This document shows, piece by piece, positions 1 through 64,000 of a DNA stretch of 64,000 nt (position 1 is its first letter; the number at the start of each line of letters is the position of its first letter). The DNA lies in assembly GCA_964057225.1 (NCBI GenBank), contig OZ059900.1:9238001-9302000 (forward strand), read 5' to 3'. The position numbers were made by a program, and so were the translations under genes. The notes beneath the pieces are model-generated. The model was not told where the DNA came from, searched no databases, and worked only from the letters and a program-made list of their open reading frames with translations. The stretch comes from Auanema rhodensis (lineage: Eukaryota > Animalia > Nematoda).

Positions 1-645
1 ACTTTGTCTATTTCAGATTGTACTTTTCGGCCCGCCTTCCCATATCTTCATCTTTGGGATCGGAAAATACGATATACCTCAACTTACTTCAACGGAGTAT
101 AGACGATCTATATTGTGTTGATATTGTTAACTGTCTCTTTAATAAAGCATTCTACCACTGACTATCTGTTCTATTAATTCTCAGCGGAATACCGACAACC
201 GAATACCTTCGCCGAAGCGACAATCTTCTTGTATTGCCGACTATATTATAAATGCCTTGTTCAATGTTCGAAAATCGCGTATTTCATGCATAATTCGATG
301 AATATGAAATGTTGGTCAACGATTCAACATTCTTTTTGAATTTTTGATAGATGTCGCGGTTAGCGATTATTTCTTATGTTTTTCATATGTTTTGTCTCCT
401 TTAAGTTTTTGTTTTTTATCGTTTTCCTTTACTTTGTCTATTTCAGATTGTACTTTTCGGCCCGCCTTCCTACATCTTCATCTTTAGGATCGCAAACACA
501 ATATACTCAACCGAACCTAAACGGACTATACGATCTATATTTTGTTGAATTGTTAAACTGTTAATAAAACATTCATCCACTGACTATCTATTCTATTGAT
601 CCTCAGCAGAAATCCATAACACGAAATACCTTCGCCGAAGTGACG
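1..645. repeat. Diverged tandem duplication, period 430 bp (copy A about 1-220, copy B about 431-645)
   Basis: actttgtctatttcagattgtacttttcggcccgccttcc occurs at 1 and at 431; similarity continues through ccactgactatct and aataccttcgccgaag in both copies. The array may extend left of the window. Confidence 0.85.
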
Positions 646-914
646 ATAGAATACAATTTATTCTAACTATTTTTAATCTTAGAAAGCAAGTGTTAATATG
701 AATAAACTATTTATAAAACTTATAGAATTCAAAAAACAAACAACATCCAGGATATAAGCCTGTCAGTTGTACAATCTGTTAAACTTTCCGAACAAATCAA
801 CAAAACAAAACAAAATCACACTACTTACAACAACAAAGCAACAAACAGAAAGTAGTGCCCCAAGAATTAATAATCATATTGCTACATATCATCACTTTTT
901 GTACAATTTCACAT

Positions 915-2082
915 TCAGTCAAAACGTATTTCTACTGCTGCAATTCCTGCTTCTAAATCAGGGATTGGCACAAAAACCTGAAAAAAACAAAAAACTTTGA
1001 ACATTCACTGAAATTAAAATTTACACAGGATTGATTTCCACTCTTACGCGGTTCTGTTACCCTAGGTCGTGGTGAGATTACGACATTTTCTTTTCTCAAC
1101 TAAATATTCATGTTTTCGATATAATAAATAGAAACCACTTACCACTTTTCTTATGTATTTCAGTTGATCTGGAGTGTAGTGTATATTCCTTGTACGTATA
1201 TATGGCTTTAGCATGTTTGTAATATTCGGAGGATGAGTAAAAACGTTTGCATTCAACTGAAACAAACAAATAAAGAGAATTCTACTATAAGATTGTGTTA
1301 CATAATCCCTAATTTTATAGAACGAAGATGCACTGAGATCCTTAACCAAATGGATTCGCATAACCTTTTCGTTTATTTCAGCCTTAATTGAAAGTTGAAA
1401 AATACATATAGGAAAAAAAACACTGACATCCTTGAAATACATAGGAGGAACATTTGTAATCGATTTAGTAGAAAATACAATCTATAATCAAAGCATAGCT
1501 AATTAATTGAGCGAATATTTCTATTTCTCACAACATGCTCAATAATATTCAATACTTCGTTATTGGTGACGTTACTCTCAGGATCCTCGAGATATTTCTA
1601 GGAACACAAACTTTTTTTGTTCATTCATTAACATCACTAACCTTTTCACTACATCTGCTCAATAACATGTCGTGTTCTTGGTTGCAAGTGAAGATATTTA
1701 CATTCTGATCGTTGATAACTACATCTATCATTTTACCAACTCTATCCAGATCAGCAGTTTTCACATCCAAGCATTCATATATAGCATCCATTGAATTCAA
1801 AATTTCTTCACATATATTGTCAAGCTTATACATTGCATCATGTTCACCGATTAAGACGGGTGGCTCCACACGCTCCGTATGTTTGCAAACCATGGTATGA
1901 GTGAATTCTTTGAGGTAGAATGCAAAATCCTGCTTCAACCAAAAGTTGCGATATATCAATTTTTCAAATGTTTCTTCCATTTCCTCATATCTACATTTAA
2001 GCCTTATTTTTTCACATCTCATTTGGTCAAGTTCCGTCCACACATCTTGTTCTGTCATATCTGAACTGTCCATAAGACTCAT
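915..2082 (-). CDS. Uncharacterised protein with predicted N-terminal coiled coil, about 7 exons
   Basis: ATG at 2082 follows ttttttcag-G. The long exon 2082-1642 (MSLMDSSDMTEQDVWTELDQMRCEKIRLKCRYEEMEETFE...) is followed by in-frame exons KYLEDPESNV..., IVFSTKSITNVPPMYFKD, AEINEKVMRIHLV..., LNANVFTHPP..., LRKENVVISPRPR... and VFVPIPDLEAGIAAVEIRFD*, all joined by short GT-AG introns. No family recognised. Confidence 0.7.
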
Positions 2083-3023
2083 CCTGAAAAAAAACATAAA
2101 AGCAGTCTATAAAATAAACACTAGACATGATTTTAGAAACATAATATGAAAGATAAAAGTAGAAAAATATAAATACCTCCTATTATAATATCTCCTTATA
2201 GAAAAAAACAGGTCAGCTGAATGCAATCACCTACAATTGAAGAAATTAAAGAGAAAATTAAGAAAAAATCAATAATATATACCCAGAAATCGAATTTAAA
2301 TTAATAAAATAGAAGACAATAATCAATAAATTTTAATTTGGAAAAATATAAGATGTTCAGGTGATTTTGAAAATTATGTAAATTTAGCAATAGAGCACAC
2401 AGTAAGAAAGTAATTGTAATATGGCTACAGTAACTCTCAGCATAAGATATAAACTCACTTGATCAAACAGAATAATATACGGCGAACGTAATGAGCGTGT
2501 TAGATATGATTATATTTCATTTTAGGTTCATATAATCAAGCTGTTTTCCATCATGCATTTGAGCAGTTACACATTCATGACCGCTTCCCTACTACTGAAA
2601 ATCACCGCAATAATATTCCGGGTAATTGGGAAAAATTTTCAACCAGCAATAAACGCATCTCGAACAAGCCTCATTGATAACTTTATCGCCACTGTCCAAA
2701 ACTAATGTTTTGAAAAGCTAAGACAGTACGCAATGTGTAAGCTAGGACAGTACGCAATGTGCCGTACATGGAAAAGTTTTTTTTTGTTCACATACATTAA
2801 ATTTTTGAAAACATTTATCTTCTTTTTCTTTGTTTATTCAATAACTTTAGACATAAAATTTAGTACATTTCAATTCGTTATATAATAAAATTTAGCTATT
2901 TGACATGGTATATATTTAACATATGTTTTAGTTATTCCCAATTTGAAAATAAAAACAATTTCACAATGACACGTTATTCTGAGAAACGGGTTAAAATTAA
3001 TATTAAAATAGCATAACCAGTAT

Positions 3024-6000
3024 CTACACATGAGTACTCGTCCGACTAATAGGACGAGGTTCTGATATCAGATAATTGCCCATGCTAAACTTAGCAGAGC
3101 CTATTTCTGAAAGTGTTTCTAATCCTGGAGGCTTTTCTAAGTGCGGAACACCGTACATTTCTTAAAAAAGGTAACATGATAATTGAATTTTTTTTCATTT
3201 GTTGCAAACCTGCTGGAGTAGAAACTCTCGAAGCAAAAGAACCAGTATGCAGGTGATCAAATCGCTTATTTGTACCTAAATTGACAATTTTGAATAGTAG
3301 GTGGTGCAATATTTCGCATAACAATTTGTTTTTTGAAGAATTATATTTAACTCGTACCATAATCTGTGATTGATGCATTCAAATATTTTGGATATAATGA
3401 GTCCGAATGATGGTTAGCATAATCGGTATCAGGGTTATTCTGAGGAATGGGTATGTAATCCTAAATTATTATACAAAATTAGGATAGAAAATGAGGAAAG
3501 GATTTTGCTCACCATAGAAGCTAGATAATTTCCTTCGACCAATGGTGTATTGTATAGTTCGGGATAATATTGTGTACTATCAATTGTCTCGCATCGCACA
3601 GTTACATCTGGCTGTTCACTTTCATCTGAGTTGATATATTTATATTTGGTTTATTTGTCTGAATGTTGTACCAAAGAATTTTTTCCGCTTGTTTTGGACT
3701 GAACATCGTCGTTTACATGCTACACAGAAGCAAATTAAAAAGAGTAGCATACATCCAGCCACAAATACCATAATAATCTTGTCTATTCCGGAAACTAAAA
3801 AAAGTTTTTATAATAAGTTTATGCTCCATGAGCCTACTAATGATATCAAGAACATTTCTTCTGCGAAGAACAACGCCTTTACGATCAATTCCTAAACCAT
3901 TATTAGCAGAACAGTTGTAAATTCCATAATCAGTCTCTTGTAGCTTTGATATGGTCAGACGGCTTTCTAATCCAAATGGACGTGGAATTTGATGAACCTA
4001 AGTATATTAACATTTGTGTATATGAACGATGTTAATACCTGAATTCGGCCTCCAGAAAAACTAATTTCTTTCCCATCTCTTGACCATTTAACTTCAGCTG
4101 GTACAGGACGGCCAGATATCTTACATAATACTTCTACTGTTTCGTCTGTTTGGGTAAGTTTTTCACGAGGTAGACTAACAACAGGTGCTCCTAAAAGTAT
4201 CAGGCTTTTCAAAAAAGTAGAAAAAAAAAGTGACCTCTCAAATGAAGAGAATTTGATAATGATACTGATTTGAAACCTTCGACTGTAGCTGTGCATATAT
4301 ATTCTCCTTGCTGCCAAATCTTTACACGCTCAAATATTAATCTGAAAATGAGATAGTTTCATAGATCTGCTTGTGCTCATAAATAACATACATATCACCA
4401 TGTCCAATAATCTCATCACTACCAGCTTTAGTCCATTGTATGCGAGGTGCAGGATTTCCAATTGCTTCACATCGAAATGATACCGTTTCGCCTTCATTCA
4501 CTTCTTTAACTTGTGTTGTTGTCATTATTCGAGGTGCAACTAAAGCATATGATTCATTCGTCTAAATTTTGAAAAAAGTAAATTTCATACATGATACATT
4601 AAGACGAAGTGGACTCCTCATTGTACCAATAGCATTGGATGCTTGACACATGTATTCAGCATTGTGATCTTCCATTCGTAGTGTTTCAATAACTAGCGTC
4701 TAAACTTGTTAATTTTTATGAAAAATTCATACTTATTATAACATACATCTGTGCTAATATCAATTGGCTGGTCGTTATTTCGGAACCAGCTAATTTTTAA
4801 ATCTTCTAATGGCTTTGCATCGACATTGCATGCCAAAAGAGCAGCTCCACCTTCTTTGAGTGGGTGAGTTGATGCAATTGTAAGATTTACTTGTGGCATA
4901 TATTCTAATGAAAGTTTAATAGAATCTGCTTCCATCTAAAGAGAAAATAATACTTGATTCAGAATTTCAGGAATATATCTCACCTTTCGTACATAGGTTT
5001 CATGATGACTGAGACAAATTAGATAACGTTGATCATCATCAGGGCGTGGGATAAAACTAAAAGATGAAATAACGGTTATTGAATGTATTAAAAACTCAAA
5101 CGCTATACCTAATGTTACTCATAACGCTATAAGTTGTTCCATCTTTTTGGGTATCTTCTACTATTTCTGCATCCAATGAAACTTGAGATAACCCCAAATT
5201 TGCTGAAACAATTTTGTAAAAAAATTAAAAGTTTTTCGAAAGTACTGAATAAATATCCAAATTTTGATCGTGTTTCACCAAGCCAAGCAACAATATTTTT
5301 GCCTTGAGGGTCAGATGCTATTGCCCATCCAAGCTTTGCTGGAGGTATACCTGAACAACTTCTAATTTGTACACATATATTTAATTTGTTATATACCTCT
5401 GCGAGCTATGCATGATCGCGTGACTGTTTCCCCGGCAATAGCTGTTAAAACATTGCCAATTTTTTGATTTCCCGTTTTTTGAATAGATGGAGCTATAGGT
5501 CGCACTAAATATTTGTAGTGTAATTAAAATATTTTTTCCTCAACAAGTATTACTTAAAACTGATAATTTGGCTGGCCGCGAAACAACAGCTGGCTCATTG
5601 ACAGCTTCAGATATCTGGCACGCATATACGTCATCATCTGCGACAGAAGCATTTACAATCTAAAAAAATTGAAGAAGTGCATGTTAACTATTCAAGATTC
5701 AAAATTCAATTCAATCATATACGCGGAAGAAAATGCTCTATACCTGCAAATTGAATTCTCCTTGTTCCTCATTGCCGATGATTGAATAACGGGAAAAGAA
5801 CTTCAATTCACGATCTGTTCCAAGACCAAAACCGTTTTTCATCCATTGAACAACACCTTTCTTGAAAAAAAAACAAGATAAGACTTCAATGTAATGAGAG
5901 ATAGGTGTATCCTTTTACCTGATATTCAACTCGACATTTTAGAACAGCAGTTCGTCCAATGACTACATAGGTGTCCTGTGGACCGTCAGCTATATTTTGG

Positions 6001-6050
6001 TCAGTCCATATAAGAGTTAACAGGTGTAGTATTAGATATAATACTATCAT
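3024..6050 (-). CDS. syg-1: SYG-1 / KIRREL (Neph1/IrreC) Ig-superfamily adhesion protein, multi-exon
   Basis: Signal peptide MIVLYLILHLLTLIW; Ig1 GPQDTYVVIGRTAVLKCRV...VQWMKNGFGLGTDRELKFFSRYSI; further Ig domains (LACNVDAKP, FRCEAIGNPAPRIQW, LCKISGRPVPAEVKWSRDG); TM segment at about 3730-3785; C-terminus RPISRTSTHV* (PDZ ligand), as recalled for SYG-1. Confidence 0.93.
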
Positions 6051-9000
6051 AACTCTAAAACTAAAAAAAACAACATGTTTGAATATTCAAAGTAAAAGTA
6101 AAAGTAAGTAAAAGTTCCAGGCATTCATAAGTAAGTTTTGAGAATGCACTATGGCAGAGCTTCAGTATTATAGTCGGTAAATCAGCTCATTCAAGCCACA
6201 TGTGCCAGAAGCATCAGATAAAAATAATTTTCTTTGAAAACAAAAGAAAAGTTATGGCTTTTTCATTACAAATAATAAATTTTCGTACGGATATAAAAAT
6301 GAAAACTCAGAAATTCTTTTAAACTTCGAACTTTGTGGTTTTATGAAGCAGAGAATCATCAAATGTCAATTAGAACATAACAAACAAGATCTGTTATTGG
6401 AAACAAATAATAGAGAAAATTCAAATGTTTTCTTTTTAAAAGAAAGAAATTAAATAAAATGAATTAAATAAAATAACTTGCATGAAGACGGCAACTCATA
6501 AGGTTTAGATAATCCGCTTCATTGCAAGCAGTAGGATTAGCTACCTAATATGCTTAGTCAACATGTGTGTACGGCTAAGAACAAGAGAAAGAAGAAATAG
6601 AATTTAGGTGACAAGAGATTATGCGAAAGCAGATGTAGATGCTAGATTGAGTCATTCAAGCATTCTTTTCTAATGCATGGTTCACAAATATGATTAAGAC
6701 TTAATATACATTAAAATATTCAATGATGATGAAGTAAGATATGGCTTAGATCATGTACAAACTATACATATATCTCTAATTATATATTATATTACTTATA
6801 TATTATATGATATAGTTAAAGATGATCAAACATTTACATATAAAAATAAGAAATATTGGAATATAGTTTGTAGAAAAAAGCAATTTTTTTCATCCAATTC
6901 ATACGAAAGATGAAGATCCTATTTCCAAAAGATAAATTGAAGGAGCTGACAAGTGGATGCGTTTCAATGTATAGACAGCATGTTTGATAGATAAAGCCGT
7001 TGGGAATAGTGCATTTGGTAGTTTTCTCGCAATATTTTTATCTTCGTCCAGCTTCTAACCCCAAGCAACTCTTTAGCGGGGCATGTTCTACAATGTGCTG
7101 TTTGTCTCGTCCATCTGGCATGCACTCTAGCATGTCCAGTTGGATACAAGTCATGTCACTGTGCTCTCTATTGTTTATATAGTCTCTAGTTAACATCTTG
7201 ATGTCCACTAAGTGGGACATTATCCATTCTTTCTTAGTCTGAACTATGTTCATCATTATTCAGATGATTATCTATGACAATTAGCACTTTCTATAACAAT
7301 ATCAAGATAGACGATTTAGTCAATTCCAACAAATATACATAATTAGCAGCTTAAAGCGCTTTAAGTGATGGATTTCAAATAGTGGTATAGATACTTTATG
7401 GCATTTTCTTAAAGCTTGATGCATAAAGTACTGGCAGAAAGATTTGTCAAAGATGGAGAACAAACTTAAACTGGAAGTCTTTAAGAAAAGGTGAAAATCA
7501 GAAATGAAATGTTGTAAACAATTCGAATAATGTAATTATCACAGATATTTGCAAAAAAATGATTAAAGATTTGCACATATAGCTGATTTTGAGGTGAAAA
7601 TTCAACAAAAACGTTTTGATGGTTGTAATAATTGTGAGAGAACTTATGAGAAAGACGTTTTTATTCTCCACGTATTCTTCAGCGCCTTAAAACAATTGAT
7701 GGCATCGAAATGTTCCGAAATGTCACAATAAGATGTGCTCAACATCTCGAGATGGTTGAATACATAACAGGAAGACGAAAAGAAAATGTAATGAAAATGA
7801 TTTCGAAAATTTATAAAAAAAGAGTTGGATAATCAAAGTCGAGATAATATAAATTGAGTAAGCAAAGAGTACAATGACATTTTACTAGCATTTTTTCATT
7901 TCTCTCAATTTTACTGCTCAATTTAGATCAACGATTGATAGCATTTCATTTGTTTAAACGTAAAAATAGAATGATTTGATAGAATATGGTTTCTGAACGG
8001 AAATGGGATAAAATGTGAAATTCTGATGCATATACATGCGGTATATGTAAACAGAAGACTAATAGTTGCCGATAGGGTTATGTATAACAATGCTATAGAG
8101 TTGAAGCTGTCGAAATAAGCGGGAAGAAGATACATAATATATCTATTACGGAACTTTATGCTTAGCTTATTTGAGCTTGTTTTTCTAGCCAAAAACATTC
8201 GATAGGAATATTCGAAGTGAAAACATAAAATTCATGTAGGAATAAGTGGGTAAGTTCTGGACTTTGAGTCCATTTGTACACATATATGTATATACAATTT
8301 AGCGTTTATATCTATATAGTTAAGAGAACTTCATTCAAACTTTGAGTAGCAACTGAAAATAAAAGTAGTCTGAACCATAACCTAATAAACGACAACTTTA
8401 AAATGTCCTCCTGACATTTTCTGAGTGATGCATCCGGCATACGTGAACGTAGATGCATTGGTTCCATAAAATTTGCATATCTACATAGTTTACTTGAATA
8501 GCAATAAAGAACAGCAAAACATATTCGAATTTGCTGCTGCGTTCTGCATCACACATGGTCAGTTGCTATGTGTAATATTCACAACATGTAAATGGGGAAA
8601 AGAGAAAAGAAAAGAATAAAGTAGGCAAACATGAAATGTGATTCGAGTACAATGTGTGAAAAACTGAAAAAACGAAAAGCAGTCAATCATGACTCTCCAA
8701 GTAATCAGATTGAAAACAGTTTGTTGGCAGAAAAAAGGTTAAGACAGCTGGATAATAATATAAATAGGTGGTTGAGTGCACATGAATGAAAACTGAGTGC
8801 AGAAAAGTTAGTTAGCAACACCATGAAGTTGCTTAGAGAAGTTTCTAAATCTCTCATATCCGCTTTTTGCTTGTAATGTCTCAATCTCTTCAAGAGCTAA
8901 GCGATGCTGGCGTCTAAATGTCCTCCGGGGACTAGTTGCCCAGTCGACCCGTCATGTAAAGTAAACGGGCTACTCCTGACCGGCATCCATCCTGAAGACA

Positions 9001-11529
9001 TGTGAGAAGAAACATTGAACGATGCTATTATAGTTAAAACTTCTGGGACAGATATTCAAATTGGAGCAGATTTCGTAGAATATTTTAACTATATGTCAAG
9101 TCGGAACAACGCAAAAAAGTGGCAGTGTTGTCAGATATAAACTTCGATAAAAATAGGATGCAAAACTATGAAGAACAGCAATATAATGATTTAGTTAGAA
9201 TGCAAAATATTGACTAATATTAGAACTTTGTTGCCAGTAATGCAACAAGAGGGTTGTGTTGTTAGAGTTGTCAACCTAGTGATTCCTTCTTTCTATCTTT
9301 GCTCTCTCACTCTCTTTTCAGCTCTTCTACATTGCTTTGATTTTTCTCTTACTTTGCATGAAATTTCCTACTATGTGATCCCTATTTCATCGACTAACGG
9401 GACTTAAATCAAATTTCGTCGACAATATGAGCGCCCAAGCAGACTTGTTGCCAATCGAGACAACTGGATACGGATTCAATGTAATTTTTCTTTCTTGTCA
9501 AAATAATAAAAAATAAACTATATCAATAAATAAATATAACAAATATACATATATATATATAGAGTATTATATTTGAAAAAGAAATATGCTTTATCTATTA
9601 TTTTAGTGAAAAGACTACAACTTTTAAATTGTATTTAAACTAAAGTTGAAATTAAATGAAAGATTATCTTTTAAATAAATTTAGATATATATGAATATTA
9701 TGACAAACAGATATTGTTGCAGATAGCTGCAACTTATCTCACTTCCGTATATACTATAATGTCCGAAAAAAATGGCTGTAAGAATTGAGAAGACGTGGAC
9801 GAAAAACAATGTTGAATAGCTTATTAGATCACTGAAAAACCTTATTCACAGCAGAGCATATTGAGAAAAAAAGGAAAAGAAAAAGATGAAAAGATTTGAG
9901 CCTTGATATGCATCTGTCAATCATATTTCATAAATATTCCCGAAGCTATAGGTTACGATTTTCTATGGTTTTTGATTATTTTTTTTTTCGTAAAAGAAGA
10001 TGAAAAAGGATATAATCTACGTGAGATGTACAGCTAACTTATAGTAATTCTGGAGTAAAAACACATTTAGAAAAGATTTGAAAATAAAAATTCTTAATAA
10101 ATAAATAAAAATTATTATTGATATCTGTTGAAAGAAGTGAAAGTTGTGGCACGTATGATAGCAGGTCACTAACATAGTTGGATATAAGTTACAACAAGAG
10201 AAGATATAGTAGCACAGAGGTCACGTAGATGTTCGCACATCTACCAAGAATTTCAAGTAAACAAATGTAAAATATTAAATGTTAAATGGTAAAAACTGTT
10301 TTTCTTTCAAGAAAAACTAAATTTTCAGATAGATGTAGTAACATCTTGCAACATTGCATTTGTAAACTGATACATAAAATGGCTGGTAAATGCTGAATAA
10401 ATTGGGGTTATGGAAGAAAAACGCTGCTCAGATCTCGAAAAGAAGATAGACGAGGTTGGAAGCAGGTGTAACAGCTGACATAGTTGTAATTATTGCATTG
10501 AAAGGGAAACAGGATGAGCAGAGGCCATATCGAACAGCTCATCTATCTCTTTATTCCCCTCGAAAAACTAAAATTATAAATAAAAGAAAGGTGATTGGAA
10601 TAAAATGACAGGAGAAATCTGAGCGTTTTTGGAATCTCAATATGAGAAAAAAATTAGTCATCGAAATAATGTAGTCAATTCGTGACTATAAAGTAAATTC
10701 AGACCACAATTCACGATATTAAAACTCATAATTAAATATAAAATTGGCGCGAATTTGAAAGGAATTGAATCATTGGATATGAACTTCGAATAGCGTGCTA
10801 CTGTAAGTGACACTTATACGCAGAAGGCATTTTTCCGAATGATTATTCCCAATTGTTCGAAATAGCAGATGTACTTAATGAGCCAAGCAACTGACTAAAT
10901 TTATCTGATGAGCATCATGAGAAAAGTATTGCCTTTGACTATTTATCTTATTGTGCAGTCTTTTTGTCATTAATTCTGCGAGCAATTGACGAAAAACTCT
11001 TCGTTCTTCTCTATTCTTTTTCATTTTACTAGAAAAGTTGAGAAATTTCAAAATTCGATTAACAAAAACAGAAAAGTCATATATTATTTTCGAACGAATT
11101 TAAGTCATTTATTGCTATCCACACACTAAATTTTTTAAAACAACAACTTCACTAAGCTACAAACTTCTCTTTCACACATTTAAAACAGAATAATATTATT
11201 TCAATAGCGTGAAGAAACAAAAAATAGAATAAGAATTTGTTAATTCAACATCAATATAATTCCAGCTGTTCCCATTCTTTGCATAAACTAAATTCATTAT
11301 TTCTTATTCTCTCTATCTCTGCAAAAATCTTGTACTATTTGTAAATGGGGATCTGTTTGTAAATTAACCTTTGGAAGGCCATAACCTTGGCTGGCTTGCG
11401 CTTTTGCGTTTAGAGATGATGAGCATAAATCCAATGAATTAGCTTACAACAAGCCATCTCTTTGCTCCTCATTGTATTCTCGCTTAATAGTACAAAATGA
11501 GTCAGATGATGAGTTTTAGATTAAGATGT

Positions 11530-11720
11530 CTCTCGCATTAACGTCATATTTAACTTTTCTTTCTCTAAGTCTTCTCTTTGTGTAAGCACTATTTCGCCTT
11601 GGATTGAACTTGTCACCGGATTATCTTCTTTCTCTCTTCTTTGGCTACCCGCCACAACCCATTTTCTTTTGACTTCTGCTAGAGGGAGGCTCTTTGCAGT
11701 TATCCCTTTGCCATTCGTCT
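11530..11720 (-). mobile_element. Decayed RTE-like non-LTR retrotransposon 3' relic
   Basis: The translation EVKRKWVVAGSQRREKEDNPVT resembles the RTE C-terminal motif KWxWAGHxxRxxDxRWT. Heavily degraded. Confidence 0.3.
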
Positions 11721-12302
11721 TCCTAATGTTGCTCAACTTAGGACAACTGCAACTACTTTCTTTTTATTTCTCTCATTTCTTTCCTTACTCAACTACCCTA
11801 TAATAGTGGGTGGCCGCCAATGGTTTCTGCAATAGAGTAATGGCTATTTATGCTTTTTCCCTTATTTTTCAGTTCACACACAAGCTTTAGGAAATTGAAT
11901 CCAAGTTACCTGTAGCTAATATGGAAATAGCTATGCACCCACAAGTAATAATATTTAAAATTTTTATATTGGAATAGTATATTAAACCTATTTATCGGAA
12001 AATAATTAGAAATTTTCTGAAATTTTAAATTTTTACGTGAGGTTTTATAAGTTATGAGAGAAATATATAGAAATCAAAAATCTGTTACATTATCAAATTC
12101 CTACAAATCCAAAATTCACCGATAAAAGCAAGAAATTTCTTAATAACTCAAAATATATTCAGCAAACTATCAGATGCTTGAATTTCAACAACTGTTTTAG
12201 CAAAAGGCGTCTGTTGGCGCCAAACTGTTTTCTTATTATAGATCAGAAATTGCGCACCAGACGCACTCTTACATCATATATAGACATAGTAAAAATACTC
12301 AC

Positions 12303-12321
12303 CTGTTAACGGTATAATCGT
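12303..12321 (-). other. Candidate 19-nt non-coding 5' exon, possibly of syg-1
   Basis: The minus strand reads tttcag|ACGATTATACCGTTAACAG|gtgagt, with a strong acceptor and donor and no ATG. The syg-1 ATG is itself preceded by a ttttag acceptor. Confidence 0.35.
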
Positions 12322-13450
12322 CTGAAACGAACAGCTGGACAAACCGAGAAAACACAATAAGTAGTCTGCTGAATGATAAGAATAAAGGATATTGTCCTCA
12401 ATTTGAAAAACATGTAAACAAAAGTGTAAATATATGAAATAAATTTGACGATACATAACAAAAATGAATCAGAAATATGAATATGTGGAAGAAAATATTT
12501 TGTTCTTCCATTTCAAAAAATATGTATTATAGAGCTCTGCAAGGTACTACATGAAAGAAAGGAAGCGAAGTTTTTTTTTAGCTGAACGAAAAATTTTAAA
12601 TGTGCTCTTAAACATGGAGCGCGAAACATGGATTAAACAGAATTACTTTATGTAAAGAAATGGGCGGCCTGAGAAACTAACGTATTATGATATTTTAGCT
12701 TTTAGTGCTTTTTGATAAAATAAGAACAATAGAAAAATTGAGATATTTCTTAATAATTGAAAAAATTAAATAAACGGGAAAATTTATCTCAGATAATCAA
12801 TTTAACATGCTAAAATTCAAACAATTAATAGTTAAATTGAATATATATAATAATCTGCATATATAATTAATTTATGCTTAATGTATGAAACTTTAACATT
12901 TATATACATACGTTTATTCTAAATATTATGTATTATGTATTTAATATATGAAATCAGCTGACTGCCAGGTAGTACCAGTTACTTTATTTTTCAATCCAAT
13001 ATGAATAATCTAATTAACCATATCATTTTATCTAAAATATATCCTATATTTATTGCAATATCTGTTCAGTTGTGAATAAAAAAAACAAGACAAGAGGTTG
13101 TGATAATATTTTTACTGAAATCAATGAGCTAATAGACAATCTATAACTTGAAATACAATTTTTCATGACCAAGAATTCTCTCAATGACAGCTTTTCGACA
13201 AATGTTTTGCATTTTAATAACATTGATCGGTGGAAAAATTTATTTAAAAAAATGAAGAAGGAGGATTTGCTTTTGAAAAGAAAAAAATATTAAATACAAA
13301 TATCTAAAAATGAAGATACTGGACAATTAGAATGGGTTGGTTATATTTAATTTTTTTGTTATTATTTCGCAATTATTTTTTTTCAAAAAATTTTTTTTGG
13401 TATTTTTTTCGTTAGAAAATAACGCTAAATCCGGAAAAGCATGATGCTGA

Positions 13451-16400
13451 TTAATGATGCTGAATAGCAAGCTGAGGCAATGGAGCTTCCACAGTCAATA
13501 CGCCATCTGTTGAGAGTGTAGATGAAATCAGTTCTGGATTTGTGCCACGAGGCAGAAGGAATTCCTGAAAATCGCTATTCATCAGACTGACAGCCAATCA
13601 TAGACCTATCTAATTTTGTTTCGAACTATAATGTTCTGGTAATATATATGTGAAATCAAGCGTTAATTTCATTATATAGATACATAAGAGTTTCATTATT
13701 ATATTGGAATATATAGATATAGAAACCTACGATTATAAATTTGAAATTGATGATATTTTGATACTTTAAAAGCAATCAGTTTTATAATTTTTAAGGAAAT
13801 CGCATCAATTTTGAAGCTAATACTGTTTTCATAATTTATATGTTATTTCATTCAAAAAATTTCTGTTATAAAACAATATTATGAAATTTGAAAGAAAGTA
13901 TATTTTTGCAAACCTGATTATATTCTCTGAAAACAGTTCGCTGTGGAGTTTTTTCTTCATGCTTTGCGTGAACAAGAAGACGATTATCAATAGTCTTCAC
14001 AGTTACTTCTTCTGGCTTATATTGAGCAACGTCAAATCTAAAAAAAAATTGTAAACGATAGGTTGTGATATAGAAAAAACCTTAAACGGAGAGTTTTTCC
14101 ATCACTCTCATCCTTAATCAAAGGACTCTTGAGATTATCCAAATAAGGATCATATGTTGGACGAGTAGCCATCAAGCTATGAGAATTTGGTCCTCCTGAA
14201 AGAGAGTAAATTACTTTCAAATTTTAAAGGATAGTTTTAATTATGAAAATTGCATCAATTTATATATTTTTTTAAAAACTAGAAATATAGTCTATTATAG
14301 TTGACGTGAAAAGTTTTTGAAAAAATGTTTCCACTGAACTATTAACCAGTATAGACTTTTATGTAATAGTTTCGCTTTGCGGTAGGTTTTCCTTTCGGAA
14401 AAGAGCTATTAAGCATGAAAAAAGCAGTTTATACGAGAAAAAAATATTAATTTAACGCTTGAAAATCCAGATGGGGAATAAAACGTTGACTCGAAGAAGA
14501 AGTATTAGGATTTAGTTCGTCAAAAGAATGCAGAAGTTGATGAAAAGTAGAAGACGGAAGTGAATTGCGTTCGTAGTTCGATAAAGACATTGAGTGAAAA
14601 AGTGAAAAGATTCATCGATGTATAAATCAACATTTTCTACATTTTCTGAATGTAAGTCAGAGACTAAGGAATGAATAGAGAATAAAAAAAGATATGTGAA
14701 AGAAATTTAGCAATAGAATGTGTGAGTTTTAATCCACAAGATGTTTTGATGTCTAATTTATGTTTTTTTTTCTTAGTTCAATCGAATTTTTATGATATTT
14801 TGAGAGTAAAATACGAAATAGTTTATTTTATATTTCCAATTTCAAATACTATTTTGTATAAATATTCAAAATATCTTGATTTAGTAAATAAGGTTATAAA
14901 ATTCATTTGACAATCTGAAATAAAGATATCCGGAAAATAAATAGAAATATTACATAAAGTAGTTTATGCATAAGCAGGCTCTAAAAAGTTGAGAAAAGAA
15001 ACAGAACGTCATGCTGAAGTTTTTTGAACATTATCCTGTGTTGCTGTATTACATTTTGAGAAAAACATGGTGTTCGAAAATAGATGTTGGAGCTGTTCTA
15101 TTTCACAAAATATGGCAAATTAGCGCAATCTATGGTTTGGATGTACACTAATACTTTTTTACTACTAATTCTGCTTGTCAATGAGGTAATTGGATTCAAG
15201 TTGCTTCAAGTTAAACGTGAAAAAAACAATTGAGAAAAAGGGACCACTGCTTCCAAAATTCGCAACACAAGGTTAGTTGAATTAATCTTGATAAATTGAA
15301 GAGAAAATGAAAAAAAGTTGACATTGTCAATAACTTTTCTTGGCAACTTTTCTCATTTTCAAAAGAAGTATCTTTGAAACGGATGTGAAATCAAGTAGAC
15401 GCTAGGGAAGCATATATCTGAACTCATGGATCGCTTCTGGGGACATGCTGCAGGGTAAGCGCCACGCAGACATACATGGGAAGAAATGCTGTGAATAGAA
15501 ACGCATAAACAACTTTTCTTCAAACATTTTTTGTTTATAGTGCTTTACTTTTATTCTCTTTTTTTTCAATCAACAAGATAATATTTCCAGAAAAATGATG
15601 AACTGAAGAATAAAAGTGATGGCAAATATCAGAAAATGTAGAGTATAAGATGCGTTGAAAAACACTTGCATCATATTAAGAATGAAAGTTTCAGAATTTT
15701 GATAACTTAGAATGAGCATATGCCAAAAGACTTTTTCTTTTTCTGTCAAAGAAACATATGAGCTAAGAAATTGCATTTTTCGTTCTATTTCAGTTTGGCT
15801 TGACAATCAACTTTTTTCATCATTTTTTATGATATTTTAAGCATCACATCTCTTCTTTTCTTTGTCTGACTCTTATGTTAGCTCTTGAAAATATTGGATA
15901 TTGCTAATAACATGTCAAAAACGACAGAAATCTATTTTAGTTTCAAACAGCAATTGGTTTCTTGTAAATGATTTTAACCTTCATGTCAAAAATATATGTC
16001 CTACTCAAGCCCTATCTAATAGAAATTAAAATTCCAGGTTGTGCAGAAAAGAAAAATATGTATTTATCCTTATTTTAAATGTTTTTCTCCACATTCCTGT
16101 TCACTGTCATGTATCTCCATCTTATTTTTCTTTAATTTCATCTTTTTAACTAGTACGTCTTTTGCTGTGTACTCACGGCACGCTTCAGCACTCTTCACCT
16201 CTATGGCACTCTCATTTCTCTATATACACTCTAGTTGTTCAATTTATTTTTATCTGCATCTCGTCCCTTTTTCTTCACATATTTAGTTCTTTATTGAGCC
16301 TTACATTCCAGACTAGTATGTGAACAAGGCTACATTTATTCTTTTGCTGTTTTCTTTGACATCTGACAGACCAACAACATACATTTCCTTACATGCATGA

Positions 16401-17287
16401 GCTATTATTCATATTTGTTTAGATTTTTGATCTTGCACTTTTACCAAAAAAGGAATGTTTATTGAGAAAATGAACTAAAAAATTAAATTTAACAGCTGTT
16501 TATAAACTAAGCTTTTCATTTCTGAACCCTTAAGTTGATCAAGCTGATCAAGTTGAAAAGCAATCATTGCAGGAAAAACTTTTTTTTCTGTTTGTGAAAC
16601 AGACTAATACGATTACATACATATTGCTTCTTTAAATAATTTTGCAAAAAAGCCACGGCACTGTTATGCAAATAGTTTTAGATAAACATTATTCATTCTC
16701 TTTCACGTTTAAGCTATATCGTATCGACTGCAACCAACACACCTTTTTTTCGTTTGAATATTTGCAAATTTTTGCCGAATAACTTATCAAAATTTTTCTA
16801 ATTTTGAATTTTTTTGAATTTTCTTATTTTTTCTTTGTGTAATATGAATTATCTGTAAACGAACGTACCTCTGCTAGAGAATGGTGGTGGGGAGAAACTA
16901 TCGCCGTGACGACGGCTTTCTTGATGCTCGGACATCTGGTTATAAGTAGATCCATTTCCGATAGCTGGCTGATGTGGACGATATCCTGACAATAAGAATA
17001 GAATATCATTCGTTTGATGTTTTTAAATATTTAATCAATTATTAAGGATTGTTTAAAGAGAAAAAGAGAATTTCTAATTCGACGAAAGTGAGAAAAGCCC
17101 TATCGAAATTTGTACAGAGAGAACAATTGAATTAAATTGAATATTTACCTTCAAATTCAGCACGAAGACGTCTCATCTCATCTTCAACCCGACGCATTTC
17201 ATGGTCAAAACGATCCCGCATGTTGCCAAACTCGTTGTCAATAACAGAATGGTTAGACTTGTTGATATCAATGCGACGCTCAGACAT
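13451..17287 (-). CDS. hsp-25: Small heat-shock protein HSP-25 (alpha-crystallin domain)
   Basis: Exons 17287-17149 (MSERRIDINKSNHSVIDNEFGNMRDRFDHEMRRVEDEMRRLRAEFE), 16985-16869, 14195-14081 (MATRPTYDPYLDNLKSPLIKDESDGKTLRL), 14037-13914 (FDVAQYKPEEVTVKTIDNRLLVHAKHEEKTPQRTVFREYNQ) and 13564-13451 (EFLLPRGTNPELISSTLSTDGVLTVEAPLPQLAIQHH*). Phases are consistent and the protein closely matches recalled C. elegans HSP-25. Confidence 0.96.
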
Positions 17288-20200
17288 TTTGATCTAACTA
17301 AAAAAAGTTGGATTACAGCAAGAAAATAGGTGACAGATATAGAAATGACAATAGGCAGAACGAGAAATATCAAATTATCGACATCAAATGGTTAAGATTT
17401 CTCTTCATTAAAAAGAAATTAATATATTAGATATGGAAATGATGGCTCGCAATTTTATTATATTAATCGTTAACTATTAGAGATTTTAAAGAAAAAATTG
17501 CTTAATATTGCTTAATAATCAGAAAAGAATAAGGTAAGTAAATGTAGAATACAACAAACTTTGTATTGAGGAGACATAGAAAGAGTGAAGAAGAAATATG
17601 GAGGAAAGGTGAAGAGGTAAAAACAGAAACCTTATAGGCTGCTTCTCTTGCCTATTTGCAAGCAAACAATGAACTTCACCCCTACGTGAAAACTATTGTG
17701 AAGAAGTAACATATCATAAAAATTTAATAATGCTTAACAAATAGTAAATTGAATGAAAAAAAATTTGAAATTTGAAAATAATAGCAAAAAGAAGAAATTA
17801 CGTAATTTATTGTTGAAAAACTTAACAACAAATTTATTTGAAAATGACCGTTAACCTGAAAATGATTACAAAGAGAAGACAACTTTGAACATCACGAGTA
17901 AACAGTCAAAAGTTGTTATATTGAGAAATTTAAACACAAAAATAAGTAGCTAGGAGGTGAAAATCAATAATAATGTAGCCATTCCATCTGTTTTTGCACT
18001 TTTTAGTATGGACAGCAGTTTAGATAAGAATCAATTCGCATGCGATTATAAAATAAAATTGAAATATTTTGTTATTTGGATATATAAAAAAAAGTTTTAA
18101 CAGCCTAATATGAGAAGAAGAAACGTTTAATTTACGAAATCTCGTAGTTGCGCTCTGTATAATATAAATTCGTTACGATGATCACAAATGAATTTTCAAT
18201 GGGACACCGTGAGAGAGGAGGGTGTGGGGGGTGTTGAAGATCTAGCCTGCAGTTCTCAACTGATCTAGGTCATACATTAGAGAATCTTAAACCTATCGTC
18301 CATTAAAATGTCAATAGAAACACTCTTATTCATCATCAACATCAACATCATCAAAATCAGAATTATTTCTCTTTCTATCTCTATCTCTTCTTTCTATCAC
18401 TCAATTCCCTCTCTCTTTTTCATTCTTCATCTATCTATTGAATATTATGAGAACGTCACACTAAACAGCATTAGCATCCACGAGAGAAAAAGATAAATGA
18501 AAACGAAATAAAATGAATGCTTTATATTAAGAATATAAGTTTAAAATAAGAGAAAACATGATGAAAATGTTTTTTTTTCAACAACATCAACACAAACTTT
18601 TCAAACTTCAAGCAAACTTTTTCTGTTCATGGTCGTACTGAGAGAATTAAGCCCTTGAATAATCTGGCATGTAACAATGCTATTAAACAGCTTTCATTTT
18701 TCCTTCGTCACCTTTGCGACGCTGTGGCATGTGTAGGCTGTAATGTAAATACGCCAGTTGTTACTAAGTAACATTTTTTTTCCACATGAGAAATTTTTCA
18801 GGGGTAAAGGCCTACAACATAAAACAAATATCAAAAATAATAACAAATCGGAATTTGTCTGATAGAATATAAGAATGTTAAAGTATTTTTCTGATATATT
18901 GTGGGAGAATAATCAAGAAAAGTATAAGATTCAAATGACAGATAGGCTTAGTAAAATAATGCTCAGATACAGAGTGCATAAACTTTTGAACTTTTGAATG
19001 ACATTGAAATTACAATAGAAATATATGTAAATTATTTCTGATCGTGTGTACATGACAACAAATAGTTTGGTGGCTGAGGATGTAAAATGAGGACATGTCA
19101 AACAATCTTAGACAAGGTCATGTTACTTAGTGTGGCAAAGAAAATATATTTTACTAATCTCAATCCGTAGTTAAACTGAGCATGAAATGCAATGTTTTGG
19201 CAATGTAAACCTAATGAAATATTTCTCAATAACAAATCATGCTATAGTCGTGGATAGACAGTGAATGATAATTGAAATTTCTTCAAGAGAAGATTGAGTC
19301 AGACAGATATTATCAGCTGATATCTTATCTGTGCAATTTATTGCTAAATAAACTGTTGAATATAAAAGAGAAATAAATATTAATTTTGGAAAACATTGCC
19401 CAATAAAGACGTAATATTGCAGGTTTGTCGGAAAACAGAACTGATTTCTCATCTAGTTGTTCAGTTTGAAAAGAAATTACTATAGAGAACTACATCTACC
19501 CTGCTGTGAGACATAAAATGGCCTTCTGACGACCTCCATGACTAGCTTGATATTAGTTCCGTAACTTTGAATGAAGAAAAACTGATACGAATTGATTGAA
19601 TTAGCGGCAAAAACACGATAAATACAACAGAAAGCGATAGATATAGAAAGACACACAACTATATTTCAACCCCTTGAGGATTTATATCAAATATTTCATT
19701 AACGCCAGGGAGAAAGCATGTGTGAAATGAATCAACTAAACTGCTGATTTTATTCATTTCTTAGCTCAATGGCTTTGTTCTTTAAGTTAAACACGAGAAA
19801 TATGGAACCAATAAAGAATGTGCATTAGAAATAAATGTAATAAGATGTAATTCAAGAAAGTCTATATTGAATAAAAAGGATTATATCCAGATGTGTATTA
19901 CAAATATGTTAAATATGTAATCGGAGAATATAATTCATTATCGTGGTGAAAAGGTTTGTCATTCAGTTTGAACTTCAAAATAATTCAAAATATGCGATAA
20001 TCAGCTGCATATTTTGAAATTTTTGGAATTTTTCGTCATTTCCAGTAGCGTATTGATAAGAAAATTGTAGGTATTTTCATGCTATCTCATTAAACGTTTG
20101 TAATCCATATCACAAATGAAATTGTGACGTTGAATTGTATAAAAGATTAGTGAAAAGAAGCAAGAAGGGTGCATCATTAACGATAAATAAGTAAAATTGT

Positions 20201-22217
20201 AAAATAAAATGCTTAAGATATAATTGTTAAACATGTGTGTAACCTGCTGCTGGCTGGAGACTGCTTCGTCTATTTGGCAGTGCAAACATAGTCTGCGTAA
20301 TCGACTGTGTGAGGCATAAGAGATGATGATTTTGTAATGCCGAAGTTGCTGATGATGTTGGTATAGAATAAAAGAAGAGAAATGAGATGGAAAAAAAGAA
20401 AAAGCCGTTATAATATGAAATGAGAGGGTAGAAGGATGTTAGAGAAGACGGGCGGAAGAACGGAAAAGATGGCGACTGCACTGCGCTGGTAAACCTGGGC
20501 AGCAGGCGCGCAAGTGAAAAAGAGAAGAGCAGGAACGTAGAGATGAGAGAGCTGACAAGAGAAATACAAACTACGTGGGCAGGCGTATGGCAAAGAGCGT
20601 TGGTGGAGATGATGATATTGACGACGACGGTCGTGTTGATGAAAATAGGCGAAGGTGCGAGAAAACGCGAATGAGAGAATGGAGGATTAGATACTTTGAA
20701 GAAAGAGAGAAAAAGAATATTCTATGCCTGGATTTCAGAAATTGAGAGAAAGGAAAACCAAACATCGATAATCAGACCGAGGAAATCACATTGGACAGAG
20801 TACAAGAGAGCATTGTAAATGACAGGTCGAAGAAATATAAGGGGCAAATGAAAATCATGAAGAGTTTGTGGTAAAGGGACATGAGAAACATCAGATAAAG
20901 GATATTGAACGTATAAGATGAAGAAGCGGAACATGAAGAAAGTTCGACAGATGCACGTATCGACTGGGAAGAGATAATATACAATGTTATTCTATTGTTG
21001 TTTTCTTCATCCGACATTGTCATTCATGATTTTTGAGAATATCTGTGTACGCCCACGTTCATGTGTTCATCTCAAACCGCATGCCACAAACTTCCCTCAG
21101 GATCATATGTGAAGACAACTGTCTAAGATAAAAAAATTTTTTTCTTCACATTTCGATTCAAGTATGGAGGAGGAAGGGTATTGGCAAAAACAAAGAAAAT
21201 AACAGAACCAACTGATCATGGCTAGAATATCACAACGTTTTATGAAAAATACAGCATAAATACATTCAAAAACGACATATGTGCGCGAAAAAAAAAGTGG
21301 TTACAGAAGCGATCAGCAGAATCATCTGAGGAGGAGAAAAATCATTCATCAACACATTTTTCCTTTCGTTTCTCTCGTTCGCTTTTATTCTCTCTTGCTT
21401 TTTGTGTCTATTTCTTTCTTCGCATGATTCATCTATTATCTGACAATAGAAGCAGATAAAGTGGGTTTAAAGTAAGATAACTGGTAAACAGACGTCCTTA
21501 GTCCTACATATGCATCTCAAGACGTATGCAGAAGGGATCAAATAGATTATTTGCGTACACAACTTTTTTTCTACGTTAATGATTTGACATAATTAATATG
21601 AACAAGCAATTAGTAGTATAGGAATGTGATATGTGATTTGTTGAATAATCAACAAAAACTTAGAAATAATTAGGATATTTCAAACCAATTCAAGTTATCA
21701 TATAGTAAACTAACTATAACGTTATATTTATGTTCTTTTATAAAGTTTAACCAATAAAAATAAAGAAACAAGAAGTATTACACAACAACAAATGAATAAA
21801 TATATATCAAACAAACTTATTTAGAGTTTGAGATATCATATAAGCAAGAGGAGGGTTGGAGTGGGATGTGAGTTCTATAGTCCTCAACAGATGACTCTCA
21901 TCCAATTCACTAACAGTTGTTGTTTTAATGTTGTTCCTAGCTATTAAATCAATTAAATTTCATTGTTACAAATATACGTAAAAAATAGAAAATGATTGAC
22001 GTGCATTCAACACAAGAATCAAGTATACACATAAACATTTGAGAAAAAAAAACATAAAATAGAAATATATATAGCTATTTGTACAGCAAGTATTTCAACA
22101 AATTACAAATCAAATTGTCTGTAATATAATAGACAAATTTAGAAAAAACTATATATAGATATTAATTATAAAGTGGTATACGTATAGTATACGTATGGTA
22201 TATGTTATGAGTAAATA

Positions 22218-25048
22218 CTACGGATGAAAGTGCGGAGTTGAGAGAATAATTGCTGTCAAGCAGACTGTCATGAATAAAGTGAATAGAACAAGGCAAAAAC
22301 GATCCAATACTAATGCTGCATATTTCCAGTCTTCCTGAAATTATATTGATTATACTATAAAATTATTGTATTATTATCGGCTCATTGTGAATACTAATGC
22401 GATGATTCATATGAATATTTAAGTTTAAATCGGAAACTGATGCGCAAAAAGTATCAAAACCCATAGATACAGATTGTTAATTGAGCTGTAAAACTAGTTT
22501 AAACGCAGTTTAAAAACTTTTTTCTTCTTTTAAAATGTTTTCCAGAATGATACAAACCTGATCCATTTTTATCTTCTCCTTTTCATCAAAATGTTCTCGA
22601 ATATGTTTTAAACGATTCAAAATATGCTGATAATATGTTACAACTCGCAAGATATAGGCATTATTTGATGAATCTGTAAAATATATTTTTCATTGTTGAG
22701 TGAAAAATGTTTATTATACTTACTACTTGTACGAACATCTTCCATACATTTTTGTATATATTTTTCTACTTGTGTCATACGCTTAGTTGATTTTGAGCTT
22801 TGACCTTTGCGCATACGTCTACTACTACGAAATATTCCTGAGCCAACTTTACGTTCTAAATGAAGACGCTCCGTAGGAATGCTGCAGCAATTTGTTGATG
22901 AATGTAAGTTTGTAACTGTTTACCTGTGAAGCTTTCGTAAAAGTGGATTATCTTTACGAGGTGGTAAAGAATATGAATCAACACTACGACATGTACACTC
23001 ACATTGTGAAGTTCCTTGACACTATAATATTATTGTATTAATGCTAATATTCAGAAAAACATACATCAAGTGATTCCATAGAAACTAGAAAATTGGTTAC
23101 AGGAGCTGCTCTCCGCTTCTTATAATGCATTCCAGGTCTTTTCATCATCAAAAACCACGGAATCCATTCCAAAAACAATTTATAAAACTAAATTGGCTTA
23201 AAAGAATATACAAATAATTAATTAGCAGCATACTGTTGGTGACATATTACAGTTATGTGGTTGACGATAACGTATATTCAGAACTGTTATTGTAAATGCG
23301 GTTGATACAGATACAAGCAAAGTAAGAGTTGAGAAGAACATGCCTGAAACAAATAAAAAATGTCACTATAGTTTTGAAAAACAATAGTAAATCTCTAACC
23401 AAGTAGTGGTACAGCTTCTGATGTTGGTGGAGTAGCATCACTAACGATTGTAACAAAAAAGCAGAGAGATAGTAATATAGTAGTTTCTAAAACAATTGCA
23501 TGAGTAATTTTCATTTTATCACATTTAATAATCTAACGATATCCAATTTTTTCACTCATATCATGAGCTGGAAGACAAAATCCCATCAGTGTCATAACAG
23601 AGACCAGCAAAGATGGCAATACAATATTAAAAAGATAAAATATTGTTCGTCTTCTGAAATATTTCAGAATGTAATATTCAAATTAAAATGTTCAAAAATC
23701 AATAATGTAGTATGTAAACTATTGATTGAATATAATCTATAACAACAATAAGAGCAGCAAGTAATAGCAGAAAATGGAGGGATTTGAGTAGTCCATTCAA
23801 AACAATATTAAAAAACTTACAAAATTAAATCTTTTTCGAATTATGCTTATTTACATTTTTGCCAAAAAATTTCTTTACTTCTCACCTTAATACCATGTAA
23901 AATGTAACTGTTGAATAAGGCTCAGGACAGCAGGCTGTATAAGTAACTTCACGAATAGCTGGAGCTTTGATAAGATGCCATTCACCACTTGGTGTGTAAG
24001 TTGATAGATCCATGCCATCACTTTCACCATCCTCTCGACTGATATGCAGATCTAATGCATGACCGTGATATGTCCAACTTCCAAACTAATAAGAAAAATT
24101 TGATTAAATTCGAGCAAATGATATTATTTGATTCATATTTTTGTTTTTATTTGTTTAGTTCTAATGTTTTCTTTTTTAAAAGTTACGTGATATCACCTTA
24201 AGATAGCATGTCTGCTCATCAAATGGAAAATATGTAATATCCATTTTGCAACTAGCACGAAAGATTCCTGGAGGCACCCAATTCACTTCACCTGTATGAT
24301 ATACAACTTCGTTCGATTTAAATGTTGAATCGTATTCTTCACTTGCACTGAAAAGCACAAATATGATTTTTTCCGGCAGAAAATTTGTCTTTCAAAGCAA
24401 TTTTCATTTTTCATATTTCTGGCTTTAATATTGAATTTGGCCGTAATCAGTTCACCTATTATATAAAAGTACATCAGGACGCCAAATTTGATTTTCGCCT
24501 CCAGCAAAGCGTATACTAGTTATTCCACCATATTTGGCCGAATCCCAAGCTAGTCGGTAATCTATCCAGATCTATAATATATGTTTTTTATTTAACAATT
24601 CTCTTTTGAATGTTGCATTTTACATATTTAAGCCACGCATTTAATTCAATTATTTGATCTTTACCATCCTAAAATTTGAGATAATATGATGATAGAATAA
24701 TAATATGTAGTTATACCAATCCCATAATTTGTTGAAGAAATACTTTCATTTCAACGTTCAAGGCTTGAGATGAATTACGTACAGGACGCACTAGTTTACT
24801 ATAGTTATTTAGAATATCTCTGTAATTTATCATTTTTATTTTATGCTTTTTAGAAAATATAATTAATTTTTCTCCAGTTTCACTTATGAAAATTAATATT
24901 TAAGCAGAAAAAAATGATATCAATATATAACGAACCTGTACAGCTGATTCTCAATTTTACTGGCAGCTGTCTGCTTAAATAATAAAAGAATCAAAATAAT
25001 GATAGTAGCTGATATAGAAATATATAATTTGCTCATATCGATATACAT
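22218..25048 (-). CDS. Nicotinic acetylcholine receptor alpha subunit, ACR-16 (alpha7-like) group, ACR-7/ACR-14-like
   Basis: Signal peptide; QLYRDILNNYSKLVRPVRN; IWRPDVLLYN; Cys-loop CKMDITYFPFDEQTC; FGSWTYHG; loop C YTACCPEPY; M1-M3 RRTIFYLFNIVLPS...PAHDMSEKIGY...TTILLS...PPTSEAVPLL; M4 DWKYAALVLDRFCL...PHFHP*. Confidence 0.93.
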
Positions 25049-26065
25049 AGTTTTAATAATTTTGAATGTCTATACTTTATAAATATATAGATATCGATAT
25101 AGATATATAAATGAAGAAATGTGTGTGTGTGTGTGAGTGATGTTGGATATGTATGTATGCAGAGAATAGATGACTTTCAGACGTATCGGTAAGATACAAA
25201 TGTTACGTCGAAATCCACTTGAAGATGTTGTTTGCATTAATTTTGATCTTCTGCGATATTATATGTAATACTCTCGCATTGATTGTTTCACGAAGAAGGG
25301 GAAGAGTAGAGATTGAAAAATAAAAAAAATTATATATTTCATTTATTTGTTTGTTTATTGCAATATTGATATTTCAAATATATGAATATAGCGTATAAAT
25401 ATGCTGATTGTTTGAAAATCGAAATGAGCAAAATGCTTTCAAACTAAAAGTTTTTGTATATTACTTCTTAGTTTTTCAATTATGAGTCTTAGTTTTAAGT
25501 TATTTGTAAAAATGTTTGTACTTGTTTTGTTTTCTGGGCATTTGTTTGGAAATTGAGATGATTATTCAAGATTCACGTCACATACATAAACTTTTTTGTT
25601 CCGTTGAATTACAATTTAGTATATTGTTGTTCAATATTAAAAAAGCAGCTGCAGCAATTGAATAAGTTTTTTTATTTTGAGGAATTGAAGAAAAAAAAAC
25701 AGTTTTTTATTAAGTTTTTTGTTCATAACATATATAATATATATTATTGTTCATATTAGATGTATATATATATATATATTTAAAGTTTTCTTTTAGTTGC
25801 TCAAAAGGGACACCTTCTTCTACTTCTGCAGTTGAGAAATAGAGTGTCTCTGATAGCAATTTGGAGTCAAACATCAGTTTTCCATTATCATGAAATAAAT
25901 GAAATTAAAGATATTGATAGCCAGTTGCATTCGATGGACGCTTTTTTTGGACTTTTAATAAATTTTTTTGATTTGTAAAGGCTGTGATCACAATGAGGGA
26001 AGCATGAACTAGTTATCTGAAGTGTTTAGTGTCAGTTGATTATGTATAATATACATATACTATAT

Positions 26066-26069
<4 letters not shown>

Positions 26070-26106
<37 letters not shown>
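26070..26106. repeat. (TA)n microsatellite
   Basis: Uninterrupted TA run. Confidence 0.9.
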
Positions 26107-26113
<7 letters not shown>

Positions 26114-29100
26114 GGATAGATTGCTCATTGTTATTTATCACATTATCTTGATTTCTGATATCTTTATGCTTCAAGGCATTATTTCTTCATAACATTATTG
26201 TTTATGAATCTGAGATTATGCTATATGAGCTGTATAAATATAACAGCATGTTAATCTGTATTGTTTCTCTCTGTCATGCAGAACGATGCTGCTCCGTGGC
26301 TAATAATCTCATTTTTCTCGGCTTCATATATTGCAAAAAATAACAACTTTTCATAAATTTCTTCTCTCATCTTCTTATTTTTATTTCTCAATCACAACAA
26401 GAAATTTAATTGTTCTGATATCACAAAATATTGAGATAACATTGGCAATATTAAGCAATCTCTTGTGTATATTGAGCAAAATAGAGATCACTTTCCTTTT
26501 CTTTCGATTATTATTTGCCTCTACACTACGAGTTTGACTGGCTAGTTCAAAAACATATATAACTATTTTCTCGTATCATAATCAATTTTTTCTATTCATT
26601 TCTGTATGGCCACTGACTGAAGTTAGCATGCAATGGCAAAGTAATCAACTTTCAATTTTAGCCAATTATACCGACGTTGCTTTTCATGAAAACATTCGTT
26701 CACATGCCTTCACTATATATTGCGGTTTAATATTTATATATTATATATACATATTATTTCAAAAAATTGACTTAAACTATATTTTTTCTTTTTCAGTATC
26801 TTTTAATATTTTGTATCTTTTGTTCTATTATGCCCTTTTATTTTATTCGTTATTTTTATATTGTTTTTCAGCAATTATCAGTTTTATATATATATTTTTG
26901 AAAAAAAAAACAAAAATTGACCGCCAAAACTGATATTTGTGTTTATTTTGAAATTCAATTTAGCTGATGTTTGTGGTTCTGATGTAAAAGATGTCTTTTT
27001 TTCATAACTGTAACTTTTACTGAAAGTTTCACCTGGCTGTCTCTTTTTAGTTTTATTTTTTCATAATCTTCTGCATCTTACATCAAGTTTTTGAATAAGC
27101 AAGTAAATCGCAAAAGACCTCACGAAATTCCCCTTTAAGCGTTTTTTTCTTCAAATTTTTTTTTCAATGGCTAATCTACTCCATAGCATATAATATATAT
27201 ATGCTTTGCAATAGAATTTTACTTCCATTAAACAAAGACAAACTCTTCAATAATAAATATGAAGTATGAAGTATGCTCTGAGTACATTAGTGTATGCAGT
27301 AGCTGAGGAAACGAAGAAGCAGTCAAAAAAAAATTTTGCCCTCCTCCTCTTCCGTATCTCACTTTTACTGAATATGTTGATGAAGCCAAACCGGAAAAGA
27401 TTAACGAAAATCTGCACACAATGGTAGGGTTAATCAAAGAAGTCAAACCAAATTGTCTAAGTGGGAATGAGGACCTAGCATGCAAGGAGAAAAACGAAGA
27501 GCAGCAAAAAAGATATTCAATGAATGACAGAGAAAAAAAACTAGATTAGTTGTTCGTTGCTTAACATTCCGATATATGTATATTTACATAATGATGTATG
27601 AATTTTCTTCCTATCTTGTAATTATGCGCTTACTGAGAGGTTATGAGCCATTAAGTTGAAATTATGTTTTTTGAACTGTTGAAATTATTCTTATGTGCAA
27701 TATTGCTTTATTATTTTATTCTTTAAACGATTTTTCATCGCTCTATCCCGTTTCAATAGTGTGAGAGTCGTCTACGTATAGTGTGTAGTATACATGTATA
27801 GATGTATATGCATGTGTCTATCACATACAAACATACATGCTTCTGATATAGCTAAATTATTTGTTTTCTTTTTTTTTTTGAAAAGAATGAATAAAAATGT
27901 TTATATGGAAACTGCATACCGGACGAATTGGGACATACTAGGGACAAAAGCCTGTTCACTAAATTATTTTGTTCAAACCAAAAAGCTGCCACAAAATAAT
28001 ATACGTAGATTTTTCTATATATTCGTGTATGCATATGTATAGATATTTATGTTATTCTTTCTTATTTGTAAAGGTAGCTTACAGACAATAGCTAAGCGAA
28101 ATTATTCCACATTTTAACCAAAAAAAAGCTATTTTCGCCCAATTTGTACTGATTATTGAAGAACCTCATAAACGACACTGTAAAACAAAAAGTTAAGACA
28201 TGTTCTCCATTAATTCATATAAGTTTTTTTAGGAAATTCTTTTTTTCTGCTTGTTGTTCAACATTTTTTTATTTAATTTTCAAACAAAAGGGAGAGATGA
28301 GAAGTTCAATTTGAACTTAATAATTTCTATTTCGTAAAATGTTCTTTCGAGCAAAATATTGGAAGTTTGTATATCGCATCGCGTAGACAACGAATGAATC
28401 ATTTGGTTACACTATCGCAGTTACGCTAATTTCAAATGTTGTAGTGACGTGTTCTATTTCCTATCAATCCCTCCTGTATATAGACATATCCAATAACAGC
28501 TTAAACATTCTGACGAATGTGTCTCAAGATAGAACTTTGATCCGAATCATTATTCAAAAAATAAGATTTTTTTATTTAATTCTTTGTAATTTGTTTTTTT
28601 TTCAAAATTAATTTTTCTAGACACCTTCTTTCATAAACATTTCTCAAACTCCATCAATTTTATACTTGTAATGCAATAGTTATGTCAGAAACTTTCCAAA
28701 TATCCTTTCCAGGAAGAAAAAAAAACGCTTAAACATAGACAAGGGAGTAAGCAAGATCTGCTCAAGAATTGTGATGTGTGACTATGTGTGTGTGTGTCTG
28801 TGTCTGTGTATATGCGTATGTGTGTATGTGTGGTGTGTTAATTTGAAATGAGTGTATTGGATCTTATGTGGACGGAAACCTAATACGGCCAAGCTAAACT
28901 GCAACCTGATGGGTTTGGTGCTCTTTTATTATTTTTTTCTTACTCTCCATCTAACTCACTCATCGAAAAATGTTTGTATATCGTGCGCTATCTGACATCT
29001 TTTTTAAAACTTTTTATTCTTACAATAGTTACCTACTCAAAAATGCATATTATACATTCAACCTGCCATATTTACTACTTGTGTTCATTTTTTGATGTGA

Positions 29101-29735
29101 ATACTATATTAGAAGTTATATCAATTTTCTAAATATTAACATATTGTTTAGTATACACTCCAAGGGTTTGGTGCTTTCTTCTAATATCTTATAGCTTCAA
29201 GACAATTTTCTCGAAAGCAATCTTTTTAAGAAAACATAAAACATTCATTATAAATGGCTGTGGTCTAATTGACCTACTCATGCTAATTAAACAAGTACTT
29301 TAAGTGGAAACTGAAAGACCAGACACAAAGTACATAGTTATGAAAAGCACGTGCAGATGGTACTCATCTCTCACTACCATTCTCATTCACTTTTTAGTTA
29401 TAATCATTTTTATTAATTTTTTTAGGCTTTAAGCCCTATCTTCATGTACATCATTCATTTTCGTTTCCTTTATTTTAAAAACGGAAAAAGACATTTGGTT
29501 CTAAAAAGTTATTATATTATTTCTTCAAATTCACGTCTTATACTATATGAATATGAACATTTATTTTTATGTTTATTATTGATTTTCTTTCAAAAACACA
29601 AGACATATGCAACTCTTTGTCATTTTTTAAAATCAATAACATTATTGTGTCAGTGGAAAAAGTTAACTTTTGATTCCATATTTTTCATTTTTGTTCTATA
29701 TTTTATAAATATTTCTATATCCAAAACGGATATAG

Positions 29736-29764
<29 letters not shown>
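29736..29764. repeat. (TA)n microsatellite
   Basis: TA run; it creates the YIYIYI stretch in the spurious ORF 29444..29800. Confidence 0.9.
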
Positions 29765-29768
<4 letters not shown>

Positions 29769-31249
29769 ATTTATATATATATGTGTGCATGAATGCATAA
29801 GGATTGTGAACATTCAATACTTAAAAGTCACACCTTAAGTTTTGCAGATAAGTATTCGACAGCATTTGACATACATGTAGCATTGTCTGCCGTATTGTTT
29901 TGAAATTCTCTTTTTACTTTTTTTTTTGTTTCTCCAGCTCACTATTTCTACATATTTTTCAATTGTGTTCTACTTTTTGCGAACATCTTTTTTTTTATTT
30001 ATTTTAATACTATTTCGATCAAAATTTAGCTATTATTTTATTTCTTAAAGGCATTTTTGTTTAAAAAATGATAGAAAATATTAATTATCGTCATAGCTTC
30101 TTTTATATTTTTTTTCTTCAGTGTTTTTAGGATTTTCTTTCAATATAATAAGTTATTATATGATGCATGTAAGAAATTGATAATATTTTGTTGATTTCCA
30201 TAAGATTATCAATGTTGATTAAAGAGAAGCCGTAAAAAAGCAAAAAAGATACAAACGTTTTTGGAAGCCAACGTTTCACAAAGATTACTATTTCCCATAA
30301 ACTTGGATGCAATTTTGTTATTTTTTATCTGTTATATTGAAGATAAATCTAAATAACGAATGAACAACAAAAATTGGCATAAAATCGTATTGCATCTCTA
30401 CATTATCTCAAACTTTTAATTTCCTACGAGCATTTATTAAATAAAGAAGCCACATCATCAGGCAGCTGGGTAACCTTGCTTCTTTGTATATCATGAAGAC
30501 TTCAGCATTTTTTGTGAATGACATTCTAAATTTGACTATTTTTGGCTGTTTTCTTTATTTCTTATTGTTCAAACAATTGCTGTCCCCGAACATTCAACTG
30601 CCTTAGTTGCTGTCATGAATTCGAGCAACATCCGCTTCGTTTTCGGATGTTCACACAGGCATATCCACAAAAAAAGAAAGACTAACTAAAATGAAAATGG
30701 ATATTGCAATAATTTGTGGTGAAAGTTGCAAGTTTTGTGGAGCAATGCGAACTTTTTGACCGATTTCCTGATTATAACTTTTTTGAATGTTTTGCCAAAG
30801 TTACAGCAAGTATCATTTGTGGTTGTTGAAAAGACACCTTTTGCATGAATTGTTTTATTTTTTAAATTATGGAACAGGCGAAAGCAGTTCTATAAGCCAG
30901 TTTTAATTACATTTCTTCTTACAAACTTTGTTTTTTCTTGACCTTTTACCAATATTTCTTTCAAACGAATGTTGTTTTATTTGCAATTTCCTTTTATGAT
31001 TATTATTTCTTCTTATGATCATATGCGGCAGAATATCTTTACATACCGGAAGTATTCAAGTTCAATCAGGGATCATCTTCCTCTTTGCTCTTTTGCCGGC
31101 TGTGCTATGAGTCGTTTCTGAATTTCATGAATTTCTTATACTTTTACCTCGTAATCTGTTCAGACCTTATACTCTCTCATTTTGCTTTCACTTTTCTTCT
31201 TTTCTTCTCTATTTTACCCTCATAACATACGGCCGTCAAATGCATCTTA

Positions 31250-31560
31250 TTCACATGCTTTCAATTGGCCACAGTCGTCCGTTAGCATATTAGGATATCT
31301 ATAGCGGTATATGGAAGAGTAGTCAGATATGACGTGTGTAAATATGAAAATACGACAATTGCTTCTCAAATTTCAATTTCATTTCCAACAATTTATTCTC
31401 TATATCGTGCTCACGTGTTTAGCTCTGCATTTCATTACTGCCTATCTCATATCCGTCATGTATTTTGGTATATTCCGTTCGGCTTTCAATTTGCTTCCGC
31501 TGCTCGTTGGTTTATTTTATATTTTGGCCTCAACAGGTACACCACACCATATACTTCCAC
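31250..31560 (-). mobile_element. Decayed RTE-like non-LTR retrotransposon 3' relic
   Basis: The minus-strand translation KLKAERNIPKYMTDMR... with stops and frameshifts resembles the RTE C-terminal region (ERxMxRxMxG...). GC content is higher than the flanks. Confidence 0.3.
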
Positions 31561-32154
31561 AAGTTAACTGAAAGCCGTTATCGTGTTTCTTTGAACCTTA
31601 AACGCCAAATTTCGAAGTGTGTCTACTAGAATATATTTACTTCCTTGGGCCACCCAGCATTCTGAATATTCTTATAGCTCCAGGTACTTTATGCGTCTGC
31701 ATTAGCTTCGACCTTTCGCATATAAAATAACCTGGGCTAACTTTGATAAATGCTGTATTGGCTAATAAATCTTTCAGCAATGAGTAGAACGTGCATCAAG
31801 ATTATAGAGTACTTATCCATAATTTATTTCCCAGTTTAAAAGCTTTCTGTCTTTATTTCCTCACTAAAGCACATGCAATACTCAGTTTTTTCGAAAATTA
31901 ATTTATTCTTGAACTTGGCGAAAGAGCTTTGGGGGGTATCACTTAAATTTGAAAGTATTAATTTTGTCTACCTATAGGCCTAAGTATATAATATATTAAT
32001 TCAAATATATATATATGAGAGTCAACGATCACGTTCTCGTCCGACCAACAGCTTTTTGTTTTCTTTTTTCATTCGGCCATTTTTCGCACAATAGGTTCAA
32101 AATTTAAAGTTGCGAGTGGTCTGATTCTAGCTGCAACTCTTTCTTTAGCTTCTT

Positions 32155-32158
<4 letters not shown>

Positions 32159-32216
<58 letters not shown>
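32159..32216. repeat. (CT)n microsatellite, about 29 units
   Basis: Uninterrupted TC run. Confidence 0.95.
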
Positions 32217-32225
<9 letters not shown>

Positions 32226-34145
32226 TGCTCTCTCTCTATGTACCTCAATTCTTTACTCTATATTGAGCGTTTTCAGTATGTTTCGTTTTTACTAAGAAAA
32301 ATCAAAGTTTAAGAATGAAAAAGATAATCAGAACTGCAATCGTCTTTTCAAATTTTTTTTCATTTTTTCTAAATAAATGACCCATTTCTTAAGAATCTTT
32401 CACTTATTTCTTGACGTCATCTTGTTTGAAGCATTGTCTTCACACTTGTTATAAGTTAGTTCTATGAGATTTCTTCCTTCACTAGGAAAACTGACTTTTT
32501 TCTTCTGAGAAGAATAAAAAGTAATGCAGCAATTGCAGCGTATTCTGAATTACAGATCTTAGTTTTTTCAATTCTCCAACGTGTATTATTCGTATATTGC
32601 ATCACTCTATTTGAGATTCATTTCCGGTTCAGTTTAGTTAGTGAACTTCCTTTTTGCCTGACTCAGTTATCTACATCATTTCTTGGCTTAAACAGCTGGA
32701 GCACAGAAGGCTTAATCTTCTACCGCAGTTTCTTCCGTTGTCAGCTTTCTAATATTAAACTATTATTAATAGTTTAATATGAACAGATATGCATGTAACC
32801 TTTCAATTTGCACGTTTTCACAAACTGAATGTCGAATCTATTTTTGTCGAATATTTAACATTTTCTATATTAAATTTGTGAAAAAGATTAAATATTTCAA
32901 AGAATTCATATCGTCATTTAGTTTCAAACACCATATGACGTGTGATTGAATACCAGTTCTCTATTACCTCTTCCTCCCTGATTAGCCAAATCTTTACACC
33001 CAATACTATGCATTATATATATTATTAACTAATAATATATAGTTTAAATGTTATGATTGCATCTAGAAAGAGCTACATTTGTTCTATTTATTGAATTATA
33101 TATCATATAATTTATGAAAACTCTTTATATATATATATACATATACATGTATATACATGTTTATATCATTTTTTACAATATATTTATACAAATATACATA
33201 CAGATGTATTTAACATGAACCTGAAATATGATTGAAAGAGTAAGAGAAATAGAGATTCGGCGAATGAATGTGACAAAGAGAGAGATGAATAGATGTTCAA
33301 AGAAATAGAAGAAAAGGAAACATGCTGTCGTCGTCATTATGCTTCCTACGTCTGATGAAATTTCCTCTGGCCTGAAAATAATGGCCAACCGACCTCTCGC
33401 TCACAAAAGTTGAATTTGTCCCATTCAGCAGCTCCTTCTTGCTTTTGAATGTTCCGCATGTTGCCAAGTCTTTGAGAAGATGTCGTTTCTCGCCGTTGAT
33501 GATGCTGTTCAAGTCTCTTCGGTCGCTTCCTTTTTTTTTCGTCATTTCGTTTTCTTGTCCCTCCGTTGACAAGGGGCGATTTTCGACAACTGGATTGCCA
33601 CCTCAAGCAGCATAATCCGCATATTTGGTGTACAATTCAATATTGCACCCTTGCAACTTTAATTAAGCAAACATCTGTCAATTAGAATATTTGATTGTTG
33701 AAATCTATACGTTCATAGAGGTGTGCACTATCTCGTGTTCTCTCTTGTCTGAAAACCGAACTATATTAACTTTAAATGATAAATGTTTTTAAAAAAACAC
33801 TCTGAATATAGCTCATTCATCTTGTTTTAATGCTCTTCCTTATTTATTTGTTCTTATGTTTTGCTTTCAAAGGTCATCTCATGAGCAGATATCTGGCTAA
33901 TGATGACCAGTTCCTCTTATTCCCCTTAAAGTCCAACCTCATACGTCGCACTTTTCCTTCTTCCTGTTTCTCAATATGATGTCTATTGTTTCTTTTTTAT
34001 ATCCATCTTCAAGCGCACTTCATGTGCTGCTAACGTGTTCGTCCATAATATTTTACTCGTATTCTCTTTTTTTAGAATTCTGTTAGAACAGTGTCGTTAC
34101 ATGCTTGAATGCTCATATTGCTAAGTCACTCTGTCACAGCATTAG

Positions 34146-36191
34146 ATGTGTTGCTGTTGCTCCGTTCTTCATAGACATCAAATACATCTCATTAGGTATG
34201 TTTCTCACGTTTTTCTATTTTTTTCAATTAATTACTCTTTTTCTTTTTTTGGAAACCGTTATGTTTGCTGTTTTTGTTGTTTTGAGATTCAAGCCCCATA
34301 ATTGTTTATTAGTTGTACTTTACACGATTTTGCCGCCTTGAGAGTTTACGTTAAAGCCACAACAATCGAATATGACGTGGCTGAAATGTTTTCTGATGCA
34401 ATTGCCGATGTGTGGTGCTCAGTTATGTAGATTGTTGCCGGTTTAGCTCTTCAATTTATTGAATCTACTTTTCTGATCAGGTCACCAGATGTTAATACTG
34501 AACGATTCTAGTTGATGTTTGAAGATTTAGTACAGAATGCTAAGTGAATCCTGCATACTTTGCATTATCTTCATTTTTTTGTTAAAACAGCAACTTTTCC
34601 TTTGAAACGAAAGTTATTGAGTTGTTTTGAGCAACGAAGAAAGTGGAGAGGCGAGTAAATTCCAGTAAGGAAACTGATTTTTCAAAAAGCACATACAAAA
34701 AATATTTTGAATAGTTTGACAGAAAATCAAATATACTTGATTTCAAAGTAGTAGCACTTTCTGAATTCTAACAATATTTAAAGGAAATTCTTAATACAAA
34801 ACTTTTTCAAAGGAAATGCTCAACGCACGCTTTTCTCTGCTTCATATTGGAAATATTTTATTCGTACCTTTCAATATTTTCAAATTAACTATGCAAACCT
34901 TTAATATATCATTTTTCATTTTAACATAACAGCAAAGATAAACATTTCTCTAAAGTACATACTCAAATGCACATATTTCTTGTTACCAAGAAGAAAATAG
35001 TTTATCTCATAGCATGGCAAATCCATCTAAGTTGACAATGAATACTTCCTTTTCTTCTTCTATTACAAATAAATAAATAGAGAATTTCAGCTACGGATGT
35101 GTTTCATTGGGGCTAATTACCACGGGTCTTGTATTCACAATCTTTGCTATTTTTCAAAAAGAATCACAGATAGGGAAGGCAAGTTATATTTCTGAACAAC
35201 AAATCTTAATACGAATCGAAGTTTCTAGGTATGGCTGGCTGGGCCAACTACTATGGTTGTCGGTTTAGTTCTTTGTGGGAAAGTAAGCACACTAGATTTT
35301 TTTGTTTTTTTACAAGTTATGCTTTTTCAGGTTATCATAGATTGGGGTCCAGCAATGATGCACGCTAGGGAAGGCTCTATAGATTCTGGTCAGATGTATT
35401 CAGTGCGTAGATTTTTTCTTAAACTACATTCTTTCATGTTAAAGTATAATTTCTATTTATTTTTAATTATTTTTAGAACCATCCATTCGGTCCAATGACT
35501 GACACATTGCCATCATCCAGTGTACAGATTGAGCCAGATGCAATTGGCAATGGATCTGACGGGAAAAGTACTGGCTCATTTTCAATACCACCCGATTTCT
35601 GTCAGCCGAATACACACAGATATCCTCCTAGTCATATGATGCAAAATTCAGCGCCGACAATGGCACAGCCATTGCTACGGCAATACAATCCAATGAAATA
35701 TCCGGATATTCAATCATCATCATCATCTCGATATGGAAGTAGTAGCATGAAACCGCATCGCTCTGATTCTGAAACATATAAAACAAATAGCAGTGAAGAA
35801 GATTTAGCAAGGCCAATTCGTGCAGTTACTCGACCACCCCTCATTTATTCAAATCATAGTATAATGAATTCAAATGTAAGTGCTCTACGTGAATACGTAT
35901 TCAGTAGTGATGCATTGTATATGTTTTACACGTAGTTTACATCTAATTTACAGGGAGATGTTGGAAGACGTATATCGTCAGCTGTTTATAATCATTCATC
36001 ACCTCGTCAATCACATTCTAACAATATCAGTTTTCAAAATAATAAAGTAAACTCAGTTACCATTCCGTTTTGAAACATATGATTCACTTTTTCAGACATG
36101 CGATTGTGCACATTATGGCAGTATGTGGAGAAATCAACCAACATTTCAAGGCGAATCATTTGTTCTCAATGAGAGAAACTACTTAATATAA
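34146..36191 (+). CDS. Uncharacterised two-transmembrane protein with N-terminal MCCCC and Ser/Pro-rich tail, 7 exons
   Basis: Exons 34146-34195 (MCCCCSVLHRHQIHLI), 35091-35178 (YGCVSLGLITTGLVFTIFAIFQKESQIGK), 35229-35282 (VWLAGPTTMVVGLVLCGK), 35331-35402 (VIIDWGPAMMHAREGSIDS...), 35477-35875, 35955-36047 and 36096-36191 (...GESFVLNERNYLI*). All phases are compatible. Confidence 0.8.
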
Positions 36192-36840
36192 CTCAATTGA
36201 TTATCTTTTATATAAATATAGACAATTTTTAACAAATTTGCCATTGAAAAATGAGATATTTTTATTATTTTCAAATTAAAAAAAAGATCATCATGTTCAA
36301 AAAAAATTAAAACTTTGAATTAAAACTGAATTCTTTCAATTGTTTCATAACTGGAAAAATTAAATGTACATAAATAAATCTTTTTTTCTTACTTATTGTT
36401 TTAATTTCTTTGTTATTGATTTTTAATCAAAATTAAAATAGGTGATATTACGAAATATTTATAAATACTTGAATATGGCTTATAATGAATGATTTTTTAA
36501 GATTATAAATCAATTTATCAACTTTTTTTATTTTTAGTTTTCGTTCTGAAAAAAAAAGATAACAAAAAGAATGAAAAGATAAGAGTTATGCGAGCTTTCA
36601 ATTACTTACTCTTCACTTTATATGTTCGCTCAACTAAAAATACTTGAACTCGATAGATGACGGGATTATAATAGAAATTCTCTTAAAAGCATGCTTGAAA
36701 TAACTTAAATATATCAAAATGGAAAAGGAAATATCCAGCATGGTCGAAACGCTAGCTTTCAATTATTGTTATCACTAGTTTGAAGCAAGGTTTAGTTTCT
36801 GTGGATTATAGCGATAAGGGAGACCATTTCACTTGACACG

Positions 36841-38846
36841 ATGAAGTCTTTTCTGGTTGTCGCGAGTGCTTTTCTTCTCGTAAGTTACAAGCTTGTCTCA
36901 CACAGCATGTTAACCATCTTGTTTTAGGTTTCATTTGCATGTGCTAAGCGTGTTGATCCACCCGGAGGTGAATATGCTCCAAAATGCTTGATTGGTGATC
37001 CTGCAGGAGAAAACATTTACCATGAATCTGATGCTAATGAAGTAGGACTACATTTTTATCGCGAAACTATTTTCCTCTTTTTATTTTCACTATATATTAT
37101 TACTGTATATTGACATAATATTCAGGTACCTTGGTTTGATGTTGATCTTGATGCTCCCGCTAAGGAACGCTTCAAGCATGTTGTTCGCCCTTTGAAAAAT
37201 GAAATTCTTGCGGTCTTTGATGTGCTTGCCGTAGGTTTCAATTCATATTCTCCAATAGTAGCTCGTATCATTAAATTTACCTTTGAAAAATTTTGAAAGT
37301 AATGAAAACGATAAATCATTGAGATAAAAAAAATATAAGCAAGCGATCTCATGAATTCTTCTGCTATCAGCTGAATTAGACACGTTTCAATTGCCTTATC
37401 AACGTGAATAATGTTGATGAATATCAAACTATAGACTTTTGAAGATTTGATTTATTGTACACCTGATTTGGTAAATTATAGCTGTGAAACAAAAACTTTT
37501 CAATTCAATATAATAGAATAATCAATATATTTCAGGATTTTCTTACCATTATTCCCGGTATTCCAGTATGGGAGATGGTTGGAGAATTTATGCAAAAACA
37601 GTTCGATGAAGGTCGCATTATGCAGCCATATCGTGATGAAATTCAAGTAATTTGTAATGAACTATTGAAAACAAATAATAATTGTATATTAGGGTATTGC
37701 TGATGAACTTGAATGTAATTTGGGACAGCTAACCTTCTTAAATATCTTTTACGAACTCTCCCGATTCTGTACATCTATTATTGCCCAAACACCCGGAAAT
37801 CAAGATCTCTATCATGCCAGGTGAATTTTAAAATGCAATTATTATTTCTATAAATAATTTAATTTATAGAAATCTTGATTTTGGACAGCTTTTTGTCTGG
37901 AACATTACGACTCAATCTTGGGCACTTTCTGATGCCTTGAAAAAGGTCACTATCAACATTAACTATATGAAGGGAGGAAAACTTCTGTTCAAGGGAACAA
38001 CTCTTGCTGGCCACGTCGGTATCATTACTGGTTCGATTTTTACGCAGGGTTATGAGCAATTTATAAACATATTTTAAAGGTATGAAGCCAGGACAATTCT
38101 CTTTGTCAATGAATGCTAAAGTTGAACCTGATTATGCTAATGTATTCAAGTGGACACAGGGATTACTTCCTGATATTCGTTATGTCATGTTCTTTGAGCG
38201 TGAACTCTTCGAGGTTTGCGCAGACTTTGAGGTAAATAGCATCTATTTGTTCTCATAATTATGCATTTTCTAATGCTAAGTGTGCTCGCCAAAAAATTTC
38301 CGAAGTTCCATTGCTCTCTGGTGCATACTTTATTCTTGGAGGAAATAAGCCAAGTCAGAGATTTTTGCTAGATTGAATATTTATATTTGTTCTAATTTAA
38401 GAGCAGGGATCCGTAATTGTCCGTAATGTTACTAGCGTCCAATTTGAACGTAAACTCTATGATGGAGCTAACGATTGGTTCCTTCTCCAAACTAACTATG
38501 ATCCAGACAAAGTATGAGCAAATTTACAAAAAAAAAGGCAAAAATTCCACAAAATTTTGTAGGAACCATTATTCATTGATGACAGACGTGATCCAGGTAA
38601 TGCTTGTATGAAAAAAATGGGAATGAATGGAACTTCATCTGAAGGATTATTCAAGGTTAGATTTCTCTCATTTTTTTCATATTTTTAATGAAAATATGAA
38701 AAACAATAATACAATTTCTTGTTCAGGTGTTGAGTTCAAAGCCTACTTTAAATAAGACCACAATTCACACAGTTGTTATGTCTGTTACGAAGAATATCTA
38801 CATGACATTCATCAAGTACTGTCCAAATCCTTGCTGGGCTTTCTAG
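36841..38846 (+). CDS. asah-2: Acid ceramidase (Ntn-hydrolase, ASAH/NAAA family)
   Basis: Signal peptide MKSFLVVASAFLL; VPWFDVDLDAPAKERF; autocleavage site and nucleophile LNIFYELSRF|CTSIIAQ; HARNLDFG; LLQTNYD; DDRRDPG; VLSSKPTLNKTT; C-terminus CPNPCWAF*, matching recalled ASAH-2. Confidence 0.93.
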
Positions 38847-40114
38847 AGTTGAGAATATGCTATGTGATATTTTCATAATGTAAAAGTATATATTTAATAA
38901 AACAATTTAATTCTTTCTTTTTTTCTCATTTTATAGCACAAATATATTTTTCTCTTAATCTTAATATTTTATAAGAAAATGCCATTTTATTCTCAGAAAA
39001 TAAATTCATGTGATTTGGTTAATTTCAGACTACTTTTTTGATTAACGTTTAGATGATAACATTTTTAAAATCCCATGATATATCATACAATTTGTGCAGT
39101 GCTGTGCATGATATGCTGCTTAATCATGATCAGTGAGGTGAATGCACTGAATAACATTGCCTTATTTGAATTGTCAGCTGATAGTTGTCAGAGTTTCAAT
39201 TTTTCTTCGGATGAATACTTTGTTTTTTCTATTAATTTTACTGTTTTTGTTTGTATATAAAAAAAACTTTTCTTATTTATACATGATACAATACTAACAT
39301 TGTAGTTCAATCAGCTGTAGTTATATACCATTGAATTCATGTAATTTTTCGTTTTAATCAATAAAAATTCAAAACATATTGTAATATTATCATTTTATTA
39401 TAAACTATTCCATTGTTTTAATGATGATTTATTTATTATATAAACAATATATTTATATAAATTATTTTCTCAATCAATAATCATATAAATTCTCAGACTA
39501 GGGTATACTTTTTAATTTTTCTATTCATAAATTATACTGTTCATTTTATAAATCATATACTTCAACGAATTTTATTATACTTTACTAATTTTAAATTTTG
39601 AAAAGAAAACTTTGTCTTTTATAAACTTCTTGATTAGTATAATTTTACTTTGTTTCTATAACAACAAGAACTTATTTTAATATCATGTGATTTATTCAAT
39701 TTCTTGTCAAACTCTCAACCTTATTTTTCTGAATTATTTTTATTTTCAAGATGATTTAGTTTTTTATTCCAAAAACTTTCACATACTCTACACTTATGTC
39801 TCCTAACAATATTTATTAACATTCATTTATAGCATATTATATAATTTATTTTCTATTTTTCTATTATCTCAAACATTTTTCTTATTTTTTTACTGATTTT
39901 TAATATTAAAGTTGCAAAACATTTATTTTGATTGCATGAAAAAAAAAATTTCTTTGCCACGTTTATTATTTTGTTACTCATCACGGTTATTCGCATGTAT
40001 TAGAGATCTGTTATCCGCTACGTTCTTCATGAACATTTGATTTCTTTCGTTCTAGATGAATCAATATTCTCGCTCTCTAATGATCCTATTGATGAAAATG
40101 CAGTCGCTAATTGT

Positions 40115-40230
40115 ACTAGAAGGACAATCAACCAATTGATTTTACTCTTGGATCTTTCCTCTTTTTTTTTATTGGAACTCTACCCTCCCATTGTTCTCTC
40201 TTCAAGCGTTGTATCCTTTTCCCTCATTTT
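40115..40230 (-). mobile_element. Decayed RTE-like LINE 3' relic
   Basis: The minus strand encodes KDTTLEERTMEGRVPIKKKRKDPRVKINWL, similar to the RTE terminal motif LEKxxMxGKxxGKRxRGRxxxRWxD. Confidence 0.4.
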
Positions 40231-41240
40231 TTGAAAGTGAAAATGTGACTGAAAACATTTTGCAATATTGCTTATTTCAAAAAATAGAAATTAAGCTGTA
40301 GAATTTTTTAATTTTTTAATTATTTGTTCTTGAAGCTCCGATTATGAAATATTTTTTCTATTGCTATTGTTCCAATATTCTATTCAAGTATTACTATATT
40401 TCTAAAGTTTCCTCTGTTTTTTATAATCCTAATCTTTCAATTAAAAACTGAAAAACAGTTTTTTTCTATTTGAAAACAGTAGAACATATATTTGGAAAAA
40501 ATTCAAAACTTTAAAAAATTTTTTTTTTAAAACTACGAGCTCTGTACATATTCACTTCTAACATTTTGATTTCTTTTTTGTTTACATTTTTTTATAATAC
40601 TTTCTGTTAGAAACCATAGCAGGTAGCTTTATGCTATACAGCAAACATTATTTCAAAATAGTTCGTTTCATCTATTTGCTCTGTTCTCTGTCACCTTTTA
40701 TGTATACTACTTTTTGATTTTTTTTCCTTTTTTCAAAAGTGAATATAATCATTTTCATTGATTTTATGAGAAAAAATTTCTACAAACATTTTGATTTTGA
40801 TTTCAAAATCAGTTTCTTTTATACGATTTTTTTGTTTTTCATTTCTCAAAGTTCAATATATTGTTCAAAAGGTCATTGCGTACATTTTGTTCTTTCAAAG
40901 CAAATATGAATTTTTTTGAAGAATATAAGGATATTTGATATTTAATTTGTATATAAATGAATGGAAGAAAAACTAAAACATAAACAATTTGTCGCTTATA
41001 AACAAGGTGACCTCGGCCTTATTTCTATATTGATTTTTGGTAAATCTCGCGCTCTAGCGCTAAATGCGTGACACAAACAACAGCTTTTTGCTCTTTTCAG
41101 TTCTCAATCAATAAATAAATTTATCCATCTTAAAATAGTCATTATTAATGTTTTAGACGTATTCTATAACTATTGGCTTATATTTTAATAAATATTGTCT
41201 GATGCAAGTAAAATATAATTAGTGTGTATAATCAATTATA

Positions 41241-43696
41241 ATGGCTTCCAAGTTATCTCGTTGTTCACGGTTCAGGTAATCTTAATTAATATTTGATTAT
41301 TTCAAATTAATTTATTAAAGGGATGATATTGCTACAATTTTTGATGTATTAGTTGAAGTAACAGCACCAACGGAAAATGATTTACCGATTATTTTAACTA
41401 AATTCCCTGAAGATTTCAACGATGAACTAATTCTTAAGAGTGTACGTGAATTCTCGTTTCCAATAAAAAATGATAAGTAAGAACTTAAATGACAAGTATC
41501 AACTATATACGATCAATTAATTACAGATATAGTGTTGAAGCCGTTCAACTTTTTTGTTTTGTTTTAACTGATTCACATTCAAAATATACATTTGGTTTTT
41601 GTCGTTTTTCGCCTCGTAACAAGACGTGTCTATGTGTTTTAAGGTATTCTTTATCATTTTTTCTGGAAATAGTTTGTATTCTTATTTAACAGTGGTTTAC
41701 AATGGCCAGGATTTTTCCATAAACTTTTAAATGTTTTGTCTGTAATGACAATACATAATCATGTATGTTTTATATTTTTTAAGAAAATTATTTTCTTTAT
41801 TTATAGGATGATGAATTTAATAAATTGTTAAATCGTATCTATCACACCGATCTTCCCGGTGCTGGAGAAAAATTAAGTTTCCCTTATGGTCCCGGATCGA
41901 ATGTATAGCTTTCATGAAGTTTTATTTTCACTTTGTTTTTTTTTTCAGATTCTCCAATTTACCATACCAGATTCAAATGTACCATTGAATCTTCAAGAAG
42001 ATAAATTTATGTTAGAATTTGTAAATGCTTTAACTGCAAAGCAAATGATTGCTCTCTATGCTAGGTTAGTTTGTTCTCATATTTGAACTCTATTCATTTT
42101 ATTTTAGCATATTAAAAGAACGACGTATAATATTTACTGGTAGAAAATTAGGTGAAATAAGTAGTTGTGTATGTGCCATGGCAACATTATTATATCCAAT
42201 GTATTGGTAAGATTAAAAAAAATTCAAAAAAGATTTTGTTGTTTTTTCTCTTTCAGGCAAGGTATTTTCATACCTGTTTTGCCTGAACATCTTGCTGATA
42301 TGTTAATGGCTCCAATGCCATTTCTCATTGGTGTACCCAAACAAGTTATGCAGAAATTTGTGAGTTTTTGTATTCTTTGAGAACGCTTGGAAAAGTTTAT
42401 TCATTTTTAGAGCTCTGAAGAACTCGGTGAAATTGTGATAGTAGATTTGGATGATAGAAGTTTACAAAGTTCTGTTGACGATACAGCATTGCTTCCAAAC
42501 GAAGTATAATTTTAAATATTTTACGAAAAATATAAAATTCTTCTTTTTTTTTAGATTGTTTCATATCTCAAGAATGCTTTAAGTAAGACAAGTAATCTTG
42601 GAAATTCTATAGCCAAAGCGTTTTTGAGAACTAATTCAATGCTATTTGGAGGTTATCGAATGGGATTTACTCGCAATGAATCGACTGGAGTGAGTTCTAG
42701 TTGTGTATTGCATTAGCAATGAGATATAATTTGCAGAATATAACGTGGGACAGAGAAAAGTGGTTGCAATGCCAAAAGCCAAGTCAGCGATCATTTTTAA
42801 ATGCTATTTCGGGCATAGACGGCGTTCAATATTTGGAAAGAGTGTGTAATCATTTCTAATCTTTTCACCGCTTTCCTGTTTCTAGTTTGTTGATGTTAGA
42901 CTAAAGGAGATGAATGCTGGGTTAGCGTTTTCCGACGTATTCGATAATGACGTATGAACATAGAGTATTAGATAGCTGAAAATAATTATTTTTAGATTGA
43001 AAAAGGGGATAACGATTTATTAGCTAGTTTAAGAGGAAAAGTTTCTGGGATTCAGGTATTGAACTATAATTTTAGGCCTTCTTAATACTTGATATATAGA
43101 TTGCCAGTAAGCTAAACAAGTTAGCTCCTAGAGAACATCTCAGAAAAGTGCGGCGGTGGCCTCAGCAGCATGAAAGTCGTAAATCTTTTGATGTACAATC
43201 ATTCGAGAATGCAAGGCACATTCCAGTGGTAAAATATTTCTTTTTTTTTGGAATCTCATGGTTAAGTTTAGTCCGATTCACGAGGTAGTCCTGACAATAT
43301 CTCAGTTAATAGCTGCTCATCAGACCTCAGAAACGCATTTGTTCCTGTCGCCAAACTTATAGACTTTGACGAGCCAGAAACATCATCTTCAGTAAGACCC
43401 CTTGTAACATATATTTGTTTGAAATCGCTTTTCAGGCGCCGGGATCAAGATCACAATCGCAAACAAGGTTCTCAGCATTCCCAAGCCCTCCAACAATGAC
43501 TTCGCAATTCAAATCAGCAAGTAATTTGCTTGACAATTCTAGTTCGATAATGTGAGTAGCTAAACTTTGAAAAACGAAAAAAATATGTTTTAGTATGAGG
43601 CCAGTGTCAGATGGAATGCAAACTACTAGTCAAATCAATGCTCAGCACCCCAAAATAACACGAACTCCCCCGACTGGCTGGGTAAGGTTCGATTAA
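41241..43696 (+). CDS. rme-4: DENN-domain Rab35 GEF, DENND1/connecdenn orthologue
   Basis: uDENN (ILTKFPEDFNDELILKSVREFSFP; FCFVLTDSHSKYTFGFCR); DENN ([59 protein letters not shown]); dDENN (AFLRTNSMLFGGYR); tail with LIDFD and terminal GWVRFD*. Confidence 0.92.
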
Positions 43697-44305
43697 AGTC
43701 CCATACTCTCATAGGTGCATATTACTCAATCATTATATCTTCGCGAAAAATTCTTGTCACTTTTTCAACTGACTAGTCACGTTTGCTGTCATTCCGTTAA
43801 TGTCGTCATGAATGTAGTATGTAAGAAGTTTTTATAATATGAATATAACTTTTTTTTCAAATAAGAGGCTCAGATAATATATTTATATTTCAGTTTAATT
43901 ATGTAATATTGATAGTTATGTGTTTATGGGGAATAAAGTTTTCCATTTCAAATTCTATTTTTAAAACCCAGTTCAACGTTTTATTCGTTGCATTTGATTA
44001 TACCTACTTCTGCTATTCTTTGCTTACTTATCGTTTTTCGATTTTTTATTGCTATTTTCGTTTCAATTACTAATATACTTTATTACAGATCAAACAATGC
44101 TAAAAAAGGAAAGAATGCTCAATTCCGTCTTTGCATTAATATGAAAACTGTACATGGCTATGCGTATGCTCGAAATTAGGGACATTACTACAACCATAAC
44201 TACGATGGTTAAACTGACACACTACGGAAAAAAACTGAATGTTATTAGGAAGATGAATAGAAATGTTATATTATTCAAAAGAATGTTTCTTACATATGTC
44301 AACAA

Positions 44306-44593
44306 CTATTTTTGAGGGGGTTGTGGTGGCTGCTGAGGATGCTGATTCTGGTGAGGTTGATGATGATGTCTCTTTGCGAAAACGTACAGACAGTACCAGC
44401 GTGACAGAAAGACAATGGTTACCAGAAACCAGTAGAAAATGATCATCTTGATGGCTAATATGAAAATAAGCATTTTTTCTATTGTTAGTCATTAGAGCAT
44501 ACTTTTAAGCATGTTTCGATTCCGTCTCTCCTCATCATCTTGTTCGTTGACATCTTCAATAGCATCAAGATAGAGAAAACGTGGGCGAATCAT
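44306..44593 (-). CDS. Putative 79-aa single-pass membrane microprotein (two exons; may have upstream exons)
   Basis: Exons 44593-44503 and 44454-44306, joined by a 48-nt GT-AG intron, give MIRPRFLYLDAIEDVNEQDDEERRNRNMLKTIKMIIFYWFLVTIVFLSRWYCLYVFAKRHHHQPHQNQHPQQPPQPPQK*. A tctttcag acceptor lies just upstream. Confidence 0.55.
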
Positions 44594-47500
44594 ATTGAAA
44601 GCTTGTTCGAAATCGTCAAACCCTGAAAGATTTTTGTAATTTTTTTAGAGCGAAGCAAAACAGAAAATAAAGAAAGCATTAGTAAACATTGAACGTACTC
44701 TGAAAATTATAAAAAGCGCGTGAGCTAAATAAGAAGAAAGGATAACAAATGCTAGTACAATGAAGTTTTGATTTGTGAGAACCTTTCGTCGTGTATAAAT
44801 GTATTTATATAAGCTCATTGAGGGATGGACTTGATATATGTCAAAGATATTTGTAATTCAATAAACGTCTTGAAGGCTCTAGTCATGCATGTCTTTGGTT
44901 GAAGCCTGAATGCAATGTAATATATTCTGATAATCCTCAAATCTCAATCGAGCTACATACACTTTAAGAAATGCGGCCAACGATGAGAAATTAATCAATT
45001 GCATTAGCGTGTATGAAAAAGGTTTCGTAAGCCAATGTGAGTTGTCAAATGCATTTAGTACAAAATAAATGCAAAGATGCTAAAGCTGCTTTTAATTGAA
45101 TTTAATATGAGGATAAGGAGTTCTCACGTTTTAAATTTTAGTTTTGATGCGCAACGCACAAGCTGTAGACTTGTACAAAACATATTTATATGTTAATAAT
45201 TGAAGTAAGCTTATGCGCATGGCATGTAGAAAAAAGGAAATTAGATGTAATATAAGCTTTGACGAGATATAGCGGATGAGAGAGAGAGGAGTTAATTCGA
45301 ATTGTGGTTTGAGGATAATGCCTGGTATATCTACTGTTTGAAATGTAATCCGTGCTACAGCAGGGATTACGCTATGAGTCCAATGAAGGTTTCAAAGTTA
45401 TTCAAACTAATGTTGACGATCAAGCTTTAGTTATTTATATATATAATATTTCAAAAACTTTGTGTGAAGACTTAGAAGGGTTGTAGGAAGAAATAACATA
45501 TGATGATCGGTTTTCTAGTATTTTCGGCAAAAAATTGTGTACTGGAGTTGGTATGTACTAGTATTAGTCCAAATATGAAATACCAAAAGAAAAAAGGGTA
45601 TTTGCTGTCCATAATGATGCTAAAAACGTGCAATGAATTGAAATACTCTTCCGGGTCTTAACTAAATTAAGATAGCGAATAGTGAGATAACATGTGATCC
45701 TGTCCTAAATTGAAAAAGATAGCAGATTAAGACAATAAGATTACTACTCTGCTGATCGAAAGGATCAGTAAAGTTTGCACGAGTTGTTTAGTTCATAAAT
45801 ATTCATGCGAAACCATTATTCTGAATTACATAAGCTTTTTTTGATGCTGAAACGTCGAAATGTCTTTTCTTTGTTATAGAAAAAAATTAAGAAAAGAAAC
45901 GATGGGATAAAAGGTATAGATTGAAGATTACTAGTTTTTAAAACTGCCAAAGTTGGCAAGTATGTGAGATAATATGTAATATGAAAGAAAACTTAGAAGT
46001 AAATGAGATGCGTTGTGGAAATGGGCTGGAACGCTAAGACCGAAATCGAAATGTGTACGTGAAAATAATCGTTTTAAAAGTTATTTAGCAGAAGCACTCC
46101 AAACAAGAATATACTTAGAGTTTCTGATCGTTTGACTACTTTTAAGAAGACCTTTATATGGAAGTGATGTGTGAAAGTTGTTTGTCCTGACCCGCGTGTT
46201 GAATGAATTTGATTTGTCAGCTTCATCTAAGAGATATATAATCCTGGCAAATTTGAATGCAGCTGTGCTATTTGGGTTGTATGTATAATTAGGAATAGTA
46301 AAGAGAATACTTGAAAAGCAGCAAGAGATCACGGGAATGACTCTTGAATGAAAGCATGTAGGTATGTAATAAGCGCAGCTCCAATATTAATGAAATGCGA
46401 CTAGGCTCGTGCGTATAACTGCTCATTATAAGGGAAAGGGGGGGGGGGTTTATTAAGTAAACCGACTGCACATTCATAATCCGGAAAGTATGTATTTACT
46501 TCCTTATTAAAATTAGTTTTGGATGTTGAAATGCAAGCATATAGAGTGTTCCTCATGACGATATACTACAATCAAACTGAATTTATCCGTTTAACTTTGA
46601 ATTTAATTTCGATAGCAAATTTGGCAGAGTTAGGCTCACCTTGTTAGTTTATTATTATAATTTTTTTTGGAAAAATTAAACAACAAAGAAGAAGACGGAT
46701 AATAAATCAGCGCAGATGTTCATCTTGTTTCTCCGAAACTTTTCATTTCCTTATTAACCTTTTTTTTTCATCGTTGGTATATGAACAGCAAAAAGGTTGT
46801 TCAGGAATCTGCAGAATAATGATGAAAAACAGGGCTGCAAACTCAGTTAAAGTCAGACATGTGAAGCAAAAACGATTCATTGATTAAATGACTATCTAGG
46901 ATAATTGGATGAGATAACCTTGAAAAAGCAATGAAATATTCGAAAAGTCAGAAGATATATCGAAAAGTCACACAAAACAATCATCATAGTTAAATGCAAA
47001 ATTATTTTGCAATCTATCTGTATCTTTTTTCTCTTTCAATCTTTTACTATCTCTTTTTGCCAGTCTACATATCGCTATTAGAATAATATATCCCAATATA
47101 CAAGAATTAATATTAATGTAATATTTTTGAATATTTACAGCATTTATTTACAAGCCCATAAATTATATACATTTATGCAATGACAAGATATGCTGATTAG
47201 TTTGTTCTACATATAACACGGTATTCAATTTGTCCTTTTCAAGTTTCAAACATCATATCAAATTTCACATGTTTTACTTCAAGATAGTAAGATACCCAGA
47301 TAAAGCTGACGTTGAAGTTATATAATTTTTTTCACTATTTTTTACTAATATCATGGAAAATTGAACGCAATGAACTTTATTATAAAAGGTTACATTCATA
47401 TAATATACTTAAGCAGTTAGTAAAATGTTGTTGAGCGATTTTATGAGATTATGAGCTTTATCAACCTTCCCGCATCTTTTGTCTGGGTATTAGCAAAAAA

Positions 47501-48382
47501 ATTAAAAATTTGCCTAAAAGCTCAGGATGTTCATACTTTGATTTTATGAAATATTTGGCATTTTTACGTCGTTCATCCAATTTATTAATAAAATACTGAT
47601 TATGATTTCCGTTTTAATTCCAGCCAATTTCCTCTAAAGGCCGAGGGATATTAAGAATTATTCCAAAAATAATTTTTTTACCGAATCAAAAAGGTTTACG
47701 TAATTCATTGATGTGCGTAATCTCATCACAGGACCTAATCTCAAGTAATTCTCTATTTAAATATAATTTTTAGTTCTCTCTATGTGAATTAATTTCCATT
47801 CTTCTATATTTTGCATATAAACCTAAAGCACATGTATGTTGCCTGCAAGAGTGCTCTAAACAAATGCAGATTTCACTTAAAATGAAAAATGTCTATTTGA
47901 GATGCTTCTATCTGAATTCAAATTCTTTACCCTTTTATCCTGTAAATAATAGAGCTGCTGCGGTTTTCTAATACTTCTTTTATACTATTTTTCACTCTTT
48001 TCTTTATCAATTTTATATTTTCCGATCAAACTACAAAAAAATGAAAAAAATTTGATGACCTAATCATAATCTTAATTGTCATCCAATTTTTTCAGTTCAC
48101 ATAGCTTTTGTTTGAATAATGTCATCTACAATTGTTCCGTATTTTTTTTTGGCAAATTATGCAGAGCAGACAATGCTGACAGTTATTGAGGAAATATTGC
48201 CGGCACTTACCACTTGATTGTTCACTGATGCTTTTTTTCTTTTTTTTTAGGTTTCCCGTATGTTTTATTCAAATTTAGAATAGTTTTTTATATTGTTTTT
48301 CTCACAGATAATGCATATGCTAATCTGATTTTTTTTTTACAAAAGTGCAAGTTTTATAGCATAAGTATTGCAGGCAGTCATA

Positions 48383-49568
48383 ATGTTTCCTGTTCTCTTT
48401 GTTAACAAAATCGATGAGGAAATTCCTTTAGAAGTAAGATTACCCATTTTAATTAATCTATTTGACTGCAAATTTTAGACTTTTCTTAGCAGTCGTGAAT
48501 TTGATCCTTCATTAAAGCAACTTGAGAAAGCTTTACTTAATTGCTGCCCAGGCTGTACATGTGAAGGTTATCCTTATCTAATGAAACAGACAGATAGTTA
48601 AATAATGTTCAGATAATTGTATGGATAGTTCAAAATGTGAATGCCAGAAAACAACTGTGAACATAGCGAAAGGTTTTAGGCCTGAACTGACTGATTCATC
48701 ATTAATGAGGTATGAATTAAACCAACAAGAATATATTGTCATACAATTACAGATATAATAATCGAAAGCTGACACTCCCTCTTCGTACGGGTTTATTCGA
48801 GTGCAATAAAAACTGTAAATGTCAGTGGAATATTTGTCCTAACCGTGTTGTTCAGCTGCCTTTTAGCTATCAAGTTCCTGTTACGGTATGAGTTTTATTT
48901 TACTTTTTGTTCTTAATTGAAGCTGAGCTAAGGTTCGCCGTACTCCAATACACTGGGAACTCTGCGCTACAAGTGATATACCAGCCGGAACTTTCATTTT
49001 TAACTACCTTGGCGTGGTGCACGCAAGTGATACAATGCTTCAAGAAGATATGCGTCCTCCAAACTGTTTGAGATTAGACTTGGCGTATAAGGTTTGCTTT
49101 TATATGCTCTGAAACTTGAAAGTAAACTCAAGGATTCTATTTTTAGTTTGCAAAGAATATCTCTAGTTCTCAAGAGAAGATAAAAGAATGGTTAGCATAT
49201 CAAATTAGTATATTATCATGATAACTATAATATTTAGCTTTGAAAGTGAAGAAGTTTCTCAATTTATGTTGAATGAAAACAATATGTTCTACATTCGAGG
49301 TGGGTTGAAAGGAAATGTTGGACAGTAAGTGGAAAACTTCAAAAAAATGATTATTAGTGAACTTTACTCAACAGATTTATGAGTTATTCTCCCCAGCCTA
49401 ATATGAGAAAAGAATACGTGTTTGTTGACACTCATGACTTTCGTTTTCCATGGCTATCTTTCTTTGCAAATCGAGATATCGAGGCAGATGAGGTATAGTA
49501 TAGATATAATTCGTTTAATTTTGTATATTTTCCCAATTTTTCAGCCACTAACATATGACTTCAAATGA
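48383..49568 (+). CDS. SETDB1/MET-2-like pre-SET + SET protein, divergent, no post-SET domain
   Basis: Spliced: MFPVLFVNKIDEEIPLE|TFLSSREF...CCPGCTCE|DNCMDSSKCECQKTT...|YNNRKLTLPLRTGLFECNKNCKCQWNICPNRVVQ...|VRRTPIHWELCATSDIPAGTFIFNYLGVV...|...GNVG|QFMSYSPQPNMRKEYVFVDTHDFRFPWLSFFANRDIEADE|PLTYDFK*. The VFVDTHDxRFPW motif is characteristic of SETDB1. The start codon is uncertain. Confidence 0.85.
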
Positions 49569-49984
49569 TTAAACTGGAAAAGTTTTAAAACAAGATACAA
49601 AAAATAATATAAAGAATGTAATTCATTGAAAAAAGAATTTATTATTAATTATATCAAAAAGCATAGTATGTATGTAGTTTGGACAATATAATTTCTTATT
49701 TAACACTATGATCTCTCATTAGTACTAACTCAATACTTAGTTTTTGTTTTTTGCTTATTCAATAAACTTTAGTTTTAATTTTTCTGTTAAAAATGAAATG
49801 TGGATATGAGTTTAAACAAAAAAAAAACAAGAGCTGCTTCAATGAATGTTGTTTTATCGAAAAAAAGTGGAAAAGTTCACGAGAAATTATGTGGTTGGGC
49901 GGAGTCTAGCTATTCAACTGACACTTACAACCACTGAAACAGCTGTGGCTACAATATACAGAACTAGTGGTAGTTTTTTTGTCA

Positions 49985-51267
49985 ATGGAGACGGCGGATT
50001 ATGATCAGAATATGGATTCAACTGAAGATGGTGAGTGTTTCTCATTTCTCTGTTTAAAAATTATTTATTCTAACCGTAATGCTGAAAAATTGATATATTT
50101 TGATTTTTTTTACAAAAGTTCAAGTTTTATCAAAAACTTTTTTTAAAATCATAACAGAAAATGCTTTTATTTGTGATAATTTAATATGAAACATTATAGG
50201 AAGAAAAAGACGATGTCGAACAAACTTTACTGAAGCTCAATCCGTATTTTTGGAACAAACATTTCAAGAATCACATTATCCAGATCAAGCAACTAAAAAG
50301 ATTCTTTCTGATAAACTGGGAATTCCTGAAGATCGTATAACGGTAACCTTTCTATTAACATTTTCAAATTCGTTGGTTTCTTGCTATCAGATATCATTCT
50401 AATTTTTTTTAAATTAAAAAAAAAACAAAAACATTTTGCGATCAACCTAAATTAATAAATTTGGATCTATGCTAGCTATTCTATCATATTGAATTATAAT
50501 GTTCAAAGTTTCTTATATTTTTTCATCAACCGAAGCATTGCAAAAACAGAAGTTGGAGAGGCGGAAATCGTTTCTTTACAGCTAAATGTGCTGGATTCCA
50601 CGAGCTATCGAGAATACGGGGACCTGTCCTAACATCTGGGGCCAGACACCAAAGTGTTGCGATTGGCACGGTATTATATTGCAATTTCTGCTGTTATCCC
50701 TGAATTTCACACGTGTTGCAAACATCCCATCGACATTTACAGCTTTTTGATCTCTTAGTAAAGCTAGTGTATTGGAAAAGGGGACTTTTTATTGCTCTTG
50801 TATAACCATGGGATTTTGGTAAATGAGCTCATATAAAGAGCTGCCGATGACCTTTCCCAGACCTAATAGCCAACTGCTACCAGTTGTAGAACTTGTATCC
50901 TAATCCTGTAACAGATGAAAAATACCAGCAAAATGGATATTAAAAAATACTGTCAGCGTTAAACTTCTGAAATAATAATGTTTTAACTTATAGCCTATTT
51001 GCAGGTTTGGTTTCAAAATCGTCGAGCGAAATGGAGACGTAAAGAACAGCGAGAACGCGTAAGTTTTCCTATTCAACTAAGCATATCTTTAAAATATATT
51101 TATTATAGAACATTCAAAACAATCAAGAAAAGCTCTATGCCAAAACATATCCTACAACAGATTCAATGACATCACATTATGATTACACACCCAGTGTTGA
51201 CACATTATATTCTAATTACTGTTATAGCAATAACTGTTATTTGGATAATGATCACAAAGAGCAGTGA
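49985..51267 (+). CDS. ceh-54: Paired-like (Q50) homeodomain transcription factor, CEH-54-like
   Basis: Exons 49985-50030, 50200-50342, 51005-51058 and 51109-51267. Homeodomain RKRRCRTNFTEAQSVFLEQTFQESHYPDQATKKILSDKLGIPEDRIT|VWFQNRRAKWRRKE. The homeobox call is secure; the symbol rests on the recalled ESHYPD/IPEDRITVWF signature. Confidence 0.85.
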
Positions 51268-52490
51268 ACTATTCTACTAATTGAAATGGAGCTTTGCATT
51301 TGTTTGGTTAATTATTTCGTATAAGTTAACAGCGTAGTTATTTAGCTCTTATCTGTATACTAACTTATATTATGAACTGTTTCTAAGATGATAGTTTCAA
51401 CTTATTTTCAAAACTTTTGAAATTATGATAGATAACGTGTACTATTTCTGATTATATTGGACTTTCTAGACTTATTCTCTATGATTGGAATAAATATCTT
51501 AAAATTTTGGAAAGAAAATTGAAAAATATTACAATTAATTGTCTCTTAAGCATTATTTGATTGTTTATTATATAGTGAAATGTATAGTTTATGATAATTT
51601 CTTTTTCAGATATAAAATTGAACCATGTGTTTAAAGAAAAAACAAAAATTAATTGTTTCTATATTTTTACATCATTATCAGAATGATTGAAACATTTTGA
51701 ATGCTTTGGAATTTCAAGAACACAGCTTCAACATAGCATCAATTGGAACTATTGTAAAATCCAGATGTTTCTTCTAAATACATTAAGAAGATGTTCTCTG
51801 GAATGTAGATGGTAAAATATCCGTTCGAAAATATAAATCAACACTAATTGAACATTTTGAGTGAGTAGTATAGAAAATGCAGCGCACCTTTTTGACTTAA
51901 TTCGAATCTGCACATTCCAGCCATTTTTATGCTTTTGCGAAGAGTAAATACTTATTTGCTGTCGTTCTTATTTTACAACTTGAGTTGAAAAGGCAAACAA
52001 CTACAACAGCAAGCTCCATACTATACCATTGAGCCATTCCAATATTTCGAAGAAGTAAGAAGTAAGACTCCTCAAGAGTTCTGGAAGAAAAATATTGATC
52101 GTTTCTAACACAATTTACAAAATGATCTTGAGCATCTGAATTTTCACTTTAATCTTGAAAATAAAAACTTTGTTTTCAATTTTTCATTACTTCCACTTAA
52201 GTTGCAGTGATTTCGAAAGAGAAAAATACGTTGCTTCGGTCTTAATCTAACCAGAGAGCTTTAACTGAAAGCATTTTCGCTTAATTTGACAAGATATTTT
52301 AAAATAAGAATAACATAGTTATATTATTTTTTTTAAACTTATTGTCTTAATAAACAAAAATTATAGCTAGTTATATGTACACTTAATCTATTGGTCTTTA
52401 TTCATTTTTATATTTATTTATTTATAGTTTATCATATATGTAGTATGAATTATCTTATTATATATTTTATATTTTATAGTTAATTCATAT

Positions 52491-52562
52491 AACATCTTAG
52501 TATAATGGTTGTATTTCAGTTATAGTAAGGTGCACTTGTAGGTTCAAATCCTACAGTGATAT
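52491..52562 (+). pseudogene. tRNA-derived module 1 (A box + B box), left arm
   Basis: 72 nt with canonical tRNA spacing: TA-GTAT-AATGGTT-GTAT D arm and GTAGG-TTCAAAT-CCTAC T arm. The acceptor and anticodon stems do not pair. Confidence 0.7.
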
Positions 52563-52605
52563 CAAAGAAAATTTAAAATATCTCTCTCTCTCTCTCTCTA
52601 ATATA

Positions 52606-52641
<36 letters not shown>

Positions 52642-52824
52642 AAATAGATAGATATCTCTATAATCAGACACTTGGCCAAGATACTACAGAACGGAGTTAA
52701 AGCTTCAAAAATCATAAAGAAAGTCTGGAATTCAAATTGATCTCGACTCCATTGTTTCGAAAAAGTTTTTATTTCAAATACTCTTGTCACTCTTCTTATT
52801 TGCGATTAAAACATTAATATTATA

Positions 52825-52900
52825 AGCCAAATGGTCGAGTGGTCTGTATGGTAAACGCTTACAATCGAATGTAAAGGTACGATCCCTTTCTGCATTTTTT
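52825..52900 (+). pseudogene. tRNA-derived module 2 (Val-TAC-like loop) with T6 terminator, left arm
   Basis: A box TGGTCGAGTGG, loop CTTACAA, T arm AAAGG-TACGATC-CCTTT, then TTTTTT. Acceptor and anticodon stems are degenerate. Confidence 0.65.
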
Positions 52901-54833
52901 ATGAAAATCAATACCAAATCGAAAATCCAAAAAACGCTTCGATGGATTTGGACCTCGAAAAAGCCATTTTTTTGAAATTCCAAAGCTTATAACTCTGTTC
53001 AAAATCGATTTTCTCGAAAACTTATTATATCATCGTGCAACCCAGCAATATACCATCCTTTTCACAAAAATTCAAATCTATATCTCACCTCACTCAGTAG
53101 TTATTCTTCTTCAAAACGAACACAAATATTCAAAAACTTAACTTTAAAGGCCGTTATCTCCTTACTCCTTCAAGTTATCAAAAATTTCTAAACGGATTCT
53201 AAACCTACTCAACACGATCTATCACATAAACTACTTATATGGAAGTTTGAAGCACTTTGAATTTTTGAAAAATCAAGAATTTAGCCATTTTTCAGTTTGA
53301 GAAATAAAAAATTTGCATTTTCTTTGTTTTGAGTGATGCATCAGAAGCGCATTGAAACGCAGATTCCAAATATGAAAACCTTAACTTCCAATTTTCACTC
53401 TGAAAAGAGTTACGAGGCTTTAAAAGTTCTGACGTCAAACATTCAGAAGGCTATATCTCCTTTCAGACAGCGTTTTAGAGACTCCTAAGTATCAGAATCG
53501 TTTTCTACGCCATTGATTACCCTTATGTAATCATTTTCAAAGCGTTTCCTCAAAATTTTCGAAATTCGATCGAATCGTCTGATTCCATGTACTCCCCCCT
53601 TACCTACTTTCCGACCAAAATTGGCCTTCACTCAAAAAATATTTTCAGTTTGAATCGATAATTATATGATATAATTAGGGTGACACTGAAATTTAAGAGA
53701 TAGAATAACATGAATATTCATCTTCAAACTCTTGAGTTCCGTAGTTGCATCATGGTAACTTAGATTCTATTACGTTTTAACCAGGATTTCCAAGACTTTC
53801 GTCAAACAGTACGTAAGAACAGGAAACATTTCAGGAGGAATCAGGACTAGCACTGACAACTCTTCAGAAAAAGTTTGAGAATGTGTTTGATTCATGTGGA
53901 TCCAACAATACCATGTAATTCATTTTGATGTTTTCTGTTCTCACGTACTGTTTGACGAAAGTCTTGGGAATCCTGTTACCATGATGCAACTGAGGAATAC
54001 AAGAGTTTAAAGATGAATATTCATGTTATTCTTTCTCCTTAACTTCATTTTGATTCTAATTATATCATATAATTATCGATTCAAACTGAAAATATTTTTT
54101 GAGTGATGGCCAGTTTTGGTCGAAAAGTAGGTAAGGGGGGAGTACATGGAATCGAACGATTTGATCGAAATTTATAAATTTTGAGGAAACGTTCTGAAAT
54201 TGATTACATAAGGTCAATCAATAGCGTAGAAAACGATTCTGATACTTAGGAGTCTCTAAAACGCTGTCTGAAAGGAGATATAGCCTTCTGAATGTTTGAC
54301 GTCAGAACTTTTAAAGCCTCGTAACTCTTTTCAGAGTGAAAATTGGAAGTTAAGATTTTCATATTTGGAATCTGCGTTTCAATGCGCTTCTGATGCATCA
54401 CTCAAAACAAAGAAAATGCAAATTTTTTATTTCTCAAACTGAAAAATGGCTAAATTCTTGATTTTTCAAAAATTCAAAGTGCTTCAAACTTCCATATAAG
54501 TAGTTTATGTGATAGATCGTGTTGAGTAGGTTTAGAATCCGTTTAGAAATTTTTGATAACTTGAAGGAGTAAGGAGATAATGGCCTTTAAAGTCAAGTTT
54601 TTGAATATTTGTGTTCGTTTTGAAGAAGAATAACTACTGAGTGAGGTGAGATACAGCTTTGAATTTTTGTGAAAAGAGGGGCCTATTGCTGGGCTACAAG
54701 ATAATATAATAAATTTTCGAGAAAATTAACTTGAAACAGAGTTATTAGCTTTGGAATTTAAAAAAAATGGCTTTTTTGATGTCCAAATCCATCGGAGCGT
54801 TTTTTGGATTTTCGATTTGGTATTGATTTTCAT

Positions 54834-54909
54834 AAAAAATGCAGAAAGGGATCGTACCTTTACATTCGATTGTAAGCGTTTACCATACAGACCACTCGAC
54901 CATTTGGCT
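54834..54909 (-). pseudogene. tRNA-derived module 2, right-arm mirror copy
   Basis: Reverse complement of 52825-52900. Confidence 0.65.
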
Positions 54910-55092
54910 TATAATATTAATGTTTTAATCGCAAATAAGAAGAGTGACAAGAGTATTTGAAATAAAAACTTTTTCGAAACAATGGAGTCGAGATCAATTT
55001 GAATTCCAGACTTTCTTTATGATTTTTGAAGCTTTAACTCCGTTCTGTAGTATCTTGGCCAAGTGTCTGATTATAGAGATATCTATCTATTT

Positions 55093-55128
<36 letters not shown>

Positions 55129-55171
55129 TATATTAGAGAGAGAGAGAGAGAGATATTTTAAATTTTCTTTG

Positions 55172-55243
55172 ATATCACTGTAGGATTTGAACCTACAAGT
55201 GCACCTTACTATAACTGAAATACAACCATTATACTAAGATGTT
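55172..55243 (-). pseudogene. tRNA-derived module 1, right-arm mirror copy
   Basis: Reverse complement of 52491-52562 (gtaggatttgaacctac). Confidence 0.7.
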
Positions 55244-56027
55244 ATATGAATTAACTATAAAATATAAAATATATAATAAGATAATTCATACTACATATAT
55301 GATAAACTATAAATAAATAAATATAAAAATGAATAAAGACCAATAGATTAAGTGTACATATAACTAGCTATAATTTTTGTTTATTAAGACAATAAGTTTA
55401 AAAAAAATAATATAACTATGTTATTCTTATTTTAAAATATCTTGTCAAATTAAGCGAAAATGCTTTCAGTTAAAGCTCTCTGGTTAGATTAAGACCGAAG
55501 CAACGTATTTTTTTTTGTACCGTTCTCATCCTTTCTAGTAGTAAAAAATATGGCAAGCTTTCTATCCCGTGTCATTATACGAAAACGGAGTCGTGTAACT
55601 GGTGGTAGAGTTTTCCGAACCTAATCCACAGCATCAAATTAAAGGCTGAGTGTGTGCCGTAGTGATTTATTGGCTTATCTAATCGAGAAAGTTGGAAACA
55701 TTTTTTAAACTTTTTGTGAAAGTGTGTATTGAAATTTTGTTTCAATAAGTATTCATTATATTCATTAAAAACGAAAAAACGAACAAGTACAAACAAACAG
55801 AAAAACCTAAATATTTGAATTAAAAAGGAAGAAGAAATTAGAAATCATTATGCAATGCAAACAATAGCAGATCAAAATATGTATTTTTCTTTGAGTATTG
55901 TGCATGACGAACCAGAATAAATATGTGAACAAGAGTTCAATTTAAAATGTACTGGAAGAAAATAAAATTTCACGTAAGTGTGATAATATATTAAAAGATC
56001 ATTTACAGGATAAGCATTGAATTTGAT

Positions 56028-57065
56028 TCAATTCTCTTCATCGTCAGAACTCGGGTCTACAGAAGATCCAGGGAAATAAGAATCGATATCAGTCATAAGA
56101 GTAGTTATTATCTGCAAAAAGTATTTAATATAAAAATTAGATACAAGTATGTAACCTTTATACGTTTGTCTTCATAGATTCTACGGTAATCATTATGCAT
56201 AATAGCTGGTACCCACTTTCTGGCAACAATGGGAGCCATAATTCTGTAAGCAATTGTTTTTAAAACAAATTAATAAGACTAATATACTCAAAATCTCCTA
56301 AAGCATGACAATGATCAATCAATAATTTTATAATATATTTGATATTATGCAAATAGTTTTCGGGCACTAAATCGAGGGCAGCTCTTAATAAATTATGAAA
56401 TTCCTGATCAGTTGTGCAACTGAAAAAAGTAATGAAAAGTATAAACAACTGATAATATCGTATTAAAGCTTACAAATTGGTTTGCATCATAGTATAAAAA
56501 GGGTCTAGAGTGAATAAAGTTTCTGGAACAAGCCGACAGTACTCCATGAGCAAAACGCCAATAGTCATCCAGTGGTCACGATAATCATCTAATCCAAGCT
56601 GAAATAGAGGGTTTATTGTATAATTAATCAGCAACGTACATTTTTGTCTACGCGTTCAAGTCTGTATCGAATTATTTCTTTTACATCCCAATGAAATGTT
56701 AATGTAAATAAATCTGTAGATAGGTGAAAAAATGAAACAGAATTAAATAAATACCAGGATTCCCTAAAGCATATTTGCGGACAACATCGCAACAATACTG
56801 AATTGGAAGTGCCAGACGACGGCCAGTTCTATCCAAATGAAGTTGAAGATTGATACCGAATACATTGCGATCAGCACCGGCCATAAACATAAGAGCTAAA
56901 ATATTCATGGAATCAATGATGAAAAAAAAAAATTAATTAAATTACAAGAATACAAATAAAGTTGAAAAAAATAAACTCACGATTTGAAGATTTATTCTCA
57001 TTTCTTCCCATTTGTTTGCGTCGAAAATGATTGAGCTCTTCTGGACAAGGAGTATTTCTTTGCAT
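56028..57065 (-). CDS. Stand-alone RhoGAP-domain protein, RICH/ARHGAP17/SH3BP1-like, divergent
   Basis: Spliced: MQRNTPCPEE...SSN|PLMFMAGADRNVFGINLQLHLDRTGRRLALPIQYCCDVVRKYALGNP|DLFTLTFHWDVKEIIRYRLERVDKN|LGLDDYRDHWMTIGVLLMEYCRLVPETLFT...|...LRAALDLVPENYLHNIKYIIKLL...|IMAPIVARKWVPAIM...|IITTLMTDIDSYFPG...EEN*. Aligns by eye with the RICH GAP domain (FGxxLxxHLxRxGRxIALPI). Confidence 0.8.
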
Positions 57066-58615
57066 TCTAAAAAAAAATATTTTTGTTTTTATTCAAAATA
57101 AAAAAAACAAATACACAAATACAAAAATAAAAATAATAACAAAATACAAACTTATTACAAAAATTATGCTCCGCCCTTTTTGTAATTATTTAAATTATGA
57201 TTAGTCCACGTTTTCCTAATTTCGTTCCGGGACCAATAAATAATTTTTAATTAATAATCAGTGATAAGCTAACTTACTTCAATTCATATTGTAGACAATA
57301 ATAAAACAGTTTCACTGACATCGAGACGCCGTTTTGTTGTAATGGCGGGCCAATGGTACTGAGTCATAGGTCTGTCAATTGTCCAAATATCGATAGCAGT
57401 CATCCCTTTCTTAGAATTTCTGTTTTTAAGATTACTTCTTTTCTGAGAAAAGAAAAACGACATTTTTTCATGTTCGAACTGAAATAAAACAATTTAATTG
57501 AATTTTTCTTGTTCTACGTCATATGCTCTCATATTCTCATATGTACAAATGATGTCTACAGTCTGACTTTCACCCATAGCGTAAGAGAGCATAAACTAAA
57601 TAATTCGTTCATAAGTATTTAAACGATGTTTTTTTTTTATCTGAATCAGAATTAATGAATATATAAAAGAAAGAATAAAATGAACGTTTCAATATGGAAA
57701 TTCGCAAAGTTCAATCACGATGACTGTAGTATCAATTGCTTATTTCGAAATGTTTTCTTAAATGAAGAAGAAAAAAAATATTTTAAAATTATATTTCAAA
57801 CATGAAATAGAACATATTTCTTGAGATAAGTGTACCAGAGATCAACCGCTTTACAATATACAACAGCATTAAAAAATTTTAAATGTGAGCTGGCATTAAG
57901 CAATGAAAGGATGAATGGTGTAAGGGGGGGGGAAGGTGTAAAAAGAAAAAAAACATTATAAACTCATGGAACACATTAGATATAACAGAATGGATCTCAT
58001 TAATACACATGTATTCGCTCACAGCAACTAATGGTTTTCCTCCTATTTCGAAAATTATTGATTATTTTTAAAAAGGCAAAATACAAAGTGCGAAGCGATT
58101 ACAAAAACTCAATATATATTCTTGACTCTCAATATCGCTTTGCGTATTTTTTGATTGGTTAACAACATTTAAATGATTTTAGAAATCAAAAAAGTGTGAT
58201 TATACATATTATAAAGAAGAATGAGGATTACAATGGATTGATTACAGGATAGTAGTAAGGGGTTGTATTTAGTTTACAATATTATAAGGCAAATTTAAAC
58301 ATGTTCTTTTTCATATAGCACTCTCTTCTTAATTTACATTATAAATAAAAAAACAAAATCATGGAAAAATTAAAAAAAAAAAACAAAAAAAAACACATAA
58401 ACCGATATTTCTTCAGCAATGCACCGAGATAAATAGAGTGTGTGGAGGGGCTTGTGGCTAAGAAAACCATCCATGACACATAGCGAACTTGCTAAGTTAG
58501 CATGGTGAAATAAATATTAGTTAAATGTAATTATGTTACAAACCATAAAAAAAAGCAATATCATTATTATATTAACGTTCTATAGAAATTAAGAAAGTTT
58601 GCAGTAGTTTTTCCA

Positions 58616-61600
58616 TCATGCCTCTGCATTAGCCAAAATTGGTTCGCACGGTGTAGAAGCCTAAAATTCAACTATCAAAGTTTTCAAAAAAAAAAGGACA
58701 AACGTACAGGTGCCTGATGACCGTCTTTATTCTCAGCCAGAGAACCAGTAATTGCTACCGTAGGTGCAGCTGCCCCATTCGGTGAAGAGAGATGTTCCAT
58801 TGGAAATCCGTGCTTACTATTAACATTACGACTTTCAGGAACATATGTGCGTTCACTCTCCACACGTTCACGTCGTTTCCTGAAAAAAACACAAATACAT
58901 TTAACAATTCAATAACATCATAACATACTTGAAGCATTCAAATGGAACCTTACTCAGCTGTCGCTTAACGGCTATTTGAATTTCGCTATTCAAAAAGCAG
59001 TAAAGTACAGCAATGAATATTCCCTAAATAGAGTTCGTTATATAAGGTTTTCATTATGTATATCAGATACCTGTGAATGCTGTAATATAGCTGAAACTAG
59101 CATGTAAGCAGCACTAGGCTTTTCTGGCTCATAAAATAATGGAATGTTGGAGATACCTAGTAGAGGAACTAATAGCAATGTTGATTTGATTGTTCGCCTT
59201 AAATTTACTATTACTATAATGATAATTCAGTGGTTACTAACCATATTTTTTTTGATTCAGCTGTTCGCTCGTCACGTAATTTTTGTACCAAAATGGATAC
59301 AATTCCAAGAAGAAAGATTAAATTCATCTACAAAGAAACATTTAATTATAGATAACTATATTTGAAACTAACTATCAAAGCAAGTCCTATTGATCCGGCT
59401 AAAATCCATAAATGATTTCCTTGTGCATATGGCAACCAACAGAATGAATTCGCTTCCTGCTTTTGCTCATGTACAATTGTCCAGGCCATAACTATCAAGA
59501 ATGGTATACCTGTATATGCATAAAATTAACCTATACTTTAAAACCGATCATACCCCATCCACATAAAATGAAAAGCATCCATGGAGCATCGTTATGACGC
59601 ATAGCAAATACCGTAAAACGACTATATAAGTATGCTCCTTCAATCAGCATCCACATGACGGATGCAACTTGAAAATATATAACACACCATAGAATTGCTT
59701 TACAAATCCATTCCTGTAAAACAAAATATTTTTTTAAAAACATTTCTACATATTTAAAAAAATTCAAACTTACATATTCCCACAAGGGCTGCGGATGAAA
59801 TTTAGTACAATCTTGAAAAGCGTTTGTAGTTTGAACTATTGTCCATGCAGCTAAAACAGCAAATCGAAATACGAAAGCCGTTGCTAAGTTTTTGTGAATC
59901 GAAAGACGACGGCACTACAATAATAATTAGATTATGATTATAATAAAGAAATCAATCTACTTGAAGTGAATCAAACACTGAAAATAGAACGATTGCTGCA
60001 ACAAGCACAATAACCGAAATCACAGATAATGTTAATGAAACTGATATAACTAAATCTCTTAATAAGTCGGGGCACTGAAAATAAATTATAAAATATGGAG
60101 AATATGAAGAAAAAAATCTTAAAAAATAAAAATTACAACTCACTAATCTACAATATCCTTGAATACAATGTTGATATTCCTTAACAACAGTTAAGCATTC
60201 ACCGTAATTTGTATTTTCCCAATCTCCACTATTTGTACATTGTCGTGTAACCATATGTCTCTCTGTAGTTATTAATATATAAAATTATAAATTTAAAGCT
60301 TCTGAAGTTTGAACTTGTCAATATTTTAATTACCAAATATAATATTATTATAGAAATGTAAATAACTATATTTATATAATTGTTTATAATATATTAAATA
60401 TTATAAGATATACTTAACTTGTTAATCTTAATTGATTAACAAGCAAACATATGTTTTTACTAATAGTACAACGAATGTTTTTAATTTTTGATATGTCTTC
60501 AACTTCACCAACTGTTTGATGAATGATTTACTATGAACAACATTTCTTCTTGACAATTTAAACAGAGCAATTTATCGCATAGTCATGTATGTGTAAATAC
60601 CAATGGATTTTGACCCCAAATTAAAACAAAAGCAGGAAGTTGAGGAAAGTATGCTCAACTAGATCAGAACATTAATTTTTTTTTGATAGATATAAAGTAT
60701 TTTAAATTTTCGAGAAATAAACTATTATTCACAGTGGTTGCACTGTATTTTTTGATTGAAATATCCATGTCTTGATCTAATATTTCTACATTTTTAACCC
60801 AGCTCTAGACTAGATAACTGGATGAATAGCCAGCTTTTAATTTGTATACAGAGACAAAGAAAGGCTTTTTTTCTCAATATACATCTATATTACTCATGGT
60901 TAATGACGCGTGAAACACTGCAAAGATGAAAGTTTAAAGAAGACTTGGCAAAGTACGAAATGATTAAGTTGACAAGATGAATTACTTCAAACATACAACA
61001 TTCTTCTAAAGTACTACATTTCAAGATGTTTAAAAATTATAAATGGTTAATCTAGATAAAGTGATAAAGAAGCCTTTTTTAAAAAAAAGTAATTAATTTT
61101 AAAAATTTCTTACTCAACCAGCTGTCTATACTCCCCCCCCCCCTCTCCCTTTACTCTTCATTTCTTTCATCTCATTTCATTATTCTCTCTCTTTATCATG
61201 AAACGCGTTTTTTTTCATCTCAGGCGGTTTTAACACTAAGAGTATTTACGAGCAGGTGTTGCACTAACAACAAGTACCAGTTTGTAAGAATTGTCGATTT
61301 CATCGCTCAAAATGTGACCAGAAAGATGAATTGAGTAATCTCAATAATCAACATATACGACTCAAAGTTCGAAAATTGCCTTTAATTATCCCGAACTTCT
61401 CAACGTTTTTCTAAAGACATTTTACGATGTCGCTATAAAATGATTCTTAAATCTAAATATACGCAATCACGTCTCAAATATCAATTGCACAGCAATTTGT
61501 AATTGAAATAACATAATGGAACTATTGGCATCACGGAACTGAATGCCTTCCAAAATTAACTTCTGGCCGGTTGTAACATTTTTTTAAAGATGTAGTAAAC

Positions 61601-63751
61601 CAATTAAGAGTAGAAAGTCCAACTTAAACGTTTCAAACATCAAGATCCAAGACTTCTTCAAATTTTTTTTTTTTGACAAAAAATAGAAATATTTCTTTAA
61701 CTACTTTTTTTTAAGAATTGAGAATAAGCGTTATTATAACATTGAGCAAAATTCTAATAATTCGAACAAATTAAGAAGAATATTGATATTGATTAATATG
61801 TAATATTATATATTTTCAAAATATAGCTCATGATGGGATGCTATATGCTCGCCCCCTCATCTTTTTTCTATTTTTAATCTTTTTCTCTCTCATAGTCATT
61901 TTCTCATTTTTCAATCATTTCTTTTTCAATAATTCAGCAGAAAAAAAACATGACGAGTCATTTTCACTTCTCTAATGTTCCTTAAAGATCTCAAATATTT
62001 TTTTTGGCAAGTAATTTATATTTTCGTCAATGTTTTAAGTGGCAATAAAATTTTTACGCTATCTAGTGATAGCAATTTACATTTATCTTCATTGTTTCTC
62101 ATAAATTTTCGGACTTACCGTAGAATAACATTAATTATGTTTTAAAGCTTTTTAACTTTTTTTTTCTTTTCGGGACTTCCAAGAGAAGCTAAGTTTTAAG
62201 TTATTGTTGTAAGATGAAATTGTCATTGATACTTTTCAGCTGTTTCGTGAGTGTTTTTAATAAAACTTTTGTCGGTTATTACACAGGTTCAAAACTAAAC
62301 CAAATGACATTCATCTAGTAAGTTTTTCTTTCACATTCTATCTTTTTGTTTTATTTATCATTTTCTTGTTTTTAACATGTTTGTTACAATGCTTGTTATT
62401 AACTAAGTAAAAAAAATAAACTTACGGGCTATGAACTGACATTCCGGTACTGTAGAACAGTAGGTAAATGGACAGACACGCTGTGCAACTTCTCCTAATT
62501 GAGCTCCAGCCCAACATAATGACTTATCAAAGCTCACTCGACATCCAGAGCCACTAAAAATAAAACTTCAACTGCTTTTTTTCAATCCCTAAGTAATGTC
62601 ACATAATTAGCTCTACTCTTCTCTCTAGCTATCAAGACTATTATTTTGATTTCTTCATCTTCTCTAGCTATCAAGACTATTATCTCAATTTCAGTTTACA
62701 AGTATACCATGTATTTAAGTTGAAAAGTAACGAGATGACTACACAAATTGATTTATGATTGCTTGGTCGAGAAAACGGCACTAAGCGTATGTGATGTTCT
62801 GAAGGCCGCCGACTATTATCGTTGTTAAGCGGTCTCTAGAGCGCTGACATGTATTTTCTCGTGGGAATGTTTGCAGATATTTGGCACAGAATACCCGAAC
62901 ACATGTAAAGAAGCTTTATGGGCATGGCTGTAGCTAAGTTTGGGTTATATCCACATGAATAGTCAAAGTCAATGCATGTAGGAGGCGAAGAATAGTCAAC
63001 TTGAACTGCCAACAGATTTTTGAGCACTTAGAAAGATATCCAATTGTTTGCACAATGCCATCCTCTATTTTTTTAGCCAAAAAGAACAAAAAGATGAATA
63101 TATTTCTAAATATACTAATGATTTCCTGAAAAACAAAAGAAAATAAGAAGCGCTAAACAGGACAACGTTAAGTGTAAACGAAATTCGGGATTGGAGTGTT
63201 AAAAATAAACTCAACCTCCGATATCTTATGTCAGTCAAAAAAAAGATAAGATCATTTATCTTCGTTTTTCAGATTTTTTGTTCATTTCTATTGAAGTCCC
63301 AGGGGGGCATTTCTTTTAGATTCCACTTCTCAGATTTTAGCTTCCTGACCAGTGGCCCCCAGTTGAATAGAAATAACTCAATTTGAAAATTGACTTTTTA
63401 CTTAGTTCAAAAAAAAAGATATATGAATAAAGATGACTGAGCAACTTATAACAGCTTCGTTCATCCGCTCAGTAACTTCATCACTCTTTGAACATTTTGT
63501 TTTTTTTTCAGACCCAAAGCATTTAGACTTATGAATAAGGAAGTATTCAGTAATGCATGATTGAATCCGTAATCACATTCAACATCTCTCATCTCTTCAT
63601 TCCATTTATCGTTTATACTAATCAGCAATTCATCATAATTAGCATAATATTCATATAACAGGGTGTGAAAATCAAACCTGGTTGATTTATTGAGCCGTAG
63701 TTCTTCTTGTAACTTCCAGCATGTTTCATATTCGGATTTGACAACCGACAT
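58616..63751 (-). CDS. seb-3: Class B (secretin/CRF-like) GPCR SEB-3
   Basis: MSVVKSEYETCWKLQEELRLNKST; hormone-binding domain CRVSFDKSLCWAGA...CPF; CPDLLRDLVISVSLTLS; CRRLSIHKNLATAFVFRF; WICKAILW...WMLIEGAYLY; SFCWLPYAQG; TIKSTLLLVPLLG; QGIFIAVLYCFLNSEIQ. Matches recalled SEB-3. Confidence 0.94.
62621..62691. repeat. Short tandem duplication (about 39-bp period) in seb-3 intron 1
   Basis: tctctagctatcaagactattat occurs twice. Confidence 0.8.
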
Positions 63752-64000
63752 ATCGTAGCAGACTCCAGAAGAGCTGACTTCGTGTCTGGCTGACTCAGCA
63801 GCAGATTAACGTGGTATTGTAAACGGCTGGCCTACAATGAAATCTTTAAATCATTATTCTTGCATAGTTTTCAAACAATAGAAGTACGACATCAATGACA
63901 ACTGAATCAAGACAAGAATAAGAAAAGGTGTAGTGCAATCCAGAGCAACTCTAAATCAAATTGCTGGAAGAATGCAGAATATTTTGCAAAGCACATTCAT

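What the first reader, a model, noticed from the sequence alone, without database searches (positions are those of the whole stretch)
48383..49568. Probable pseudo-methyltransferase: miniature SETDB1/MET-2 paralogue with intact pre-SET but degenerate catalytic motifs
Seen: all nine pre-SET cysteines and the SETDB1-type VFVDTHDFRFPW are kept in an open, fully spliced frame. However, GWG has become HWE, RxxNHSC has become QFMSYSP, ELTWDY has become PLTYDF (catalytic Tyr to Phe), and the protein stops before any post-SET CxCx4C. No Tudor/MBD domain or large SET insertion is visible. Known: NHSC, the terminal Tyr and post-SET zinc are needed for SAM binding and catalysis in the SUV39/SETDB1 family; plant SUVH2/9 are inactive SET adaptors. 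Inference: a non-catalytic H3K9-pathway scaffold, reader or decoy.
Basis: partly seen in the sequence, partly recalled or inferred. Interest (0 to 1): 0.7.

Follow-up and report, generated by a model that had tools for sequence, protein, structure and literature searches.

The report
Expressed dead MET-2-like histone methyltransferase
A nematode makes a fully spliced messenger RNA for a small 266-residue relative of the gene-silencing enzyme SETDB1/MET-2 that keeps its zinc-binding cysteines but has lost the cofactor-binding and catalytic residues, so it is likely an inactive enzyme copy that would act as a protein-binding partner.

Summary
The gene has nine coding exons (48383-49568) and encodes 266 aa. 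Public RNA-like contigs show all 8 introns, a spliced-leader end 9 nt before the ATG, the stop and the 3' UTR. The missing MBD/Tudor and post-SET are therefore real in this transcript.

All nine pre-SET cysteines are kept. The cofactor and catalytic motifs are lost selectively: 3 of 11 family-invariant positions kept, against 31 of 38 elsewhere (p=0.0014). This pattern, an open frame and expression argue for a constrained pseudo-methyltransferase, not a decaying copy.

The nearest relative is not full-length MET-2. It is a Tudor-less, short-insert, catalytically intact MET-2-like model from Auanema sp. JU1783 (38% identity; sister in trees at 92-94/81-93, not decisive).

The I-SET substrate groove is also degenerate. 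The regions where LIN-65 and ARLE-14 homologues bind are absent. An H3K9 reader or classic MET-2 scaffold role is therefore unlikely, and a plain protein-interaction module is the best guess.

No equally degenerate orthologue was found. Genome, dN/dS, structure and activity could not be tested. Dead SET proteins are known (SUVH2/9, Set3 group, SET-24); I found none described from the SETDB1/MET-2 line.

The parts
48372..48382 (+). Trans-splice acceptor (AG at 48372-48373) and 9-nt 5' UTR
   Evidence: The X1 contig carries a 20-nt loose end at 48372 that I recognise as the nematode SL1 leader (label recalled); the X2 contig also begins at 48372
48383..48433 (+). Exon 1, aa 1-17: start of the N-SET/pre-SET region; no MBD or Tudor before it
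48479..48566 (+). Exon 2, aa 18-46: first pre-SET CxC (C43, C45)
48613..48709 (+). Exon 3, aa 47-79: pre-SET C49, C55, C57
48753..48885 (+). Exon 4, aa 79-123: pre-SET C96, C100, C102, C107 and NRVVQ
   Evidence: Pfam Pre-SET E 4e-5, below the curated cut-off as a fragment; SUV39H2 is the best PDB hit
48933..49091 (+). Exon 5, aa 124-176: degenerate motif I (HWE for GWG), intact core with YxG, degenerate I-SET
   Evidence: Pfam SET E 0.008
49147..49190 (+). Exon 6, aa 177-191: short remnant of the SET insertion
49238..49324 (+). Exon 7, aa 191-220: ends in GNxG; the Arg of RxxNH is replaced by Gln (codon split by intron 7)
49375..49492 (+). Exon 8, aa 220-259: destroyed NHSC (SYSP), then the well-kept SETDB-type VFVDTHDxRxPW segment
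49545..49568 (+). Exon 9 coding part, aa 260-266: PLTYDFK then TGA; catalytic Tyr replaced by Phe; no post-SET
   Evidence: The joint at 49490/49543 is seen in X1 and X2
49569..49704 (+). 3' UTR as far as the X1 contig reaches
   Evidence: table 8

Best explanation
The gene is an expressed, trans-spliced nematode paralogue of the SETDB1/MET-2 line that keeps its pre-SET zinc ligands and SET core but has lost the cofactor pocket, the catalytic tyrosine and the post-SET, so it likely cannot methylate and would act as a small folded protein-interaction module. Shown: transcript structure, open frame, absent MBD/Tudor/post-SET, selective motif loss. Inferred from known SET chemistry: no SAM binding and no closed lysine channel, because the adenine- and methionine-contacting motifs, the NH pair, the fourth post-SET zinc ligand (the C of NHSC; recalled) and the whole post-SET are gone. 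Inferred: it arose by duplication of a Tudor-less, short-insert MET-2-like gene of the kind seen in Auanema, then lost the MBD, the post-SET and the active site while selection kept the fold. Least certain step: the kept pre-SET/SET-hairpin body binds a protein partner, most plausibly an active SET paralogue or one of its partners, and bridges or titrates it, as the dead pre-SET-SET of plant SUVH2 binds POL2A.
For: Spliced contigs at 99%+ identity with no differing letters, 8 of 8 introns in 2 of 4 runs, and a leader 9 nt before the ATG. Columns at least 90% conserved in 131 homologues: pre-SET 17 of 18 kept, other SET 14 of 20, cofactor/catalytic motifs 3 of 11. Fisher p=0.0014 against all other columns, p=0.03 against the other SET columns only, and p=0.011 if P228/N229 are counted into the motif. 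At columns at least 70% conserved, the zinc cluster (22 of 26), SET-N core (6 of 8) and hairpin (16 of 22) are kept about as well as in the intact Auanema relative (23, 6, 18). Random point mutation to 20% amino-acid change leaves the frame stop-free in 1.2% of 2000 runs, and stop-free with all 9 Cys in 0.2%; indels and splice sites were not counted. Precedent: SUVH2/9 lack the post-SET and activity, and SUVH2 binds POL2A through its pre-SET-SET (PMC9564942, passages). SET-24 lacks NH and Y, is inactive in vitro and binds HCF-1 partly through its SET domain (PMC12886896, abstract and passages).
Against: No orthologue with the same degeneration among the 131 homologues examined. Direct exon searches found nothing, so conservation of the dead state across species is not shown and dN/dS was not obtainable. 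The kept positions are mostly fold-stabilising (Cys, Gly, Pro, aromatic), so they show a kept fold, not a kept binding surface. Six other invariant SET positions are also changed and the terminal branch is long (1.7 changes per column), which also fits relaxed constraint. The motif classes are standard but were fixed after I had seen the changes. No basic cluster resembling a nuclear localisation signal was found, and the pI is 5.6. Expression rests on one study whose runs are only guessed to be RNA. No partner, localisation or phenotype is known.
Confidence: 0.55

Rival explanations
1. A duplicate in decay: a truncated copy of an active met-2-like gene that is still transcribed but no longer under selection.
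For: It has lost the MBD and the post-SET and has a long terminal branch. No conserved dead orthologue was found. Changes also hit non-catalytic invariant positions (6 of 20).
Against: The frame is open over 266 codons with 8 working introns, a leader and a 3' UTR. Loss is concentrated in the cofactor motifs (p=0.0014), and a stop-free frame is rare at this divergence in the neutral simulation. No second transcript at 80% or more nucleotide likeness was laid on the gene body, so no very recent parent was seen in these contigs.
Confidence: 0.17
2. A histone-tail reader or decoy that binds H3K9 (or another lysine peptide) in the old substrate groove without SAM and shields it from methylation.
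For: The YxG tyrosine (Y148) and one groove aspartate are kept. Catalytically dead SETDB1 can block G9a/GLP at centromeres (review PMC13108219, passage).
Against: The groove is built from I-SET and post-SET (PMC3178901). The post-SET is absent, the I-SET keeps 1 of 8 conserved columns, the acidic DEYFAxLD stretch is replaced, and the net charge is -2 against -5 to -7 in the four strongylid/Caenorhabditis MET-2-type proteins.
Confidence: 0.12
3. A MET-2-type non-catalytic scaffold that forms heterochromatin foci with LIN-65 and ARLE-14.
For: Catalytically dead MET-2 (C1237A) still forms foci and represses genes (PMC8850192, passages).
Against: LIN-65/ATF7IP homologues bind the SETDB1 N-terminus and ARL14EP binds the MBD. 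The leader-capped transcript starts at the pre-SET region, and no MBD remnant was found in the window.
Confidence: 0.06
4. A residual or partner-completed enzyme, with the missing post-SET or catalytic elements supplied in trans or by a rare isoform.
For: The SET core and one active-site tyrosine are kept. Contigs drop rare isoforms.
Against: No NHxC or post-SET coding sequence exists in any frame of the locus. Eight of 11 invariant motif residues are changed, each to a residue seen in at most 1% of homologues. A single Cys change in the conserved SET motif (C1237A) makes MET-2 catalytically deficient for H3K9 methylation.
Confidence: 0.04

Closest known systems
Auanema sp. JU1783 CAI4230478.1, residues 1-523 (P0001; gene model fused to a topoisomerase II-like sequence)
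   Same: Best match: 38% identity over 284 columns, 182 bits. Short SET insertion, no Tudor by Pfam, same pre-SET and DTHD-R-PW segments. Sister to the query in both trees (92/81, 94/93).
   Different: It keeps an MBD, GWG, RFFNHSC, ELSWDY and a post-SET CxCx4C, so it looks catalytically competent (its YxG Tyr is Phe). It is followed by a topoisomerase gene, not a homeobox gene. Orthology is not established, and its model may be incomplete at the N-terminus.
C. elegans MET-2 / human SETDB1 (KMT1E) and SETDB2
   Same: Nine-cysteine pre-SET, SETDB-type sequence signatures, and higher scores than SUV39/EHMT-type proteins.
   Different: No Tudor, no MBD, no large insertion, no post-SET, destroyed cofactor motifs; 266 aa against about 1000-1300 (length recalled).
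Arabidopsis SUVH2/SUVH9
   Same: H3K9-methyltransferase-derived pre-SET-SET without post-SET. SUVH2/9 are reported inactive and act as adaptors; SUVH2 binds POL2A through its pre-SET-SET.
   Different: SUVH2/9 carry an SRA methyl-DNA reader that gives targeting. This protein has no accessory domain and is of SETDB, not SUVH, descent.
Set3 subfamily pseudo-SETs (yeast Set3/Set4, UpSET, MLL5/SETD5, C. elegans SET-9/26, SET-24)
   Same: Lack the NH motif and the catalytic Tyr; act through protein partners.
   Different: Different SET lineage; most carry PHD domains and SET-24 has SPK domains; no pre-SET zinc cluster (recalled).

Membership tests
SETDB1/MET-2 H3K9 methyltransferases | Pre-SET domain with nine zinc-ligating cysteines | tested here: met
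   9 of 9 Cys; 17 of 18 invariant pre-SET columns kept
SETDB1/MET-2 H3K9 methyltransferases | SETDB-type sequence signatures and best similarity to SETDB/MET-2 over SUV39/EHMT | tested here: met
   182, 157 and 138 bits to nematode MET-2-type proteins against 54-65 bits to the 7 SUV39/EHMT-type proteins scored; VFVDTHDxRxPW kept
SETDB1/MET-2 H3K9 methyltransferases | Phylogenetic placement inside the SETDB/MET-2 clade | tested here: inconclusive
   Sister to the Auanema protein at 92/81 (36 rows; 3 fragmentary rows dropped) and 94/93 (19 rows), unstarred, on a long branch. AU tests do not reject grouping with the SUV39/EHMT outgroup (p 0.115) or with strongylid MET-2 (p 0.113)
SETDB1/MET-2 H3K9 methyltransferases | N-terminal Tudor and MBD domains | tested here: not met
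   Leader-capped transcript begins 9 nt before the ATG at the pre-SET region; the MBD/linker profile has no hit better than E 0.24 in the window
SETDB1/MET-2 H3K9 methyltransferases | SET domain split by a large insertion | tested here: not met
   Spacing 90 aa against 124-406 in most MET-2/SETDB1 models checked; the Auanema (100) and Acrobeloides (82) models are also short
Active SET methyltransferases (SUV39/SETDB class) | GxG motif I, RxxNHSC and ELxxDY with the catalytic Tyr | tested here: not met
   3 of 11 invariant positions kept
Active SET methyltransferases (SUV39/SETDB class) | Post-SET CxCx4C zinc module | tested here: not met
   Stop at codon 267, confirmed in the X1 contig; no post-SET peptide downstream
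Active SET methyltransferases (SUV39/SETDB class) | SAM binding and lysine methylation | not testable with these tools
   Needs biochemistry
SUVH2/9-type inactive adaptors | Pre-SET-SET without post-SET | tested here: met
SUVH2/9-type inactive adaptors | SRA domain and plant SUVH descent | tested here: not met
   The whole 266-aa protein aligns to the pre-SET-SET of SETDB-type proteins
Set3-subfamily pseudo-SETs (SET-9/24/26, MLL5) | Set3-type SET domain with PHD or SPK domains | tested here: not met
   It has a pre-SET and SETDB signatures, and there is no room for other domains
Pseudogene | Broken frame or lost splicing/expression | tested here: not met
   Open frame; 8 of 8 introns spliced in X1 and X2
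Pseudogene | dN/dS near 1 | not testable with these tools
   No orthologous or parental DNA was obtainable

The most novel reading that the evidence does not exclude
A first natural, minimal dead paralogue of the SETDB1/MET-2 line: a bare pre-SET-SET body, kept by selection, that pairs with or titrates an active MET-2-like paralogue and so tunes H3K9 methylation in a nematode lineage that has extra short MET-2-like genes. It would reveal a protein-binding surface on the SETDB catalytic module itself, separate from the known LIN-65/ARLE-14 sites.
Probability: 0.15. Interest if true: 0.7.

Novelty: new variant of a known kind. Interest (0 to 1): 0.4.

Why it matters
All described non-catalytic work of MET-2/SETDB1 that I read about runs through the N-terminal, Tudor or MBD regions or the full-length protein. 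A gene that keeps only the pre-SET-SET body, without activity, would be a natural experiment asking what that body does besides catalysis. At 31 kDa it should be easier to express than MET-2, which PMC8850192 describes as hard to purify. Importance is limited for now: one unnamed species, no orthologue, no partner, and dead SET proteins are already known in other lineages.

Tried and rejected
(1) No whole genome is held for this window, so a full-length met-2 or parent paralogue could not be looked for.
(2) Homologue searches with single exons 5 and 4 against longer proteins gave 2 and 5 candidates, none scoring; this is weak evidence of absence. The 50%-cluster search with exon 4 gave 14 hits, 3 of them spurious. 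The profile search listed 120 of 446 hits and was limited to 17-625 aa, so full-length MET-2 proteins were not sampled and an orthologue could lie among the 326 unlisted. The metagenome scan with exon 5 found no relative.
(3) No RNA holder is on record as RNA; the four runs are guesses. Contigs cannot give level, tissue, sex bias or rare isoforms. The lack of cover at 45002-48341 is not used as proof that no longer isoform exists.
(4) A 32-codon ORF at 48119-48217 behind a TTTTCAG was considered as a lost upstream exon: no Pfam hit, no MBD profile hit, no contig cover. Rejected.
(5) No structure model of the spliced protein was made; only single exons were available to the folding tool and they are too short. 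The SAM-pocket argument rests on sequence and literature.
(6) The atlas search with exon 5 gave only generic SET clusters. With the Auanema protein it gave MBD-preSET-SET and SETDB2 clusters.
(7) Three look-ups of earlier findings returned nothing.
(8) Nine paper searches listed no natural inactive MET-2/SETDB paralogue. Most hits were seen only as listings, subscription papers are missing and no supplements were opened. P. pacificus has two members in the met-2/SETDB orthogroup (PMC11075575, passage), not characterised in what I read.
(9) A link to programmed DNA elimination (H3K9me3 on eliminated DNA in Auanema rhodense, bioRxiv 10.64898/2026.08.27.747507, passages) was considered and dropped: the window's species is unknown and the paper has no mention of methyltransferases.
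(10) Of 117 homologues covering the motif, 9 lack NH. Seven look like gene models running into an intron, and two (P0023, P0073) change only the His; none resembles this protein's degeneration.

Full report
Observation. The window is AT-rich nematode DNA (31% GC; taxon inferred from the spliced leader and the protein hits). The finding is a + strand gene with nine coding exons: 48383-48433, 48479-48566, 48613-48709, 48753-48885, 48933-49091, 49147-49190, 49238-49324, 49375-49492 and 49545-49568. Eight GT-AG introns of 43-55 nt separate them, giving an open 801-nt frame of 266 aa. Four public runs of one study, guessed to be RNA, hold the stretch. Their contigs skip exactly these introns (X1 8 of 8, X2 8 of 8, X3 6 of 8, X4 2 of 8) at 99%+ identity with no differing letters. 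The 968-nt X1 contig begins with a 20-nt loose end at 48372 that I recognise as the SL1 leader (label recalled) and runs through the stop to 49704. The mRNA seen therefore starts 9 nt before the ATG and ends after a 3' UTR of about 136 nt, and the odd residues are neither assembly errors nor edited away. Contigs cannot exclude rare isoforms or give expression level.

Anatomy. Single exons match Pfam Pre-SET (E 4e-5) and SET (E 0.008, 0.05), all below the curated cut-offs as fragments. They also match SUV39H2, G9a and GLP in the PDB. All nine pre-SET cysteines are present. GWG reads HWE, RFxNHSC reads QFMSYSP, ELxWDY reads PLTYDF, and the protein stops one residue later. No NHxC or post-SET-like peptide occurs in any frame of the gene or downstream. 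Profiles of the MBD/linker (built from 22 homologues) and of the post-SET find nothing better than E 0.24 and 0.68 in the whole window; 30-aa control pieces of a training sequence scored 14-32 bits, which is an optimistic control.

Relatives. The 50%-cluster search with exon 4 returned 14 proteins. The best is residues 1-523 of Auanema sp. JU1783 CAI4230478.1, a model fused to a topoisomerase II-like sequence. It has MBD, pre-SET, a short-insert SET and post-SET, and no Tudor by Pfam. It aligns over the whole query at 38% identity and scores 182 bits, against 157 for strongylid MET-2-type models, 138 for C. japonica, 81-120 for the other SETDB1/2 proteins printed and 54-65 for seven SUV39/EHMT-type proteins. 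A profile search listed 120 of 446 hits of 17-625 aa, nearly all SETDB1/eggless/SETDB2; none is a close or equally degenerate orthologue. Trees on 241 columns (insertion removed) place the query as sister to the Auanema protein at 92/81 (36 rows; three fragmentary rows dropped) and 94/93 (19 rows), on a long branch of 1.7. Neither support value is starred, and AU tests reject neither grouping with the SUV39/EHMT outgroup (p 0.115) nor with strongylid MET-2 (p 0.113). Descent from the SETDB/MET-2 line is therefore well supported by similarity and signatures, while the exact parent is only probable. The GWG-to-RxxNH spacing is 90 aa here, 100 in Auanema, 82 in an Acrobeloides model, 124-176 in strongylid/Caenorhabditis models, 386-406 in bird/mammal SETDB1 and 59-97 in SUV39/EHMT types. 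The small insertion and the lack of Tudor are thus probably inherited from an already compact paralogue, provided the Auanema model is complete.

Is the loss selective? In an alignment of 131 homologues (4 of 135 dropped: 3 spurious hits, 1 near-duplicate), 49 columns covered by the query are at least 90% conserved. The query keeps 17 of 18 in the pre-SET, 14 of 20 in the rest of the SET, and 3 of 11 in motif I, RxxNHSC and ELxxDY. Fisher p is 0.0014 against all other columns and 0.03 against the other SET columns, and 0.011 if the P and N of NHSCxxPN are counted into the motif. Six further invariant columns lie outside the protein, three of them the post-SET cysteines. The motif classes are standard (PMC3178901, parts 1-2 of 4 read, for NHS/CxxPN, ELxF/YDY, the catalytic Tyr and the groove of I-SET plus post-SET; GxG recalled), but I fixed them after seeing the changes. 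By segment, at columns at least 70% conserved, the zinc cluster (22 of 26), SET-N core (6 of 8) and DTHD-R-PW hairpin (16 of 22) are kept as well as in the intact Auanema protein. The first SET strands with motif I (1 of 9), the I-SET (1 of 8; Auanema 3 of 8), RxxNHSC (1 of 5) and ELxxDY (2 of 5) are not. Random point mutation of the frame to 20% amino-acid change, about the loss seen at conserved non-catalytic columns, leaves it stop-free in 1.2% of 2000 runs and stop-free with all nine cysteines in 0.2%. Together with eight working introns and a leader, this argues against simple decay. It is not a dN/dS test.

How it most likely works. Shown: an expressed, bare pre-SET-SET open frame with a destroyed active site. 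Inferred from SET chemistry: it cannot bind SAM or close a lysine channel; in MET-2 the single change C1237A in the conserved SET motif already brings H3K9me2/3 down to null levels (PMC8850192, passages). A histone reader needs the I-SET/post-SET groove, yet the post-SET is gone and the acidic I-SET stretch is replaced (net charge -2 against -5 to -7 in four MET-2-type proteins). The focus-forming scaffold role of dead MET-2 needs LIN-65 and ARLE-14, whose homologues bind the N-terminus and the MBD, both absent here. What is left is a folded zinc-stabilised body. I commit, at about 0.55, to a constrained pseudoenzyme acting through protein binding, by analogy with SUVH2, whose inactive pre-SET-SET binds POL2A (PMC9564942, passages), with SET-24, whose dead SET helps bind HCF-1 (PMC12886896, abstract and passages), and with G9a/GLP, which dimerise through the SET region (bioRxiv 10.1101/2021.05.05.442822, passages). 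The partner is unknown; an active SET paralogue is only my best guess. The kept residues may reflect folding alone, and no obvious basic nuclear signal was found. Rivals are decay (0.17), reader/decoy (0.12), MET-2-type scaffold (0.06) and residual enzyme (0.04).

Comparison and novelty. It works like the known pseudo-SET adaptors but belongs to none of them: it has no SRA domain and is not of the Set3 lineage. It descends from the SETDB1/MET-2 line but fails that family's domain and catalytic tests. Nine literature searches listed no natural dead MET-2/SETDB paralogue; most hits were seen as listings only, no supplements were opened and the library is partial. I rate it a new variant of a known kind. 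Interest is 0.4: real, cleanly documented and testable, but known from one unnamed species with no orthologue, partner or phenotype.

Noticed in passing
window 52222-55512: A 3.3-kb near-perfect palindrome: arms 52222-53759 and 53975-55512, 1538 nt each, 96% complementary, with a further 48-nt inverted pair near the centre and (TC)n tracts in the arms. It could be a foldback/long-TIR element or an assembly feature. No contig cover at 52016-54000.
   Followed up: no
window 49975-51330 (+): A spliced paired-like homeobox gene (Pfam Homeodomain E 6e-11; three introns seen) starts only about 280 nt after the 3' end of the SET transcript on the same strand. An operon-like arrangement is possible but untested.
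   Followed up: partly
window 48331-48357 and 50104-50130: A 27-nt sequence (96% identical) occurs just upstream of the SET gene's trans-splice site and again in intron 1 of the homeobox gene. There are only these two copies in the window, and none in 100 shuffles.
   Followed up: partly
window 44087-44699 (-): A spliced transcript on the minus strand (CT..AC intron at 44455-44502 in 3 of 4 runs); the overlapping 77-aa frame has no Pfam hit.
   Followed up: partly
P0001 (Auanema sp. JU1783 CAI4230478.1): The public model fuses a Tudor-less, short-insert MBD-preSET-SET-postSET protein to a topoisomerase II-like sequence, probably two genes merged. Its YxG active-site Tyr is Phe and its I-SET is atypical, so it may itself be an undescribed MET-2 paralogue with altered specificity.
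   Followed up: partly
window 1621-2106 (-): A 161-codon uninterrupted frame, unusually long for this intron-rich genome, with no Pfam hit.
   Followed up: partly
window 3400-6100 (-), 13866-14223 (-), 23882-24900 (-), 37114-38700 (+), 41300-43600 (+), 59000-60300 (-): Ordinary neighbours by Pfam on one exon each: an Ig-domain protein, a small heat-shock protein, a ligand-gated ion channel subunit, an acid ceramidase/NAAA, a DENN-domain protein and a secretin-family GPCR. The extents are rough estimates.
   Followed up: partly
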